Of a stretch of 64,000 nt of DNA, positions 1-64,000 are shown one piece after another. A program made the translations under genes and the position numbers. The notes under the pieces are model-generated. The model saw nothing but the letters and a program-made list of their open reading frames with translations. It did no database searches and was not told the origin of the DNA. This DNA is from an uncultured Staphylococcaceae bacterium. Its GTDB lineage: Bacteria > Bacillota_I > Bacilli_A > ML615J-28 > CAG-313. The first letter of the stretch is position 1; each line of letters opens with the position of its first letter. The stretch covers positions 90,553-154,552 of the forward strand of contig CAZIQF010000001.1 of the NCBI GenBank assembly GCA_964541525.1, in the 5' to 3' direction.

Positions 1-21
1 ATTGATGATCTTAAACTTAAA

Positions 22-513
22 TTAATTATTTTGGTTATCTTTAACTAATTCTTCTACAATTTTTGAATCTTTAACAATCAAAATCTTGACAAAACCTTCT
101 TCAAAAGTTGGTGGGATTAATCTTTCACTATAAGAATAAACAACTTCTGGTGGTAAAGGTAACTCTCCTTCTATTTTATTTCTTTCAACTACACGTTTAT
201 AACATTCATTTTTATCAGTTTCAAAGAAATAAGCACAAACTTCAGGAGTAATTCCAAATTTTGATACCTCATCAATAAATCTTTTTCTAACCTTGGGTGT
301 AATACTAGTCGCATCAAAGATTAATTCAATGTTATTCTTCACGTTAATTGCCACTTGTTCATAAACTAACTTCCACACTAGAGTTTCATCAATTCCTGGA
401 TGACTTTTTCGAACACTATCGGTAGATACAATACAAGCATTAATCGTTGGAGCGAAACTTTTCGCAAAAGTTGTCTTTCCCGAGCCTTGAATCCCAATTA
501 ACATATGAATCAT
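22..513 (-). CDS. P-loop NTPase / predicted kinase (AAA_33/zeta-toxin-like fold)
   Basis: N-terminal Walker A 'GIQGSGKTT'. 163 aa. Last gene of a co-directional string after the ABC transporter genes. Confidence 0.5.
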   Translation of the reverse strand: MIHMLIGIQGSGKTTFAKSFAPTINACIVSTDSVRKSHPGIDETLVWKLVYEQVAINVKNNIELIFDATSITPKVRKRFIDEVSKFGITPEVCAYFFETDKNECYKRVVERNKIEGELPLPPEVVYSYSERLIPPTFEEGFVKILIVKDSKIVEELVKDNQNN

Positions 514-578
514 ATATCTTTCTCCATCTTTTTATAAATTTAATTATTAATCTAATTGTATCATATTTTGGCAAATTT

Positions 579-1403
579 TCATAATACTTTACTTAAAAAC
601 TCTTGTAATCTTGGCGTTTGTGGATGTTCAAAAATTGCTTCTGGTGTTCCTTGTTCAACAATTTTACCTTGATCCATAAATAAAATGCGATCTGCTATTT
701 CTTTAGCAAAATTCATTTCATGGGTAACAATCACCATTGTAATATTAGCTTGGGATACTTTTTTAATTAGTTCTAATACTTCTTTAACCATTTCAGGATC
801 TAATGCTGAAGTTGGTTCATCAAATAAAATGACTTTCGGATTCATCATTAAGGTTCTAACGATTGCAATTCGTTGTTTTTGCCCACCAGATAATTGCGAT
901 GGATAGTTATCTGCCACATTTATTAGGTTAATTTTATTTAAATATTCAATCGCCTCTGTTTTAATTTGGGCTTTCAGTTGTTTAATAGTTGTATTAATCA
1001 CTCGTTTTTGCTTTTTATTTTTTCTAAATAAATTAGTAAAACCTAAAAAGAAATTATATCGATAATCTTTTTTTAGTGCTTTAACCTTAAGATAGGTTGG
1101 GACATAAGTAATATTTTCTAAAACTGTTAGATGATTAAACAAATTAAAATGTTGGAACACCATCCCCATTTTTGTCCGTACTTCGTTAATATCTACTTTA
1201 AACGATGTAATATCTTGATTTTCAAAAATGATTTGACCACTTGTTGGATCAACAATACAATTCAAACATCTAAGTAAGGTGCTTTTACCTGATCCAGATG
1301 GACCGATAATACAAACTTTTTCACCAGCGTTAATCTTAACTGACACATTATCTAAAATCGTTATATTATCATATTTTTTGGTTAAATTAATGACGTCGAT
1401 CAC
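579..1403 (-). CDS. polar amino-acid ABC transporter ATP-binding protein (GlnQ/HisP-like) with internal ~30-aa basic insertion
   Basis: Walker A 'GPSGSGKST', signature 'LSGGQKQR', Walker B '[11 protein letters not shown]' and H-loop 'VTHEM'. Overlaps the upstream fused SBP-permease gene by 17 nt. Confidence 0.85.
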
Positions 1404-2931
1404 TAGCGGCTAATCTCCTTTCTACTAATTTAATAATTATTGATATGATGATGACTAATACAATGTAAATTAATGCCATCACTAAGTATGGAATAATTAC
1501 GCTATAAGTATTAGTACCAATCGTATTGAATGCCGTATATAAGTCCACTACAGTAATGAAACTTACAACTGATGTTTCTTTTATAAGTGTAATTAATTCA
1601 TTACCAAGTGTTGGTAAAATATTTTTAATTGCTTGAGGAATAATAATTTTTACCATTGTAGCATGATAACTTAAGCCTAAAGCACGACCTGCTTCTAGTT
1701 GCCCGACATCCACTGCATTAATTCCACCACGCATAATTTCCGAAACATAGGCAGCACTATTTAAACCAAAGACAATAATCGCTACTAATAAAGATGAAAC
1801 ATTCGTAACATTTAAAAGCGGTAACAAAACATAATAAGCAAGTAATAATTGAACAACAATTGGTGTTCCTCTGAAAATAGCAACATAACAAGTGCCAATT
1901 TTATCGGCAATGCGAACCAATAATTTATATTTAGGTGCTACTTTAATTAAAGCAATGATTGTACCCAATATAATTCCAATCAATAATCCAATTATTGCAA
2001 TAACGATTGTATTTCTTAATCCGGTTAAAATTAATTTTTGGAAATTAGCTTGTGCCACACTATCAATAAAAATATCGATCCTCTTTTGTTCTTGATTGAG
2101 ACCATTCATCATGATTGCACCAGGTGCTTCATCAACAATGACACAATCAATAATTCCATTTTGTAAATCGGTTAACGCCAGTTGGGAAGTTTTATATCCA
2201 CTCTGTTTAACATTAGAAAAGCCATTAAATCCTAATGCTTGATCTCCTATTACATACCAATTAGCAGTTGTTCCAAATTGATAACCTACTTTTAAATCAT
2301 TTGTACTATTAATAACTATTTCTATTTCTTCTTTTGTTGAACATTGATCAAATAGCGGATTAGTTGCTTGAACAATTAATTTTTGTGATGCTTGATAATA
2401 AGGATTCGTAAAATCACATACTTGTTTTCTTTCACTCGTAGCTGTCATTCCCGCCATTCCCATATCCGAAAAGCCAGCATTGACATCACTTAAAATTGCA
2501 TCAAAATCAATATTTTTAATTATTAATTCTAGTTCATACTTTTTAGCAAATCTCGCTGCAATTTCAATATCAATTCCATAAGCTTTCCCACCATCAATAT
2601 ATTCAAATGGTTCAAATGGACAATTCGTTGCAATAACAAAATTATCATCTGTATTGGTAACACTCCCTCTAGATAAAGGGTATCCATTTAACTCTTGATT
2701 TGATGAGAAATACATTTCAATAATCTCAGTTAATTCACCATTTAAAGTAATTTGATCTAAGAATGAGTTAAACTGATTTGTTAATTCGGTATTCCCTTTT
2801 TTTACAGCAAAAGCATATTCTTCATTAGTTAAATCAATATCAACCATTTTCAGTTGATGATTAGTTTTACTACATGAGCTTAAACTAATCATACTAATGA
2901 TAATTAATAAATAAACTAATATTTTTTTCAT
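1387..2931 (-). CDS. fused amino-acid ABC transporter substrate-binding lipoprotein + permease (His/Gln/Arg family)
   Basis: Signal peptide with lipobox 'LSSCS'. SBP_bac_3-like N-terminal half and permease C-terminal half with EAA-like 'EAGRALGLS' motif. 514 aa. Confidence 0.8.
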
Positions 2932-2940
2932 ATTATCTCC

Positions 2941-2985
2941 TTAAAAAAACATCTAGAAAAGTAATACTATTCTAGATGTTAAAGA
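2941..2985 (-). terminator. perfect 11-bp hairpin + U7 directly abutting the RBS of the 1387..2931 gene (terminator/attenuator)
   Basis: Minus strand reads AACATCTAGAA-loop-TTCTAGATGTT followed by TTTTTTT, then AAGGAG and ATG at 2931. It lies 150 nt downstream of the metQ stop. Confidence 0.45.
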
Positions 2986-3137
2986 ATCTTCTTTATTACA
3001 ACTAGCTTATAATTATGTTAACTAATTCAAACTAATTGCATAATTATAATCAAGGATTACTCCTATCTTTTTTTAATTTTTATTACAATACCATTATAGC
3101 TTTTTTTGATAAAATATTATAGCAAAATGCAATTTTT

Positions 3138-3947
3138 TTAGAATGGAATTACTGTTCCTTGATAATTATCATTAATATATTGTCTAATACTATCTTGAGA
3201 TAATGCTTCAATTAATACTTTAATTGCTTCAGCTTCTTCATTACCTTCTTTTACAGCAATGATATTACCATAAGTAGTAGCAGCAACACTTTCTTTATCT
3301 TCTTGAGCAAGTAATTTATCATGTGCAATCTTTGCACTTTCAGCATAGTTACCATTAATTACTGCAATTTCTACTTCTGATAATTGAGCTGGAATACTAG
3401 CGGCTTCAAATGGAATAATTTCAAGGTTTAACGGATTTGATGTAATATCATTAATATCAATTTCAAGTCCTTTACTTTCATTAACACTAATTAAACCTTT
3501 GGCAGCAAGTAATAAAAGAGCTCTAGCACGATTAGTTGCATCGTTAGGAATTGCAACTTTGGCACCACTTTGTAAATTGTCTAATGAACTTGCTTTTCCA
3601 GCATAAATTCCTAGTGGTTCATAATGCACTTGTAATACACTAACTAAATGCGTATTATTTTGTTTATTGAAGTTATCTAAATATGGTTTGTGTTGGAAAA
3701 AGTTAGCATCTAATTCACCATCTTCTAAGGCAATATTAGGAACTACATAATCATCATAAATTTTAATTTCTAATTCATAGCCTTTTGATTCAATATAACT
3801 TCTTGCTTCTTCTAAGATTTTTGCATGAGGATTAGCTGAAGCACCAACGATGATTTTTTTATCATCAATCTTATTTTTAGCACAACTAGTAAGTACTAAT
3901 GAAACAATACAAATTGTAATAAATAATAAACTTTTAATTTTTTTCAT
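3138..3947 (-). CDS. metQ: methionine ABC transporter substrate-binding lipoprotein (MetQ/NlpA family)
   Basis: NlpA-family composition. Lipoprotein signal 'MKKIKSLLFITICIVSLVLTSC'. ORF track start at 3995 is probably an N-terminal over-extension; the internal ATG at 3947 is preferred. Confidence 0.8.
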   Translation of the reverse strand: MKKIKSLLFITICIVSLVLTSCAKNKIDDKKIIVGASANPHAKILEEARSYIESKGYELEIKIYDDYVVPNIALEDGELDANFFQHKPYLDNFNKQNNTHLVSVLQVHYEPLGIYAGKASSLDNLQSGAKVAIPNDATNRARALLLLAAKGLISVNESKGLEIDINDITSNPLNLEIIPFEAASIPAQLSEVEIAVINGNYAESAKIAHDKLLAQEDKESVAATTYGNIIAVKEGNEEAEAIKVLIEALSQDSIRQYINDNYQGTVIPF

Positions 3948-3951
3948 AATC

Positions 3952-4626
3952 TTAATTTCCTTTTCTTTTATCAATTTTTTTGGCCAAATAATCAAAACAA
4001 GTTTGAATTACTTGAACGACAATAATTAGAACGATTAATACAATTATCATAACATCTGTTCTAAAGTTATAATGACCTTGATACACTGCTGTGTATCCAA
4101 GTCCTCCCCCACCAACAGTTCCCGACATTGCTGAATAACCAACTAAAGTGATTAATGCAATCGAAACACCCCTAATTAGTGATGGTATACATTCTTTTAA
4201 GTATACCCGCATAATAATTTGTAAATTACTCGCCCCCATACAAACCGCTGCATCGATTACACCTTTAGGGATTTCTCTTAATGATTGTTCAACTAACCTT
4301 GCGATAAAAGGAGTTGAACCAATTACTAAAGGCACAATCATTCCTCTTACACCTAGCGATGTACCTACAATGATTTTAGTAAAAGGAATTAATAGTACTA
4401 GTAAAATCAAAAATGGAATTGATCTTCCTAAATTAACAATCACTGATAAGATTTTATGAATAATACCATTAGGGTGTAAACCATCTTTATCCGTAATGAC
4501 CATTAATACACCAATGGGAATCCCAAGCACATATGCACAGGCACAACTAATAAATGTCATTAAGAGTGTTTCAATTAAACTATCTAATAAATTTATACTA
4601 CTTAAAAGTGAAATTAATTCTTTCAT
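3952..4626 (-). CDS. metI: methionine ABC transporter permease
   Basis: Five-TM ABC permease, 224 aa. Tightly packed between metN and metQ. Confidence 0.85.
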   Translation of the reverse strand: MKELISLLSSINLLDSLIETLLMTFISCACAYVLGIPIGVLMVITDKDGLHPNGIIHKILSVIVNLGRSIPFLILLVLLIPFTKIIVGTSLGVRGMIVPLVIGSTPFIARLVEQSLREIPKGVIDAAVCMGASNLQIIMRVYLKECIPSLIRGVSIALITLVGYSAMSGTVGGGGLGYTAVYQGHYNFRTDVMIIVLIVLIIVVQVIQTCFDYLAKKIDKRKGN

Positions 4627-4627
4627 T

Positions 4628-5380
4628 TTAAATTTCTTCCTTTCCTAATAGTAATTTAGCAATTTCAGTTTGTGGATTATCCATTAAGTCTTTAACGGTA
4701 CTTACTTCTTTAATACATCCACCATCTAAGACCGCAACTTCATCACATAGTTTACTAACAACACTCATTTCATGGGTAATAATAATAATTGTGATTTTTA
4801 ATGCTTTTTTTATTTCTTTTAACAAATTAACAATTTGATTAGTTGTATATGGATCTAACGCTGATGTTGGTTCATCTAATAATAAAATTTTTGGATTAGT
4901 TGCAAGTGCTCTCGCAATTGCTACCCGTTGCATTTGTCCGCCTGATAACATTGAAGGATACGATAAAGCTTTATCACTTAGTCCAATTAATTCTAATAAT
5001 TTGATTACTGTACGATTTATTTCTTCTTTATCTACCTTATTAATTTTTAATGGAAAAGCAATATTATTATAAATATTCTCTTGCATCAATAGATTATATC
5101 CTTGAAAGACAACACCTAAATTTTTTCTAAAAGATCTTACTTCTTTCTTAGATAATTCACTCAGATTTAGATCATCGACATAAATATTACCACTAGTTGG
5201 TTTTTCCAATAATGTTAATAGTTTTAAGAGTGTCGTTTTACCAGCACCAGATAAGCCAATAATTCCAAAAATGGTATCATCTTTGATTTCTAAATTTAAG
5301 TTATCAATAACAACAAAATCTTCTTTGTTCTTTTTATCAGTTGATTTAAAGCTTTTTGATAGATTTGATATTCTTATCAT
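4628..5380 (-). CDS. metN: methionine ABC transporter ATP-binding protein (lacks C-terminal NIL domain)
   Basis: Walker A 'GLSGAGKTT', 'LSGGQMQR', '[11 protein letters not shown]'. 250 aa. Confidence 0.85.
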   Translation of the reverse strand: MIRISNLSKSFKSTDKKNKEDFVVIDNLNLEIKDDTIFGIIGLSGAGKTTLLKLLTLLEKPTSGNIYVDDLNLSELSKKEVRSFRKNLGVVFQGYNLLMQENIYNNIAFPLKINKVDKEEINRTVIKLLELIGLSDKALSYPSMLSGGQMQRVAIARALATNPKILLLDEPTSALDPYTTNQIVNLLKEIKKALKITIIIITHEMSVVSKLCDEVAVLDGGCIKEVSTVKDLMDNPQTEIAKLLLGKEEI

Positions 5381-5394
5381 TTAATCCCTCCTTA

Positions 5395-5700
5395 CAAATA
5401 AAAAAACTCATCCTTTATTAATAAAGGACGAGTCAAAATTCACCCGTGTTACCACCTTTGTTCACCTATTTCTTACGAAAATAAGCCTCATCAAGTTCAA
5501 TCCCTAAAGTTATTAAAAATATGTGGTATTATATTTTTCTTTAAGTTGTAAACTTTATCTCGATAACGGGAGAACCCGTAATAGCCTAAATATCGACTAT
5601 TCAACTCCAAGACCATGTTCAGTAACTCTTCTTTATCTTATTTCCACCAACAAAGACTCTCTATATAAGCACGAAATTACTTACTCTTCTTTTCAATGTT
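5395..5700 (-). promoter_or_regulatory. T-box-like leader (putative Met specifier AUG) with intrinsic terminator upstream of metNIQ
   Basis: Minus strand contains 'AAAGGUGGUAACACGGGUG', close to the T-box consensus AGGGUGGNACCGCG. This is followed by a 14-bp hairpin ACTCGTCCTTTATT/AATAAAGGATGAGT plus U7 (plus-strand 5397..5433) immediately before the RBS 'AAGGAGG' and the ATG. Upstream are 'AGAGAG' and 'GAACAUGGUC' (possible specifier loop, AUG at plus 5614..5616). Confidence 0.5.
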
Positions 5701-5814
5701 TTTAAATATACATCATCATTATATACCATTATAACGATTTTTTCATTGAAAATGCTTTATTTATTTTAAAATAAAATCATCTATTTCTTTCTAATAAACT
5801 TGTCAAAAGATTAG

Positions 5815-5856
5815 AAAAACTATCTCACATCATTTAGAAATGAGATAGTTTATTTT
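5815..5856 (-). terminator. intrinsic terminator downstream of the large lipoprotein gene
   Basis: Inverted repeat AAACTATCTCA...TGAGATAGTTT with flanking T-runs. Confidence 0.5.
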
Positions 5857-5859
5857 TAA

Positions 5860-8800
5860 TTATCTAGTATAAGCACCATGAACAATACTTGAAAATGTAG
5901 CAGTTTTACTGACACCAGTTAAGTTATTAGTAACAGTTACTGTATAACTAACTGTTGTTGTTTGATTAGGCACTTGAATAATGCGACCATTATTATCTAG
6001 AATATCGGGATTATTAGACTCCATTGTAATTGTATAATTACTCATTTGTTGTAATAATTTATATTCAGCTTCAACTAATTCCATGAATTTATGCCATAAT
6101 TCACCATTGTTTTCTAATAATGTTTGTGGGCAACCTTTACCACTAAACATATGGTGACCAGTAACTCGTGATAAATCTAAATTATGAGTCTTTAGTAAGT
6201 TTGCAACTAGTTGGGCAGTCATATGATATGTTCGCCATAGATCACTACCTTCATCACAAGCAGATTCAATACCAATTGAATTTTGATTTCCACCATAGTT
6301 AGAAATATATTTATAATCAGAATTGTAATATAATTTTGCAATATAGTAATATCCATCTACAACTTTCCATGCTGGTCCAAACCAAGTAAAGCGAGTTGAT
6401 GTATAGCCACTTGGTAAAGCAATATTTGACTTAGTACCATTAATTGTCAAGTATCCACCAGATCGATCATATACCGGTTTAGTATTTGAAGTTGCTTTAA
6501 CACCTGAATTAGTCCAACCAACATCATTGAATCCATCACCGGCATGTGCTGCTCTGACATAATCATCTAGACTTTGGAAAACACCATCATTACCAGTTGA
6601 ATAATGCCAACATGTAGTATTTCCAACTCGATAATTGTTCTTTAATGATAATGCTGTACGATGACCATTAACACCTTTTTGTGGCATACCATTATAGTGA
6701 ACTGTAATAAACTCAATTTTTGACATATTCTTTCTGCCAGTTTCAGTAAGAACTTCTTGACTTAAACGTAATGTTTGATCAGCATAGAATTCATGATTAT
6801 AGTAAATATCTGATACCGAGCAGACAACATCAGTATAATAAGCACCAAATGCAACATTTAAATTTTTAACATAATAAACTTCTGAATTATGACTTTCAGC
6901 AATAATTTTAAAGAAATCCGATTCTGATAATGGAATAATCGTTACCCCATATGAAAGATTAACCATTTCATTACCTTCAGCGTATGCAATGATTTCTGCA
7001 TAACCAGTCTTAATACCAGTAACAACGCCATTTTCATCAACTGTTGCAATATCTGGATTATTTGATTTCCATAAAATTTTAGATGAAAGTTTATATAATG
7101 TAGCTTTAAGTGTAATTGTATTTTCTGGTTCAACATAGGATACAGTTTCATAACTACCATCAATAAATGGTGCCACAAATACTTCAATTGTTAGAGTAAC
7201 ATTTAAATCTGTATTGCCTAAAACTGTGATTGTAAGTTCTGCTACTCCTTCTGCAAGACCATAAATTAAGCCTTCTTCAGTAACAGTTAACACTGATGAA
7301 TTACTTGATTTAAATAATACTCGCTTATTAGTTGCATCACTTGGTCCAAGTGTCCATATTAATTGATGTGATGTAAATTTTGCAAGTTCACTAATTTCGT
7401 TGTTGACAGTAAAACTAGTTACTGGAGTAGATGCACTCCACATTGCAGTAAGTACTAAATCACCTTTCATATCAGCAGTAATCTTTTCAACTTTATCACC
7501 AGTTTGATTATACCAACCTAAGAATGTTCGACCATCATCAATAACAAGTTCTAATAAATCGAATTCATCACCTAAATTGTATGAATCTGGAAGCGGAATT
7601 GGTTTATTCAATTCATTATATACCATTGCTTTTCGTTCATCAGTCCAATATGATGCAAAGTTACCAGAAAAGAATTCGTAGAAACGTTTATGGGCAGTCC
7701 ATGATGATGTCCAAATTGATTGGGAACCATTAATGTTATTAACTGCTGCTTCAAAACCAATTAAAACCGGCATCCATGTATCGAAATTAGCCTTTGCATG
7801 GAAGAAGTAGTTATCATCTTTAGTATTTTGATCAGCACCTTGATTATATAATTTGTAAGTGGCAACTCCACCAGAGCTCCAACTATTAAGACATGCAGTC
7901 TTGAAAGTTGCTAAACTATCACTACTTCCACTCCATTTATGAAATTCCTCCCAGAAGTAATTGATGAATTCATCAACAGTTGCTGGTTTTTGTGTTGGAA
8001 GTTGTCCTTCCTCATAGACATAAGTAATTGTGAATGTTGATTTTTCTTGCCATTGAGCATACACTGTTACATCACCAGTTTGTGATTTACTGATTTTTGT
8101 AATATATGCTGCTGAAGTTTCTGCTAATGTCCAACCTAAAAAATCATAACCTACTCGTGTTGGAATTGGTAATACTAATTCAACACCTTCGGTATAAGTA
8201 AGTGGGGCATCTTCAGTTAAACTACCACCATTTAAACGATAATTAATTTCACTATTAACAGGAATTTTTTGCCAAATAGCATATAAAGTGCAATCAGTTG
8301 TAACACTAGCTGAAATACTAGTTACATAGGTTGAACTATTCATTGATAGCTTCCAGCCTAAAAATTCACAGCCATCTTTTTCTGGATTTACAAGTTCAAC
8401 ACCAACCCCTTCAATAAAACTTGTTGGAGCATCTTCTGGTAAAACACCACCATATAAAACATAACTAATTTTATGTTCTACAATGTCTTTTTCCCATTTT
8501 GCATATAAATCAAGGTTTCCTTTACTTCCTTGAGTTATTGATGTTACAACAACACCACTAAAATCTTCATTTAAATACCATCCTAAAAAGGTATACCCAT
8601 CTTTTGTTGGATTTTTTAATTCAATCGGCAAATTATTAATGTTATACCCATTTGGATTTTGACTATTTTGAATACCTTCATCTAAATGATATGTGATTAA
8701 ATAATCCGTTTCTTCTACTTTAATATTAAATTCATATTTTTTACTTTGATCATCTAAACTAAAGGTAACTTTTAATATAAAATCACCTGCTTTTAAAGCA

Positions 8801-9033
8801 TTAATCACACCATCGGTAACCGTAGCAACTTCAACGTTACTACTTTCCCAACTTGCAACTACGCCTTCTTGTTTTGTGTAATCAATTGTTAAGCTATCGC
8901 CCTTATACATTACTTCAGGAACATTATTAAAAGTAACTTCTTTTAATTCTACTTTGCCAGTTTTTTTACATGAAGTAACAACTATTAATAATAATGCGAT
9001 CGTTAACAATAATAATTTTTTGACATTATTCAT
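5860..9033 (-). CDS. large surface lipoprotein: Listeria-Bacteroides (Flg_new) repeats + Big_2 Ig-like domains + C-terminal N-acetylmuramoyl-L-alanine amidase (Amidase_2/PGRP) domain
   Basis: Lipobox 'VVTSC'. Four repeats of the 'P(T/E)KDGY(T/E)FLGW' type. Big_2-like segments. C-terminus carries 'EFITVHYNG', 'GIESACDEG', 'GHHMFSGKGCP', matching zinc-amidase_2 motifs. Confidence 0.75.
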   Translation of the reverse strand: MNNVKKLLLLTIALLLIVVTSCKKTGKVELKEVTFNNVPEVMYKGDSLTIDYTKQEGVVASWESSNVEVATVTDGVINALKAGDFILKVTFSLDDQSKKYEFNIKVEETDYLITYHLDEGIQNSQNPNGYNINNLPIELKNPTKDGYTFLGWYLNEDFSGVVVTSITQGSKGNLDLYAKWEKDIVEHKISYVLYGGVLPEDAPTSFIEGVGVELVNPEKDGCEFLGWKLSMNSSTYVTSISASVTTDCTLYAIWQKIPVNSEINYRLNGGSLTEDAPLTYTEGVELVLPIPTRVGYDFLGWTLAETSAAYITKISKSQTGDVTVYAQWQEKSTFTITYVYEEGQLPTQKPATVDEFINYFWEEFHKWSGSSDSLATFKTACLNSWSSGGVATYKLYNQGADQNTKDDNYFFHAKANFDTWMPVLIGFEAAVNNINGSQSIWTSSWTAHKRFYEFFSGNFASYWTDERKAMVYNELNKPIPLPDSYNLGDEFDLLELVIDDGRTFLGWYNQTGDKVEKITADMKGDLVLTAMWSASTPVTSFTVNNEISELAKFTSHQLIWTLGPSDATNKRVLFKSSNSSVLTVTEEGLIYGLAEGVAELTITVLGNTDLNVTLTIEVFVAPFIDGSYETVSYVEPENTITLKATLYKLSSKILWKSNNPDIATVDENGVVTGIKTGYAEIIAYAEGNEMVNLSYGVTIIPLSESDFFKIIAESHNSEVYYVKNLNVAFGAYYTDVVCSVSDIYYNHEFYADQTLRLSQEVLTETGRKNMSKIEFITVHYNGMPQKGVNGHRTALSLKNNYRVGNTTCWHYSTGNDGVFQSLDDYVRAAHAGDGFNDVGWTNSGVKATSNTKPVYDRSGGYLTINGTKSNIALPSGYTSTRFTWFGPAWKVVDGYYYIAKLYYNSDYKYISNYGGNQNSIGIESACDEGSDLWRTYHMTAQLVANLLKTHNLDLSRVTGHHMFSGKGCPQTLLENNGELWHKFMELVEAEYKLLQQMSNYTITMESNNPDILDNNGRIIQVPNQTTTVSYTVTVTNNLTGVSKTATFSSIVHGAYTR

Positions 9034-9149
9034 TTTATGTTCTCCTTTTTCGTTTCTATTATATCATAAATTTATATTTTAAGCAAACGTTTTCACTATA
9101 TTAAAATTTAAAAAGTTATTACAATTTTTACCATAAGCTATTTTTTCTT

Positions 9150-9183
9150 AAAAAAACAAAAACAGGAACAATGTCCTGTTAAT
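9150..9183 (-). terminator. intrinsic terminator after the 9186..9737 gene
   Basis: AACAGGA-loop-TCCTGTT followed by TTTGTTTTTTT on the minus strand. Confidence 0.5.
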
Positions 9184-9185
9184 TA

Positions 9186-9737
9186 TTACCATTCTTTTTT
9201 GAATTGTTCCCAAGTACTTGGAGCATAGTCATAACCTGATTCAAAGAAACATCTTAAAATGTAGTATTCATTTTCATCCATTTCTTTATCACCAGCAAGA
9301 GCAAGATAGCAGAATCCTTGAACCATAGCTTCGTAATTTTCTGGATCAATACCTTCTCTTAAATCGATTAGGACTTTGATATCATCAACTAAATCATCAA
9401 CTGATAAACGATTATATAGTGCTCTTGAATCAGCAACTGATAATGGTTGGAATCCAGCCCAATTACAATATTTACAATATGCGTCATATTCACCTTGTAA
9501 GAAATCACCATCACTTAGCATTAAAAATACAAAAATGTGTTGATAAATAACAAATACTTCTTCATTATAAGATTTACCGTTTCTTGAACAATAATCTTTA
9601 AAAATCTTTTCATATTCAACAAATGAATGAGAAATTAAATTTTTAATTTTAACTTCGTATTCATCATGTGAAACTTCTTGTCTTCTGCTCCATGCTTTGT
9701 TCATTAATTCAATCATATTGATTCTTGATTTTCCCAT
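9186..9737 (-). CDS. hypothetical cytoplasmic protein, Cys/aromatic-rich
   Basis: 183-aa ORF with no recognisable motif. True start may be the internal 'MIELMNKAW'. Confidence 0.4.
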   Translation of the reverse strand: MGKSRINMIELMNKAWSRRQEVSHDEYEVKIKNLISHSFVEYEKIFKDYCSRNGKSYNEEVFVIYQHIFVFLMLSDGDFLQGEYDAYCKYCNWAGFQPLSVADSRALYNRLSVDDLVDDIKVLIDLREGIDPENYEAMVQGFCYLALAGDKEMDENEYYILRCFFESGYDYAPSTWEQFKKEW

Positions 9738-9891
9738 TTTTAAATACCTCTTTCCATCCTGAATATTTGTATATTACAAATATCTTACTTTCATTATATC
9801 AATTTCTCTTATTAATTTCAATGAATTTATTAATAAATATGGTAAAAGGCAAATTAAATATCCAATTTAACTTGCCTTTTATCTTTTACAA

Positions 9892-11337
9892 TTATTTTTT
9901 GTTTGAATTAACTAAATTAAAGATAGCAATTGCATCAGTAATGTTCTTTTCATAAGCTTCTTGTCCATACTTATCAACTTCTGCTTTATCTTTAGGGCCA
10001 TGAGTTAAACAACCAGCTCCACCAATACAGCCACCAATACATGCCATGCCTTCAACAAAATTAGCATCAAGCATATTTCGACGTTTTTTAAGTAAGGCAA
10101 TTTTACATTCATCAATTCCATTACAAGCAATTGGTTTCACTTCAAAATCTTCAATGTTTTGTTCCTTTAGTGCTTGTCTTACTGCATCAGATAATCCACC
10201 TGATCTAGCAAAAATTCTGCCATAATAAGATGCATTATCTAATACATCTAAATCTAATGTCGTAATATCTAAATCTTTACTATCAAATAATGCTTGTAGT
10301 TCTTCGAAAGTTAATACTTCATCAACATAATCCTTGACCACTTCTTGTCTTATTTCCATCTTTTTAGCTGTACATGGACCAATAAAGATCACTTTACATG
10401 TCGGATCTAATTCTTTTAAATATTTAGCAATTGTCGCCATCGGCGATAAATTATGCGAAATAAGTGGTTCTAAATCAGGAAAATCCTTTCGGACATACGC
10501 TACAAATGCTGGACAACAACTACTAGTTAGAAATCCTTTTTCCGCTAATTCTTGAGATTCACTTTTAGCTACCATATCGGCACCTAAGGCTGCTTCAATT
10601 ACTGTATAAAATCCTAGTTGTTTTAATCCAGTAATAACTTGACCTAATTTTGCATAGGTAAATTGACTAGAAATAGATGGTGCTACCACTGCATAAACTT
10701 TATAATTTTGATTATTATTACTCTTTTTAATTAAATCAATTACATCAACAATATATGATTTATCTGAAATGGCTCCAAATGGACATTGATATACACAGGC
10801 ACCACAAGCAATACATTTATCATTGTTGATTTTGGCTTCTTTATTTTCACCCATCGAAATTGCTTTTACTTTACAAGCTGTTTCACATGGACGTTTATAA
10901 TTGTGAATTGCCGAATATGGACAAACCTTAGCACAGGCACCACATTCTATACATTTAGTTTTATCAATGTGTGCTACGTGATTACTATCAAATGTAATTG
11001 CTCCTCTTGGGCATGCTTCTTCACAGCGATGAGCTAAACATCCACGGCATGAATTAGTTACTTCATAACCACCCATTGGGCATTCATCACAAGCACTTTC
11101 AATTACCTCAATAACATTGGGATTACTGCGATCACCACCCATTGCTAATTTTACTCGATCAGCAATAATTGCTCTTTCTTTGTAAACACAACAACGCATT
11201 GTAGGAATTTTACCTGGAACGATTTTTTTGGCAATATCTAATAAATTTTCTTGTAATGTATCATTCCAAGCTTCACGTGCGACTTCACGTAATACTTTAT
11301 ATTTTATATGTTGGACTTTTGTATCAAATTTTTTCAT
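9892..11337 (-). CDS. [FeFe]-hydrogenase-like protein (HydA homologue, HfsD-like; N-terminal multi-[4Fe-4S] + H-cluster domain)
   Basis: Ferredoxin motifs 'CIECGACAKVCP' and 'CIACGACVYQCP'. H-cluster motifs L1 'TSSCCPAF', L2 'GPCTAKKME', L3 'EGMACIGGCIGGAG'. Confidence 0.75.
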   Translation of the reverse strand: MKKFDTKVQHIKYKVLREVAREAWNDTLQENLLDIAKKIVPGKIPTMRCCVYKERAIIADRVKLAMGGDRSNPNVIEVIESACDECPMGGYEVTNSCRGCLAHRCEEACPRGAITFDSNHVAHIDKTKCIECGACAKVCPYSAIHNYKRPCETACKVKAISMGENKEAKINNDKCIACGACVYQCPFGAISDKSYIVDVIDLIKKSNNNQNYKVYAVVAPSISSQFTYAKLGQVITGLKQLGFYTVIEAALGADMVAKSESQELAEKGFLTSSCCPAFVAYVRKDFPDLEPLISHNLSPMATIAKYLKELDPTCKVIFIGPCTAKKMEIRQEVVKDYVDEVLTFEELQALFDSKDLDITTLDLDVLDNASYYGRIFARSGGLSDAVRQALKEQNIEDFEVKPIACNGIDECKIALLKKRRNMLDANFVEGMACIGGCIGGAGCLTHGPKDKAEVDKYGQEAYEKNITDAIAIFNLVNSNKK

Positions 11338-11348
11338 TTTATCTTTTC

Positions 11349-12521
11349 CTAAAAATAACTAACTTTTATTCTTTTTCCCATTGCTTTTAAGTATTTTGTT
11401 AGTTCTTCAACAAGATTCATTTTAATACTAAAGTTGATTGGCAAATCGGGATTTTGGTGAGCTGGATTAATGGCTCGACCAACATAGAAATTAATATCAG
11501 TTGCTTCTTCAAATAAGATTCTTGATATTAATGATGCTCCATCTTTTTTATAGCACCAGATATTATATAATTTATTTTCTTCCGTATAATCTTTAGCATA
11601 TTCAACAACACGGTTCATGGTAATCACACCTTCAGTTACTAAGTCTACACCTTCAATTTTTGCAATCGGTGGCATATCACTATCTTCAAAAGATAATGTT
11701 GCTTCAACTTTTTTACCTAGGTATTTAGCTGCGATTGATGATGTTGTACCTCCACATACAATATGTTTACCTTCTTTTGCGAAGAATAATGCCATCATTC
11801 TATTTCCATCATTTTTATCTGATGAAGGCCCAAATAAGATATTGACTGGTTCACGCTTTCTAATTTTAATGACACAAGCAGTTGCATCATCTCCTGGTTC
11901 AAAACCATATAGTTTATTACATTCATCAATTAACATTGTTGACATCGTCTTAGCTGTATAACCACCAGCATTAATGCTAACTAAAAACTCAGCGATATCT
12001 TCAATTTTCCATCCGAAATTATAAGCAATCCCAATACCAGCATGAGGACAACCATCACTCATTGTAATGATGGCATCTCCTTCTTCTAAATTGATGATTG
12101 ATTTGATAATTTTTTTGCCACCCATAATCAATTCTTGTTTTGGATAATCATAAATTTCATTATTTCTAATAAATAAAATTTGGGGATTGTCATACTGAAT
12201 TAATTCTGCTTGTTCATTATCTTTAATATGAATAATGGAAAATGTTGAATAGGCAACACCACGAACCGAACAAATTGGTAAAGTTGCAGCAATCGTATCA
12301 ACACATGATTCAAGTGATAATCCTGCAGATAACATTGTTGAAATAATCTTTGATGTTAGTGTTGATAAAATACTTGCTTTTACACCACTACCTAATCCAT
12401 CTGCTAGAACTACAATTGTTGAACCATCTGGCTGTTCAACAACATCAATGTGATCACCACATAGTTCCTCGCCATAATGGTTGACACTTTTAAAGCCAAT
12501 ATCAGCACATAGATTATTCAT
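11349..12521 (-). CDS. PP2C-family Ser/Thr phosphatase (SpoIIE/RsbU-like, HfsC-like)
   Basis: 'VLADGLGSGVKAS', 'ITMSDGCPHAG', 'GDDATACVIKI'. Start overlaps the HydS stop by 8 nt. Confidence 0.8.
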   Translation of the reverse strand: MNNLCADIGFKSVNHYGEELCGDHIDVVEQPDGSTIVVLADGLGSGVKASILSTLTSKIISTMLSAGLSLESCVDTIAATLPICSVRGVAYSTFSIIHIKDNEQAELIQYDNPQILFIRNNEIYDYPKQELIMGGKKIIKSIINLEEGDAIITMSDGCPHAGIGIAYNFGWKIEDIAEFLVSINAGGYTAKTMSTMLIDECNKLYGFEPGDDATACVIKIRKREPVNILFGPSSDKNDGNRMMALFFAKEGKHIVCGGTTSSIAAKYLGKKVEATLSFEDSDMPPIAKIEGVDLVTEGVITMNRVVEYAKDYTEENKLYNIWCYKKDGASLISRILFEEATDINFYVGRAINPAHQNPDLPINFSIKMNLVEELTKYLKAMGKRIKVSYF

Positions 12522-14196
12522 CTTTAATCGACTCCTTTAATTTAGTTAAAGCAATCTTAGTTTCAGCTGCTGTTTCACCTAGTAATGATGCTATTTCTTG
12601 GACGATTCGCATTTGACGTTCAACTACTTTATCAGCAATTTCAACAGTTTGTTTGCTGATTGATTCTTTTTTCGATTTTTCGATTGTCGCTTCAGTTACG
12701 TCACGCATTAAACAAATTAATAAGTGCGAAGTATCATCATATAAGATTGATTGTTCAACATATTTATCATATTCAGCCAAATAGATGCGTTCATTCTTAA
12801 TATTACATTTGGAATCCAAAACTTTAATAAATGGTAATGGATCCAGAATGCGAACAACTTGATCACCTAAAATATCTGATTCAAAACGAATATGTAACAT
12901 TTTTTTAGCTGCTTCATTTATTTGTTGTACTTCTAAACAATCATTTAAAACAATAATTCCATTAGGGGTATTTTTAACAATGCTGTCGGAGAAACTTTCA
13001 GCTTTATCTTTTAAGAATGGTAAACACATCGAAATTTCGGCTTTACCTTGGAAAATTGCTACTGCTTTGGCCCGACATGTACTATAACCACATGAACCAC
13101 AATTTAGTTCATCACTAGGTTTAAATTTCCCCATTTGTTTTAAAATTTGTTCAATTTCATAATTAGTTGGTTTTAATTCATTAACCATAATTGGTGAAAA
13201 TTGTTTTTGGAACAGTTGTGAATTACCACTACTAACAATAAAATCATTAGTACCAGCATATTTCGTTACTAATTGGAAATCACGAATATGCGATGAATGG
13301 TATTTTTCCATAATTGGTCCACCAATACAACTACCAACACATGCCGACATTTCAATAAAGCAATTGCTTACCTTTCCTGCTTCAATATCTTTTAATGTTT
13401 GAATACAGTTTTCTACTCCATCAATCGCTAAATAAGTGTATTTAGGATTATCACAAGCCATCGTTTTTAAGATACCACCAGTTGTTGGAAACAATCTGGC
13501 TTTAGAGTTAATATTATTTTCTTCATTTGGAGTCTTTTCAATGGTAATTTTTTCTTCTTTTAACCAATTGGTTAATTCTTCAAACGTTAAAACGCAATCG
13601 ACAATACCTTCATATCTTGAACCTTCATCTTTTTTTGCTACGCAAGGCCCTACAAAAATCGTTTTGGCATTTGGATATCTTTTTTTGATATCAGTACAAT
13701 GTGCTTGCATTGGTGTCATTACATTTGCTAAATATTTTAATGCATGAGGGAAGTATTTTTGAATAAGCAAATTAACAGAATGACAACAAGAAGAAATTAG
13801 AATATCACTATTTCCTTCTTTTAAAATGCGATTATATTCATTTTTAACAAAAGTTGCACCAATTGCTGTTTCTTCAACATCATATACTCCCAATTTTTGT
13901 AGGGCTGCTCTAATTGATTCAATCCCGATACCATCATAATTTGCAATAAATGATGGTGCTAAACTAACAATTACTTGTTCATTTGACTTTAAAAGTACTT
14001 TTGCCTTTTCGATATCATTAACGATTTCTTTAGCATTTTGCGGACATACTACAAAGCATTGTCCACATAAAATACATTCATTTTCAATAATATGTGCTTG
14101 ATTAGCGGAAAATCGAATTGATTTAACTGGACAATGTCTAATACATTTATAGCAGTTTTTACAATTTGATTTTTTTAATTTTAGAAATGTAGCCAT
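12514..14196 (-). CDS. sensory [FeFe]-hydrogenase (HydS/HfsB-like) with C-terminal PAS domain
   Basis: N-terminal 2x[4Fe-4S] ('CYKCIRHCP', 'CILCGQCFVVCP'). H-domain L1 'SSCCHS', L2 'GPCVAKKDE', L3 'EMSACVGSCIGGP'. Extra 'CGSCGYSTC' cluster. C-terminal PAS-like segment. Confidence 0.75.
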   Translation of the reverse strand: MATFLKLKKSNCKNCYKCIRHCPVKSIRFSANQAHIIENECILCGQCFVVCPQNAKEIVNDIEKAKVLLKSNEQVIVSLAPSFIANYDGIGIESIRAALQKLGVYDVEETAIGATFVKNEYNRILKEGNSDILISSCCHSVNLLIQKYFPHALKYLANVMTPMQAHCTDIKKRYPNAKTIFVGPCVAKKDEGSRYEGIVDCVLTFEELTNWLKEEKITIEKTPNEENNINSKARLFPTTGGILKTMACDNPKYTYLAIDGVENCIQTLKDIEAGKVSNCFIEMSACVGSCIGGPIMEKYHSSHIRDFQLVTKYAGTNDFIVSSGNSQLFQKQFSPIMVNELKPTNYEIEQILKQMGKFKPSDELNCGSCGYSTCRAKAVAIFQGKAEISMCLPFLKDKAESFSDSIVKNTPNGIIVLNDCLEVQQINEAAKKMLHIRFESDILGDQVVRILDPLPFIKVLDSKCNIKNERIYLAEYDKYVEQSILYDDTSHLLICLMRDVTEATIEKSKKESISKQTVEIADKVVERQMRIVQEIASLLGETAAETKIALTKLKESIKDE

Positions 14197-14206
14197 ATTT
14201 AACCTC

Positions 14207-14458
14207 TTATTTTAATTTAGGAGCAATAACTTCCTCCCAAAATTTTTCTATAGTTAATGGGGTAATGCCCGGATAAACGCAATCATCTACGATAATTGTT
14301 ACACCATTACGATTGCATTTACCCGCACAAAAACTTCCTGATAAGATGATTTGATCATCTAATGCTTCTTTTTCAATTCTCTTGTTTAAATATTCAACGA
14401 TTTCTGGAGAATTCTTTAAAAAACATGAACTTCCAATACAGACTTTAATTTCAATCAT
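14207..14458 (-). CDS. thioredoxin-like [2Fe-2S] ferredoxin (HfsA/NuoE-like)
   Basis: 83 aa with a C-x4-C ... C-x3-C pattern ('CIGSSC', 'CAGKC'). Confidence 0.6.
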   Translation of the reverse strand: MIEIKVCIGSSCFLKNSPEIVEYLNKRIEKEALDDQIILSGSFCAGKCNRNGVTIIVDDCVYPGITPLTIEKFWEEVIAPKLK

Positions 14459-14459
14459 A

Positions 14460-14705
14460 TTATTGAAGTTTTGCTAGAACATTTTTTTCAAAGAATTCAT
14501 TTACATTTTCCACATTTACGGAAAAGAATTCTTCTCCAACTTTAACGCAAACACCTTCTTGGCATCTACCCATACAGAATGTTCCACCTAATTCAACTTT
14601 ATCACTTAAATTATTTTTTGAAATCAAATATTGAATTTGTTCTACAACTTGTCTTGAACCTTTAATATGACAAGAACTTCCAATACATACTGTTATTTTA
14701 ATCAT
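14460..14705 (-). CDS. thioredoxin-like [2Fe-2S] ferredoxin (paralogue of 14207..14458)
   Basis: 81 aa with 'CIGSSC' and 'CMGRC'. Tandem duplicate 1 nt upstream of its paralogue. Confidence 0.6.
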   Translation of the reverse strand: MIKITVCIGSSCHIKGSRQVVEQIQYLISKNNLSDKVELGGTFCMGRCQEGVCVKVGEEFFSVNVENVNEFFEKNVLAKLQ

Positions 14706-14725
14706 TTTAATCTAATTCCTTTCTT

Positions 14726-15481
14726 CTATTCGTAATCAACGACATTAGCCCAAGATAATAAGAATTCTCTTTCTTTTTCATTACCTTTAACCGATTGAGA
14801 TACTGCAACAATTGGTAACCATCTTTGAACATCTTTCTTTAAGTGATTACTCTTATCACAATATAAGTTTAAATATTTATCAGCAGTTGAAATATCACCG
14901 GCTAACCAGAATAATAGATATGTTCTAGCTGCATCAGCACATGGATTACCTTGAGTAGCATGTGACCAGTCAATGATATAAGCTTTACCATCTTTACCAA
15001 TAATAATATTTGAAGGGTTAAAGTCACCATGACATACCGATGATCCTTTAGGCATACTTTCAAGTCTTGTATGTAAGTCATATTTTGTTGTTGGTGAAAC
15101 ATTAGCAATACTAATTTTTTGAGTAAATTTATCTTTTAATTTTGTTAATAATGGACTCTTATTGCTTTGAACCATAATTTGTAATTCAACAAATTGTTCT
15201 AAATATTCATCCTTTTGTTCTGGATGTTTTTCCATTAATGCAGCAAGTGTATCACCTTCAATATATTCAGTAATAATTGCCCATTTTCCTTCAACAGTTT
15301 CAATTGATTTAATCTTTGGTACATTGATTGTTAATTCTTCAACACGTGCTTGATTTAAAGCTTCATTTAAAATATCAGCTTTTGAATAGTCTGCATTGAA
15401 TAATTTAATACAATTATCATTATCTTTATAAACAGTTTTAGCGTTTCTAATCGCAATAATTTTTTCAAGATTCATTATCAT
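14726..15481 (-). CDS. APH/choline-kinase-fold phosphotransferase (putative protein kinase)
   Basis: Brenner motif 'HGDFNPSNIII' and 'IIDWSHA' (catalytic and metal-binding Asp). 251 aa. Confidence 0.6.
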   Translation of the reverse strand: MIMNLEKIIAIRNAKTVYKDNDNCIKLFNADYSKADILNEALNQARVEELTINVPKIKSIETVEGKWAIITEYIEGDTLAALMEKHPEQKDEYLEQFVELQIMVQSNKSPLLTKLKDKFTQKISIANVSPTTKYDLHTRLESMPKGSSVCHGDFNPSNIIIGKDGKAYIIDWSHATQGNPCADAARTYLLFWLAGDISTADKYLNLYCDKSNHLKKDVQRWLPIVAVSQSVKGNEKEREFLLSWANVVDYE

Positions 15482-15492
15482 TACCTCGTTTC

Positions 15493-18183
15493 CTATTTAT
15501 TTTTACGATAAAGATTTTTGAAATCATTATCTTCTTCTTTATTAACTACACATTGAGCTGGAACTTCTTTTTCAATAAAAGTTTTTCCATAATAAGCATT
15601 TAAGTACATTTGTTTGATTTCACTCATTAATGGATATCTAGGATTAGCACCTGTACATTGATCATCAAATGCTTGTTCAACCATTTCATCTAATGAACTC
15701 ATGAATACTGCTTCATCTGCTACATAATCTTTGATTGTAGATTTGATTCCAACTTTAGCTTTTAGTTCATCAATCGCTTTAATTAGATTTTCGACTTTTT
15801 CCTCATTTGTTGATCCACCTAAACCTAAATGAGTAGCAATTTCAGCATATCTTGCCATTGTATGAGGATGATCATATTGGGAGAATGTTCCCATCTTATG
15901 TGGAACATCTGATGCATTAAATCTAATTACTTCATCAATCATTAAAGCATTAGCAACACCATGAGGAATATGATGGAATGCACCTAATTTATGAGCCATT
16001 GAGTGACATACACCTAAGAAGGCATTAGCGAAAGCCATACCTGCCATAGTAGCTGCATTAGCCATTTTTTCTCTTGCAACAGGATTATTTTGACCATCTT
16101 CATAAGCAACTGGTAACCATTCAAAAATAATTTTTAAAGCACCTAAAGCTAAACTATCTGTATATTCAGTTGCAAGCATTGAAGCATATGCTTCGACTGC
16201 ATGAGTTACAGCATCAATACCAGATGCAGCAGTTAAACCTCTAGGAGCAGTCATATGGAAATCTGCATCAACAATGGCCATATTAGGTAATAATTCATAA
16301 TCAGCAAGTGGATATTTGATACCAGTAGTTTCATCAGTAATTACTGCAAATGGAGTAACTTCTGAACCTGTACCAGCTGATGTTGGAATTGCAATAAAGT
16401 ATGCTTTTTCACCCATCTTAGGGAAAGTATAGATACGTTTTCTAATATCCATGAAACGCATAGCCATATCCATAAAGTCTACTTCTGGATGTTCATATAA
16501 TACCCACATAATCTTAGCAGCATCCATTGCTGAACCACCACCTAATGCAATAATACAATCAGGTTTGAATGAAGCCATTTGTTCAGCACCTTTTTTAGCA
16601 CAAGCTAGTGTTGGATCTGGTTCAACATCATAGAACACAGCACTTTCGATATTTAATTCTTTTAATTTGTTAATAATTGGCGTAGCATGTCCGTGTGTAT
16701 ATAAGAAATTATCTGTAACAATAAATGCACGTTTTTTATTCATCACAGTCTTTAATTCATTTAAGGCAACAGGCATACAACCTTTCTTTAAGTAAACTTT
16801 TTCTGGAGCTCTAAACCAAAGCATATTTTCCCTTCTTTCTGCAACTGTTTTAATATTGATTAAGTGTTTTACACCAACATTTTCTGATACACTATTTCCA
16901 CCCCAAGAACCACAACCAAGAGTTAGTGATGGTGCAAGTTTAAAGTTGTAAATATCACCGATACCACCTTGTGATGATGGTGTGTTTACTAAAATACGAC
17001 ATGTTTTCATGCGAGCTGCAAATTCATTAAGTTTATCTTGTTCAGTTAATTCATTAATATAAATTGATGAAGTATGTCCATATCCACCATCAGCAATTAA
17101 TTGTTCAGCTTTACTAAATGCATCTTTAATTGATTTAGCTTTATACATTGCAAGTACTGGTGATAATTTTTCATGAGCAAATTCTTCACTTAATTCAACT
17201 GAAGAAACTTCACCAATTAATACTTTTGTACCTTCTGGAACACTAACGCCAGCGATAGCAGCAATTTTAGCTGCAGGTTGACCAACAATTTTAGCGTTTA
17301 ATGAACCATTAATAATAATTGTTTTTCTTACTTTATTTAATTCATTATCATTTAGGAAGTAACAACCACGAGCAGCAAATTCATATTTAACTGCATCGTA
17401 AACATTTTTATGAACAATTACTGATTGTTCAGATGCACAAATCATCCCATTATCAAAAGTTTTTGAATGAATAATTGAGTTTACTGCAAGAATAATATCA
17501 GCAGTTTCATCGATAATTGCAGGAGTATTACCAGCACCTACACCAATTGCAGGTTTACCTGAAGAGTAAGCAGCTTTTACCATCCCTGGGCCACCAGTTG
17601 CAAGAATAATATCGGCTTCTTTCATTACTGTATTAGTAAGTTCTAGACTAGGAACATCAATCCAACCAATGATTCCTTCGGGAGCACCAGCTTTAACAGC
17701 AGCTTCTAAAACAATTTTAGCAGCAGCAATTGTTGAATTCTTAGCACGTGGATGTGGACTAATGATGATTGCATTTCTTGTTTTTAATGCAAGTAAAGCT
17801 TTAAAGATCGCAGTTGAAGTTGGATTTGTAGTAGGAATAACGGCAGCAACAACACCGATTGGTTCAGCAATTTTCTTAATTCCATAAGCTTTATCTTCTT
17901 CAATAACACCACAAGTGATAGTATCACGGTATTGATTATAAATATATTCAGATGCATAGTGATTTTTAATAACTTTATCTTCGACAACACCCATTCCTGT
18001 TTCTTCAACAGCAAGTTTTGCAAGCGAGATACGAGCATTATTTGCAGCAAGTGAAGCTGCTAAAAAGATTTTGTCTACTTCTTCTTGAGTATAAGTAGCA
18101 TATTTACATTGAGCTTTTCTTAAATTTTCTAATTTTTTTGATAAACTTTCTAAGCTATCTACAATATCATAATTTTTGTTCAT
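15493..18183 (-). CDS. adhE: bifunctional acetaldehyde-CoA / alcohol dehydrogenase
   Basis: ~895 aa with ALDH and Fe-ADH halves. Preferred start ATG at 18183 ('MNKNYD') with AGGAGA 7 nt upstream. The ORF track has an N-terminal over-extension to 18201. Confidence 0.9.
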   Translation of the reverse strand: MNKNYDIVDSLESLSKKLENLRKAQCKYATYTQEEVDKIFLAASLAANNARISLAKLAVEETGMGVVEDKVIKNHYASEYIYNQYRDTITCGVIEEDKAYGIKKIAEPIGVVAAVIPTTNPTSTAIFKALLALKTRNAIIISPHPRAKNSTIAAAKIVLEAAVKAGAPEGIIGWIDVPSLELTNTVMKEADIILATGGPGMVKAAYSSGKPAIGVGAGNTPAIIDETADIILAVNSIIHSKTFDNGMICASEQSVIVHKNVYDAVKYEFAARGCYFLNDNELNKVRKTIIINGSLNAKIVGQPAAKIAAIAGVSVPEGTKVLIGEVSSVELSEEFAHEKLSPVLAMYKAKSIKDAFSKAEQLIADGGYGHTSSIYINELTEQDKLNEFAARMKTCRILVNTPSSQGGIGDIYNFKLAPSLTLGCGSWGGNSVSENVGVKHLINIKTVAERRENMLWFRAPEKVYLKKGCMPVALNELKTVMNKKRAFIVTDNFLYTHGHATPIINKLKELNIESAVFYDVEPDPTLACAKKGAEQMASFKPDCIIALGGGSAMDAAKIMWVLYEHPEVDFMDMAMRFMDIRKRIYTFPKMGEKAYFIAIPTSAGTGSEVTPFAVITDETTGIKYPLADYELLPNMAIVDADFHMTAPRGLTAASGIDAVTHAVEAYASMLATEYTDSLALGALKIIFEWLPVAYEDGQNNPVAREKMANAATMAGMAFANAFLGVCHSMAHKLGAFHHIPHGVANALMIDEVIRFNASDVPHKMGTFSQYDHPHTMARYAEIATHLGLGGSTNEEKVENLIKAIDELKAKVGIKSTIKDYVADEAVFMSSLDEMVEQAFDDQCTGANPRYPLMSEIKQMYLNAYYGKTFIEKEVPAQCVVNKEEDNDFKNLYRKNK

Positions 18184-18197
18184 AATATTTCTCCTAT

Positions 18198-18818
18198 TCA
18201 ATTATTATTTATTTCGATTGATAAAATTGCTAATGATGCCGCAATATCAATATTTCTTACTTTGACATCATCATTAACAATTAATTTCTGATTTGTAAAA
18301 TTTAAAATACCTTTAATCCCAACTGCTGTAACTTGATCACATACGCTTTGAGCAACATCAGCTGGAACTGCTAAAATAGCAATTTTAACTTTACTAAAAT
18401 TTGTTAATTCATCAATTGATAAAATTGGATGATTATTGATTGACTTACCAATTAATGATTCATCATTATCAAACAATCCCACTATGCTAAACCTGTTTTC
18501 TTCAAATCCATCATACATTGCGAGGGCTTTACCAATTTTACCAGCACCGATAATAACTACATCGTTTGTCCCAGATTGACCAATAAGTGTATCGATTTTA
18601 GTCTTTAAATCCGTTACATAATACCCAATTTTAGGTTTACCATTACCAGCAATTAAGTTAAGATCTTTTCTTACCTGCACTTCACCTAATCCTAAGTCCA
18701 TTGCTAATTTGGTCGATGAGATCATTTCAATCTGCTTTTTCTCTAAACATTTCAAATAATTGGCATAAAGCGGTATTCTTTCAATGACTGATTTAGGAAT
18801 ATTTTTGTTACTATTCAT
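18198..18818 (-). CDS. rex: redox-sensing transcriptional repressor Rex
   Basis: Winged-helix N-terminus and Rossmann 'VVIIGAGKIGKAL'. The ORF track start at 18836 is GTG; the ATG at 18818 with AGGAAG RBS is preferred. Stop lies 14 nt before the adhE start. Confidence 0.85.
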   Translation of the reverse strand: MNSNKNIPKSVIERIPLYANYLKCLEKKQIEMISSTKLAMDLGLGEVQVRKDLNLIAGNGKPKIGYYVTDLKTKIDTLIGQSGTNDVVIIGAGKIGKALAMYDGFEENRFSIVGLFDNDESLIGKSINNHPILSIDELTNFSKVKIAILAVPADVAQSVCDQVTAVGIKGILNFTNQKLIVNDDVKVRNIDIAASLAILSIEINNN

Positions 18819-18881
18819 TACGCATCTTCCTTTCACACTAATAGTATATCATAATAAAATATAAATGTAAAATATAAAAAA

Positions 18882-18912
18882 AGTATATCGATATATCAAT
18901 ATCGATATACAA
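18882..18912. promoter_or_regulatory. tandem ATATCGATAT palindromes between lysR-type gene and rex
   Basis: 'TATATCGATATAT' and 'ATATCGATAT' separated by ~5 nt. No T-run follows. Confidence 0.25.
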
Positions 18913-18916
18913 ATAT

Positions 18917-19846
18917 CTATTTACTAATTTTAACCCTTCTTTTACTCTCACAAAGACAAGTAATGAAGTCTTTTTCTAATTTAGTTAATTTATGTGAAGA
19001 TTTATAAATTAACAAATCTTTATACACCCGGGTTTGATCAACACATGTTCTTTGAACAAGACCATATCGATTTAAAGTAGCTTCTGGAATCGGTGAAACC
19101 CACATAAATGTTTCATGATTTTCGGCTAATAGTTCAAACTGACTAGCTCGTTCAAAAACAAAAATCCTTCTACTTACCTTACTAGTTAATTCCATTTTTG
19201 TTACTTCTGACATTGGAATTTGCGGAACATATGAATCCTTATGCGCAATTTCAATATAATTAACTAAATCATCGGTTGTAATTATTTCATTTTCAGCAAG
19301 TGGTGAATCTTTACTAAAAACCAAAACATAATTAAATTCATGAATTAACTCACTTGTTAAATCTTTTTTCACAAGCATCTCTTTAAAATAATTATCGTAA
19401 TTAATATCATAACGAATAATACCTAATTTATAATCTGCATTAATAATATTATTAATTGCTTTATAAGCATTCGTTTCTTTATAAATCAATTCGACATTAT
19501 CAATTTTCGAAAGAATCTTCGAAAATTTTGCGAAAGCATCAGAAACATAACTAGACCTAGGAACAGAGATTGAGAAAACATTTTTACTTGCATTGTCACC
19601 AAATGAATTTTCAAGTTCATCAATTTGCTTTAAGATTTTCTTCCCATACATAATTAACTTTTCACCATCAGGTGTAATTACAAGTCCTTTAGAATTACGA
19701 TCAAAAATCGCAATGTTTAATTCATTTTCTAATTCTTTAATTGCACGTGATAAATTAGGTTGTGCAACATATAATTTTTCTGCTGCTTTACTCATTGAAC
19801 CTGTTTCAGCAACCATAATTGCATATTTTAAATGGATAATATTCAT
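18917..19846 (-). CDS. LysR-family transcriptional regulator
   Basis: N-terminal HTH 'SMSKAAEKLYVAQPNLSRAIKELE'. 309 aa. RBS GAGAGGTG. Confidence 0.85.
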   Translation of the reverse strand: MNIIHLKYAIMVAETGSMSKAAEKLYVAQPNLSRAIKELENELNIAIFDRNSKGLVITPDGEKLIMYGKKILKQIDELENSFGDNASKNVFSISVPRSSYVSDAFAKFSKILSKIDNVELIYKETNAYKAINNIINADYKLGIIRYDINYDNYFKEMLVKKDLTSELIHEFNYVLVFSKDSPLAENEIITTDDLVNYIEIAHKDSYVPQIPMSEVTKMELTSKVSRRIFVFERASQFELLAENHETFMWVSPIPEATLNRYGLVQRTCVDQTRVYKDLLIYKSSHKLTKLEKDFITCLCESKRRVKISK

Positions 19847-19912
19847 ATGACACCTCTCAATAATCTTCCAGTAATATTATATCAAAAAAAGTCAATTTTT
19901 GCAAATTCAAAA

Positions 19913-20419
19913 TTAGAAATTAATCAAATATGAGTCAAACACTTTACTAAGCGGATGATACAAAATAATCGTTGATAAAAAACTACTTACCGCCAGAATG
20001 ATTTCAAATGTTAAATCTTGGATAAGATAATACATTGGATCAAGATGTAAAAAAATTACATTGGGAATTAGATAAATCCAACAATAAAAAAATGAACAAA
20101 CAATCCCTAACCCTCCTAGCCATAATGGATGATCGACTTTTTTAAATAAAGTACAAGTAAGAATCGGAATAAGCATCCATCCTAAGATCATAAATGGTGT
20201 AAAGATTATATTAAAACTGCCTACAACTAAATTATCCAAAATAATGTAAACTAAAATAATAATTGAACTTTTAAAAAATCCCAATTTTTTCGCATAGAGA
20301 ATCATTAAAAAGACTGTTAAACTAATATTCGGTAATAAAGATAAAATAATTTTTTGAACAAATAAAATACAACTTAAAGCAGCCATCAAAGTAATTTCTT
20401 TAATCTTATTTCCAACCAT
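19913..20419 (-). CDS. small polytopic membrane protein (ECF-transporter S-component-like)
   Basis: 168 aa with 5-6 TM segments. Overlaps the upstream lipoprotein gene by 14 nt. Confidence 0.4.
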   Translation of the reverse strand: MVGNKIKEITLMAALSCILFVQKIILSLLPNISLTVFLMILYAKKLGFFKSSIIILVYIILDNLVVGSFNIIFTPFMILGWMLIPILTCTLFKKVDHPLWLGGLGIVCSFFYCWIYLIPNVIFLHLDPMYYLIQDLTFEIILAVSSFLSTIILYHPLSKVFDSYLINF

Positions 20420-20867
20420 TAATTACAAACCCAAACTCTTGTAGACCTTCTAAACTAGTTTCGCCAATACCACTAGGAGCAGAATTACCATTAACGGCGA
20501 TATAACTCCACGAAACATCAATTTCTTGATTATCATTACATTCGGAATAATTTGCAAAATAACCTCTTGTATAAGTTAAACCATAAGTACTATCTTCTAG
20601 TACCAAATAATCCGCAGCATCGTTACTAAAATAATACTTATTACCCCTTTTAATTAAGGTATCAGTTACTGTGGTTGCATTTGCATATTCAATTTGATAT
20701 TTCACAATAACAATATTATCCGATAAATTGCTATTATCACTATCACTTTGATAGATTATAAAGTCATAACTTCCCTTAACGACTGGAACTAGTTCTTTAT
20801 GACAAGAACCAAGCATGAATGCGATAAAAAAAATCATCATCAAGCATCCATAAAAATTCTTTTTCAT
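20406..20867 (-). CDS. hypothetical lipoprotein
   Basis: Signal peptide with lipobox 'LGSC'. 153 aa. Confidence 0.5.
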   Translation of the reverse strand: MKKNFYGCLMMIFFIAFMLGSCHKELVPVVKGSYDFIIYQSDSDNSNLSDNIVIVKYQIEYANATTVTDTLIKRGNKYYFSNDAADYLVLEDSTYGLTYTRGYFANYSECNDNQEIDVSWSYIAVNGNSAPSGIGETSLEGLQEFGFVINGWK

Positions 20868-21163
20868 TGCTGTTTATAATTCATTTAACCAATAACGTGA
20901 CCCAGCATTATTTACAATTAAATCAATTATTTCCTCCTCTTATTTTAGATTAGGCAAGTCTCCTGACTTAACATCATCCCATTATTAACCTTCTCAAATC
21001 AAAATTCAATGGTATTAAAATAATAGTCCGTATTCACAGTTGCTGGCACAGTTTAAGCTTTTCACTTAGATTCCTTATTAAGTTTAACTAAAAACACCTA
21101 ACATTGATTATTATATCATTTTTTGCTGCTTTATACCAATATTTTAATTGAACAATCAAAATA

Positions 21164-21763
21164 TTATGATTCTTTTAATAAATTAATTAAGATTTTTCCA
21201 CATGTTAATGCATCATCACAAGCACGATGGGCATTTTTATTAATAATTTTATAATATTCCGCTACAGTAGCTTGTTTATAATTGGGTAAAAACAACTTAT
21301 TTCTTGCAATCTTCAAAGTATCAATATAACGAATAATACCATTATAACCTAACCTTTCTAGAGTATTTGAAATAAACCCCATATCAAATGATGCATTATG
21401 AGCACATACGATGACATCACCAGTCAACACCTTTTCAAAAAACTTAACAAATTTAGCATAGACAATAGCTTCATCATCAGCTTTTTTTATCATCGTATTT
21501 GTAATGTTATTTACTTTCGTGACCTGTGGCGTAATTATACAATGGGGGTTAACTAAAGAGGAAAAACTTTCATTTGCTAATTGCTTAACAAACAATACCG
21601 CACCTAATTCAATAATACGATCGTTAGTACATGAAAATCCAGTCGTTTCTACATCAAATGCCATAAATGTCGTATTTAATTCATCAATAATATTTTTAGT
21701 CAATCTTTCTTCAATCAGTTTAATTTTACCATATTCTACTTCTTCAAAAATATTATAATTCAT
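21164..21763 (-). CDS. DEDDh 3'-5' exonuclease (DnaQ/epsilon-like)
   Basis: Exo I 'FDVETTG', Exo II 'CAHNASFD', Exo III 'HRACDDA'. Preferred start 'MNYNIF' at 21763, with AAGGA upstream. Confidence 0.7.
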   Translation of the reverse strand: MNYNIFEEVEYGKIKLIEERLTKNIIDELNTTFMAFDVETTGFSCTNDRIIELGAVLFVKQLANESFSSLVNPHCIITPQVTKVNNITNTMIKKADDEAIVYAKFVKFFEKVLTGDVIVCAHNASFDMGFISNTLERLGYNGIIRYIDTLKIARNKLFLPNYKQATVAEYYKIINKNAHRACDDALTCGKILINLLKES

Positions 21764-21899
21764 TTTACAACAGTCCTTATCTAATAGAATTATTATTAGT
21801 ATAAACCATTTAAATCTTATTTTCAAGTTTTCTAATTATTTTATTTTTAAAGCATTATATTAGCATTTTTGTGGATTTCTTGGTATATTATCCACATAA

Positions 21900-22120
21900 A
21901 AAAGTAAATAGAGGTAGCGTTGCAAATGAGTAACATTAGCTAGCAGGCATGCGATGATCTAATGAGAAAGGTAATCAACGCCGAATAAAATAATTAGGCA
22001 TAATTATTTTATGGGGTTATAGAGAATATCTATAACACTCCTACAATTAATATTGTAGAGGCGCTAGACTAAAATATCAAAAGGTATTAAAAAGCGTCTA
22101 GCACGCTTTTTTTGTTTTTT
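21900..22120 (+). promoter_or_regulatory. structured leader with terminator/antiterminator alternative upstream of amino-acid ABC operon
   Basis: Terminator AAAAAGCGT-CTAGC-ACGCTTTTTTT (22088..22117) sits immediately before the RBS. The upstream 'GCGCTAGAC' is complementary to 'GTCTAGC' of the terminator 5' arm and loop. Class not identified. Confidence 0.4.
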
Positions 22121-22139
22121 ATCGAAAGGAATTAAGAAA

Positions 22140-22973
22140 ATGAAAAAATTATTTTTATGCTTATTATTAAGTATTTGTTGTTGTAGCTTAACAAGTTGTA
22201 AAAAAGCACAATTTAACGAAAAAGAAGGAGTTATAACGATTGGTCTAGAATGTAACTATGCACCTTTTAATTGGGCCGAAACTAAACCAACTACAACTAA
22301 TGTCAAAGTAACTGGAGCGTCTAATATGTACGCCGAAGGTTATGATGTAATGATTGCAAAAAGAATTGCTGAACAATTAGGTTATGAACTAAAAATTAAA
22401 GCAATTGATTGGAACGGATTAGTACCTGCATTAACATCTGGTGATATTGATCTAATTATCGCTGGAATGAGTCCAACTGCTGAACGTAAGAAAGTAATTA
22501 ACTTTACTGATGAATATTATCGCTCTAATCATGTCTTACTAATGAAAAAATCTAGTGTATACGCAAATGCAAAAACATTTGATGATTTAAATAACGCTAA
22601 AGTAATTGGTCAAAAATCAACATCATATGATGAACTTGCAAAACAAATTGCTGAAAAGAATTCATCAACTATATATCAAAATCCACTTAATACAATTCCT
22701 GAGATTATTATTTCACTTACTTCTAACGCATCGGATATTACTGTTCTAGAAGAACCTGTTGCAAGAGGAATTGTTGCAAAATATCCTGAATTCACTTATA
22801 TCCAACTAGAAAGTGCTTTTGATATTCTAGAAGAAAATTTAATTGTTTCAATCGGTGTCAGAAAAATCGATGAAGCACTTTTAGTGGCAGTAAATAGTGC
22901 ACTTGCAAATATTTCTCAAGAAGAAAGAAATAATATTATGCAAACTGCTATTGGGCTACAAAATGAGGAATAA
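22140..22973 (+). CDS. amino-acid ABC transporter substrate-binding lipoprotein
   Basis: Lipobox 'LTSC'. SBP_bac_3-like, 277 aa. Confidence 0.8.
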   Translation: MKKLFLCLLLSICCCSLTSCKKAQFNEKEGVITIGLECNYAPFNWAETKPTTTNVKVTGASNMYAEGYDVMIAKRIAEQLGYELKIKAIDWNGLVPALTSGDIDLIIAGMSPTAERKKVINFTDEYYRSNHVLLMKKSSVYANAKTFDDLNNAKVIGQKSTSYDELAKQIAEKNSSTIYQNPLNTIPEIIISLTSNASDITVLEEPVARGIVAKYPEFTYIQLESAFDILEENLIVSIGVRKIDEALLVAVNSALANISQEERNNIMQTAIGLQNEE

Positions 22974-22974
22974 T

Positions 22975-23700
22975 ATGGAGCTTAACTTTTTATCTTATTC
23001 TGTTGTCTTAAGAGAATACGGAATTTTATTTGCTGATGGTGTTTTAATCACCTTATATCTTGCAATTTTTGGAACCATAATCGGTTTCATTTTGGCTTTA
23101 ATTTTAGGAACAATACGCGTTCAGACCATTAATCCAACTGATTCTAGATTTGTTAAGGGAATTAAACGCATTGGTTTAGTCTTTGTTAAAACTTATGTTA
23201 CTATTTTTAGAGGAACACCAATGATTCTACAAGCATTCATCTTCTTCTATGGTTTTAAAACAATCGGCATTAATTGGAGTGCGAATCTTGCAGGATTATT
23301 TACTGTTTCCCTAAATACTTCAGCATATTTAACCGAAGTGATTAGAGGTGGAATTGAATCAATTGACAAAGGACAAATGGAAGCGGCACGGGCGATGGGG
23401 ATGAGTCAAACTAAAGCGATGATTTATGTAATCTTCCCACAAGCACTTAAAAATTCAATGGCTTCAATTGGTAATGAATTAATTATTAACATTAAAGATA
23501 CCGCTGTACTTAGTACAATTGGAATTATTGATTTATTCTCAACTATTGAAACCGTAACTGGAAGTACACTTCTTTATTTAGAAGCATATTCCATTGGAGC
23601 AATTATTTACTTAATTCTTACCCTTGGTTCTTCTAAACTATTAATGTTATTAGAGCGCAAAATTGGTGCTCCAACTAAAGAAATAACTAGTTGTAATTAG
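22975..23700 (+). CDS. amino-acid ABC transporter permease
   Basis: '[10 protein letters not shown]' EAA motif. Preferred start ATG at 22975 with AGGAATAAT upstream. The ORF track is over-extended to 22897. Confidence 0.8.
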
Positions 23701-23710
23701 TGAGGTAACT

Positions 23711-24451
23711 ATGGAACCTATATTTAAAATTAATAATTTAACTAAATCATTTGATAATGAAGTTATTTTAGACAATATCAACCTAACCATCAATAAAGGT
23801 GATATTATATCAATTATCGGTCCATCCGGTTCTGGTAAATCAACATTACTTAGATGTTTGAACTTATTAAATATTCCTGATAGTGGTGAAATTTATTTTC
23901 ATAATCAAAACATTATCACTAATCCTAAGCAATTAAACAATTTAAGAACTAAAATCGGGATGGTTTTTCAATCATTTAATTTGTTCAACAATATGAATGT
24001 ATTACAAAACCTCATCATTGGTCCTACCAAAATCTTAAAAATGCCTAAGGCGGAGGCTATCGCTAATGCTAAAGAATTATTAAAACTTGTTGGATTAGAA
24101 GGATTTGAAAATCAAAGAGTTCAAACATTATCTGGTGGACAAAAACAACGCGTTGCGATAGCAAGAACATTATGTATGAAGCCAGAAGTAATCTTATTTG
24201 ATGAACCAACCAGTGCATTAGACCCAGAAATGATTGGTGAAGTTCTAGATGTCATTAAAAAATTAACAACTAAAGATATGACATTAATTATTGTTACTCA
24301 TGAAATGAGTTTTGCTAAAGAAATTAGTAGTCGTGTCGTTTTTATGGCCGATAGCAAAATTATCGAAACTGGAACTCCTACTGAAATCTTCGAACATCCT
24401 AAATGTGAACGAACTAAAAACTTTTTAGAACGCTTTAATAATCAAAAATAG
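23711..24451 (+). CDS. amino-acid ABC transporter ATP-binding protein (GlnQ-like)
   Basis: 'GPSGSGKST', 'LSGGQKQR', '[11 protein letters not shown]'. Confidence 0.85.
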
Positions 24452-24482
24452 TGTAGAAAATTTTCTACACTATTTTATTTTA
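24451..24482. terminator. bidirectional intrinsic terminator between ABC ATPase gene (+) and xth (-)
   Basis: Perfect palindrome GTGTAGAAAATTTTCTACAC flanked by A-runs and T-runs. Confidence 0.55.
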
Positions 24483-25239
24483 CATTAATATCTAAGACAA
24501 TTGGACAATGATCACTACCCATGATATCATTACAAATATCAGTGGCAATAACTTTTGATCTTAAGCAATCACTAATAATAAAGTAATCAATTCTCCATCC
24601 AGCGTTATTCACCCTTGCATTGAATCGATAACTCCACCACGAATATTTAATTGTATTAGGGTGTAATACTCGATAAATATCAGTATAACCATTAGCTAAT
24701 AGGTTAGTAAATGCATTACGTTCTTCAATTGTAAATCCTGCATTATGAATATTCGCATTAGGATTTTTGATATCAATTGGTTGATGAGCACAATTTAAGT
24801 CACCTGCGTAAATAATTGGCTTTTTCTGATTTAAATCATTCAAATACTTAAGTATATCTTCTTCAAATTCTAATCTAAAATCTAGTCGTTTTAGCCCATC
24901 ACCACTATTGGGGACATAACACGCAACATAATAAAACTCTTCGAACTCAAGGGTGATAATTCGCCCTTCATCATCATATTTATGATTGTCTAAGCCATAA
25001 TGTACACTTAATGGTTTATTTTTTGTATAAACTAAAACCCCTGAATAACCTTTTCTTATCTTAGAATTAGTATAATAACAATAATATCCCGATGGTTCAA
25101 ATACCGATATATCCGAATCTAATGATAATTTAGTTTCATTTAAACTAAAAATATCAGCATTAAATCGTTCAAAATCTTCAATAAAGTTTTTCTTGATGAT
25201 TGCTCGCAACCCATTTACATTAAAAGAAACAATTTTCAT
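24475..25239 (-). CDS. xth: exodeoxyribonuclease III (AP endonuclease)
   Basis: 'MKIVSFNVNGLRA' plus EEP-fold motifs. 254 aa. Confidence 0.85.
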   Translation of the reverse strand: MKIVSFNVNGLRAIIKKNFIEDFERFNADIFSLNETKLSLDSDISVFEPSGYYCYYTNSKIRKGYSGVLVYTKNKPLSVHYGLDNHKYDDEGRIITLEFEEFYYVACYVPNSGDGLKRLDFRLEFEEDILKYLNDLNQKKPIIYAGDLNCAHQPIDIKNPNANIHNAGFTIEERNAFTNLLANGYTDIYRVLHPNTIKYSWWSYRFNARVNNAGWRIDYFIISDCLRSKVIATDICNDIMGSDHCPIVLDINVK

Positions 25240-25290
25240 TTTATATCCTCTTCTTTTTATAAAAATTCTATTTCTTAGTTACTTCATTAA

Positions 25291-25509
25291 TTATCTTCTA
25301 AATTTTATAATTATAAATAATAAACAAATTAGCATAATTACTAATAATACCAATATTCCATAAAATCGATAACCAATTATATAGTCCTTAAATGCTAAAA
25401 CAATCCAAATTGCTGCAGTAATAATTGTAATCAAAAAGCAAATTAGTGTCAAGCAAAAATTAGACCATTTGGAATGTGATTTATTAAGTGATATTTGATT
25501 ATCTGTCAT
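25291..25509 (-). CDS. small two-TM membrane protein
   Basis: 72-aa hydrophobic ORF adjacent to the DUF1294 gene. Confidence 0.3.
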   Translation of the reverse strand: MTDNQISLNKSHSKWSNFCLTLICFLITIITAAIWIVLAFKDYIIGYRFYGILVLLVIMLICLLFIIIKFRR

Positions 25510-25510
25510 G

Positions 25511-25816
25511 TTATCTTTTTCCTATAATTACTAATGTGATTAAAATTCCAAGGATAATCAGTGATAAAACTAAAGAAAAGTTAATGATGAAACTAAAATA
25601 TTTTTTTTGTGTTTTATGTCTAACTAAAACTCTCGCAAAATATGCTCCAATACTTCCTCCTAGTGCTACCACCAAAAGTAATACTTTTTCTTTGATTCTA
25701 ATATGATTTGCTTTTTTTGCAAAAGATTTATCAACTACAAATAGAACAAATGTCACAAGGGAAATAGTTATTAGATAAATCAAATAAGCAATCAGTAATA
25801 TACAATAATAATTCAT
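25511..25816 (-). CDS. DUF1294-family membrane protein
   Basis: 'LLLVVALGGSIGAYFARVLVRHKTQK' conserved core. Confidence 0.5.
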   Translation of the reverse strand: MNYYCILLIAYLIYLITISLVTFVLFVVDKSFAKKANHIRIKEKVLLLVVALGGSIGAYFARVLVRHKTQKKYFSFIINFSLVLSLIILGILITLVIIGKR

Positions 25817-25817
25817 T

Positions 25818-27614
25818 TTATTTAATCATTTTTGTTTCTTTTAATAACGCTTCAAAAGTATCAATATCTTCTTCAATAAATCTTAAACTTTCAAGCCAAA
25901 ATTCTTTATTGGTTACATCAATATCCATGCTCATTGCAACATCTTCTACACTCATAAAACCAGTATTTCTTAACATTTGATCATATTTTTGAACAAATGA
26001 TTGAGGATTTTTTAAATATTGCTTATATAAACCTTTACCATATAATAAACCAAATGCATATGGCCAATTATAGAAATTAAGGCCTGCACTATAATAATGG
26101 CTCTTGACTAGCCACATATACGGATGACGATATGCTGAATCAAGACCATCACCATAACTTTCATCTTGGGCATCTAGCATCATTTTACACATATCATCTG
26201 CTGATAGTGGTACAGCTACATCGCTTGCAAGAACTTTCGATTCAAATAAGAATCTTGATAGAATATCAATTACACATTGAGTATCTTCTTGAAGTGATTG
26301 TTCAACTACTGTTAATTTTTCAAGTGGATCACTGATTTCATTAATCATTTTGTTAGCCATTAATGTTTGGCAGAAAATTGATGCTGTTTCAGCAAGTGGC
26401 ATTGGATAGTCGCGATTGAGTGGAGCATTATCACATGTAACTCGACCATGATACGCATGACCTAATTCATGAGCTAATGTTTGAATATCACTTAGTGAAC
26501 CTGTAAAGTTAGTTAATACACGACTTTGATTATGATTGCCTAAACTAGCACAAAATGCTCCACCACTTTTACCTTGTGCCGGTAAAAAGTCAATCCATTG
26601 ATTTTCAAATGCTTCTTTTCCTAATTCATATAACTTATCAGAAAATGATTTATATACTTCTAATACTAATTCTTTAGCTTCAAGTGGCGTATATTCTTTA
26701 GTTAAATTTCCCATTGGTGCGAACAATTCATAGAATGGAAGTCCATTTTCATGACCTAACGCTTTAGCTTTTAATTTAAAATATTCTCTAAATTTAGGTG
26801 CTTCTTCTTTAATTGCTTCAATCATTGCATTTAAAGTTGCTTGTTTCATATGTGATTGAATTAATGTTTTTTCTAGAGCACTCTTAAATCCGCGTAATGG
26901 CATCATAATATTGACTTCACGCTTAATGTTATTTAAAGCCATTGCTACTGATGTTTCAATTGTTTTGCAAGCTTCAAGTTCGGCAAAATAAGCATTTTTT
27001 CTCACTTCTTGATCATTAGCGTAAGCAAGATTTCGAACTGCAGATAATGGCATTGCTTCATCAAAGCCTTTAACTTTAATTGATAAATTAGCAGTTAATT
27101 GTTGTTGTAAATCACTCCAAGATGAAGAACCAACTAATTCCAATTTAGCAGCTAAGATTTCTTCTTTATCCGATAGCATATGTTTGGCACTTTCTTGATT
27201 GTTCTTTAAATTAAATAAATATGTTTTAATTAATTCACTTTTTGAAGCAAGATCATCTAAATCTAAATCTAATAAAAATTTGGTAAAGGCAACACTTGAA
27301 CCAACAGTTTCTTGAAGGGCCATTTGTAATTTTCCCATTTCACCTAAAGCCACAAAATCGTTAACATTAGTTGCTGTTCTTAATGATGAATACGTAAATA
27401 ATTCTTCGATTAAACTAGTGAAACGTTCTTCGAGTTTTAATTCTGCTTCAATTACATTAATTACACTTTGTTCATCACTCTTATTAATGGTTTTTAATAA
27501 TTCAGCTTTTTGATTTAATTCTTGAATTAATTCAAATACACTCGAACTATCTTTTTGATATTTCTCATCTTCATATCCCTTATATAAGATATTTAAATCC
27601 CATTTCATTTCCAT
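25818..27614 (-). CDS. pepF: oligoendopeptidase F (M3B)
   Basis: Zinc motif 'HELGHAYH'. 598 aa. Confidence 0.85.
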   Translation of the reverse strand: MEMKWDLNILYKGYEDEKYQKDSSSVFELIQELNQKAELLKTINKSDEQSVINVIEAELKLEERFTSLIEELFTYSSLRTATNVNDFVALGEMGKLQMALQETVGSSVAFTKFLLDLDLDDLASKSELIKTYLFNLKNNQESAKHMLSDKEEILAAKLELVGSSSWSDLQQQLTANLSIKVKGFDEAMPLSAVRNLAYANDQEVRKNAYFAELEACKTIETSVAMALNNIKREVNIMMPLRGFKSALEKTLIQSHMKQATLNAMIEAIKEEAPKFREYFKLKAKALGHENGLPFYELFAPMGNLTKEYTPLEAKELVLEVYKSFSDKLYELGKEAFENQWIDFLPAQGKSGGAFCASLGNHNQSRVLTNFTGSLSDIQTLAHELGHAYHGRVTCDNAPLNRDYPMPLAETASIFCQTLMANKMINEISDPLEKLTVVEQSLQEDTQCVIDILSRFLFESKVLASDVAVPLSADDMCKMMLDAQDESYGDGLDSAYRHPYMWLVKSHYYSAGLNFYNWPYAFGLLYGKGLYKQYLKNPQSFVQKYDQMLRNTGFMSVEDVAMSMDIDVTNKEFWLESLRFIEEDIDTFEALLKETKMIK

Positions 27615-27632
27615 ATTTTTCTTCTCCTTTTT

Positions 27633-28154
27633 TTATAATCTATGAATATATTTTTCATCATATTGTGTTCTCGGTGCTTTATCTTCATCAGGATAACCGA
27701 TATAAATTAGTCCTAGTGGTATTACGTCATCATCTAATCTTAATAATTCTTTGACGTTCTTAACAACAGATTTTTGCGGATAAGCCCCACACCAAAGTGA
27801 ACCTAATCCCAAAGCAGTACATCCAATTAGGATGTTTTCAATAGCTGCTGAACAGTCTTGAATCCAATAATCATTATCTTTTCTAGACAAACTTCTTTGT
27901 AAATTACCACATACAACAATTGCGAGTGGTGCATCAATCTTAGTATAGCGACTGACATTGGTTAATTCTTTCAATAAAGTTTCATTAGTTATAACATAAA
28001 ATTCCCAAGGTTGTTTATTACATGCTGAGGGAGCACTCATTGCAACTTCTAGTAAATATTTAATATCTTCTTCATTTACTTGATTTGGCTTAAACTTTCT
28101 AATACTTCTTCTTCGTAACATTAGATTATACAAACTATTTCTCACTTTAATCAT
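27633..28154 (-). CDS. nitroreductase-family protein
   Basis: 'RRSIRKF' FMN-binding N-terminus. 173 aa. Confidence 0.7.
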   Translation of the reverse strand: MIKVRNSLYNLMLRRRSIRKFKPNQVNEEDIKYLLEVAMSAPSACNKQPWEFYVITNETLLKELTNVSRYTKIDAPLAIVVCGNLQRSLSRKDNDYWIQDCSAAIENILIGCTALGLGSLWCGAYPQKSVVKNVKELLRLDDDVIPLGLIYIGYPDEDKAPRTQYDEKYIHRL

Positions 28155-28275
28155 CCTCCTTGTTACTAATTATGTATAATTATTATAGCACAATTTTTAA
28201 AATATTGCTTGAAGATTAATTAATTAAATAAAAAAGATTCAAAAATCTCTTTGAATCTTTTCAGTATTAATTATT

Positions 28276-30060
28276 TTAGTCATTTTGTTCTAATTTTGTG
28301 ACACGAATATATAAAGCTAAATCAGCATTTAAACAATGCTCGGTGATTAAATTGGTAAAGTCAGCATCATATGCAAGTTCTACTAGATAATCACTTGAAT
28401 TTGAATATAATAAAGAACGAATTGATTGTCCAGAAATAATTGTTCCCTTTTTCAAATTCAAAATCCGATATCCATAATCACTAATAAGAGTTAATGAAAC
28501 TAATGTTTGATCATAGATTGGATGAGCAATTAAATTCTTACTTTGAGCTTTTTTTACTAAAGTTACAAATTCTGCTTTAAATTTATCCGTATGTATACAT
28601 TCTAATTGTTCTAATCTGGCTACCAAATGATCATAATTAGCAGTCCCACGATAATTTGAATTTCTAAGAATTAATGCAAATTCAACTAAACAACTAACAA
28701 ATTGATGATTTTCCGATAGTTCTTGTTTAACAATTTCATACCCAAATGATACTTTTTTTGTTAAGGATTCATTTGATTTAGGATCCTTATAATTAATTTG
28801 AACATTGAATAACTCTTGTAAGAAGGCATCGGTTTCTGCTTTTAAAACAATCTCATAAGCAATTAATGTTGTATGACCACTACCGACGTCTCCTGCATCT
28901 TTAGTTTCATCATTAAATTCATCTTCAGTTAGTAATTTATTTTCATAGCCGATTAAGCGATAACTGTCAACTGTATTAGGATTAAATTCAACCTTGTTTT
29001 TTACATCTTTTGCCACCGTTACTAGTGTTTTACTAATTTCATCAACTAATACCTTTTCAACCTCTAAACTGCTATCAATATACGCATAATTACCATTACC
29101 ATTTTTGGCTAGTGTTTCTAATGTTGTATCACGATAATTCCCCATACCAAAGCCTAATGTTGTAAGATAAATACCACTGGTTGTTTTTCCACTAATGAAT
29201 GATTTTAATTCATCTTGATTATAAATACCAATATTGAAATCACCATCTGTTGCAAGAATAATTCTGTTATTACCACCAGGAATTAAATATTTTTCAGCAA
29301 TTTCATAAGCTTTTTGAATTCCACCTGAACCATTAGTTCCACCACCAGCAGTTAAATCGTTGATAATTCGTTTTAGTGATTCTTTTTCATCGGCATAAAC
29401 ACCATTAGCACGTACTTTCACACCATTTGCATACGTTACAATTGAAATGCGATCAGTTGGTGATAAAGTATCTAATAATTTAGTAAATCCTTCTTTTAGT
29501 AAGCCAATTTTATTCGTAGAATTCATTGAACCTGATACATCAATTAAAAATACAAGATTATTACCAACACCTGTAGTTAAATCTTCTTCTTTAGTATTGA
29601 CTGCAATCGTTAATAATTGATTATCACTCCAAGGACATTTCCCCATTTCAGCACTAATCTTAAATGTTTCATCACCTTCTGGCTTTTCTAAATCATAATT
29701 AAAATAGTTAATTAATTCATCAGTTTTGATAATATTAGCATTAAGAGCTTGTCCTTGATTAATATATCTTCGTAAATTTGAATATGAAGCTGTAAATGAG
29801 TCCATACTAAAATAACTAGCATTATTACTACTCGTATAAATGAAATTATTTTCCGTAACCTGATTGTAATCTTCACCTAGCATAAATGAATCCTCATTAT
29901 CTTCAGCTACCTCACAAAAATTCCCACCATTCATCATGTCATTACTACCATTAGGTGCATATCCAGTATTTTTATTAGCACATGCAGTTAATAACATCAA
30001 TCCACATAATAAACAAATTAAAACAAAAGTTAAAGTTATTCTTTTTAACATTCTTTCCAC
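28276..30060 (-). CDS. von Willebrand factor A domain lipoprotein
   Basis: Lipobox 'LLTAC'. MIDAS 'VFLIDVSGSM'. 594 aa. Confidence 0.7.
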   Translation of the reverse strand: MERMLKRITLTFVLICLLCGLMLLTACANKNTGYAPNGSNDMMNGGNFCEVAEDNEDSFMLGEDYNQVTENNFIYTSSNNASYFSMDSFTASYSNLRRYINQGQALNANIIKTDELINYFNYDLEKPEGDETFKISAEMGKCPWSDNQLLTIAVNTKEEDLTTGVGNNLVFLIDVSGSMNSTNKIGLLKEGFTKLLDTLSPTDRISIVTYANGVKVRANGVYADEKESLKRIINDLTAGGGTNGSGGIQKAYEIAEKYLIPGGNNRIILATDGDFNIGIYNQDELKSFISGKTTSGIYLTTLGFGMGNYRDTTLETLAKNGNGNYAYIDSSLEVEKVLVDEISKTLVTVAKDVKNKVEFNPNTVDSYRLIGYENKLLTEDEFNDETKDAGDVGSGHTTLIAYEIVLKAETDAFLQELFNVQINYKDPKSNESLTKKVSFGYEIVKQELSENHQFVSCLVEFALILRNSNYRGTANYDHLVARLEQLECIHTDKFKAEFVTLVKKAQSKNLIAHPIYDQTLVSLTLISDYGYRILNLKKGTIISGQSIRSLLYSNSSDYLVELAYDADFTNLITEHCLNADLALYIRVTKLEQND

Positions 30061-30112
30061 TTCCTTTCACTTATAAAACAAATTAAAAAGGAAAAAAGTG
30101 ACAAAAATTTAA

Positions 30113-31345
30113 TTAATTTTTAAAAGCCCATGTTCCATTAACAAAAATTGGTACATCTGTTCCATTTTTAAGATGAGCAGTGATTTTTAAGTCTTCAGAA
30201 CCAATCATAAAATCAACATGAATCATTGAATTATTAATTCCCATTTGATCAAAATCTTGTTGTGAATATTTTTCATAATCTTTAACACAATCACTAAATC
30301 CACGCCCTAAAGCTAAATGACAAACGGCATTTTCATCAAATAAAGTATTATAGAACAAAATTCCTGTTTGATTAACTGGCGATTCAAATGGAACTAATGC
30401 ACATTCACCTAAATATGAAGCACCTTCATCCATTGATAACATTTGTTTTAGTAATTCTTCACCTTTTTCAGCATGATATGATTCTACTTTTCCATTTTTA
30501 AAAGTGAAAGAAAAGTTTTCAATCAAATCACCATTATAACTAAGTGGTTTAGTTGCAACAACATGTCCTTCAGCACGACCTTTAATTGGCGTAATAAAAC
30601 ATTCTTCAGTTGGCATATTCGGATTATAATAAATTCCTCTTAATGATGTTTCACCACCACCTAACCATTGACATTGATCTAACATCCAGACTTTAAAATC
30701 AGTACCATTATTTGAGTGATATTCTAAATAATCGATATCTAAACTATTTAAATAATTACAACGATTTAGTAAATCTTGATTATGTAATTCCCAAGCCTTA
30801 ATTGGATCATCCGTAACACGTGCAGTTTTTAAGATTGCATCCCATAAAGCTTCAACTGCTTGTTTCTTTGATAAATTAGGGAAAACTTTTTTAGCCCATT
30901 CCACGCTTGGAACAGCCACTATTGTCCATTGATAATGATTATTCATTTGTTCAATAAATGGTTTCATAATCGGGTACATAATCATATTAGCTTTACTTAG
31001 TTTAGCCTGATCTAATCCTTTTAATGCATCAGGTGCACTACTCATAATATGAATAATTACCGGATTAGTTTTTACTTGGTGTTTCATTTTTTCAATTCTC
31101 CAAGTTGGAAGTTCAGCTAGTTTTTCAACTGTTTCATATTTTACTTTGGTTTTTTTAATCGAAGCAGGAAGATTCCAATCTACAGTAACTTCTGATGCTT
31201 TAAGCTTATAACATTCAGTAACTACATAAGATACAAATTCAACTTGATCTACTTCCGCTCTAATAATAACTTCTTGACCTGGTTGAACATTAGCTCCAAC
31301 TTTGGCTACTAAGTGTGCATATTTTTGAAGATTTGATTTTTTCAT
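30113..31345 (-). CDS. M29-family aminopeptidase (AmpS/PepS-like)
   Basis: N-terminus 'YAHLVAKVGANVQPGQEV', typical of the family. 410 aa. Confidence 0.8.
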   Translation of the reverse strand: MKKSNLQKYAHLVAKVGANVQPGQEVIIRAEVDQVEFVSYVVTECYKLKASEVTVDWNLPASIKKTKVKYETVEKLAELPTWRIEKMKHQVKTNPVIIHIMSSAPDALKGLDQAKLSKANMIMYPIMKPFIEQMNNHYQWTIVAVPSVEWAKKVFPNLSKKQAVEALWDAILKTARVTDDPIKAWELHNQDLLNRCNYLNSLDIDYLEYHSNNGTDFKVWMLDQCQWLGGGETSLRGIYYNPNMPTEECFITPIKGRAEGHVVATKPLSYNGDLIENFSFTFKNGKVESYHAEKGEELLKQMLSMDEGASYLGECALVPFESPVNQTGILFYNTLFDENAVCHLALGRGFSDCVKDYEKYSQQDFDQMGINNSMIHVDFMIGSEDLKITAHLKNGTDVPIFVNGTWAFKN

Positions 31346-31359
31346 TTTTACTTTCCTTT

Positions 31360-32085
31360 CTAATAAAGACTCTTAATTCGTCTTTGATATTTATCATATA
31401 GTTTTTGGTTATATTCATCACCACCTGGTGTATTCGCACTATGATATACCGGTGGTATTAGGTTATTTTCTTCATACAATTTTATTATTTCTAAGACTAA
31501 ACTTTGAGCAATATAGGCTCCAGCAATTGATGATACTGCTCCAACTAAAGCATATGGTTTTTCAATTACTCCATCACCATATGGTGTATGATTATCAATT
31601 ACAACATCGGCTAGTTCATATAAGTGTTGATTAAGAGTGTTTCTAGGAGTTAATTTTTCACTTGTTTTTTTACTTGTTACTACAATTAATGGATGACCAT
31701 GCTTTCTTACCAGATTAGCCATTTCAACTGGAACAGCATTAATCCCTGAATTAGAAACAATAATAAATGGTTCATTTGGTTTTCGATCAATACTATTAAA
31801 AATCGTTTCAGCAAGTCCAGTCAATCGTTCTAATTTAGTACTTCTAATTGCTCCTTCATGTTGCATTAGACATGGTTCCAAAATAGGATTAACATTAACT
31901 AATCCTCCTGCACGATAAAATAGTTCTTCAGCAAACATATGAGAGTGACCTGTTGCAAAAACATGTACAACACCATCAACTTTAATTGCATTAAAAATCA
32001 TCTTTGCTGCCACTTTGATTTTTTCTTGTTCCTCAATCGTAATATCATCAATGATAGTTTTTACTTTTTTATTAAATTGATTCAT
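31360..32085 (-). CDS. SIS-domain protein (UPF0309-like)
   Basis: 'HVFATGHSHMFAEE', 'IVSNSGINAVPVE'. Confidence 0.6.
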   Translation of the reverse strand: MNQFNKKVKTIIDDITIEEQEKIKVAAKMIFNAIKVDGVVHVFATGHSHMFAEELFYRAGGLVNVNPILEPCLMQHEGAIRSTKLERLTGLAETIFNSIDRKPNEPFIIVSNSGINAVPVEMANLVRKHGHPLIVVTSKKTSEKLTPRNTLNQHLYELADVVIDNHTPYGDGVIEKPYALVGAVSSIAGAYIAQSLVLEIIKLYEENNLIPPVYHSANTPGGDEYNQKLYDKYQRRIKSLY

Positions 32086-32213
32086 ATTCTTTAGTCCTTT
32101 TCTTTTATTGATAAAATTTTATCATTTATTAATCACTTTTTCAATTAAAATAACTATTTATTTAATAAAAATATACTCCATAATTTTTATAGAGTATATC
32201 TTAATTAATTTAT

Positions 32214-33536
32214 TTATTCTTTCTTAATTTCACCTGCTTTAGTTAAAGCAATCTTTGTAATAACTGGTCCAATTAATTCATAAACTAAAGTTGCGCATAA
32301 AACAACAGCCGTAATTGTTCCAGCAAGACCATATAAATAATTCGCACCAGTAAATAAATGATTTTCTTCTAAAGCTGCATCAGCGATTGCTCTAAAAGTA
32401 TTTGAAGCACTACGAGCCATACCGATTGCAACACCAGCTTGTGGCAATAAAGTTAAACCTAAATATTTAGTAACATTTTTATCTTTCTTTTCTAGCGAAC
32501 AGCCAAAGCGAGCACCAAAGTATTTACCAAGTGATCTGGCAATTAAATAAACAACGCATAAGGCAACAACTGGTAATGTGATAACACTAAAATCTAGTTC
32601 CGCACCTGATAGAATAAAGAATAGCATAAATAATGCTGGAGTCCAACGATCAATTCCATCAAGAATCACAATTGCATCTTTTCTCAAATTACAGAAAACT
32701 GCTCCTAACATCATACAAGTAAGTAACGATGATAATTCTAAATCAAACCACGTTCCAAATAGGTCACATAGTGCCACAGCTAAAAAGACTGCAGCAAGCA
32801 TGCACATTAAACGATTTGCCCGTGATTTAAACGCATTCATCGCATAAGTTAAAATTAAACCAATAATACCACCAATTAATAGGGATAAAACTATTTCTAA
32901 TAGTGGAAATACTAAGATATCAACAACACTAATATTACCACCACCTAGTCCTGCTTGCTGTTTAGCAAAAACTTGAGCAATCGAAAATGAGATTGAGAAT
33001 AAAATTAAACCTACTGCATCATCAAATGCAACAACTGGTAATAATGTATCAGTAACTGGTCCTTTAGCTTTATATTGTTTAATGACCATTAATGTTGCTG
33101 CTGGAGCTGTAGCAGTTGCAACCGCACCTAAAGTCAAGATTAATGGCAATTGTTCAGCTAAATTATTTGTACATAAGCACACAATAATTAACGCAATATC
33201 AACAAATGCTAATGCTGCAAATGCTTGTAACATTGTGATGGTAACAATACCTTTACCAACTTTCTTGATACTACTTAACTTAAATTCGCTTCCGATGGAA
33301 AAAGCGATAAAACCTAATGCTAAATCAACAATGATACCAAAAGCCGATACCATATCTTTTGATAATACACCAGTTAAATCATCATTAAATAAACTGAAAA
33401 GATAAGGGCCAAGTAAAATTCCCACAATTAAATAACCAGTTACATTGGGTAATTTTACTAATTTGATTAGTCGATTAGAAATTAATCCGGCAATTAAAGC
33501 AATACTAATTCCTAATAAAATGCTTCCAGTATCCAT
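32214..33536 (-). CDS. cation:proton antiporter (CPA family)
   Basis: 440 aa with ~12 TM segments and an Na+/H+-exchanger-like N-terminus. Confidence 0.7.
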   Translation of the reverse strand: MDTGSILLGISIALIAGLISNRLIKLVKLPNVTGYLIVGILLGPYLFSLFNDDLTGVLSKDMVSAFGIIVDLALGFIAFSIGSEFKLSSIKKVGKGIVTITMLQAFAALAFVDIALIIVCLCTNNLAEQLPLILTLGAVATATAPAATLMVIKQYKAKGPVTDTLLPVVAFDDAVGLILFSISFSIAQVFAKQQAGLGGGNISVVDILVFPLLEIVLSLLIGGIIGLILTYAMNAFKSRANRLMCMLAAVFLAVALCDLFGTWFDLELSSLLTCMMLGAVFCNLRKDAIVILDGIDRWTPALFMLFFILSGAELDFSVITLPVVALCVVYLIARSLGKYFGARFGCSLEKKDKNVTKYLGLTLLPQAGVAIGMARSASNTFRAIADAALEENHLFTGANYLYGLAGTITAVVLCATLVYELIGPVITKIALTKAGEIKKE

Positions 33537-33877
33537 TATTCATCAAGTCCTTCCAAGAAGGCAATCGGAAGTGAATACATGAAACCTTTTTCTTTAATTC
33601 CAGATAATGCTTGATTAGTAATTTTAGCTAATTCTTTTACTTCTTCATCTTTTTTTACTACTACTAAAATCATTGGTCTAGATATTTCTACATCTTGATC
33701 AATCATTCGATTAATTCCGCCAAAATATGGTTCTGGTTCAATAGAATCCATTAATGCGTGATGAATACTCTTAGTTGATAAGACAGTCCCACGATAATTA
33801 TTAACAGAATAAGTTTTTAACAAAGGAAGTACATATTGGTCCTCTGTTAATACAACAATAAATAATTGCATAAGCAA
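33536..33877 (-). CDS. small cytoplasmic protein co-transcribed with antiporter (P-II-like/DUF190 candidate)
   Basis: ~110 aa. Stop overlaps the antiporter start. Confidence 0.35.
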   Translation of the reverse strand: MLMQLFIVVLTEDQYVLPLLKTYSVNNYRGTVLSTKSIHHALMDSIEPEPYFGGINRMIDQDVEISRPMILVVVKKDEEVKELAKITNQALSGIKEKGFMYSLPIAFLEGLDE

Positions 33878-34006
33878 ATCCTCCTTAAATTCTACAATAT
33901 TATACCACTTTAAAAGTAGCTTAAGTTAAATAATGCAATTTTAAAATCAGTTAGTTCAAAATAAAACTGACATAAATATCTTTTATTTATGTCAGTATTT
34001 TAATTA

Positions 34007-35275
34007 TTATTTTTCCTGATTGGATGATGCTTTTTTAAAGATTGCTTCCGTTGCAAAATGAAGTTTCGTTAATACATTCGGATTATTCAATGGAAAAACA
34101 AAATAAGTATCTTCCATTGTCGCAATATCTATTGCATCTCCACGTCCCTTATAATTATATTCAATATGAAGTGATGCAGTTGATACCGCTGGTTTGAATA
34201 AACTAAATTCAGAACCATCATCTAATGTTCCTTCCAATCTGATTCCTTCTAATGACTGTTTCATTTTTACAACACCAATTCGAACAAATCCTTTTTTCGA
34301 ATTAACCAATCGTTCAATTCTGACATCATCTTCAAAATAGTAAGTTCCTTCATCAACTGCATGATTGACAACTGATCTTTGCCACAAATACCATGAAGGA
34401 ATATGTGATAAGTTTTCATCCCATTTTTGATCTTCGTTTAGTAAATGTAGACGAGAATATTCGTCCATATCCCATTTTGCATGACAATCTAAACATTCTA
34501 AGTAGTGATCATAACTAGTCATTTTTTGTTCAGTTCCACAACATGGACATTTATATAAAATTTTATGAAGATTTGTTGCACGATCATGATCAGTTATCTT
34601 GATCTTATTATCATATTGCCACTTGTAATCATCATAGATAAAAGCTTTTTCAATCCGTTCTTGGATTTCATCTGCTGATATACTTAATACTTCTTCTTTT
34701 GTTACAACTTGTATAAAGTCTGCTTCACATCTGAATCCTTTACGATAAGGATGTTTATTCCACTGCGGAGAACGAATAAATGTTCCTTTTTGATTAATCA
34801 CCACTACTGGTACTTTACATAATTTTGCAAACTTACCTAGAGCTTTACCAATATCTTCATTAATCCCCGCAAGCGTAAATCTAGCTTCCGGATAAATTAC
34901 AACATTACATTTTAATTTGTGTAAAGCATTGTAGCAATTTCTGATTAACACTGTATCTTTAGTAAATTTGCGTTTAGGAATACAGCCGATATGACGCATT
35001 AGCCATTCGCGGCCGTTAAACTCTTCAATTGATGTTACCCAACAATTTTTTTGTGGTTTATTGGCTTTGATTAGATTTGCAAAATCAACAAAAGATGCAT
35101 GATTTGCAAGTACTAAATACGGTGGTTTTAAGCCTTGACAATTAATTTTATTTATTTTTGTTCTAGTTCCAAATATTCCTGAAAACCACCAAGCACCAAT
35201 CCATTCAATTGGCAATAGATACCAACTTGGTTTTTGGATTTTTTTATGTAATTCAAATTCTTTTTCTTCTTTCAT
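34007..35275 (-). CDS. PlsC-like acyltransferase with C-terminal zinc-ribbon domain
   Basis: HX4D motif 'NHASFVD'. 'CPCCG...CLDC' zinc ribbon. Confidence 0.55.
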   Translation of the reverse strand: MKEEKEFELHKKIQKPSWYLLPIEWIGAWWFSGIFGTRTKINKINCQGLKPPYLVLANHASFVDFANLIKANKPQKNCWVTSIEEFNGREWLMRHIGCIPKRKFTKDTVLIRNCYNALHKLKCNVVIYPEARFTLAGINEDIGKALGKFAKLCKVPVVVINQKGTFIRSPQWNKHPYRKGFRCEADFIQVVTKEEVLSISADEIQERIEKAFIYDDYKWQYDNKIKITDHDRATNLHKILYKCPCCGTEQKMTSYDHYLECLDCHAKWDMDEYSRLHLLNEDQKWDENLSHIPSWYLWQRSVVNHAVDEGTYYFEDDVRIERLVNSKKGFVRIGVVKMKQSLEGIRLEGTLDDGSEFSLFKPAVSTASLHIEYNYKGRGDAIDIATMEDTYFVFPLNNPNVLTKLHFATEAIFKKASSNQEK

Positions 35276-35432
35276 CTCTTTAATTCCTTTTGATATTATT
35301 ATACCAAAAAAATCAAAAAAATAAAGTAATTTTACTTATATCGACAATTTTTTTAAAATATTCCTTAACTAATCAAATTTTTGACTCTATAATTGTTATA
35401 GATAAAATAACTATATGATTTTTATATAGACT

Positions 35433-36107
35433 TTATTTTATATTCTCGTTTGCCATTTTTGCATAAATTTCTTCAGGTATCATTGGTGTTTTTAATTTTT
35501 CCATTGTCGATGATGAAATCATTCCATCCTTAATATATTCATATCCAGCTTTTTTTACTATTTCTAAGAATGGCATTGCTGGTGGAATATTAAAAAGTGG
35601 ACTCTCTGTTACTGTGATCATTGTATGATTATTGGGAAAACATAATTCAAATTGTTTTATTACTGCTTCAAAATTATTTTTTGAACTTGGAAAGCCGCAA
35701 CCACTAATCATGACATATTTAAGATGAGACTAATCACTTCTTCCAACATGATAATACTGATCATTTTCCTTAACCATTGTCATTTTCGATAGTGGCATAG
35801 TTCGATCTAATACTGCTTTTAGTATAGCAGGCATTCCATAACAATATAACGGAAAACTAAAAATTATGATATCACTTAATAAAATTTCTTCAAGAATTTC
35901 TTTCATATCATCATCTTAGATACACTCACCATTGTTGATCTTACAAGCAAAGTACCCTTTACAATAATTGATTTTTTTCTCATTAACATTGATAATTGTT
36001 TCTTCTATTGTAGTTGCTGTTTTCATTCCTTCTAAAAAGGCTTTAGTCAAGTGCAAAGTATCACTCTTATTTCCTTTAGGACTACCATTAAAAATTAATA
36101 CTTTCAT
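35433..36107 (-). pseudogene. flavodoxin-like NAD(P)H-dependent FMN reductase gene interrupted by two in-frame stop codons
   Basis: ORFs 35916..36152 ('MKVLIFNGSPKGNKSD...') and 35433..35711 are in the same frame. The segment between them translates as 'DDDMKEILEEILLSDIIIFSFPLYCYGMPAILKAVLDRT...'. The sequence shows an in-frame TAA at 35916..35918 and an in-frame TAG at 35731..35733. There are no frameshifts. Confidence 0.55.
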
Positions 36108-36248
36108 ATTTTTTCTCCTAATTAGTCTTTTTAATAATGTATTTAAACGCAACTTAAATCTACTATTTTTTTCGTATTTTGAAATGCCAAAAATCCTTTC
36201 TAAACTATCACCTGATTTAGTAAATAATATTAATTATTTAGATTAATC

Positions 36249-37094
36249 TTATGTTTGTTTTATCTTAGTAATTTCACTAAATTCAGTTAGATTTAAAATA
36301 TCAATAATATTTTCATTTGCATTAATAATCGATAGTGGCTTATTATTACATTTCTTTTTTAGTTTTAGAATTACTCTTAATCCAGCACTAGAAATGTAAT
36401 TCAACGCTTTGGCGTTAATAATGATACCATTATCTAAAATCTTTGCATTTGTAGCATGGTTTTCAAATTCATTAGCATTGTTTATATCAATACTTCCGAC
36501 TAAATTGATATAGGTAGTATTATTTTCATATGTGATATAGATTATATTTTTAGATTCCTTTTTTGCAAATACAGTTTCTACTTCTTGCTTAAGTTCTTGA
36601 TACATCTTTAAGTGGCTGAAACGACTAAACACTTGGATATACTCGTTGTATAACCATTCTTGTTTTTCTTTTCCGCGTTTAAACATACTCCAAATACTAT
36701 CTCCATCTCGGTTCATTGATTCATGAATATCAATGATGTTTGACAATTTATCGGCTAAGACTAACATTGCACAAGCATCATCACAATTTTCAAGAGCTTT
36801 TAATGTAGCATTTTTGCGTTCTTCCCAGGATAATGATTTATCTTCTGTATCAAACATTACTAAGCGATAAACTTCTTCACCAAATTCTTGTTTAATGGTT
36901 TCCGGTGTTACATTAGCATCTTCGATAGTGTCATGCAAAAAACCAGCTGCTACTAGTTCATCACTAGCTCCATTTTCAAGTAATTTTAAGCCGACTGATA
37001 CTGGATGCAAAATATAGGGAAGACCACCCTTTCTTACATCTTTTTGATGAGCAATACCAGCGAATTTTAAAGCTTTTATTTTTAAATCATTCAT
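36249..37094 (-). CDS. HD-domain (p)ppGpp-hydrolase-like (Rel/SpoT hydrolase, SAH-type) fused to C-terminal STAS domain
   Basis: 'ILHPVSV', 'AGFLHDTIED', 'VLADKLSNI' (HD hydrolase motifs). C-terminus 'LNYISSAGLRVILKL' (STAS phospho-serine motif). Confidence 0.7.
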   Translation of the reverse strand: MNDLKIKALKFAGIAHQKDVRKGGLPYILHPVSVGLKLLENGASDELVAAGFLHDTIEDANVTPETIKQEFGEEVYRLVMFDTEDKSLSWEERKNATLKALENCDDACAMLVLADKLSNIIDIHESMNRDGDSIWSMFKRGKEKQEWLYNEYIQVFSRFSHLKMYQELKQEVETVFAKKESKNIIYITYENNTTYINLVGSIDINNANEFENHATNAKILDNGIIINAKALNYISSAGLRVILKLKKKCNNKPLSIINANENIIDILNLTEFSEITKIKQT

Positions 37095-37097
37095 AAC

Positions 37098-38273
37098 TTA
37101 AAATGATAATTTATCAACCTTTGCAAGATTGTTTTCTAATAATTTAGTGTAGTATTCAATAAATTGTTTACCTTCTAAAGTATCTTCAGTATGATATACA
37201 TACACACGACGAAGAATTCGTACTGCTGATAAGATTTCAACTTTTCTTACTGCATCTTCAATTAATTCTTGATTATTATCAAAATAATCATTTAAGAATA
37301 AATGCCACATTTTAACAGTTGTATCATAAGATAAGCCATAAAAATCTAATGCATTTTGATGATTAAACATTGAATAACCGACAAAACTACAATAAACACT
37401 AACCAAATCGAAAATTGGATGACCAACTGATACTGTATCCATATCAATTAAAATTGGTTCATTATCACCAAACATAACATTATTTGTATGATAATCACCA
37501 TGGATTAATATTGGTAAAACTGGAATTTCTGTGATTAATTGTTCTAGTTTATCCCATAGATGATCACTAATTTTGCCTTTAATCACATTTAACCAACCAA
37601 TGCCCACTTTTTTGATTGATGGGAATTCATCTAAAGTAGCCTTTGTTTCATGGATTTTTTCTAAGAAATTAGAAAAAATATGCATATAATATTCTAATTT
37701 TTCTGGTTCTGCGATAATGCATTTAGTAATTGATTTAGCATTTAGTAATTCAACAACAGTTGCATAATATTCTCCCACTTTAACAATATCATAGGGAATA
37801 GCTGAGTTAATTCCTTTCATTAAGACTTTTCTACAAAGTTCACGTTCATTTTTAATCTCTTCAAGTGGCGAATGATTATAGAATACTTTAACAATTGTTT
37901 CAGCATCGTAACGATAAATTCTCCCCTTAGCTCCTTGTGCAATAACTTCACAACCATCTAAACTTAATTTTCTAAATGCTTTTTCAACTGTTAATAATTC
38001 AACAAACCCTGTCATATCAAAAATATTATAGATTTCATTAGAAACATTAATCACCTTTAATTCATCGACTGTCTTGCGTAATCTTAATAAAATTCGAAGA
38101 CCAGCACTTGAAATATATTCTAAAGCTTCAGCATCGATAATAAAAGCTTGTTCTAATGAATCATTAATAAGCTTTTTAATCTTTTCTTCGGCTTCATTAG
38201 CATTAGAAGCATCAATTCTTCCAATTAGTTCAATTACTAATAAATCATTTTCAATTCTACTTTTAATTTCCAT
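37098..38273 (-). CDS. N-terminal STAS domain fused to APH/choline-kinase-fold phosphotransferase
   Basis: 'LEYISSAGLRILLRL' STAS motif. 'IHGDYHTNNVMF' and 'LIDMDTV' kinase motifs. Confidence 0.7.
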   Translation of the reverse strand: MEIKSRIENDLLVIELIGRIDASNANEAEEKIKKLINDSLEQAFIIDAEALEYISSAGLRILLRLRKTVDELKVINVSNEIYNIFDMTGFVELLTVEKAFRKLSLDGCEVIAQGAKGRIYRYDAETIVKVFYNHSPLEEIKNERELCRKVLMKGINSAIPYDIVKVGEYYATVVELLNAKSITKCIIAEPEKLEYYMHIFSNFLEKIHETKATLDEFPSIKKVGIGWLNVIKGKISDHLWDKLEQLITEIPVLPILIHGDYHTNNVMFGDNEPILIDMDTVSVGHPIFDLVSVYCSFVGYSMFNHQNALDFYGLSYDTTVKMWHLFLNDYFDNNQELIEDAVRKVEILSAVRILRRVYVYHTEDTLEGKQFIEYYTKLLENNLAKVDKLSF

Positions 38274-38288
38274 ATTCTAAGCTCCTTT

Positions 38289-39941
38289 TTATTTTCGCTT
38301 GATTGCAAGCATTGTAATATCATCAAATTGTGGTGTTTCATTACAAAACTCTTCAATTGATTTTTTCATATTTTTAATTAAATCAGTTGTAGAAAGATTT
38401 GAATCTTTGTTTACTACAGCTAATATTCCTTCAATTCCAAATTGAATATTTTGATTATTGATTGCTTCAGTTACACCATCTGTATAAATCAATAAAGTTT
38501 CTCCTTTTTCTAATACAAATTCATAATTTTTATATTTCATATTTGGGAAGCATCCAATTGCTAATCCATGTTTAGTTTGATAGACTTTTGCAGTTCCATC
38601 ATTTGCTTTAATTACTGGATCTTCATGTCCCGCATTCGCACAAATAACCTTACCCGTTGATAATTCTATGATGGCAAACCAAACCGTAACAAACATATCT
38701 TCTTGGTTGTTACTTGAAATCTTATTATTTAGTGCTTCTAAAATTTTAGCCGGATCATTGATTAACGTTGCAAGATTACTTGTTAAGATTTTAGTAACCA
38801 TCATAAATAATGCGGCTGGAACCCCTTTACCTGATACATCACCAATAGTTAAAGCTAAATGATCATCATCAAGCAAGTAAAAATCGAAGTAATCGCCACC
38901 TACTTCTTTAGCAGGATGCATTAAACCAAATAAGTCAATATCTTCTCGTTCGGGAAATGGCGGAAAGACACTTGGAATCATTGTCATTTGGATTTTTGTT
39001 GCAAGATTTAATTCAGTTGCAATCCTTTCTCGTTCTGCAGTTAATTTTTCTAATAAATTAGTATTATTAACAACATCATTTTCTAAATGTTGTAGTGATC
39101 GCCAGATTGAATTAAGTTCTGTAATGCTACTAACTGATTTAACATTATCTTCAAGAACAATATTACTACTTGCGAAGCGTTTAGATTCCGTAATAATCTT
39201 TTTAACTGGATTAGAGAATTGTTTAATACAATACAAAACGCCAAAAAAGACTAAAATCGCTAGATTAGCAAAGGTTGTTAAGGTATTTTTTCTTAGAAAA
39301 CTTGATAACAAGCTATTTAATTCATTCATTTCTCTTTGAACACAAGTTATTGCAACAACATTTCCATTTGAATCAAAAACCGGCGATAGTGCCGTAATAT
39401 GTGGAGGTTTACCATTTAAATCTTTAGTTCTAGTTACTACTCCGTTTTCAATCTTTTTTTCATATAAATCTTTATAAATACTAATGTATTCATCATTACT
39501 TTCACGATGATATCCTAGTTCCCATGGCGTATAACCATAAGGGTTATCATCAATAACTGTATTGAATACCGAATAGAAATTATCATAGTTTGCTTCTTGA
39601 TCAACAACAATAACATATAGAAGCGTTATTTTTTGTTTTTGGCAAACATGATTTAAATTATCTAATATTTCTAAATATTCACTATCTTGTTTATAATAAT
39701 CAACATCAGCCAAATAATCATCAAGCATATCACCATCAATAAAATCATTAGCAGTATCAGCGGCATTAATTGCATATTCATAATATGTTTTTTTCATCGC
39801 TTCATTAATTTCAACATAACCAATCACACATGCTACTGCATTAGATAAAAGTAAAATAATGACAATAAAGAAAATAAAGCGAAAGTTAATACTATTAATT
39901 AATTTCCTGAACTTTTTCATACTACCTATTCTCGCTTTCAC
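38289..39941 (-). CDS. membrane-anchored sensor PP2C phosphatase (RsbU/SpoIIE-like) with extracytoplasmic domain
   Basis: TM1, ~190-aa periplasmic/extracellular region, TM2, then 'GGDYFDFY', 'IGDVSGKGVPAA', 'YTDGVTEA'. Overlaps the upstream kinase gene by 20 nt. Confidence 0.8.
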   Translation of the reverse strand: MKARIGSMKKFRKLINSINFRFIFFIVIILLLSNAVACVIGYVEINEAMKKTYYEYAINAADTANDFIDGDMLDDYLADVDYYKQDSEYLEILDNLNHVCQKQKITLLYVIVVDQEANYDNFYSVFNTVIDDNPYGYTPWELGYHRESNDEYISIYKDLYEKKIENGVVTRTKDLNGKPPHITALSPVFDSNGNVVAITCVQREMNELNSLLSSFLRKNTLTTFANLAILVFFGVLYCIKQFSNPVKKIITESKRFASSNIVLEDNVKSVSSITELNSIWRSLQHLENDVVNNTNLLEKLTAERERIATELNLATKIQMTMIPSVFPPFPEREDIDLFGLMHPAKEVGGDYFDFYLLDDDHLALTIGDVSGKGVPAALFMMVTKILTSNLATLINDPAKILEALNNKISSNNQEDMFVTVWFAIIELSTGKVICANAGHEDPVIKANDGTAKVYQTKHGLAIGCFPNMKYKNYEFVLEKGETLLIYTDGVTEAINNQNIQFGIEGILAVVNKDSNLSTTDLIKNMKKSIEEFCNETPQFDDITMLAIKRK

Positions 39942-40356
39942 CTAAATATTTGATAATGGTTAATTTGTTTTGTTGATTATCATATTCATATTCAATATTA
40001 TCCATTAAATTTTTTACCATATAAATCCCCAATCCACCGATTTGGCGATCAGCAAGGGGAATATTAAAGTTGGGATCTTCTTTTTCGAGTGGGTTATATT
40101 GGATTCCTTGATCGATAAATATAATTTGAATATAGTGTGGATCAATATTTGTATTAACTTCAATGATGGCATCTCCTCCATCTACAGGATATGCATATTT
40201 AGCAATGTTAACAAAGATTTCTTCTACTGCTTCTTCAATGGCAAATCTTTGTTTAAATGTACAATTTGTATCATCTAAGATATTATCAATAAATGAAATT
40301 ACATCATTGAGATTATCAATTTTAGCGTCTATTTGTAATTTTTTCATGCTAATCAT
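39922..40356 (-). CDS. anti-sigma-factor-type Ser kinase (RsbW/SpoIIAB-like GHKL ATPase)
   Basis: N-box 'EEAVEEIFVNIAKYA'. G-box 'GGLGIYMVKNL'. 144 aa. Confidence 0.8.
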   Translation of the reverse strand: MISMKKLQIDAKIDNLNDVISFIDNILDDTNCTFKQRFAIEEAVEEIFVNIAKYAYPVDGGDAIIEVNTNIDPHYIQIIFIDQGIQYNPLEKEDPNFNIPLADRQIGGLGIYMVKNLMDNIEYEYDNQQNKLTIIKYLGESENR

Positions 40357-40361
40357 CCTTT

Positions 40362-40664
40362 TTATTTTATCTTTACAATATCAATAAAGCCAGTTAAATT
40401 AAATACATCAATTATTTCATCTGATGCATTAACAATCTCAAAATTGATATTTTTTGCTTTAGTTTGCTTAACAAATAACAAAATAACTCTTAATCCAGCA
40501 CTTGAAATATATTGTAAAGAAGAAAAATCAAAGATTAAGGAACTAATCTTTTCATTAAGAATTTCTCCCATTTTCGTTTCAAGTTCAATATATGATTGAG
40601 AATCAAGTCTTCCCAATAATAAAACACGTAAACTATCATTTTCTTTTTTTAATTCAATAATCAT
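40362..40664 (-). CDS. STAS-domain anti-sigma-factor antagonist (RsbV/SpoIIAA-like)
   Basis: 'LQYISSAGLRVILLF'. 100 aa. Confidence 0.8.
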   Translation of the reverse strand: MIIELKKENDSLRVLLLGRLDSQSYIELETKMGEILNEKISSLIFDFSSLQYISSAGLRVILLFVKQTKAKNINFEIVNASDEIIDVFNLTGFIDIVKIK

Positions 40665-40698
40665 ATAATCACCCTTAAAAACAATCTTATATTAAATC

Positions 40699-40727
40699 AT
40701 TATACCAATTTTTTCTTATTTTTTCAA
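40699..40727 (-). promoter_or_regulatory. sigma-A-type promoter for the partner-switching operon
   Basis: Minus strand TTGAAA-17 nt-TATAAT with TGg extended -10. Lies ~35 nt upstream of the rsbV-like start. Confidence 0.4.
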
Positions 40728-40810
40728 TAAAAGCAATAAAAACATCTATTGATAATTCTCATCGCTAAGTCACTAGAATAAATCAAATTAAGTTTTATTT
40801 TTAATTCCAT
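40724..40810 (-). CDS. small ORF (28 aa, MELKIKLNLIYSSDLAMRIINRCFYCFY)
   Basis: GGAGG 10 nt upstream of ATG. Ends in 'CFYCFY'. Overlaps the predicted -35 element. Confidence 0.25.
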   Translation of the reverse strand: MELKIKLNLIYSSDLAMRIINRCFYCFY

Positions 40811-40974
40811 ATAAAAAATACCTCCAAAGCAAATCGTGAATAATGTTATTTTGTTTCACTATCTACTTTAGAGATATCTTCCTATTTTGATTAGTTCTTC
40901 TTTTTATTCTTTTAAGAATATTTAATGTATGTTTTTCTTAGAATCATCAAAAAGATTTTATAAAATTAAACTGC

Positions 40975-42882
40975 TTATGTATCCAAACCAGCAAATTGAG
41001 TTTGATATAAACGATTATAAACACCTTGTTTTGCAAGTAATTCTTGATGATTACCCATTTCAACAACTATTCCTTGATCAAGAACAACAATTAAATCCGC
41101 ATCTTGGATTGTTGATAAACGGTGAGCAATAATAATCGTTGTTCGGTTTTCCATTAGTTTAACTAAAGCATCTTGAATCTTCTTTTCAGTTCTTGTATCA
41201 ACTGAAGATGTAGCTTCATCGAGAATTAAGATTTTAGGATTAGCAAGAACAGCTCTTGCAATAGTTAGTAATTGTCTTTGTCCTTGAGAAAGATTAGTTG
41301 CACCTTCATTTAGAACCGTTTTTTCTTTTAATGGTAGACGATTAACAAATTTATAACAATTAGCCATCTTTAAAGCGTTATCAAATTCTTCTTGAGTTGC
41401 ATCCGCTTTTCCATATTTAACATTATTTTCAATTGTATCACCAAATAATACCGCATCTTGTAATACAATAGAAATGGCATCTCTTAAATTTTTCTTGGAC
41501 ATATCCTTAATATCCTTACCATCAATTAAAATTCGACCACTAGTTACATCATAGAAACGAAGTAATAAATTAACAATCGTTGTTTTTCCTGAACCTGTTG
41601 CTCCAACTAAAGCAATTTTGTGACCACTTCTAACATCTACGGTAAAATCTTTTAAAACTTGCTTTTCTGGTACATAACCAAATCCAACATGTTGGAAATC
41701 AATATAACCTGTTGTTTTATTTGGATCAAATTCAATTGTACCACTAAAATCTTCTACTTCTTCATTCATCATTGTAAAGACTCTTTCAGCACCTGCCATC
41801 GCTGTTAAAAGTGATGAGTATAATTGAGCAATTTCATTAATTGGTCTTGTAAATTGTTTATTTAATGTCAAGAAAGAAATAATAATTGAAACGCTAAGAT
41901 TTCCCATTACAATTGATCCACCTATACCTTTACTCATAAAGATTGCACCAAATAGACAAATTAAGAAATAACCAACATTACCGACAAAGTTCATAATCGG
42001 TCCCATTGAACCACTCCAAATTTGAGCATTGATTGCTGTTTTGCATAATGTATCTGAATATTCATTAAATTCTGCTACTGCAATATCTTGATGATTATAA
42101 GCAATAACTGTTTTACAACCAGTCACCATTTCTTCTGTTTGCGAATTTAATAAGCCTAAAATGGTTTGTTGTTTGGTAAATAGCGGTCCCATAAACTTAG
42201 ACATCACAAAAGTAACAATCAATGATAGGATAAGTGTTACAAGTGATACTAGTGTAAGTAATGGAGAAAAGACTAACATTATACATAAGCAACCAATAAT
42301 TGTTAGAATTCCTGATACTAATGATGAAATTGATTGTGATACAGCCATTGAGATATTATCAATATCATTAGTCATTCTTGACATAATATCACCATGAGCG
42401 TGTGTATCAGTATATTTTATTGGGAATTTAACAATTTTCGCAAATAAATCATTTCTTAGTTTTCTTGTCATCCCAATTGAAAGATAAGCACCAATTAATG
42501 ATGATAGGTATTGAAGCACACAATATACAATATATACAGCTGCTAATATACCAATATACAATATAATATTATTAAGGTTAGGTTCTATTTTCCAACTATT
42601 AGTTTCAATATTATATTCGCCAAAAGAAGCAATAATTTTTTGAATTATAACATTGGTTGACAAAGTGGCAGCGGTAACAAATAATACAACAATGATTAAA
42701 GAAATTAACAATCCTTTAGAAAATGAAATATAGTCAAGTAATTGTTTGAATGTTTTTCTAAAATTTTTAGGTTTTTCTTTTAATCCACCAAACCTACTTC
42801 CTGGACCATGACCATTGCCGGCTTTGATTTTTAATTCACGAAGTTTTTTATCATCTAGTTTTCTTTTACTCATTGTTGTCAC
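40975..42882 (-). CDS. ABC exporter fused permease-ATPase (ABCB type) with basic N-terminal extension
   Basis: 6-TM domain plus 'GATGSGKTT', 'LSQGQRQL', 'LILDEATSSVD'. Confidence 0.85.
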   Translation of the reverse strand: MTTMSKRKLDDKKLRELKIKAGNGHGPGSRFGGLKEKPKNFRKTFKQLLDYISFSKGLLISLIIVVLFVTAATLSTNVIIQKIIASFGEYNIETNSWKIEPNLNNIILYIGILAAVYIVYCVLQYLSSLIGAYLSIGMTRKLRNDLFAKIVKFPIKYTDTHAHGDIMSRMTNDIDNISMAVSQSISSLVSGILTIIGCLCIMLVFSPLLTLVSLVTLILSLIVTFVMSKFMGPLFTKQQTILGLLNSQTEEMVTGCKTVIAYNHQDIAVAEFNEYSDTLCKTAINAQIWSGSMGPIMNFVGNVGYFLICLFGAIFMSKGIGGSIVMGNLSVSIIISFLTLNKQFTRPINEIAQLYSSLLTAMAGAERVFTMMNEEVEDFSGTIEFDPNKTTGYIDFQHVGFGYVPEKQVLKDFTVDVRSGHKIALVGATGSGKTTIVNLLLRFYDVTSGRILIDGKDIKDMSKKNLRDAISIVLQDAVLFGDTIENNVKYGKADATQEEFDNALKMANCYKFVNRLPLKEKTVLNEGATNLSQGQRQLLTIARAVLANPKILILDEATSSVDTRTEKKIQDALVKLMENRTTIIIAHRLSTIQDADLIVVLDQGIVVEMGNHQELLAKQGVYNRLYQTQFAGLDT

Positions 42883-44623
42883 CTTCTTTCTTTAATTGTG
42901 AATTGTAGATATCTTGATATACTTCACAATTCTTTAGTAAGTTTTCATGAGTATCAAATGCAACAATGGAACCAGAATCTAATACGATAATCTTATCCGC
43001 ATTTTTGGCAGTAGCAACACGTTGAGCGACAACAATTCTTGTTGTATTATTGATATATTTTCTCATTGCTTTATATAATAGTGATTCTGTAACTAAATCT
43101 AGTGCACTAGTTGAATCATCGAAAATTAAAATTTCTGGTTGTTTTACAATTGCTCTAGCAATTGATAATCTTTGCTTTTGACCACCTGATAGTGATGTAC
43201 CCTTTTCTTCAACATATTCATCAAATCCTTCAGGTTTACTATTGATAAACTCTAATGCTTGCGCAATTTCTGCAGCTAAATGGATTTCTTCATCAGTAGC
43301 ATCTGGTTTACCCCAGGCAATGTTATCTCTAATTGTACCCGCAAATAATTCTGATTTTTGAAGCGCAATTGCAATCTTATTTCTTAATTCTTTTTGTTTA
43401 TATTCTTTGACATTAACACCATCTACTAATACTTCACCTTCAGTTACATCGTAGAATCTTGTAATTAAATTAACTAAAGATGTCTTGCCTGATCCTGTCG
43501 CACCAACAATTGCAATCGTTTCACCTTGTTCAATTTTGAATGTTATATTTTCAAGCACTGCACCATTAGCATTAGGATAAGTAAAAGATACATTTTTAAA
43601 TTCAACTGTTCCTTTTTCAGTAATGGTATTAATATCTAAAGTACCATCAACAATTTCTAGTGGACAGTCAAGTACTGCATTGATCCGTTTTGCTGATGCT
43701 TGAGCTCTTGCCACATTTGAGAATATCATCCCAAATTGCATTAATGAGAAACAAATCATCACGATATAAGTTACAGCTTGTGATGTTTCACCAACTAAAA
43801 TGTCTGGGCGAGTACCATTTTGATATCCTTCAAAAATAGAATTACCACCAATTGCATAAATTGCGATTTGGGCTAAATAAACAATTAACATAAATAATGG
43901 CATTAACAATGCTAAAATTTTATTAATATATAATAAAGTATCAGCATAACTACCATTTACCCGTTTAAAACGTTCATTTTCATAATCTTCTTTACAAAAT
44001 GCTTTGACAACACGTGCTCCACTAACATTTTCATGAACAACGGTATTAACTGCATCCAATTTAGTTTGAATTACTGAAAAAACAGGAAATGCTTTTTTCA
44101 TAAAAATTATCATAACTAAAATTTCCACTGGTAGAGCTATTAATAAAATAATTGCAAATCTTGAATCGATAGAAATTGTAAAAATAATTCCCAGAATAAA
44201 CATTCCAAATGATCTAACAAACATTCTAATCATTTGAGCAATAAAGTTTTGCATTTGTGTGATATCATTTGTTACTCTAGTTACAAGAGATCCAGTAGAG
44301 AAGTCATCGGTTTGATCATATGATAGACACATAATTTTATTGAATAAATCTTGTCTTAAATCATTCGCAAAATTACAACTTGCAATATTAGCAAATACAC
44401 CACTTAAAAATCCACCAATAACACCTATCAATACAATTCCAATCATTGTTAAACCGATTGATAAAATATTATTTAGATCACCAGATGGTATTCCTTCATC
44501 AATCATTACTTGCATTTGTTTAGTCAGCATCATATCCATTGATACTTCTATAATCATAAATACTGGTGCTAAAAGTGCAGCCCACCAATATTTTTTTAAA
44601 TACCTAAATAATTTAAACATCAT
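42866..44623 (-). CDS. ABC exporter fused permease-ATPase (heterodimer partner)
   Basis: 'GATGSGKTS', 'LSGGQKQR', 'LIFDDSTSALD'. Confidence 0.85.
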   Translation of the reverse strand: MMFKLFRYLKKYWWAALLAPVFMIIEVSMDMMLTKQMQVMIDEGIPSGDLNNILSIGLTMIGIVLIGVIGGFLSGVFANIASCNFANDLRQDLFNKIMCLSYDQTDDFSTGSLVTRVTNDITQMQNFIAQMIRMFVRSFGMFILGIIFTISIDSRFAIILLIALPVEILVMIIFMKKAFPVFSVIQTKLDAVNTVVHENVSGARVVKAFCKEDYENERFKRVNGSYADTLLYINKILALLMPLFMLIVYLAQIAIYAIGGNSIFEGYQNGTRPDILVGETSQAVTYIVMICFSLMQFGMIFSNVARAQASAKRINAVLDCPLEIVDGTLDINTITEKGTVEFKNVSFTYPNANGAVLENITFKIEQGETIAIVGATGSGKTSLVNLITRFYDVTEGEVLVDGVNVKEYKQKELRNKIAIALQKSELFAGTIRDNIAWGKPDATDEEIHLAAEIAQALEFINSKPEGFDEYVEEKGTSLSGGQKQRLSIARAIVKQPEILIFDDSTSALDLVTESLLYKAMRKYINNTTRIVVAQRVATAKNADKIIVLDSGSIVAFDTHENLLKNCEVYQDIYNSQLKKEGDNNE

Positions 44624-44633
44624 GTCCTCCTTC

Positions 44634-45068
44634 TTAATCTAAATTTTCTAAATTATTTTTCATCATTGAAATAATCCGTTTAAATGTTGCTAAATCTACA
44701 TCTGAAATTTGATTAATCATTTTATTTTCAAGTTCTTCATAACATTCGCGAATTTGTTCATCTAACTCTAATCCCTTTTCAGTTAGTTTAACAATAACTT
44801 TACGGCTATCTTCTTTCTTTGTTTCCTTGGTTATTAATCCTATTATTTCCATATTTTTTAAGGTTAAACTAACAGTTGGTGCTTTTAAATGTGCATGTTC
44901 AGCAATCTCATTTTGCGTTGCACCATCTTCTACTCTTCTTAAATACATAATAATGGAGGAGTATGTAGAATTAATTCCTTTGTTGTTACATAAATCTTTA
45001 ATCGAATTTCTAAATAACTTACTTAAATAATTAATCTGTGCTCCATACGGAATTTTATCATTATTCAT
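44634..45068 (-). CDS. MarR-family transcriptional regulator
   Basis: Winged HTH 'GATQNEIAEHAHLKAPTVSLTLKNME'. Confidence 0.8.
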   Translation of the reverse strand: MNNDKIPYGAQINYLSKLFRNSIKDLCNNKGINSTYSSIIMYLRRVEDGATQNEIAEHAHLKAPTVSLTLKNMEIIGLITKETKKEDSRKVIVKLTEKGLELDEQIRECYEELENKMINQISDVDLATFKRIISMMKNNLENLD

Positions 45069-45089
45069 TCTTCACCTCTATTATATTAA

Positions 45090-45105
45090 TTAGTTTTAAA
45101 ACTAA
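45090..45105. promoter_or_regulatory. perfect 16-bp palindrome TTAGTTTTAAAACTAA upstream of marR (candidate operator)
   Basis: Lies 22 nt upstream of the marR start, in the divergent region shared with the XRE gene. Confidence 0.4.
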
Positions 45106-45196
45106 CTATTAATTAGTATATCACTTTTTAAATTATTTGGATGATATTTTGCTTTAAAAAGTAAATAGTGTTTAACTTGTATTTTTTTTATTTTTT

Positions 45197-45835
45197 TTGT
45201 ATAATAAAGATATGATGAATGAAGAAATATTTAAAAACATTATTGCAAAAAATTTAACAAAATATCGCAAAATTAATAATTTAACACAATTAGATTTAGC
45301 CGAAAAATTAAATTACTCTGATAAAGCTATTTCAAAGTGGGAAAGGGGAGAGAGTTTACCAGATGTTTACACTTTATGTAAATTAGCAGAGTTTTATGGT
45401 ATTACACTTAATGATTTATGTCGTGAAGATATTGAGCCCATTAAAGCTAAAACTTCGAAAAAAGTAAACCATATTTTCATTATTTTACTTTCAGTTGGAC
45501 TTGTATGGTTTATTGCAACTTTAACCTTTGTCATTTTAAAAATAATACCATCAACTTCATCATATGATTTATGGTTAATTTTTATTAGTGCAATCCCAAT
45601 ATCCTTTATCCTACTAACTGTTTTTTCCGGTTTATGGTATAATAATTTTGCAAAAACAATTTCCGTTTCTGGTTTAGTATGGGGGCTTGCATTATTAGGA
45701 CATCTAATGTTATATCGAGTTCATTGGGAAAATGCTGCATTAATTTATGTTATTGCAGTTCCATTTCAAGTTTTAATTATTTTATGGTTCTCAATGTTTT
45801 CGGTTCAATCCAAATTTAGAAAGAAAACAAAATAA
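45197..45835 (+). CDS. XRE-family HTH regulator with C-terminal 4-TM membrane domain
   Basis: 'LTQLDLAEKLNYSDKAISKWERGESLP'. The C-terminal half is hydrophobic. Confidence 0.7.
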   Translation: MYNKDMMNEEIFKNIIAKNLTKYRKINNLTQLDLAEKLNYSDKAISKWERGESLPDVYTLCKLAEFYGITLNDLCREDIEPIKAKTSKKVNHIFIILLSVGLVWFIATLTFVILKIIPSTSSYDLWLIFISAIPISFILLTVFSGLWYNNFAKTISVSGLVWGLALLGHLMLYRVHWENAALIYVIAVPFQVLIILWFSMFSVQSKFRKKTK

Positions 45836-45872
45836 GAACATATTGAAAAATCCATTTCAATATGTTCTTTTT

Positions 45873-46757
45873 CTATTCAAAGCGATCCTTACCATGGAAG
45901 AATGCTGCAACTAGTCCTGGACCAGTATGTGAACCTATAATAGTGCCAATATAGCTATAGACAATTTCTTTAAATCCTAATTCTCTTTGTAACATTTCCC
46001 CTAATTCAATCGCATCATCAATTGCATGTGAGTGGGAAATATAAAGGGTTTGTTCACTAGGATTAAATGCTGCTTCTTCAATTACTGTTTTCATTTTCTT
46101 TAATGTATCGGTTTTTCCATGACCTTTTTTATATACTAATAGATGGCCTGCAGTATCAAGTCTTAAAACTGGTCTAATACTTAAGACATTACCAAAGATT
46201 GATGCAATTTTTGTAACACGTCCACCTTTTGCAAGATAAGTTAATGTATTAGTTGTAAAGTAAGGATTAACACCAACTTTAACTTTTTCTAAATACTCAA
46301 CAACGCTTTCAATACTTTCGCCTTCACTACGCATTTTTGCTGCTTCAAGTAGAAGCATTCCATAGCCTAAAGATGCTAAAGTTGAATCAACAATATAGAT
46401 TACAGCATCAGGATATTCTTTTAATACTCTTTCCCTTGCTTGAAGCATATTATTATAAGTACCAGAGATACCACTACCTAATGAGATATGGACAATTGGT
46501 TGATGATATTCCATTAAGCCTTTTAAGAATAAATAACCTTCTTCAATATTCACGGCAGTAGTCTTATACATTTTACCACCAATCATACTACGATAATAGT
46601 TAATTAAATCTTCTTGTTCCATTGTATCAGTATATTCGTTTTCATCATCATAATAATGCATTAATAGTGGAATAATATTATTTTTTTTACAGACATCCAT
46701 TGATAAATCACAACCAGAGTCCGTACTAATAATATATTTTAATTCTTCTTGTTTCAT
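45873..46757 (-). CDS. DegV-family fatty-acid-binding protein
   Basis: N-terminal 'IISTDSGCDL' of the DegV fold. 294 aa. Confidence 0.85.
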   Translation of the reverse strand: MKQEELKYIISTDSGCDLSMDVCKKNNIIPLLMHYYDDENEYTDTMEQEDLINYYRSMIGGKMYKTTAVNIEEGYLFLKGLMEYHQPIVHISLGSGISGTYNNMLQARERVLKEYPDAVIYIVDSTLASLGYGMLLLEAAKMRSEGESIESVVEYLEKVKVGVNPYFTTNTLTYLAKGGRVTKIASIFGNVLSIRPVLRLDTAGHLLVYKKGHGKTDTLKKMKTVIEEAAFNPSEQTLYISHSHAIDDAIELGEMLQRELGFKEIVYSYIGTIIGSHTGPGLVAAFFHGKDRFE

Positions 46758-46900
46758 TTTTTACCTCCAAAACAATTTATTTCATTAAACATTATAATAT
46801 AGAAGATTAAAAAAATCAACCATTTTTAACCAATTTGAACTCTATTGTTTAAGCCTTAAAAAGTAGAATAGAAATAAAGACTCTACAATTAGTAGAATCT

Positions 46901-47071
46901 TTATTTTAATTTAATTTGATTAATTGATTCATCATAAATGTAATTATTCTTACATAGAATAGCTAATAAATCATTATAATTGATGTCTTCTTCCTCACAA
47001 AGATTTAATAAATCATCATACTTATCTCTTAAATATGTATTAATAATTGAGACTAGAAGCGCAATATTCAT
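46901..47071 (-). CDS. DUF4250-like small protein
   Basis: 'LRDKYDDLLNLCEE...NDLLAIL'. Start is uncertain. Confidence 0.4.
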   Translation of the reverse strand: MNIALLVSIINTYLRDKYDDLLNLCEEEDINYNDLLAILCKNNYIYDESINQIKLK

Positions 47072-47085
47072 TGACAAATTAATCA

Positions 47086-48873
47086 TTAGATGGCCTCGAC
47101 AATTTGCTTCAACCATTCATTTTCTGCTTTTGTTAGATATGGTGATAGCATTTCATATACGCGTTGATGATATGCATGAATTTGGGCTTTTTCTACTTCG
47201 GTCAATAAACTTAAATCAATCGCATCAATTTCATATGGAGCAAGGGTTAAATCATCAAAACATAAGAATTGTCCAAATGCTGTAGTTTGATTTTCTTTAC
47301 ATAAAACTAAATTTTCAATTCTAACTCCAAATTCACCAGGAAGATATACACCTGGTTCATTGGAAGTAATCATTCCAACCTCAAATGAATAATTAGCACG
47401 AATTACTGATGGTGAAATGTTTTGAGGACCTTCATGAACATTTAGTAATGAACCGACACCATGTCCTGTACCATGATTATAATTTAATCCATATTTGAAT
47501 AAAGCACTTCTCGCAAGAATATCTAAATTAGCTCCTGATGTTCCCTTAATGAATACTGCATTACTCAACGCAAGATGTCCTTTTAAAACTAAGGTATAAT
47601 AAGTTTTTTCTTTCGCAGATAATTGGCCTAAACTAATTGTTCGTGTAACATCAGTTGTTCCTTCTAAATATTGTCCACCAGAATCAACAAGTAAAAATGA
47701 TTGTTGATCAAGAGTTTTATTAGTTGCCTCTGTTGCTGAATAATGAATGATTGCACCATGTTCCTTATATCCTGCAATGGTTTCAAAACTTAAACCAATA
47801 AAATTTGTTTGTTCTTTTCTAAATCTTTCTAAAATATCGCTAGCTGATATTTCAGTTAAATCCACTTTACCAATATTTTGTTTTAAATAATAGATAAATT
47901 TAGTTAATGCCACACCATCTTTTAAATGGGCAAGATAGGCATTTTTTATTTCAGTTTCATTTTTAATCGCTTTAAACATCGTAGTAGGATTAAGTTTATT
48001 AACAATTTGATGTCCCTCAACACATCCATAAATACGATAGTTTACTTTGTTTTCATCAATCATTAACACTACTGATTTACTCATTGATTGAAGATCTTGA
48101 TAAATCTGATTATATGGCTTAATTGTTACTAAATCGGTTTCTAAATTATTAATAATCGTTTTTGATAAAATTGATTCATTAAGATATAAAGTACACTCAT
48201 TCATTGAAAGTGTAACATAAGATAAAAAGACTGGGTTACATTCAACATCGGCACCACGTAAATTTAATAACCACGCTATATCATCTAATGATGTAAGAAC
48301 TAACATATCCGCACCTGCTGAAAGTAAAGCACTTCTAACTCGCTTAAATTTACTAGTTCTTGATTCACCTGCATATTCTAAACCTAATTCATAAACAGAC
48401 TTATGCGATAATTCCGGACGATCTTTCCAAATATCACCGACTAAATCTAATTCATAATTATATTTAAGTTCCAAATTATTTAATGCTTGTTTAAGACTCT
48501 TCACAAAGCCAATTGATACAACACGTCCATCAAAACCAATACAATTGTGCTTAGTTAATTTATTTTTTAAGAACTCAAGAATTGTTGGTACGCCAGCTTC
48601 ACCCATTTTATATAAAGTTATTGTAGTTCCTTCAAGTTCGGATTCAGCTTGTAAAAAATAGCGTCCATCAGTCCATAAACCAGCTTCATCCATAGTAATA
48701 ACACAAGTACCAGCACTACCAGTAAAACCAGTTATGTATGATCGTGATTTAAAATAATCACCTACATATTCTGAGCCATGAAAATCATTTGTAGGTACAA
48801 TATAAGCATCCACTTCTAATTTTTTCATTTTAGCTCTTAATTTTGCTAATCTTTCAATAATGATTTCGTTCAT
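47086..48873 (-). CDS. pepP: Xaa-Pro aminopeptidase (M24B) with Creatinase_N domains
   Basis: 595 aa. C-terminal 'HGTGHGVG' and the M24 metal-ligand pattern. Confidence 0.85.
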   Translation of the reverse strand: MNEIIIERLAKLRAKMKKLEVDAYIVPTNDFHGSEYVGDYFKSRSYITGFTGSAGTCVITMDEAGLWTDGRYFLQAESELEGTTITLYKMGEAGVPTILEFLKNKLTKHNCIGFDGRVVSIGFVKSLKQALNNLELKYNYELDLVGDIWKDRPELSHKSVYELGLEYAGESRTSKFKRVRSALLSAGADMLVLTSLDDIAWLLNLRGADVECNPVFLSYVTLSMNECTLYLNESILSKTIINNLETDLVTIKPYNQIYQDLQSMSKSVVLMIDENKVNYRIYGCVEGHQIVNKLNPTTMFKAIKNETEIKNAYLAHLKDGVALTKFIYYLKQNIGKVDLTEISASDILERFRKEQTNFIGLSFETIAGYKEHGAIIHYSATEATNKTLDQQSFLLVDSGGQYLEGTTDVTRTISLGQLSAKEKTYYTLVLKGHLALSNAVFIKGTSGANLDILARSALFKYGLNYNHGTGHGVGSLLNVHEGPQNISPSVIRANYSFEVGMITSNEPGVYLPGEFGVRIENLVLCKENQTTAFGQFLCFDDLTLAPYEIDAIDLSLLTEVEKAQIHAYHQRVYEMLSPYLTKAENEWLKQIVEAI

Positions 48874-49140
48874 TTTATTCCTTCTTTCAACTTTTTTCGA
48901 TAATTTTATAATTAATTTAACTTGAGTTAATATTTCTTTTATATACTTCTATTGTAGATATTTAAAGTCTGGGAATTCTCTTTAAATTCTTCCCCCATAA
49001 TAGGTGTCTATAATCTACGAAAACAAATTCATCTTCATAAAAACTCCCAGACTAGACACGAAGGATTAGAAATAAAACTTCTAATCCTTTTTTATTATAC
49101 CACAAAAATTCATTTACTACCCAGTGATTGATAAGAAAAT

Positions 49141-49182
49141 AAAAAAATACATTGATAAAAGAACAAGTTCTTTACCAATGTA
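49141..49182 (-). terminator. intrinsic terminator after the histidine kinase gene
   Basis: TACATTG...(inner AAAGAAC/GTTCTTT)...CAATGTA followed by TTTTTTTATTTT. Confidence 0.5.
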
Positions 49183-49183
49183 T

Positions 49184-50248
49184 TTAATTTTCTAGATATA
49201 AAGGCAAGGTTACATTAATGGTTGTACCTTTTCCTAATTCTGATTCAACATCAATTATGCCCCCACATAGATAAACAATCTTATGGACTAATGCAAGACC
49301 TAAACCATTTCCAGCTTTTGAGTGTGATTTATCACCTTGATAAAATTTATCAAACATATGCGTTTGCGTTTCTTGATCCATACCAATGCCATAATCAGTA
49401 ATATTAATTGTTACAGAATTACTATTCGATTTAATAGCAATTTTAATAACACTATCCTCATATGAAAACTTAATAGCGTTGGAAATAATATTCATCCATA
49501 CTTGTTGTAATAGCTCTTCATCACTAATGATATTAAAATCAGGAATATCAATATCAAATTCAATACGCTTTTGTTCCCAAGATGATTGAAGTAAAATAAT
49601 TACTTCCCTAAGTTGTTCACTAATATTATATTCAGTTTTATTAATTTCAACTTCTTGATTTTCTAATTTAGATATTTTTAAGATATTGGAAGTTAGATTA
49701 GTTAATTTTGTTGTTGCATCAAAAATAATATCAATATATTTTTTTCGTTCGGTTGGTGTTAATTTATCATCTTCTAATAATGTTACATAGCCTTGGATTG
49801 TTGCAAGTGGTGTTTTAAATTCATGAGATACATTAGAAATAAAATCACTACGAAGTGTTTCAATTTCAGCTAATTTGGAAGCCATAATGTTAAAATTTTG
49901 AATTAAAACGTTAAGTTCTGAATCATCATCCACATTAACGGGAATTTCAACAGATACCTTAAAATCACCTTGAGCAATTTGTTTCATTCCACTTGATAAA
50001 TCTTTGAAAGGTTTAATGGTACGATAGCCAAATAACGCACCTATAATTGTGCCTAATATAATACTTGACAACAACATTGAAATAATGGTGCCAACAAATC
50101 CAAACCTTCCACCAATTTCTAAAAATCTTAACTGATGTAAAATCACCATCACAATTCCTAAAATAATTGATGATGCTAACATAACATTAAAAATCATCAA
50201 GATAATTTTCCAAATAAACTTTTTTGATAGTGGTTGTTTATTTTTCAT
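49184..50248 (-). CDS. sensor histidine kinase (OmpR-partner type)
   Basis: 2 TM segments and HAMP. H-box 'SHEFKTPL'. G-boxes 'GIGM' and 'GLGLAL'. Confidence 0.85.
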   Translation of the reverse strand: MKNKQPLSKKFIWKIILMIFNVMLASSIILGIVMVILHQLRFLEIGGRFGFVGTIISMLLSSIILGTIIGALFGYRTIKPFKDLSSGMKQIAQGDFKVSVEIPVNVDDDSELNVLIQNFNIMASKLAEIETLRSDFISNVSHEFKTPLATIQGYVTLLEDDKLTPTERKKYIDIIFDATTKLTNLTSNILKISKLENQEVEINKTEYNISEQLREVIILLQSSWEQKRIEFDIDIPDFNIISDEELLQQVWMNIISNAIKFSYEDSVIKIAIKSNSNSVTINITDYGIGMDQETQTHMFDKFYQGDKSHSKAGNGLGLALVHKIVYLCGGIIDVESELGKGTTINVTLPLYLEN

Positions 50249-50916
50249 TTCTTAACGACCTTATAACCAATACCCCTAACTGTTACGATTTCGAAGTCAG
50301 GACTATCTTTGAATTTATCTCTTAACCGATTGATATGAACATCAATTGTTCTTTCATCTGATTCACTAAGCATACCCCAAAATTCATTCATTAGTTTAGT
50401 TCGAGTAAAAATTTGATTAGGATAAGAGAACAATTTAAATAAAATATTGAACTCTTTTTGTGGTAATTCAATCGTTTCTTTTGGTGTTACAACACTATAT
50501 GTATCATAATCTAGTGTTGTTGATCCAATTGTAACCTTTTTATCACTATTGATTTTTGCTCTTCTAAGTAATGCTCCTACTCTTAACACTAGTTCTTCTA
50601 AATTAATTGGTTTGACCAAATAATCATCGGCACCTACTGAAAATCCTTCGACTTTATTAGAAAATTCTTCACAAGAGGTAATAATTAAAATCGGAATTTC
50701 AATTTTTTCTTCTCTTAACGATTTGGTAAAGGCATAGCCATCAATACCTGGCATCATTATATCAGTGATAATCAAATCAATATAATTAACATCAATTACA
50801 TCATATGCATCATTAGCATTGTAACTTTGATAAACTTTATAGCCATTTTTAGTTAATACTTTGCTGATTAAATAGTTTAAATTAATATCATCGTCTACTA
50901 CTAATATTTTAAACAT
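50245..50916 (-). CDS. OmpR-family response regulator
   Basis: Receiver 'LVVDDD...TDIMMPGIDG'. Winged-helix C-terminus. 4-nt overlap with the kinase gene. Confidence 0.9.
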   Translation of the reverse strand: MFKILVVDDDINLNYLISKVLTKNGYKVYQSYNANDAYDVIDVNYIDLIITDIMMPGIDGYAFTKSLREEKIEIPILIITSCEEFSNKVEGFSVGADDYLVKPINLEELVLRVGALLRRAKINSDKKVTIGSTTLDYDTYSVVTPKETIELPQKEFNILFKLFSYPNQIFTRTKLMNEFWGMLSESDERTIDVHINRLRDKFKDSPDFEIVTVRGIGYKVVKK

Positions 50917-51090
50917 TTGATCCCTCCTTATATTTATACATTAATATTATACATCAATTTTGTAAACTAAGTTTTAATAAAGTTAATTTATTTTTATTAT
51001 ATGTTAATAATTAGTTAAAAGAAATTTACTATAATATTTATAGATAAACTAAAAAAATATATTTTTATCACATGAAAGGAGAATTTTCTA

Positions 51091-51708
51091 ATGCAAGATC
51101 CCTATCAAGTTTTAGGCGTCAGCCCTAATGCAACCGATGATGAAGTAAAAGAAGCATACCGCAAACTTGCAAAAAAATATCATCCCGATTTAAATCAAGA
51201 TAAAGTTTACGCTGAAAAGATGATGAAAGAAATCAATTTTGCCTATGATACAATTAAAAAGATTCGCGAAGGAAATCCTAGTACTAATAACGATCAAGGA
51301 TATAACAATAATTATAATTATTATGATGGTTATAATCGTAATGGCTATAATCAAGTTGAACAATTAATTAGAAATCGTGATTTTTATACTGCAAGAGTAA
51401 TTTTAAATTCAATGAATAATAATGAAGCAAAATGGTATTATTATAGTTCGCTTGCTAATTATGGATTAAACGATTTCGTTACTGCGAAACAACATATTAA
51501 TATTGCCTGTAATTTAGATCCAAGTAATGCTGAATATCAAAGAATCAAAATTTTAATTAATAATCAAAGGAGTGCGGGCTTTAGTGGGGTTAGATATACT
51601 ACTACTGCTCACCCATTTCGTTTGTTTGATTTCATCTTCAAACTAATGATTTTTTCTGCAGTGATTAGATTTATCTTTTCAATTTTCATTTCATGTTTTG
51701 CGAGGTAA
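51091..51708 (+). CDS. J-domain protein with TPR-like region and C-terminal hydrophobic tail
   Basis: '[31 protein letters not shown]' (HPD motif). Confidence 0.7.
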
Positions 51709-51722
51709 GAAAGGTAGGATTT

Positions 51723-52127
51723 ATGAGTAAATTTAAAAGTTTTATACAAAAATTTTTCTATGGAAGATGTGGTAATGATTCACTAAATCGTTTTATTTTC
51801 TTTCTTTATTTTTTATCTTTTATTCTATTTTTATTTTTTCAACATTATAGTGTTCTAATTGTTAATACCATTTTATTAATAATTTTTATTTTCAGATTTA
51901 TGTCAAGAAATATCTATAAAAGAAATCATGAAAATCAAGTATTTATTAACATCGTTAATAAAATTAAACGACCATTTCTTCGCTTTTTTCATAAAATTAG
52001 AGATCGTAAGACCCATGTTTATCGAAAATGTCCTAATTGTAAAAAAGTATTAAGATTAAGAAAAGTAAAAGGCGAACATGGTGTCAAATGTCCAATTTGT
52101 AATAACCACTTTAAAATCAATATATAA
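51723..52127 (+). CDS. membrane protein with C-terminal zinc ribbon
   Basis: ATG at 51723 with AAAGGTAGGA RBS. 2 TM segments. 'CPNCKK...CPICNN'. Confidence 0.45.
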   Translation: MSKFKSFIQKFFYGRCGNDSLNRFIFFLYFLSFILFLFFQHYSVLIVNTILLIIFIFRFMSRNIYKRNHENQVFINIVNKIKRPFLRFFHKIRDRKTHVYRKCPNCKKVLRLRKVKGEHGVKCPICNNHFKINI

Positions 52128-52158
52128 AAATGTTATGACTCAAATCATAACATTTTTT

Positions 52159-53700
52159 TTAAAAGAATGGAGCAAACAAATTAATGATTCGCACAAAAAC
52201 TCTTGTAAAAAAGTTTTGTTTAGCAGATTCAATTGTTAAAAGCATTGATTCATCTATCGTCTTCAGAAAATCTTCCTTCATCGCCAATAATACTGATGTT
52301 TTATACATCCATACAGCATTTTCATAGTGATGAATTAAACTACGATAATCAAAATTAATAGTTCCACAAATTGCATAACAATCATCAGAGATAAAGTTTT
52401 TCGCATGAATAAACCCTTTAGTAAATTCATAAATCTTAACTCCTGACTTAATTAGTGGTGTATAAGCATTTTTACCCATGACATAAACATATTTTTTATC
52501 AGGGATGTGTGGTAAGATTAATCGAACATCAACTCCACGCTTAGCTGCATTCATTAAAGCATTGGTTAATTCTCGATCTATAATTAAATATGGTGTTGTA
52601 ATATAAACATAATTAGTTGCTTGATTGATTAGATTTAAATACATATTTTTCGCAATGTTCGGTGCATATAATGGTCTTGGACCCGTACCAAAAGCTAAAT
52701 AGTAACCATCATCAACATCTAATTTCTCACTATTTAAGTATTTTGACCATAAGGATACTTTACCACAATTTAAGTCCCAGTCATAAAGGAAAATTTTTGT
52801 TAATTCTTTAACTCCTTTTCCTCTAATTTCAATTGCACTATCTTTCCAATAACCATGAATAACTTTTTCATTAATATATTCATCAGCTAGATTAATTCCA
52901 CCAGTATAAGCAACTTCACCATCGATAATTGTGATTTTGCGATGATTACGATTGTTGTGGGATGAATTAGCTTTATGAGTATATTTAGCAAAACATTTCG
53001 CATTAATTCCTAACTTACATAACTTTTTATAGTAATTACCAGAAACATTGAATAAACTACCAATGTCATCATACATAAATCGAACTTCAACACCTTCTCT
53101 TACTTTTTCAACTAAAATATCTAAAATACTATCCCACATTTTACCTTCACAAATAATAAAATATTCCATAAAAATAAACTGTTTAGCTTCTTTTAAACTA
53201 CTTAGCAAACTAGCATAAAATAGTTCACCAGTTGGGAAATATTTTCCTGATGTATTTTTATATAAAGTTGCAATTGATTCCTTAGATAGGGCCAAAGCAT
53301 TTTGATATGCTCTTTGATCAAGTATCTTTAATTCATTTAACGTGCTATCATCGACATCAAATAATTTTCCATAATCACATTCTAAATTTTTTAAAAACTT
53401 TTTTTCATGTCTAGTAATTAATCTACCACCAAAAATAGCATATAATAACGCACCAAATGGTTGGATTAATAAAATAATAACTACCCAAGGAAGTTTTCCT
53501 TCAACACTCATATCAGTGTTAATTACATAAATCAAAGTTAAAAAACTAATGATATAAGAAAGTACTCTAACGGGAGTAAGCCATTCAATTAAATATTTTT
53601 CTGTACCAAAGATTATAACTAGTTCTAAAATTATTAAAATCGAACAAATAAAATATCTCGAACAAATTATTTTCCAAGCTTGCCTAAAAAATTTACGCAT
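52159..53700 (-). CDS. cls: cardiolipin synthase (PLD superfamily)
   Basis: N-terminal TM segments. Two HKD motifs ('HRKITIIDG', 'HAKNFISDD'). Confidence 0.85.
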   Translation of the reverse strand: MRKFFRQAWKIICSRYFICSILIILELVIIFGTEKYLIEWLTPVRVLSYIISFLTLIYVINTDMSVEGKLPWVVIILLIQPFGALLYAIFGGRLITRHEKKFLKNLECDYGKLFDVDDSTLNELKILDQRAYQNALALSKESIATLYKNTSGKYFPTGELFYASLLSSLKEAKQFIFMEYFIICEGKMWDSILDILVEKVREGVEVRFMYDDIGSLFNVSGNYYKKLCKLGINAKCFAKYTHKANSSHNNRNHRKITIIDGEVAYTGGINLADEYINEKVIHGYWKDSAIEIRGKGVKELTKIFLYDWDLNCGKVSLWSKYLNSEKLDVDDGYYLAFGTGPRPLYAPNIAKNMYLNLINQATNYVYITTPYLIIDRELTNALMNAAKRGVDVRLILPHIPDKKYVYVMGKNAYTPLIKSGVKIYEFTKGFIHAKNFISDDCYAICGTINFDYRSLIHHYENAVWMYKTSVLLAMKEDFLKTIDESMLLTIESAKQNFFTRVFVRIINLFAPFF

Positions 53701-53806
53701 TAATCTTTTCTCCTTTTTGACAAATTATACTCTATCATTATTAAATTTATATTAATTACTATTTAAATAGTTATTTTATTAAATATTATTCCACTTTTAT
53801 TTATGA

Positions 53807-54712
53807 TTAATGTAATTTTTTTAATTTAATCACGAAAAAACCTTCAAAATACGCATTAGGCATCAGACATAATGCACCATTAATGGTTGTTGGTAATAGT
53901 GGTAAATCAAATTCATCACGATTAATTGGTACAACTTCTACCTTAAATTCTTTTAAAATGTGATTTATGACCATTTCATTTTCAATATTTAGGATTGAAC
54001 AAGTTGAATAAATCATTTCCGAACCAGGTTTTAAAATTGTTAATGCTTTTTTCAAAAGACTGATTTGTAATCTTGATGAATTTTCAACTAATTTTAATGA
54101 AATTTGGTTAAAACTATCATCCCTTAAATTAAGCGTTCCACTACCACTACATGGAGCGTCTAATATAATTTGATCAAACCGAAAATAATCATCTAACTTT
54201 TTGGAATCAACAAGCATAAAATTAATCTTAGTAGCTCCTAACTTTGCAACATTACATTGCAATCGCTCCATTCTAATTTTATTAATTTCACAAGCAGTAA
54301 TAAAAGCATTATTATTTGTTAATGCTGCTAGATATGTCGTTTTGCTACCAGGAGCAGCACACATATCTAAAATATCCGTGTTAGGCTTAGGATTAAGCAA
54401 ATATGCCGCTAGTTGACTTGATAAACTTTGTAAATAAATCTTACCACTTTCACATAAAGCCAGAGCTAAAACTTCTTTACTATTAATATGTTTTAGTACT
54501 AAGGAATCAGGCATTCCTTTAACTGTTTCATAGCTTATTTGTAATTTATCTAAAGCATTTATCACTTCTTCAATATTCGACTTTAACGTATTAACTCTAA
54601 TTGTTACAAACCGAGAACCTAAGTAACCAGCTTCAATTTTTTGGTATAACGCCTCACCATATTGTTTGACTAATAAATGTTTTAAAAATTCAGGAATTGC
54701 TTTTTCATTCAT
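53807..54712 (-). CDS. RsmB/RsmF-family rRNA m5C methyltransferase
   Basis: 'DMCAAPGSKT', 'ILDAPCSGSG', 'YSTCS'. Confidence 0.8.
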   Translation of the reverse strand: MNEKAIPEFLKHLLVKQYGEALYQKIEAGYLGSRFVTIRVNTLKSNIEEVINALDKLQISYETVKGMPDSLVLKHINSKEVLALALCESGKIYLQSLSSQLAAYLLNPKPNTDILDMCAAPGSKTTYLAALTNNNAFITACEINKIRMERLQCNVAKLGATKINFMLVDSKKLDDYFRFDQIILDAPCSGSGTLNLRDDSFNQISLKLVENSSRLQISLLKKALTILKPGSEMIYSTCSILNIENEMVINHILKEFKVEVVPINRDEFDLPLLPTTINGALCLMPNAYFEGFFVIKLKKLH

Positions 54713-54865
54713 AGTATCTTCTCTTTCTACAATTAATTATAACAATTTTTTTGAAATTTTGCTAGATGCTAACATTTTATTTTAATATAATATTGTTTTT
54801 TCTTAACTTTAGATGAACTTTTATAGTATAATATTAGTATCAAACTAAATAAATGAGAGGTAAAT

Positions 54866-56056
54866 ATGGAAAGATTAGTAGGGACAATTTCAAGAGGAAT
54901 TAGATGCCCAATTATTAGAGAAAATGATAACTTAGAAAAAATCGTTGTCGATAGTATTATTGCCGCGAGTAAAGCCGAAGGATTTGAGTTTCATGATAAA
55001 GATGTAATCGGTATTACTGAAGCTGTGGTTGCAAGAGCCCAAGGGAACTATGCTACAATTGATGATATTGCTAAAGATATTAAAAATAAATTTGGTGATA
55101 ATCCAGTTGGTGTTGTATTTCCCATTTTAAGTCGAAATCGTTTTTCAATTTGCTTGAAAGGAATTGCCAGAGGTGCGAAAAAAATTATTTTAATGTTAAG
55201 TTATCCTTCTGATGAAGTTGGAAATCATTTACTAAGTTTAGACCAATTAGATGAGAAGAAAATAAATCCTTGGTCAGATGTACTAACATTAAAACAATAT
55301 CGTGAGTTATTTGGATATCAAGTTCATCCATTTACTGGTGTTGATTACGTTAAATATTATCAAGAATTAATTGAAGCAGAAGGTGCTGAAGTTGAAATTG
55401 TTTTTGCTAATGATGTAAGAACTATCCTAAAATATACAAAAAATGTGCTTTGTTGTGATATTCATTCACGCCATCGTTCTAAACGTTTATTAAAAGAAGC
55501 TAATGCTAATTTAGTATATGGTCTAGATGATATCTTAACTGAATCAATCAATGGTAGTGGTTATAATAAAAACTATGGCTTACTAGGAAGTAACAAAGCA
55601 ACAGAAGAAAAAGTTAAGCTATTCCCACGTGATGGTCAACAACTAGTTGAAAAAATTCAAGCAGATATGCTTAAATTAACTGGAAAACATGTAGAAGTAA
55701 TGGTTTATGGTGATGGTGCCTTTAAAGATCCAGTAGGTAAAATTTGGGAACTTGCTGATCCCGTTGTTTCTCCATTCTATACACAAGGCTTAGATGGAGT
55801 TCCAAACGAAGTAAAATTAAAATATCTAGCTGATAATGATTTTGCAAATTTATCTGGTGAAGAATTAAAACAAGCAATTAAATCATACATCAAACAAAAG
55901 GATGACAATCTTGTTGGTAAAATGGTATCGCAAGGAACAACTCCAAGACAATTAACTGACTTAATTGGTTCTCTTTGTGATCTAACTAGTGGTAGTGGTG
56001 ATAAAGGAACCCCAATCATTTTAATTCAAGGTTATTTTGATAACTATACAAACTAA
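54866..56056 (+). CDS. CofE-like (F420-0:gamma-glutamyl ligase family) protein
   Basis: N-terminal resemblance to the CofE fold. 396 aa. Assignment is tentative. Confidence 0.4.
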   Translation: MERLVGTISRGIRCPIIRENDNLEKIVVDSIIAASKAEGFEFHDKDVIGITEAVVARAQGNYATIDDIAKDIKNKFGDNPVGVVFPILSRNRFSICLKGIARGAKKIILMLSYPSDEVGNHLLSLDQLDEKKINPWSDVLTLKQYRELFGYQVHPFTGVDYVKYYQELIEAEGAEVEIVFANDVRTILKYTKNVLCCDIHSRHRSKRLLKEANANLVYGLDDILTESINGSGYNKNYGLLGSNKATEEKVKLFPRDGQQLVEKIQADMLKLTGKHVEVMVYGDGAFKDPVGKIWELADPVVSPFYTQGLDGVPNEVKLKYLADNDFANLSGEELKQAIKSYIKQKDDNLVGKMVSQGTTPRQLTDLIGSLCDLTSGSGDKGTPIILIQGYFDNYTN

Positions 56057-56125
56057 AGGGATTAATTCCCTTTTTTTATTTAAAAAGTCTCTATTAAACT
56101 ATTTTCTAGTTAATAGAGACCTTTT

Positions 56126-56572
56126 TTATTGAACTGAAAGACTATATTTTAATTTAAGTTCACAACTTTCACAGGCAAGTACTAATTTTAATTCTTCATA
56201 GAGAGGATCAATTACGAACGAATCAACTTCATTAAAAGTATAAACGATTTTATCATCATTACATAATACTAATTGAGCATTACCCTTTAATATTTGCAAA
56301 TTAACTTCTACAATTACGCTTTGCCCCTTTGGTTTAATCGTATTTAACTTTTGAATTCCATTAGCTTTTTTCACGCTATAAGAATACTGATTATTTACTT
56401 GTGAATTGATACTACCGATTTCTGTTATCTGATATTTACCACTCAAAATATCTTGTTCTGTATAATAACATAAAGCAGTTGAATCCCCATTAGTATCTTC
56501 AATATCTTTAACGCAACTACTAATTAGAGTTGTACTAAAAATAAGTACAATAATTAACCATATTTTTTTCAT
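56126..56572 (-). CDS. hypothetical lipoprotein
   Basis: Lipobox 'LISSC'. 148 aa. Confidence 0.4.
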   Translation of the reverse strand: MKKIWLIIVLIFSTTLISSCVKDIEDTNGDSTALCYYTEQDILSGKYQITEIGSINSQVNNQYSYSVKKANGIQKLNTIKPKGQSVIVEVNLQILKGNAQLVLCNDDKIVYTFNEVDSFVIDPLYEELKLVLACESCELKLKYSLSVQ

Positions 56573-56573
56573 T

Positions 56574-57350
56574 TTATGCCCCCTTCTTCATTGTTTTTGC
56601 AGAAGATGCTGTAACAAATGATCGTGGAAAGAATCTTGTTCCGAAAATAGTTAATCGATTTTTAAAACCAACTACTGCAAGGCGTTTTCCTTTTAATGAT
56701 TTTTGATAACCAAAAGCTGCCACTTTGCCTGCAGTAATAGGTTTAATTTTCTTAAAAGTATAATCATTATGGGCAACTTCAACAAACTTAGACAAAAAAG
56801 GCCCTGGGCATAAAGTTAAAACTTTAACATTAGTTTTTCTAAATTCATATGCAATCGCTTCACCTAATAACAAGACAAAACTTTTACAAGCATGATAAGT
56901 ACACATATAAGGTGCAGGCATAAAAGCTGCGATTGATGCAACGTTAATAATATGACCTTCATTATTTTTTAACATTTGGTCAGAAAATACTTTTGTAAAA
57001 TATAATAATGCATTACAATCCACATTGGTCATCCTGATTTGTAGATCAATATCCATATTTTTAAAATCTTTACGATCACCAAAGCCTGCAGCATTAACTA
57101 AATTATTCACAAAATAGTTTTTTTCAATTGTATGATTGTAAACTTTTTTTAGTTCTTCTACTACTGACAAATCAGCAACAACATAATCAATCATAATCTT
57201 ATTGTAGTTTTGTTTAATCTCATTAACTGTGCTTTCAAGTGCTACTTGATCAATATCAACTAATAATAAATTATTGTCATCTTTTGCATATAATTTTGCA
57301 AACTCTTTTCCAAGCCCATTAGCAGCACCAGTAATTAAAGTAATCTTCAT
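56574..57350 (-). CDS. SDR-family oxidoreductase
   Basis: 'TGAANGLG' and 'YHACK' (YxxxK). Confidence 0.85.
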   Translation of the reverse strand: MKITLITGAANGLGKEFAKLYAKDDNNLLLVDIDQVALESTVNEIKQNYNKIMIDYVVADLSVVEELKKVYNHTIEKNYFVNNLVNAAGFGDRKDFKNMDIDLQIRMTNVDCNALLYFTKVFSDQMLKNNEGHIINVASIAAFMPAPYMCTYHACKSFVLLLGEAIAYEFRKTNVKVLTLCPGPFLSKFVEVAHNDYTFKKIKPITAGKVAAFGYQKSLKGKRLAVVGFKNRLTIFGTRFFPRSFVTASSAKTMKKGA

Positions 57351-57606
57351 TCTTTATTCCTCCATATTGTCAATATTATTCCACTTTATTAAGTATTATA
57401 TGTTATTATTTTACCATATTTTTTTTATTTTACAAAACAAAATACAAAAGAAGACAACTTTCTGCGAATTGTCTTCTTCATCAAATAACTACAAATAAAA
57501 TTTAAACTCGTTAAAATTGCTATAATTACAAACATATCCCCCTATATTTTTGTAAAACACTTTAAACCTTCCATTATTAAAAAATCATTAAAATATATTA
57601 GCTATA

Positions 57607-59289
57607 TCAGCTATACACATCAACATTATCTAAAGCCGGACCATAAGATAGTACAATTTCTTCATTAAGTTTTTGAACCGAACCAACTTGAAAAATCTTT
57701 ATATAAAAAGTTCCATCATATGGTGCTTCAAATAAAATCATTTCAATATTGGAATTTGTTGAACTCGCGAAAGCCAAATTATTACCATTGGTATCCGTGA
57801 TTCTTAAATCATAATTGGTTAATTTCAAACTATCGACTGTACCAGTTGTATATGCAGTCCATGCTATTGATACTTTTATTTTTTCCAAAATCTCTAATTG
57901 AATTGGAAGACGATAGATACAACTACCATTTGTACCAGTTACATGGATAATGGATTTAGCATTGGAATAGTGTTCCTCAAAGTTAACCCAACTAATCATT
58001 CCTGCTCCAACTCCTTCATCAAAACCATTCATATTACATAAAAGGTTATTTTCTGAACTATATTGGGCACTAGATGTAAGTAAGGCTAAAACTTTTTCTG
58101 GATATCCCTTTAAACCTGGATGTTTATCCATCATCAACGCAATAATACCTGATGCAATCGCTGAAGAAAGACTAGTTCCTGTACTGTAAATATTATTCAA
58201 AGGAACAGCAACGGAGGAACCATGTACCACAACTGTTGGTTTTTTAGGGCCTATAGCTTCTAAGTATGCTGAAAACCCGTGTCTAATAATATATTCATTC
58301 GCTGAACCCACACCAACAACATTATAACCAAGACCAGGGTTAGCAACAAAGCGACCATCATTTCCTGTTGAAGCGACCATAATCACCCCATATGCACGGG
58401 CGATATAATCAACATAGGCTGAATCTGAAGCGTATACACCATCTGGGTTTGCTTCACCAAAACTCATATTAATAATATCTACATCGTTATCAAGCATCCA
58501 TTCTATTTCTTCACTAAGCGACCCATAAAGATAAGATGAAAGGATGGTTGCATCAGGTGCAATCCCGTCTTCCGCCGCGATAATTGCTGCCATTTGAGTT
58601 GTGTGATTTTCAATTGTTTGCGTAAAGCCAGTTTGGGAATGAATTAAGCAAGTTGTATTGTCGAATTCCTCATGAGATAAATCGACAAGGCCTGGTTCTA
58701 AGATTCCAACTGTTACGCCTTCACCTGTATATGTCCGATTTTCATAAATACCAGCAGTACCGGCACAAGCTAAACTGATAATTAATTGTTCTTGTTTCTC
58801 ATAACAATACTCTTTTACATATACAGTTTCAATATCCGGATTACTATTTAACTGATTTAAAATAAAATCTTGATATTGATAGAATTTAGCTTTTTCATAA
58901 GTAAATTCTACGTATGGAGAATATTTAGAAATATAAAATGACTTATAATTACTAATCAATATATCTTTTAATTTATCTTCATTCCCATTATAAAAATATT
59001 GTTTAGCACGAGTTCTATAACGATCATCATTTCGTTCTATATTTTCATTAATCTCTTCTAATTCTTCTTCAGTTTTAAATTTTATTTGAATCACAATTTC
59101 ATCAATCGCTTGAGCATTAACACTTTCGGTATCAAGTGATAATTTCTGATAATCATCTGTTGTTTCAAATACAATTTTGCTTGTAGTATCCCCCCGAACT
59201 ACAATAATAGATAAATCAAAGGATATAATTGAAAGAATTATAATAATAAAGATTTTCTTCAAAATATATATAAACAAAATGACTCTCAA
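57607..59289 (-). CDS. S8-family (subtilisin-like) serine peptidase
   Basis: N-terminal TM/signal. 'HTTQMAAIIAA' (His) and 'GTSLSSAIASG' (Ser). 560 aa. Confidence 0.8.
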   Translation of the reverse strand: MRVILFIYILKKIFIIIILSIISFDLSIIVVRGDTTSKIVFETTDDYQKLSLDTESVNAQAIDEIVIQIKFKTEEELEEINENIERNDDRYRTRAKQYFYNGNEDKLKDILISNYKSFYISKYSPYVEFTYEKAKFYQYQDFILNQLNSNPDIETVYVKEYCYEKQEQLIISLACAGTAGIYENRTYTGEGVTVGILEPGLVDLSHEEFDNTTCLIHSQTGFTQTIENHTTQMAAIIAAEDGIAPDATILSSYLYGSLSEEIEWMLDNDVDIINMSFGEANPDGVYASDSAYVDYIARAYGVIMVASTGNDGRFVANPGLGYNVVGVGSANEYIIRHGFSAYLEAIGPKKPTVVVHGSSVAVPLNNIYSTGTSLSSAIASGIIALMMDKHPGLKGYPEKVLALLTSSAQYSSENNLLCNMNGFDEGVGAGMISWVNFEEHYSNAKSIIHVTGTNGSCIYRLPIQLEILEKIKVSIAWTAYTTGTVDSLKLTNYDLRITDTNGNNLAFASSTNSNIEMILFEAPYDGTFYIKIFQVGSVQKLNEEIVLSYGPALDNVDVYS

Positions 59290-59400
59290 TCCTTTTATTT
59301 GTAGGTATTTTGTTCATCTCATACTTTAAATATTTCCCATACATAAATATATACACTTTCAATCCTTGATTTTCCACAAAAAATTTGTATTTTTTTTAAA

Positions 59401-60036
59401 TTAATACGAAAAAGTGTAAGTTTTTGCCCCTTGACTATTACCATAAGTGATAGTTAATAATGGATTATTTCCTATTTCATTTGCTGAAATTGCCTTAAGA
59501 ATACCACAACTTGAATTAGAAGCAAAACGAATAATCTTTTCATCAACCTGTAAATACATGGATGAAAGATCATCAGATGCACTTTTCATTATATAAAAAT
59601 AATAATAGTTATTTATTTTTGTTTCATATTTATCATAGCCACAATAAATATATAGTGATGTATTCAGATCTAATTGAATAAAATACATCGGATTAACATC
59701 TGGTTTTTCACAATGACTCTTCATAAATGATAAATATTCTTCGGTCATCACGGCTGTATCATCTTTGACATGAAAATGTTTATCAACATAAATCGTTTCA
59801 ACATTTTTATTAAAAGTATCATTTGTAATCGTTATAAGTGTAAATGATGTGACAACTAAGATAATTATAAAAATTGATGTTAAAAAAGCGTATTTATAAT
59901 TAAAAAATTTGTTTACCTTTCTTGAAGAACGATTATCAAAAAAGTCAGTTTGCTTAATTATATCTTCAGCAGTTACACGACATTGATATTTTGATTTCAT
60001 TGCTTCAATTAATTGTTTTTCTTTATCAGCTTTCAT
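59401..60036 (-). CDS. putative single-pass anti-sigma factor
   Basis: Overlaps the sigma gene by 4 nt. Short cytoplasmic N-terminus, one TM, then ~135-aa extracytoplasmic domain. Confidence 0.45.
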   Translation of the reverse strand: MKADKEKQLIEAMKSKYQCRVTAEDIIKQTDFFDNRSSRKVNKFFNYKYAFLTSIFIIILVVTSFTLITITNDTFNKNVETIYVDKHFHVKDDTAVMTEEYLSFMKSHCEKPDVNPMYFIQLDLNTSLYIYCGYDKYETKINNYYYFYIMKSASDDLSSMYLQVDEKIIRFASNSSCGILKAISANEIGNNPLLTITYGNSQGAKTYTFSY

Positions 60037-60584
60037 TCTTGTTGATCCTTTCCTTGCAAGTATTCTTTAACAGTTTGTTCTGCTTCATTATACATTCTAC
60101 GTGCTGTTTCTGGATTTAAATTTAACATAATTGCGATATCTTTGAACGTCATTTTAAATCCAATTCGATTAACATAAATAGAATATTTGACATCCCCTAA
60201 TAGCTTTTCGATATCTTCTAACATTAAATAAATTTCCGTATTATTAAATACGATTGTTTGGTCTATACTTTCTTCTGAAAGTGTACACTTGTTCATTCTA
60301 TTGTGTTTAATTTTAATAAAATTTAATATGTAATTTCTTGATAATGATATGAACCAAGTATAAAATGATGATTCTTTTTCATTATACATATTGATTTTCT
60401 GAAGTAATCTTAAAAATATTTCTTGTGTACAATCATTTGCATCATCATAATTCTTTAAATAATGATAACAAAAATAATATATTACATCTTTGTACTCTGA
60501 AAAGATTATATTGAATGCTTCTTTGTCTCCTTCTTTTAATTCTCTGATTATTGATTTGTTTAATTTATGCATAACTTCCCTCAT
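60033..60584 (-). CDS. ECF-type sigma-70 family RNA polymerase sigma factor
   Basis: Region 2 'YTWFISLSRNYILNFIK'. Region 4 'FKDIAIMLNLNPETARRMY'. Confidence 0.8.
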   Translation of the reverse strand: MREVMHKLNKSIIRELKEGDKEAFNIIFSEYKDVIYYFCYHYLKNYDDANDCTQEIFLRLLQKINMYNEKESSFYTWFISLSRNYILNFIKIKHNRMNKCTLSEESIDQTIVFNNTEIYLMLEDIEKLLGDVKYSIYVNRIGFKMTFKDIAIMLNLNPETARRMYNEAEQTVKEYLQGKDQQE

Positions 60585-60625
60585 AACATGAAAATTTTTT
60601 TGTATATCCTGATTTATCTATTAAT

Positions 60626-60658
60626 AGTATTTTATCAAATTTTGATAAATCTTTCAAG
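60626..60658 (-). promoter_or_regulatory. putative promoter with embedded 17-bp perfect palindrome TTATCAAATTTTGATAA
   Basis: Minus strand TTGAAA-17 nt-TAAAAT. The palindrome at 60632..60648 fills the spacer. Confidence 0.35.
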
Positions 60659-60675
60659 AATATGGTTGTTTAAAT

Positions 60676-60705
60676 TAAAAAATTCGGTATCCCGAATTTT
60701 TATTA
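60676..60705. terminator. bidirectional intrinsic terminator
   Basis: AAAAAATTCGG-tatc-CCGAATTTTTATT. Confidence 0.5.
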
Positions 60706-60707
60706 CT

Positions 60708-61739
60708 TTATTCATTTACATAAAAAGCCATTGGATAAGTTAAGTAGTTGATTTCATCTAATTGATCGATAGAAATGTAGCCTGTTTCAGCTTTTAATAG
60801 TGATGGAATTCGATTGACAATTGTTGCACACGTGTGAGCAACAGTGTCTGGTTTTACTACTTTGAAGATCGTATTTGGTTCGCCTGTGATTTCCCAGTCA
60901 CACATATCTCCTTCTCCTTCTGCATAAACCTTACCAATAGTTTGTTCTTCAATAATAATACCTTGATGTGTATGAATTGTTACAACTGCGGACATTCCGA
61001 TACATTTTCCCTTTTCAATTGTTTTGTTTAGGGTATGACTATATGTGTCTTCTGTTGCAAGATATGGGACATTTTCTTGAGTTAATGATTTAATGGTCAA
61101 TCCCAATTTGTTTGCTAGTGCCTCACTTGCATTCCATGCATATGATGCTTGAACAACTTCGGGATGGGCAATTTTAGCTTCAAATTCTTCTTCGGTTAAA
61201 TCTACACCATGCGCTTCGGCCAAAGCGATCCCATATTCATCTACATTATAGCTATATGCACCCTTAATTTGGGTAATATTATGACAGCCACCACAAATCA
61301 TTGATACCATATTAATCCAAAAGATATCTTGCATTCCACTACCAGTAATTGTACATCCTGTTTCTTTTGCAAGTAAATCTAATTTATTCGTAAGATGAGC
61401 TGATGTTTGGTAGGGAAAAATCGCTTCTTCACATGTTGTAATCACATTTATGCCTCTTTCTACACATTTTTCGATATGGTCATAAACATCAGAAATATAA
61501 CTAAATAAAGTTACAACTGCTACATCAGCTGCACACTCATCTAATACTTGATCAGCATTACTACTAATCTTTACTCCCAATTTTACCCCTAGTTCTGCAA
61601 AATCACCGACATCCATACCGATAATTTCCGGATTAATATCGATTGCTCCAACGATTTCCGCTCCTTTTTCATATAAATAACGAATAATATATTTCGCCAT
61701 TTTTCCGCATCCATATTGGACTACTTTAATTTTTCTCAT
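60708..61739 (-). CDS. DapB-fold NAD(P)-dependent oxidoreductase (2,4-diaminopentanoate dehydrogenase-like)
   Basis: '[15 protein letters not shown]' Rossmann N-terminus. 343 aa. Confidence 0.5.
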
Positions 61740-61839
61740 ATTTTTTCCTCCCTGTTTTACAAATATATTTTATACAATATTAGGTAATTTTATACGTATA
61801 TAATTTTTTTACTGGTAAATAATATAATTGGTGATATTT

Positions 61840-63270
61840 ATGAAAAAAATTGTAATTATAGGTGCTGGAATTACAGGATTATGTACGGGAATTTTTGCCT
61901 TAAGAAAAGGATATCAAGTATCAATATATGAAAAAAATAGTTTTGCCGGTGGTTGTTGTACCGGTTGGATAAGAGATAATACCTATATCGATAATTGTAT
62001 GCATTGGCTTACTGGAACTAATCAAACTACTAAAACCTTCAAATTATGGAAAAAGGTGGGAGCCATCTCAGAAACAAGTAATTTATATCAAGGCGAGTAT
62101 TTTTATAAATCTATATATAATAAGGACGAAATTGCGTTATCTAACGATTTAGAAAAGTTTAGGGCTGATTTATTAAAGTTATCAATTGAAGATCAAAAAG
62201 AAATCAATAAATTTGTTAATACGGTTAAAAGTTTAATTGTAATCCATCAAAATCCTAAATTGGTTAATAAAATTTTTAATACACCTTTCGCTTATTTAAA
62301 CTCGTATATGCGATATCGTCATTTATCCCTTGATGATTTAGCTAAAAAATTTAAACATCCACTCCTTAGAAAAATGTTTACTGATTATTTGCCGAAAGAA
62401 TATTGTTCACTAGCATTGATTTATGCTTATGCGACTTTTGCAAGTGGTAATGGTAAAATTTATAGTGCAGGTTCAAAAGCTTTTGCAAATAATATTTTAG
62501 ATGAATATATTAAACTTGGTGGTTTCATTCATTTTGATAGCACTTTAACCAAAATCCATCTCAACAATAACCGCATTGTTGGCGTTGAAATTAATAATCG
62601 CGAAAATATTATGGCTGATGAATTTGTTTATACAGCTGATCCTAAATATTTATTTGATCATCTATTATCTAATGAATATATGCCAAAGGAATTAGAACAA
62701 AAATTTAATGATCCTAGGGTCTACCCGCTTTATTCTAGTTTCCATGCAGCATATTTAGTTGATAAAGACCAATGTCCATTTAAGGATAGTGTTATATTCG
62801 AAATTAAAGAAACAAAAATAGGCCAAAATTATATTACAAGGTTGCATTTAAGAGATTATTCCTATCTTTACCCTCACAGTCATAAGACCGTAATTCAAGT
62901 GTTTATCCCTCAATCAATGGATGATTATAGTTATTTTGAATCATTATTAAAAAATAATCCCGATGATTATGAAAGAAAGAAAACAAATCTAGCTAATAAA
63001 TTTAAAGATTTAATTGTTGAGGAGTTTCCTAATCTTAAAAAATCAATCACTTTATTAGATTGCTGGACCCCAGTGACCTATAATCAATATTTTAATTCTA
63101 ATTGTGGTTCATATATGGGATTTACTTTTACAAAGAAATCTAGTTTTAATCATATTCCCTATAAACTAAAAAATCTAAAGAATTTTTATCTAGCTACCTA
63201 TTGGCAAAAACTTTCTGGTGGACTTCCAGTTGGGTTAGAAATAGGTTATGAAATTAGTAAAATATTATAA
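61840..63270 (+). CDS. FAD-dependent oxidoreductase (phytoene-desaturase/amine-oxidase fold)
   Basis: 'KIVIIGAGITGLCTG' dinucleotide-binding motif. ATG at 61840 with GGTGA RBS. Confidence 0.7.
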   Translation: MKKIVIIGAGITGLCTGIFALRKGYQVSIYEKNSFAGGCCTGWIRDNTYIDNCMHWLTGTNQTTKTFKLWKKVGAISETSNLYQGEYFYKSIYNKDEIALSNDLEKFRADLLKLSIEDQKEINKFVNTVKSLIVIHQNPKLVNKIFNTPFAYLNSYMRYRHLSLDDLAKKFKHPLLRKMFTDYLPKEYCSLALIYAYATFASGNGKIYSAGSKAFANNILDEYIKLGGFIHFDSTLTKIHLNNNRIVGVEINNRENIMADEFVYTADPKYLFDHLLSNEYMPKELEQKFNDPRVYPLYSSFHAAYLVDKDQCPFKDSVIFEIKETKIGQNYITRLHLRDYSYLYPHSHKTVIQVFIPQSMDDYSYFESLLKNNPDDYERKKTNLANKFKDLIVEEFPNLKKSITLLDCWTPVTYNQYFNSNCGSYMGFTFTKKSSFNHIPYKLKNLKNFYLATYWQKLSGGLPVGLEIGYEISKIL

Positions 63271-63302
63271 GAAAAGACCTGTTTTTAAACACAGGTCCAT
63301 TT

Positions 63303-64000
63303 TTATAGTTTGTTTAAAACGAGATTAATTCTTCTTGATACTTCGTCTTTTCCTAAAATTTTAAGCACCCAATATGGATTTGGCGTATTTTTTCTTGTTG
63401 AAACAGCTATTCTTAAAATTTCAGATACATCAGCAATGCTACCAAGATATGCTTCTTTATTCTTTTTATAAACTTTCATATTGTCACAGAAGCCACATTT
63501 AACAGCAACTTGTTTTAAATTTTCAAACCATTCTTCTTCTGATAGTTCTAATCCCATATTTTGTTCGTACGTTGTTAGAACATTTTTGATTGCATCTCTT
63601 GCAATATTTTCATTGAATGGTAATTCAGTTTCTTTTAATAATTGATCATATAAGTTGGCATAGAAGAATGCAACAAGCGGATATACTTGAGAAAATGTTT
63701 CATAGTCTTTTCTTGGATTTTCTTTTTCTCTTTCAATATTGATAATTGATTTAAAGTATTCTTCATCTTGTTTAATTAGATTTGCAAGATCTTGATTATA
63801 TTCTTCAGCATAAGCTAAAGCACGTTTTGTAAATTCTTCTTTAGTTAAACGAGCAAGACGTTCTTTACAAATATTTTTCACTTTCGCAAGATCAAATAGT
63901 GCTCCATCTAAATTCATTTTTTCAAATGATAGTTTAAAATCATAGATATTTGCGTTCATGTTTTGAAGACGCCATTCTTCAAAGTTAGAATTAGCAATCG
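63303..64000 (-). CDS. gltX: glutamate--tRNA ligase, C-terminal part (gene runs off window edge)
   Basis: C-terminal 'ILRIAVSTRKNTPNPYWVLKILGKDEVSRRINL', typical of GltX. The reading frame stays open to 64000. Confidence 0.55.
   Translation of the reverse strand, partial: IANSNFEEWRLQNMNANIYDFKLSFEKMNLDGALFDLAKVKNICKERLARLTKEEFTKRALAYAEEYNQDLANLIKQDEEYFKSIINIEREKENPRKDYETFSQVYPLVAFFYANLYDQLLKETELPFNENIARDAIKNVLTTYEQNMGLELSEEEWFENLKQVAVKCGFCDNMKVYKKNKEAYLGSIADVSEILRIAVSTRKNTPNPYWVLKILGKDEVSRRINLVLNKL

Follow-up and report, generated by a model that had tools for sequence, protein, structure and literature searches.

The 64,000-nucleotide stretch of DNA analyzed here (the window) carries on its reverse strand a five-gene operon in the order STAS, GHKL serine kinase, membrane-sensor PP2C phosphatase, STAS-APH, and HD_4-STAS. 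Neighboring genes overlap or are separated by gaps of 3 to 15 nt, and the operon has one good promoter. This site, the best sigma-70-like promoter of the region (40699..40727, −; TTGAAA and TATAAT, with a 17-nt spacer that contains TG), lies approximately 35 nt upstream of the first gene. It was the top site of the scan, with 11 of 12 consensus matches; it is a consensus match only, in a region where the total number of sites was not above the shuffled expectation. No Rfam family matched at the gathering threshold over 33–46 kb of the window, so we see no riboswitch ahead of the operon.

The first gene (40362..40664, −) encodes a single-domain STAS protein of 100 aa of the anti-sigma-antagonist type (Pfam STAS, E = 2.4e-15; TIGR00377, 59.0 bits against a cut-off of 53.45), with the motif YISSAGLR from residue 52. 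The second (39922..40356, −) encodes an RsbW/SpoIIAB-like GHKL serine kinase of 141–144 aa (Pfam HATPase_c_2, E = 1.1e-20) that matched both the RsbW and the SpoIIAB model below their cut-offs. Its ATP-binding residues E46, N50, D82, G84, and G107-G110 were conserved in an alignment of 57 domains, consisting of the window sequence and 56 neighbors. These two genes at the head of the operon do not appear in a preliminary description of this DNA. The third gene (38289..39941, −) encodes a membrane-anchored sensor phosphatase of 543–550 aa (Pfam SpoIIE, E = 3.7e-51). A hydropathy scan placed transmembrane-like segments at residues 13–46 and 220–239, flanking an extracytoplasmic domain of approximately 170 aa, and the SpoIIE/PP2C domain occupies residues 358–549. 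By its gene content, with STAS, GHKL serine kinase, and PP2C phosphatase encoded together, the operon is a partner-switching module. Pfam detected no sigma factor among the five genes, although one may lie elsewhere in the genome.

The fourth gene (37098..38273, −) starts with ATG, 7 nt after a strong Shine-Dalgarno sequence (AAAGGAG), and encodes a two-domain protein of 391 aa plus a stop codon. It lies 15 nt from the PP2C gene and 3 nt from the HD_4-STAS gene (36249..37094, −), between the two genes that the preliminary description had given as its neighbors. That description proposed a fusion of a STAS domain to an APH-fold kinase with an intact Brenner motif and a metal-binding Asp, and recommended a PF01636 search. 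Our results bear this proposal out. Pfam STAS (PF01740) matched residues 5–98 (E = 1.6e-13; 50.8 bits against a cut-off of 22.6), and Pfam APH (PF01636) matched residues 109–294 (E = 8.4e-14; 52.3 bits against 23.2).

The STAS domain (residues 1–98; 37980..38273, −) is of the SpoIIAA/RsbV type. It scored 60.4 bits with the anti-sigma-factor antagonist model TIGR00377 of NCBIfam (cut-off 53.45), and the STAS-APH family profile matched the SpoIIAA-type structures 4hyl and 1th8 at 1e-12 to 1e-15. Within its YISSAGLRILL motif, which begins at residue 53, Ser56 (codon 38106..38108, −) aligns with the phospho-serine of SpoIIAA, the residue that is alanine in chain 1tid_B as compared with 1th8_B. Ser56 is conserved in 99% of 126 family members and is the putative phospho-acceptor. 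We also aligned the three STAS domains of the operon with one another; the corresponding serine of HD_4-STAS is Ser236 (codon 36387..36389, −).

The APH/CAK-fold kinase domain (residues 109–391, starting at about 105–109; 37101..37949, −) has the complete APH catalytic set: a G-loop, K129 (codon 37887..37889, −), E143, the signature H258-x-D260-x4-N265 in HGDYHTNN from residue 258 (37479..37502, −), and the metal-binding D277 in LIDMD (codon 37443..37445, −). Among the same 126 members, K129, H258, and N265 are 100% conserved; D260, D277, and G114, 99%; and E143, 96%. The linker that joins the two domains is approximately 10 residues long and includes the conserved residues K98, R101, S104, G107, and C108. 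An AlphaFold2 model of the protein had a mean pLDDT of 94.8 and a pTM of 0.84. In a Foldseek search, this model matched APH structures with a probability of 1.00, and the best PDB matches were APH(3')-Ia, APH(2''), FN3K, MTR kinase, and CcrZ (E of about 1e-9; 12–17% identity). The model and its matches indicate that the C-terminal part of the kinase is a five-helix subdomain of the small-molecule CAK type, with no activation segment.

We then considered where this kinase belongs. Its best NCBIfam match was TIGR02172, an uncharacterized Fibrobacter paralogous family, which it covers end to end (model positions 4–226 of 226; E = 1e-28) at 100.7 bits, below the curated cut-off of 228.2. Judged by these scores, the kinase half is a subfamily related to TIGR02172 and, by the curated cut-off, not a member of it. 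The NCBIfam models of kinases with known substrates all scored 16–30 bits against cut-offs of 172–550: CotS (30.2 against 172.7), CotI (26.4 against 550), PRK11768 for SrkA/YihE (25.3 against 194), the APH(3')-I model NF033059 (19.8 against 400), CcrZ (17.9 against 400), and MTRK (16.3 against 275). A better fit to a kinase of known substrate, which would have spoken against the preliminary description, was therefore not found. Profile and structure searches matched APH, EcKL, FN3K, MTR kinase, and CcrZ, which are small-molecule kinases acting on sugar hydroxyls. STAS-APH shares its fold and catalytic motifs with these CAK kinases (including APH(3'), APH(2''), and hygromycin-B kinase) and with TIGR02172, but it falls below every curated cut-off and is only 12–17% identical to the solved members. 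Because no solved or characterized kinase is close, our proposal for its substrate class draws on context only. Our literature search returned no paper containing "TIGR02172" and none joining STAS to the aminoglycoside-phosphotransferase fold or to small-molecule kinases, and we know of no APH/CAK kinase family with an N-terminal STAS domain.

The fusion is widely conserved. STAS-APH matched at least 8,000 database proteins, and the best 120 were all 390–392 aa long with the same two domains. A STAS profile search found the domain in 127 of the 150 closest representatives of 50%-identity clusters. Conservation of the fusion in relatives, which the preliminary description had suggested checking, is thus well supported, and orthologs that lack STAS do not dominate. 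From these sequence comparisons, the fusion is far beyond chance, and the family is large and widespread, with thousands of sequences from gut and rumen Firmicutes, Mollicutes-like bacteria, and spirochetes. The 392-aa relatives carry the NCBI name "anti-sigma factor antagonist", which hides the kinase, and such database names should be corrected.

To place the family in context, we collected 89 related loci (74 non-redundant for fusion counts) and read full architectures with Pfam on the 10 longest relatives. The metagenome scan used the closer of two alignments, the diverse one having no sufficiently conserved stretch, and for this reason the 80 metagenome loci are skewed toward rumen and gut relatives of 40–50% identity. 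Throughout the 89 loci, the neighbors of STAS-APH nearly always come from one recurring set of parts. Of the non-redundant loci, 22 had flanks of 3 kb or more on both sides; among these, partner-switch parts were present in 20, GHKL in 17, PP2C in 17, and HD_4 in 14, and GHKL was absent nearby in the other five. The signalling operon is chromosomal and kept across phyla, and no cluster of sigma-like genes was recurrent among the 89 loci. The SSA(G) motif was found in 72 of 75 STAS-APH proteins, all 14 STAS-APH-GHKL fusions, 44 of the 47 free STAS proteins, and all 6 HD4-STAS proteins. Several fusions link the partners directly: HATPase_c_2-STAS-APH, STAS-APH-HATPase_c_2 (the STAS-APH-GHKL arrangement, in 14 of 89 loci and 13 of 74 non-redundant ones), HD_4-STAS-APH, and STAS-APH-PHP. 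Other fusion partners are GH3, a PolyA_pol-type nucleotidyltransferase, a Na/H exchanger, and HD-CE. In four loci, a downstream gene is guanine-deaminase-like. A small alarmone synthetase lies beside the cassette in one of the 89 loci (L009), and we set it aside as a conserved partner on that count.

The last gene of the operon, whose start codon lies 3 nt past the STAS-APH stop codon, encodes an HD_4 domain (roughly residues 1–170; E = 4.2e-13) followed by a STAS domain (residues 186–281; E = 2.2e-11). PF13328 scored 49.7 bits against a cut-off of 27.2, and the best PDB matches of the HD_4 domain were Lmo0812 (4yf1, 3e-29), the small alarmone hydrolases (SAHs) 7qoe and 7qoc, and MESH1, with the Lmo0812 and SAH structures at 1e-22 to 3e-29. 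Residues R21, H30, H54, D55, E58, D59, D115, and N119 were invariant in an alignment of 40 sequences (the window and 39 neighbors, with gaps in 2–3 rows at some positions). With these RSH catalytic residues present, we regard the protein as a putative small alarmone hydrolase. It shares the HD_4 fold and the RSH motifs HP, LHDxxED, and ADKLxN with Mesh1, Lmo0812, and bacterial SAHs but differs from them in being fused to STAS within a partner-switch operon, and HD_4 domains of its relatives are fused to PP2C or to STAS-APH. In Treponema, a PP2C-HD_4 fusion adjoins STAS-APH. Our literature search found no description of STAS together with a small alarmone hydrolase.

Across related loci, either an HD_4 hydrolase or a TrpH-like PHP phosphoesterase adjoins STAS-APH or is fused to it. 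The PHP gene, of the 3',5'-nucleoside-bisphosphate-phosphatase/RNase AM type, lies immediately downstream in nine loci. The two enzymes never occurred together: HD_4 was present in 0 of 12 PHP loci and in 41 of 77 others (Fisher P = 3e-4, counting loci as independent and without correction for phylogeny).

Partner switching is textbook sigma-factor control. Like the SpoIIAA-SpoIIAB-SpoIIE and RsbV-RsbW-RsbU/P modules of Bacillus, the operon brings together a STAS protein with a phospho-acceptor Ser, a GHKL serine kinase, and a PP2C phosphatase. In contrast to these modules, the operon has no sigma factor gene, none recurs in related loci, and enzymes (the APH-fold kinase and the HD_4 hydrolase) are covalently attached to two of its three STAS domains. 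Because the uncharacterized STAS-APH family of gut anaerobes sits beside an alarmone-type hydrolase in signalling operons, the switch seems to control enzymes and not a sigma factor.

There are two precedents for a STAS-tethered output that is not a sigma factor and is controlled by GHKL/PP2C enzymes. In Anabaena PCC 7120, the HenR phosphatase and the Alr3423 kinase set the phosphorylation of the STAS domain of All4160, a STAS-glycosyltransferase, and thereby control the enzyme (bioRxiv 10.64898/2026.04.08.717354). As with All4160, STAS is here fused to an enzyme and accompanied by a PP2C-type phosphatase and a kinase, with no sigma factor, a parallel drawn for our operon from its genes. The tethered enzyme differs, being an APH-fold kinase and not a glycosyltransferase; in addition, the genes of its regulators share its operon, together with that of HD_4, another STAS-tethered enzyme, which is predicted to be co-regulated. 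In the CapK/CapS and VapKSC systems, a GHKL kinase phosphorylates a STAS domain whose output, a wHTH repressor or a VapC toxin, is fused or bound to it; these systems lack PP2C, sense ssDNA, and belong to an immune context (EMBO J 2026, PMC13373217). The operon likewise combines GHKL and STAS with a non-sigma output, but it has a membrane sensor PP2C, enzymatic outputs, and no defense signature.

Collectively, we propose that STAS-APH is the effector arm of a sigma-less partner switch, with a metabolite (preferred) or a protein as the substrate class of its kinase; we judge the odds of this statement as a whole to be even. Its parts differ in strength. That the APH-fold kinase is tethered and controlled by the partner switch is probable, and that its substrate is something other than STAS is more probable still. 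Ser56 and its counterparts in the other two STAS domains would be dephosphorylated by the sensor phosphatase and phosphorylated again by the GHKL kinase. The tethered kinase domain would then be turned on or off by the state of its STAS domain, either directly through a rigid linker from STAS to the N-lobe or through docking of GHKL, for which the free STAS protein would compete. The APH domain would in turn transfer phosphate to a hydroxyl of some substrate other than STAS.

Our preferred substrate would be a small ribose- or nucleotide-type metabolite from the same pathway as the HD_4 hydrolase, whose place is taken in other lineages by a PHP phosphoesterase like TrpH/Cv1693. The kinase would be the writer and the hydrolase the eraser. 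We place a small-molecule substrate slightly short of even, and its narrowing to a nucleotide or a ribose-phosphate is tentative and on balance doubtful. In the most specific form, which is speculative and in our view unlikely, the APH domain would phosphorylate the ribose of a nucleotide (or the 3' end of RNA) to give a 2'- or 3'-phosphorylated signal. HD_4 or the TrpH/Cv1693-like PHP 3'-phosphoesterase would erase this signal, and writer and eraser would both be STAS-switched by one GHKL/PP2C pair. HD_4 could instead be an input sensor; the HD_4-PP2C fusion suits both roles.

The strongest alternative, though in our view an unlikely one, is that the APH domain is a Ser/Thr protein kinase that relays the signal downstream of the partner switch, and not a metabolite kinase. 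Its targets would be the associated effectors (the HD_4 hydrolase, PHP, a transporter, and others) or other cellular proteins. STAS-APH is fused or adjacent to effectors as unrelated as HD_4, PHP, GH3, a nucleotidyltransferase, a Na/H exchanger, and HD-CE, and with partners this varied, a general regulatory (protein) kinase fits at least as well as a metabolite kinase. The fold includes such kinases; YihE/SrkA matched at 7e-5, and CotS/YtaA matched as well. On the other hand, the long helical CAK C-terminal subdomain and the lack of an activation segment speak against a protein kinase. In the window, moreover, HD_4 is itself joined to a STAS domain, pointing to control by GHKL and PP2C directly and not through the APH domain.

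A second APH-fold kinase in the window (14726..15481; 249–251 aa) bears on the same question. It belongs to a conserved Rex-AdhE-kinase-HydS-PP2C-HydA cluster that has no GHKL gene, at a position where PMC5707799 leads one to expect a Ser/Thr protein kinase; HydS is a putative H2-sensing [FeFe]-hydrogenase. Like STAS-APH, this kinase has the APH fold, has TIGR02172 as its best NCBIfam match, and has a PP2C phosphatase as its partner in a conserved module. It differs in being shorter, in lacking STAS, in having RIO/Bud32-like features, and in the absence of GHKL and STAS from its cluster. While its position favors the relay by protein phosphorylation, the two kinases are only distantly related (phmmer E = 5.7e-6), and STAS-APH, unlike the kinase of the HydS cluster, had no RIO, Bud32, or Pkinase matches.

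The preliminary description implied that the APH fold stands in place of GHKL, so that the APH domain would phosphorylate STAS, acting on its own Ser56 in cis or on neighboring STAS proteins in trans, and would replace or supplement the GHKL kinase. The APH-fold kinase of the HydS cluster is indeed paired with PP2C, and in a minority of loci (L006 and L007 of Treponema, and also L034) PP2C adjoins STAS-APH with no GHKL gene within approximately 7 kb, although GHKL genes may lie elsewhere in genomes that seem to lack one. However, the operon has its own GHKL kinase, which, as in most related loci, retains the conserved ATP-binding residues. Moreover, the 14 loci (13 non-redundant) with STAS-APH-GHKL fusions argue against the APH domain as the STAS kinase: these proteins, and the HATPase_c_2-STAS-APH fusion, would have two kinases per serine. 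We therefore consider a STAS kinase improbable, though the role may apply in that minority of loci, and the implied replacement of GHKL is not supported for this operon.

It is very improbable that the STAS domain is a ligand-binding or transporter-associated regulator of the SulP/SLC26 or MlaB type, and not a phospho-switch, in a protein that regulates ion or solute transport. A Na_H_Exchanger-STAS-APH fusion is known (P0204), the window has a CPA2-type exchanger gene (32214..33536) three genes farther downstream and locus L028 has another, and an SDF symporter lies inside the cassette in eight loci. Transporters nonetheless accompany only a minority of loci, GHKL and PP2C being the usual neighbors, and the STAS domain belongs to the SpoIIAA/RsbV type, passes TIGR00377, and has a phospho-acceptor serine that is 99% conserved.

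Least probable of all is an antibiotic-resistance kinase (for an aminoglycoside, a macrolide, or a peptide), a toxin kinase with an SAH antitoxin, or a defense component: the top structural matches are APH(3')-Ia, APH(2''), and capreomycin phosphotransferase, hygromycin-B kinase is the best profile match, and HD_4 SAHs are antitoxins of toxic alarmone synthetases, but we rejected resistance because the resistance models scored far below cut-off (19.8 against 400 bits for APH(3')-I, at 12–17% identity) and the gene lies in a chromosomal signalling operon kept across phyla, a membrane sensor phosphatase with a GHKL/STAS set is atypical of toxin-antitoxin pairs, and a defense role was dismissed when none of the five operon proteins had a PADLOC match.

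Direct regulation of enzymes by partner switching has been shown only recently. The STAS-APH family would add a large case, in which the switch is hard-wired to an APH-fold kinase and a (p)ppGpp-type hydrolase, and it would connect alarmone or nucleotide metabolism with an extracytoplasmic sensor phosphatase, bypassing transcription. It would also give the orphan clade of TIGR02172-like kinases a testable function. To our knowledge, the APH-type kinase fold has never been tied to nucleotide signalling. If the kinase and the hydrolase are a writer and eraser pair, they would point to an unrecognized phosphorylated nucleotide signal, and if the kinase phosphorylates ribose, an APH-type kinase fold would underlie an alarmone-like pathway.

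The STAS-APH gene (37098..38273, minus strand) is the fourth of five tightly packed minus-strand genes that apparently form one operon. Upstream of it are genes for a free STAS protein (40362..40664), an RsbW/SpoIIAB-like GHKL kinase (39922..40356) and a PP2C phosphatase (38289..39941) in which two TM-like segments flank an extracytoplasmic domain of ~170 aa; an HD_4-STAS gene (36249..37094) follows it, in agreement with the placement between PP2C and HD-STAS genes in the preliminary description. YISSAGLR is present in all three STAS domains of the operon, and none of the five genes encodes a sigma factor. Immediately 5' of the first gene is the top sigma-70-like site of the region, a candidate promoter (TTGAAA, 17 nt with TG, TATAAT). 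No Rfam families matched in the operon region. The operon is flanked by an acyltransferase gene at one end and by an ABC exporter pair with a MarR-type regulator at the other. Within the 310 nt that separate the ABC transporter gene from the operon promoter is a 28-codon ORF, MELKIKLNLIYSSDLAMRIINRCFYCFY (about 40724..40810, minus strand), which stands behind a strong GGAGG ribosome-binding site and has a stop codon overlapping the promoter's -35 hexamer. Three genes downstream of the operon is a CPA2-type Na+/H+ exchanger gene (32214..33536, minus strand), whose start overlaps a 113-aa ORF (33536..33877, minus strand) without a family match. An exchanger also adjoins the cassette in related locus L028, and a Na_H_Exchanger-STAS-APH fusion protein (P0204) exists elsewhere.

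The STAS-APH ORF begins with an ATG 7 nt downstream of a strong ribosome-binding site (AAAGGAG) and encodes 391 aa. The proposed fusion of a STAS domain to an APH-fold kinase was borne out by Pfam matches to PF01740 (residues 5-98, E = 1.6e-13, 50.8 bits, cut-off 22.6) and PF01636 (residues 109-294, E = 8.4e-14, 52.3 bits, cut-off 23.2), and the anti-sigma antagonist model TIGR00377 of NCBIfam also passed its cut-off. The Brenner motif HGDYHTNN (residue 258) and the metal-binding Asp (IDMD, 276-279) are intact, as originally described. Within YISSAGLRILL (residue 53), S56 is the predicted phospho-acceptor position, aligning with the SpoIIAA serine that is Ala in PDB chain 1tid_B compared with 1th8_B. 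AlphaFold2, using a 126-sequence alignment, produced a model that was confident end to end (mean pLDDT 94.8, pTM 0.84), with an alpha/beta STAS domain followed by the N-lobe of the kinase and a C-lobe whose C-terminal subdomain has five helices.

At least 8000 matches were obtained among ~5.8 billion proteins; the best 120 are 390-392 aa long and contain STAS and APH in every case. When the kinase half alone (residues 100-391) was queried against 1.84 billion cluster representatives, 1878 clusters matched at E ≤ 1e-3 and 308 at E ≤ 1e-30. STAS was directly N-terminal of the kinase in 127 of the best 150 representatives; thus, the fusion is conserved and STAS-less forms do not dominate among close relatives. 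Of the 23 representatives with no detectable STAS, 18 are under 330 aa, and some of the 23 look like truncated gene calls. Near-invariant residues across the family include S56 (99%) and G58-L59-R60 in the STAS domain, which points to strong constraint on the serine, and G114, K129 (100%), E143 (96%), H258 (100%), D260 (99%), N265 (100%), D277 (99%) and G284 (100%) in the kinase, for which catalytic activity is therefore expected. Conservation of the ~10-residue interdomain linker (K98, R101, S104, G107, C108) suggests that the STAS domain and kinase N-lobe are rigidly coupled.

Genome matches to STAS-APH were closest in Coprobacillus (73% identity) and Anaeroplasma (72%) MAGs and more distant in a Ruminococcaceae MAG (42%) and Treponema (35-37%). 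Annotations place a clade at 49-50% identity in Treponemataceae and Spirochaetaceae MAGs (P0102 cluster), so that the window protein is nearer to these spirochaete proteins than to the Ruminococcaceae one. This identity pattern hints that STAS-APH may have moved between gut lineages.

The kinase half was best matched, end to end, by the uncharacterised NCBIfam family TIGR02172 (E = 1e-28), with STAS-APH below its cut-off (100.7 versus 228.2 bits). No kinase of known substrate aligned better: scores against the NCBIfam models for CotS, CotI, SrkA, APH(3')-I, CcrZ and MTR kinase were 16-30 bits versus cut-offs of 172-550. Foldseek matches in the PDB comprised APH(3')-Ia, APH(2'')-IIa/Ib/IVa, FN3K, MTR kinase, CcrZ and capreomycin phosphotransferase (E ~1e-9 to 1e-7, 12-17% identity, target-normalised TM-scores 0.4-0.6). 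Searching PDB sequences with a family profile gave the kinase half only weak matches: hygromycin-B kinase (1.6e-6), YihE (7e-5) and, ranked lower, APH(3')-Ia, CcrZ, choline kinase and YtaA. STAS-APH shares the fold, the Brenner motif, the helical C-terminal subdomain and the lack of an activation segment with the choline/aminoglycoside-kinase group, in which the majority of characterised members phosphorylate sugar-type hydroxyls.

We analysed 89 related loci, 80 of them from rumen and gut metagenomes, calling ORFs in all and mapping STAS, GHKL, PP2C, HD_4 and Na/H-exchanger with window-seeded local jackhmmer profiles. Removal of STAS-APH proteins >90% identical left 74 loci, 22 of which had ≥3 kb on each side. 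Partner-switch parts were present in 20 of these 22 well-flanked loci, GHKL in 17, PP2C in 17 and HD_4 in 14. Among the 58 non-redundant loci with enough upstream sequence, 21 have HD_4 directly preceding STAS-APH. A PHP-domain gene was found in 12 loci (L012, L013, L034, L038, L057, L063, L067, L078, L079, L084, L085 and L089), directly 3' of STAS-APH or STAS-APH-GHKL in nine of them, and one protein is a STAS-APH-PHP fusion (P0127). The neighbouring PHP protein falls into the TrpH/Cv1693/RNase AM group; its NCBIfam matches, 3',5'-nucleoside bisphosphate phosphatase (1.3e-40) and RNase RNM (3.5e-40), were both below cut-off, and its PDB matches were 9etk, 3e0f, 7ug9 and 2yb1. HD_4 and PHP look like interchangeable, alternative partners of STAS-APH, since HD_4 occurred in none of the 12 PHP loci versus 41 of the other 77 (Fisher P = 3e-4, without correction for relatedness).

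An SDF symporter was near the cassette in eight loci; in L008, L009, L012 and L017 it carries a ~160-aa N-terminal extension and lies between the PP2C-GHKL and HD_4/STAS-APH genes. In four loci of Treponemataceae type (L008, L015, L016 and L017), a guanine-deaminase-like amidohydrolase (TIGR02967, E = 1e-94, just below cut-off) is immediately 3' of STAS-APH. No further gene clusters recurred beyond a few of the 89 loci, and no sigma factor was found by Pfam or NCBIfam among the recurrent neighbour clusters scanned. A YjbM-like small alarmone synthetase is directly upstream of the cassette in one of the 89 loci (L009).

RSH-type HD_4 hydrolases (Rel/SpoT, Mesh1) and TrpH-like PHP enzymes (Cv1693, RNase AM) strip 3'- (or 2'-) phosphate or pyrophosphate from nucleotides. 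Because both hydrolase families tied to STAS-APH act on nucleotides and the kinase fold typically acts on sugar hydroxyls, it makes chemical sense for a kinase writer and a hydrolase eraser to share a ribose- or nucleotide-type substrate, and the guanine-deaminase-like neighbour points weakly the same way. The data also fit a relay in which STAS-APH is a regulatory protein kinase. Varied effectors fused to STAS-APH, the rarer of which are GH3, a PolyA_pol-type nucleotidyltransferase, HD-CE and the Na/H exchanger, form a pattern typical of such kinases. In addition, the window encodes a second, STAS-less APH-fold kinase (249-251 aa; 14726..15481; Pfam APH 5.8e-15; best NCBIfam match TIGR02172, 5.5e-16) in a conserved HydS cluster (9892..18836, minus strand; also in L090, L091 and L092). 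This cluster further encodes Rex (18198..18836), AdhE (15493..18201), two small 2Fe-2S thioredoxin-like proteins (14207..14705), a HydS-like sensory [FeFe]-hydrogenase (12514..14196), PP2C (11349..12521) and a HydA-like hydrogenase (9892..11337). In a proposed H2-sensing pathway, a Ser/Thr protein kinase would be expected at this position (PMC5707799, after Zheng et al. 2014), which is occupied by an APH-fold kinase instead of a GHKL or Hanks kinase. However, the two window kinases are only distantly related (E = 5.7e-6), and RIO/Bud32-like features are found in the HydS-cluster kinase but not in STAS-APH. We therefore slightly favour the shared ribose- or nucleotide-type substrate over the relay.

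The HD_4 domain of the window is predicted to be a canonical RelA/SpoT-type hydrolase: its HP, LHDTIED and ADKLSN motifs are intact, catalytic residues are without substitutions across 40 aligned domains, and its closest solved relatives are Lmo0812 (3e-29), the small alarmone hydrolases 7qoe/7qoc, MESH1 and Rel N-terminal domains. Its fusion to a C-terminal STAS domain with a phospho-acceptor motif (Ser236) implies an alarmone-type hydrolase that would be under partner-switch control. The HD_4-STAS arrangement occurs in the window and four other loci (L003, L004, L023 and L027), Pfam-confirmed PP2C-HD_4 in Treponema L006 and L007, and HD_4-STAS-APH in one polypeptide (P0174); HD_4 alone is also found among relatives. 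By analogy with RsbQ/RsbP, HD_4 could also act on the input side as a sensor and not as an output.

The STAS domain of STAS-APH is of the same kind as the free STAS antagonist of the operon, and the protein is kept beside, and often fused with, PP2C and an apparently active GHKL Ser-kinase, whose N-box, G1 and G2 residues are conserved in 57 aligned domains. C-terminal GHKL fusions of STAS-APH occur in 14 loci (13 non-redundant), and P0125 has the N-terminal order HATPase_c_2-STAS-APH. In many relatives (including L008, L009, L013, L017 and L028), a membrane sensor, PP2C and GHKL form one protein of 700-1030 aa, with a 5TM-5TMR_LYT sensor in L008 and L009 (Pfam). In the simplest reading, GHKL would phosphorylate S56, the sensor PP2C would dephosphorylate it, and the state of S56 would gate the tethered kinase, making STAS-APH the output of a sigma-less partner switch. 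The suggestion, implicit in the preliminary description, that the APH fold takes the place of the GHKL kinase is improbable in the window and most loci, given that GHKL is encoded there, often within the same polypeptide; it is possible in L006, L007 and L034, which have PP2C without a nearby GHKL.

STAS-APH proteins number in the thousands in public databases, where NCBI labels them 'anti-sigma factor antagonist' and JGI 'uncharacterized protein (TIGR02172 family)'; for 392-aa proteins of Treponemataceae/Spirochaetaceae MAGs, the NCBI name ignores the 290-aa kinase domain. Literature searches of incomplete coverage, in which absence is not proof, found no paper on TIGR02172, none linking STAS to an APH-type kinase fold, and no description of partner switching linked to small alarmone hydrolases or of an HD_4-STAS fusion. 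A partner switch acting directly on a STAS-tethered enzyme is already known: the STAS-glycosyltransferase All4160 is under the HenR phosphatase and Alr3423 kinase (bioRxiv 10.64898/2026.04.08.717354). Further precedents for the control logic are CapS and VapS, which the GHKL kinase CapK/VapK regulates (PMC13373217). Variations on this theme that appear to be new are an APH-fold kinase as the tethered enzyme, the constant pairing of this kinase with an RSH-type hydrolase, and triple fusions of STAS-APH-GHKL. STAS-APH matters as part of a widespread system, as a testable orphan kinase and as the possible source of a new nucleotide signal.
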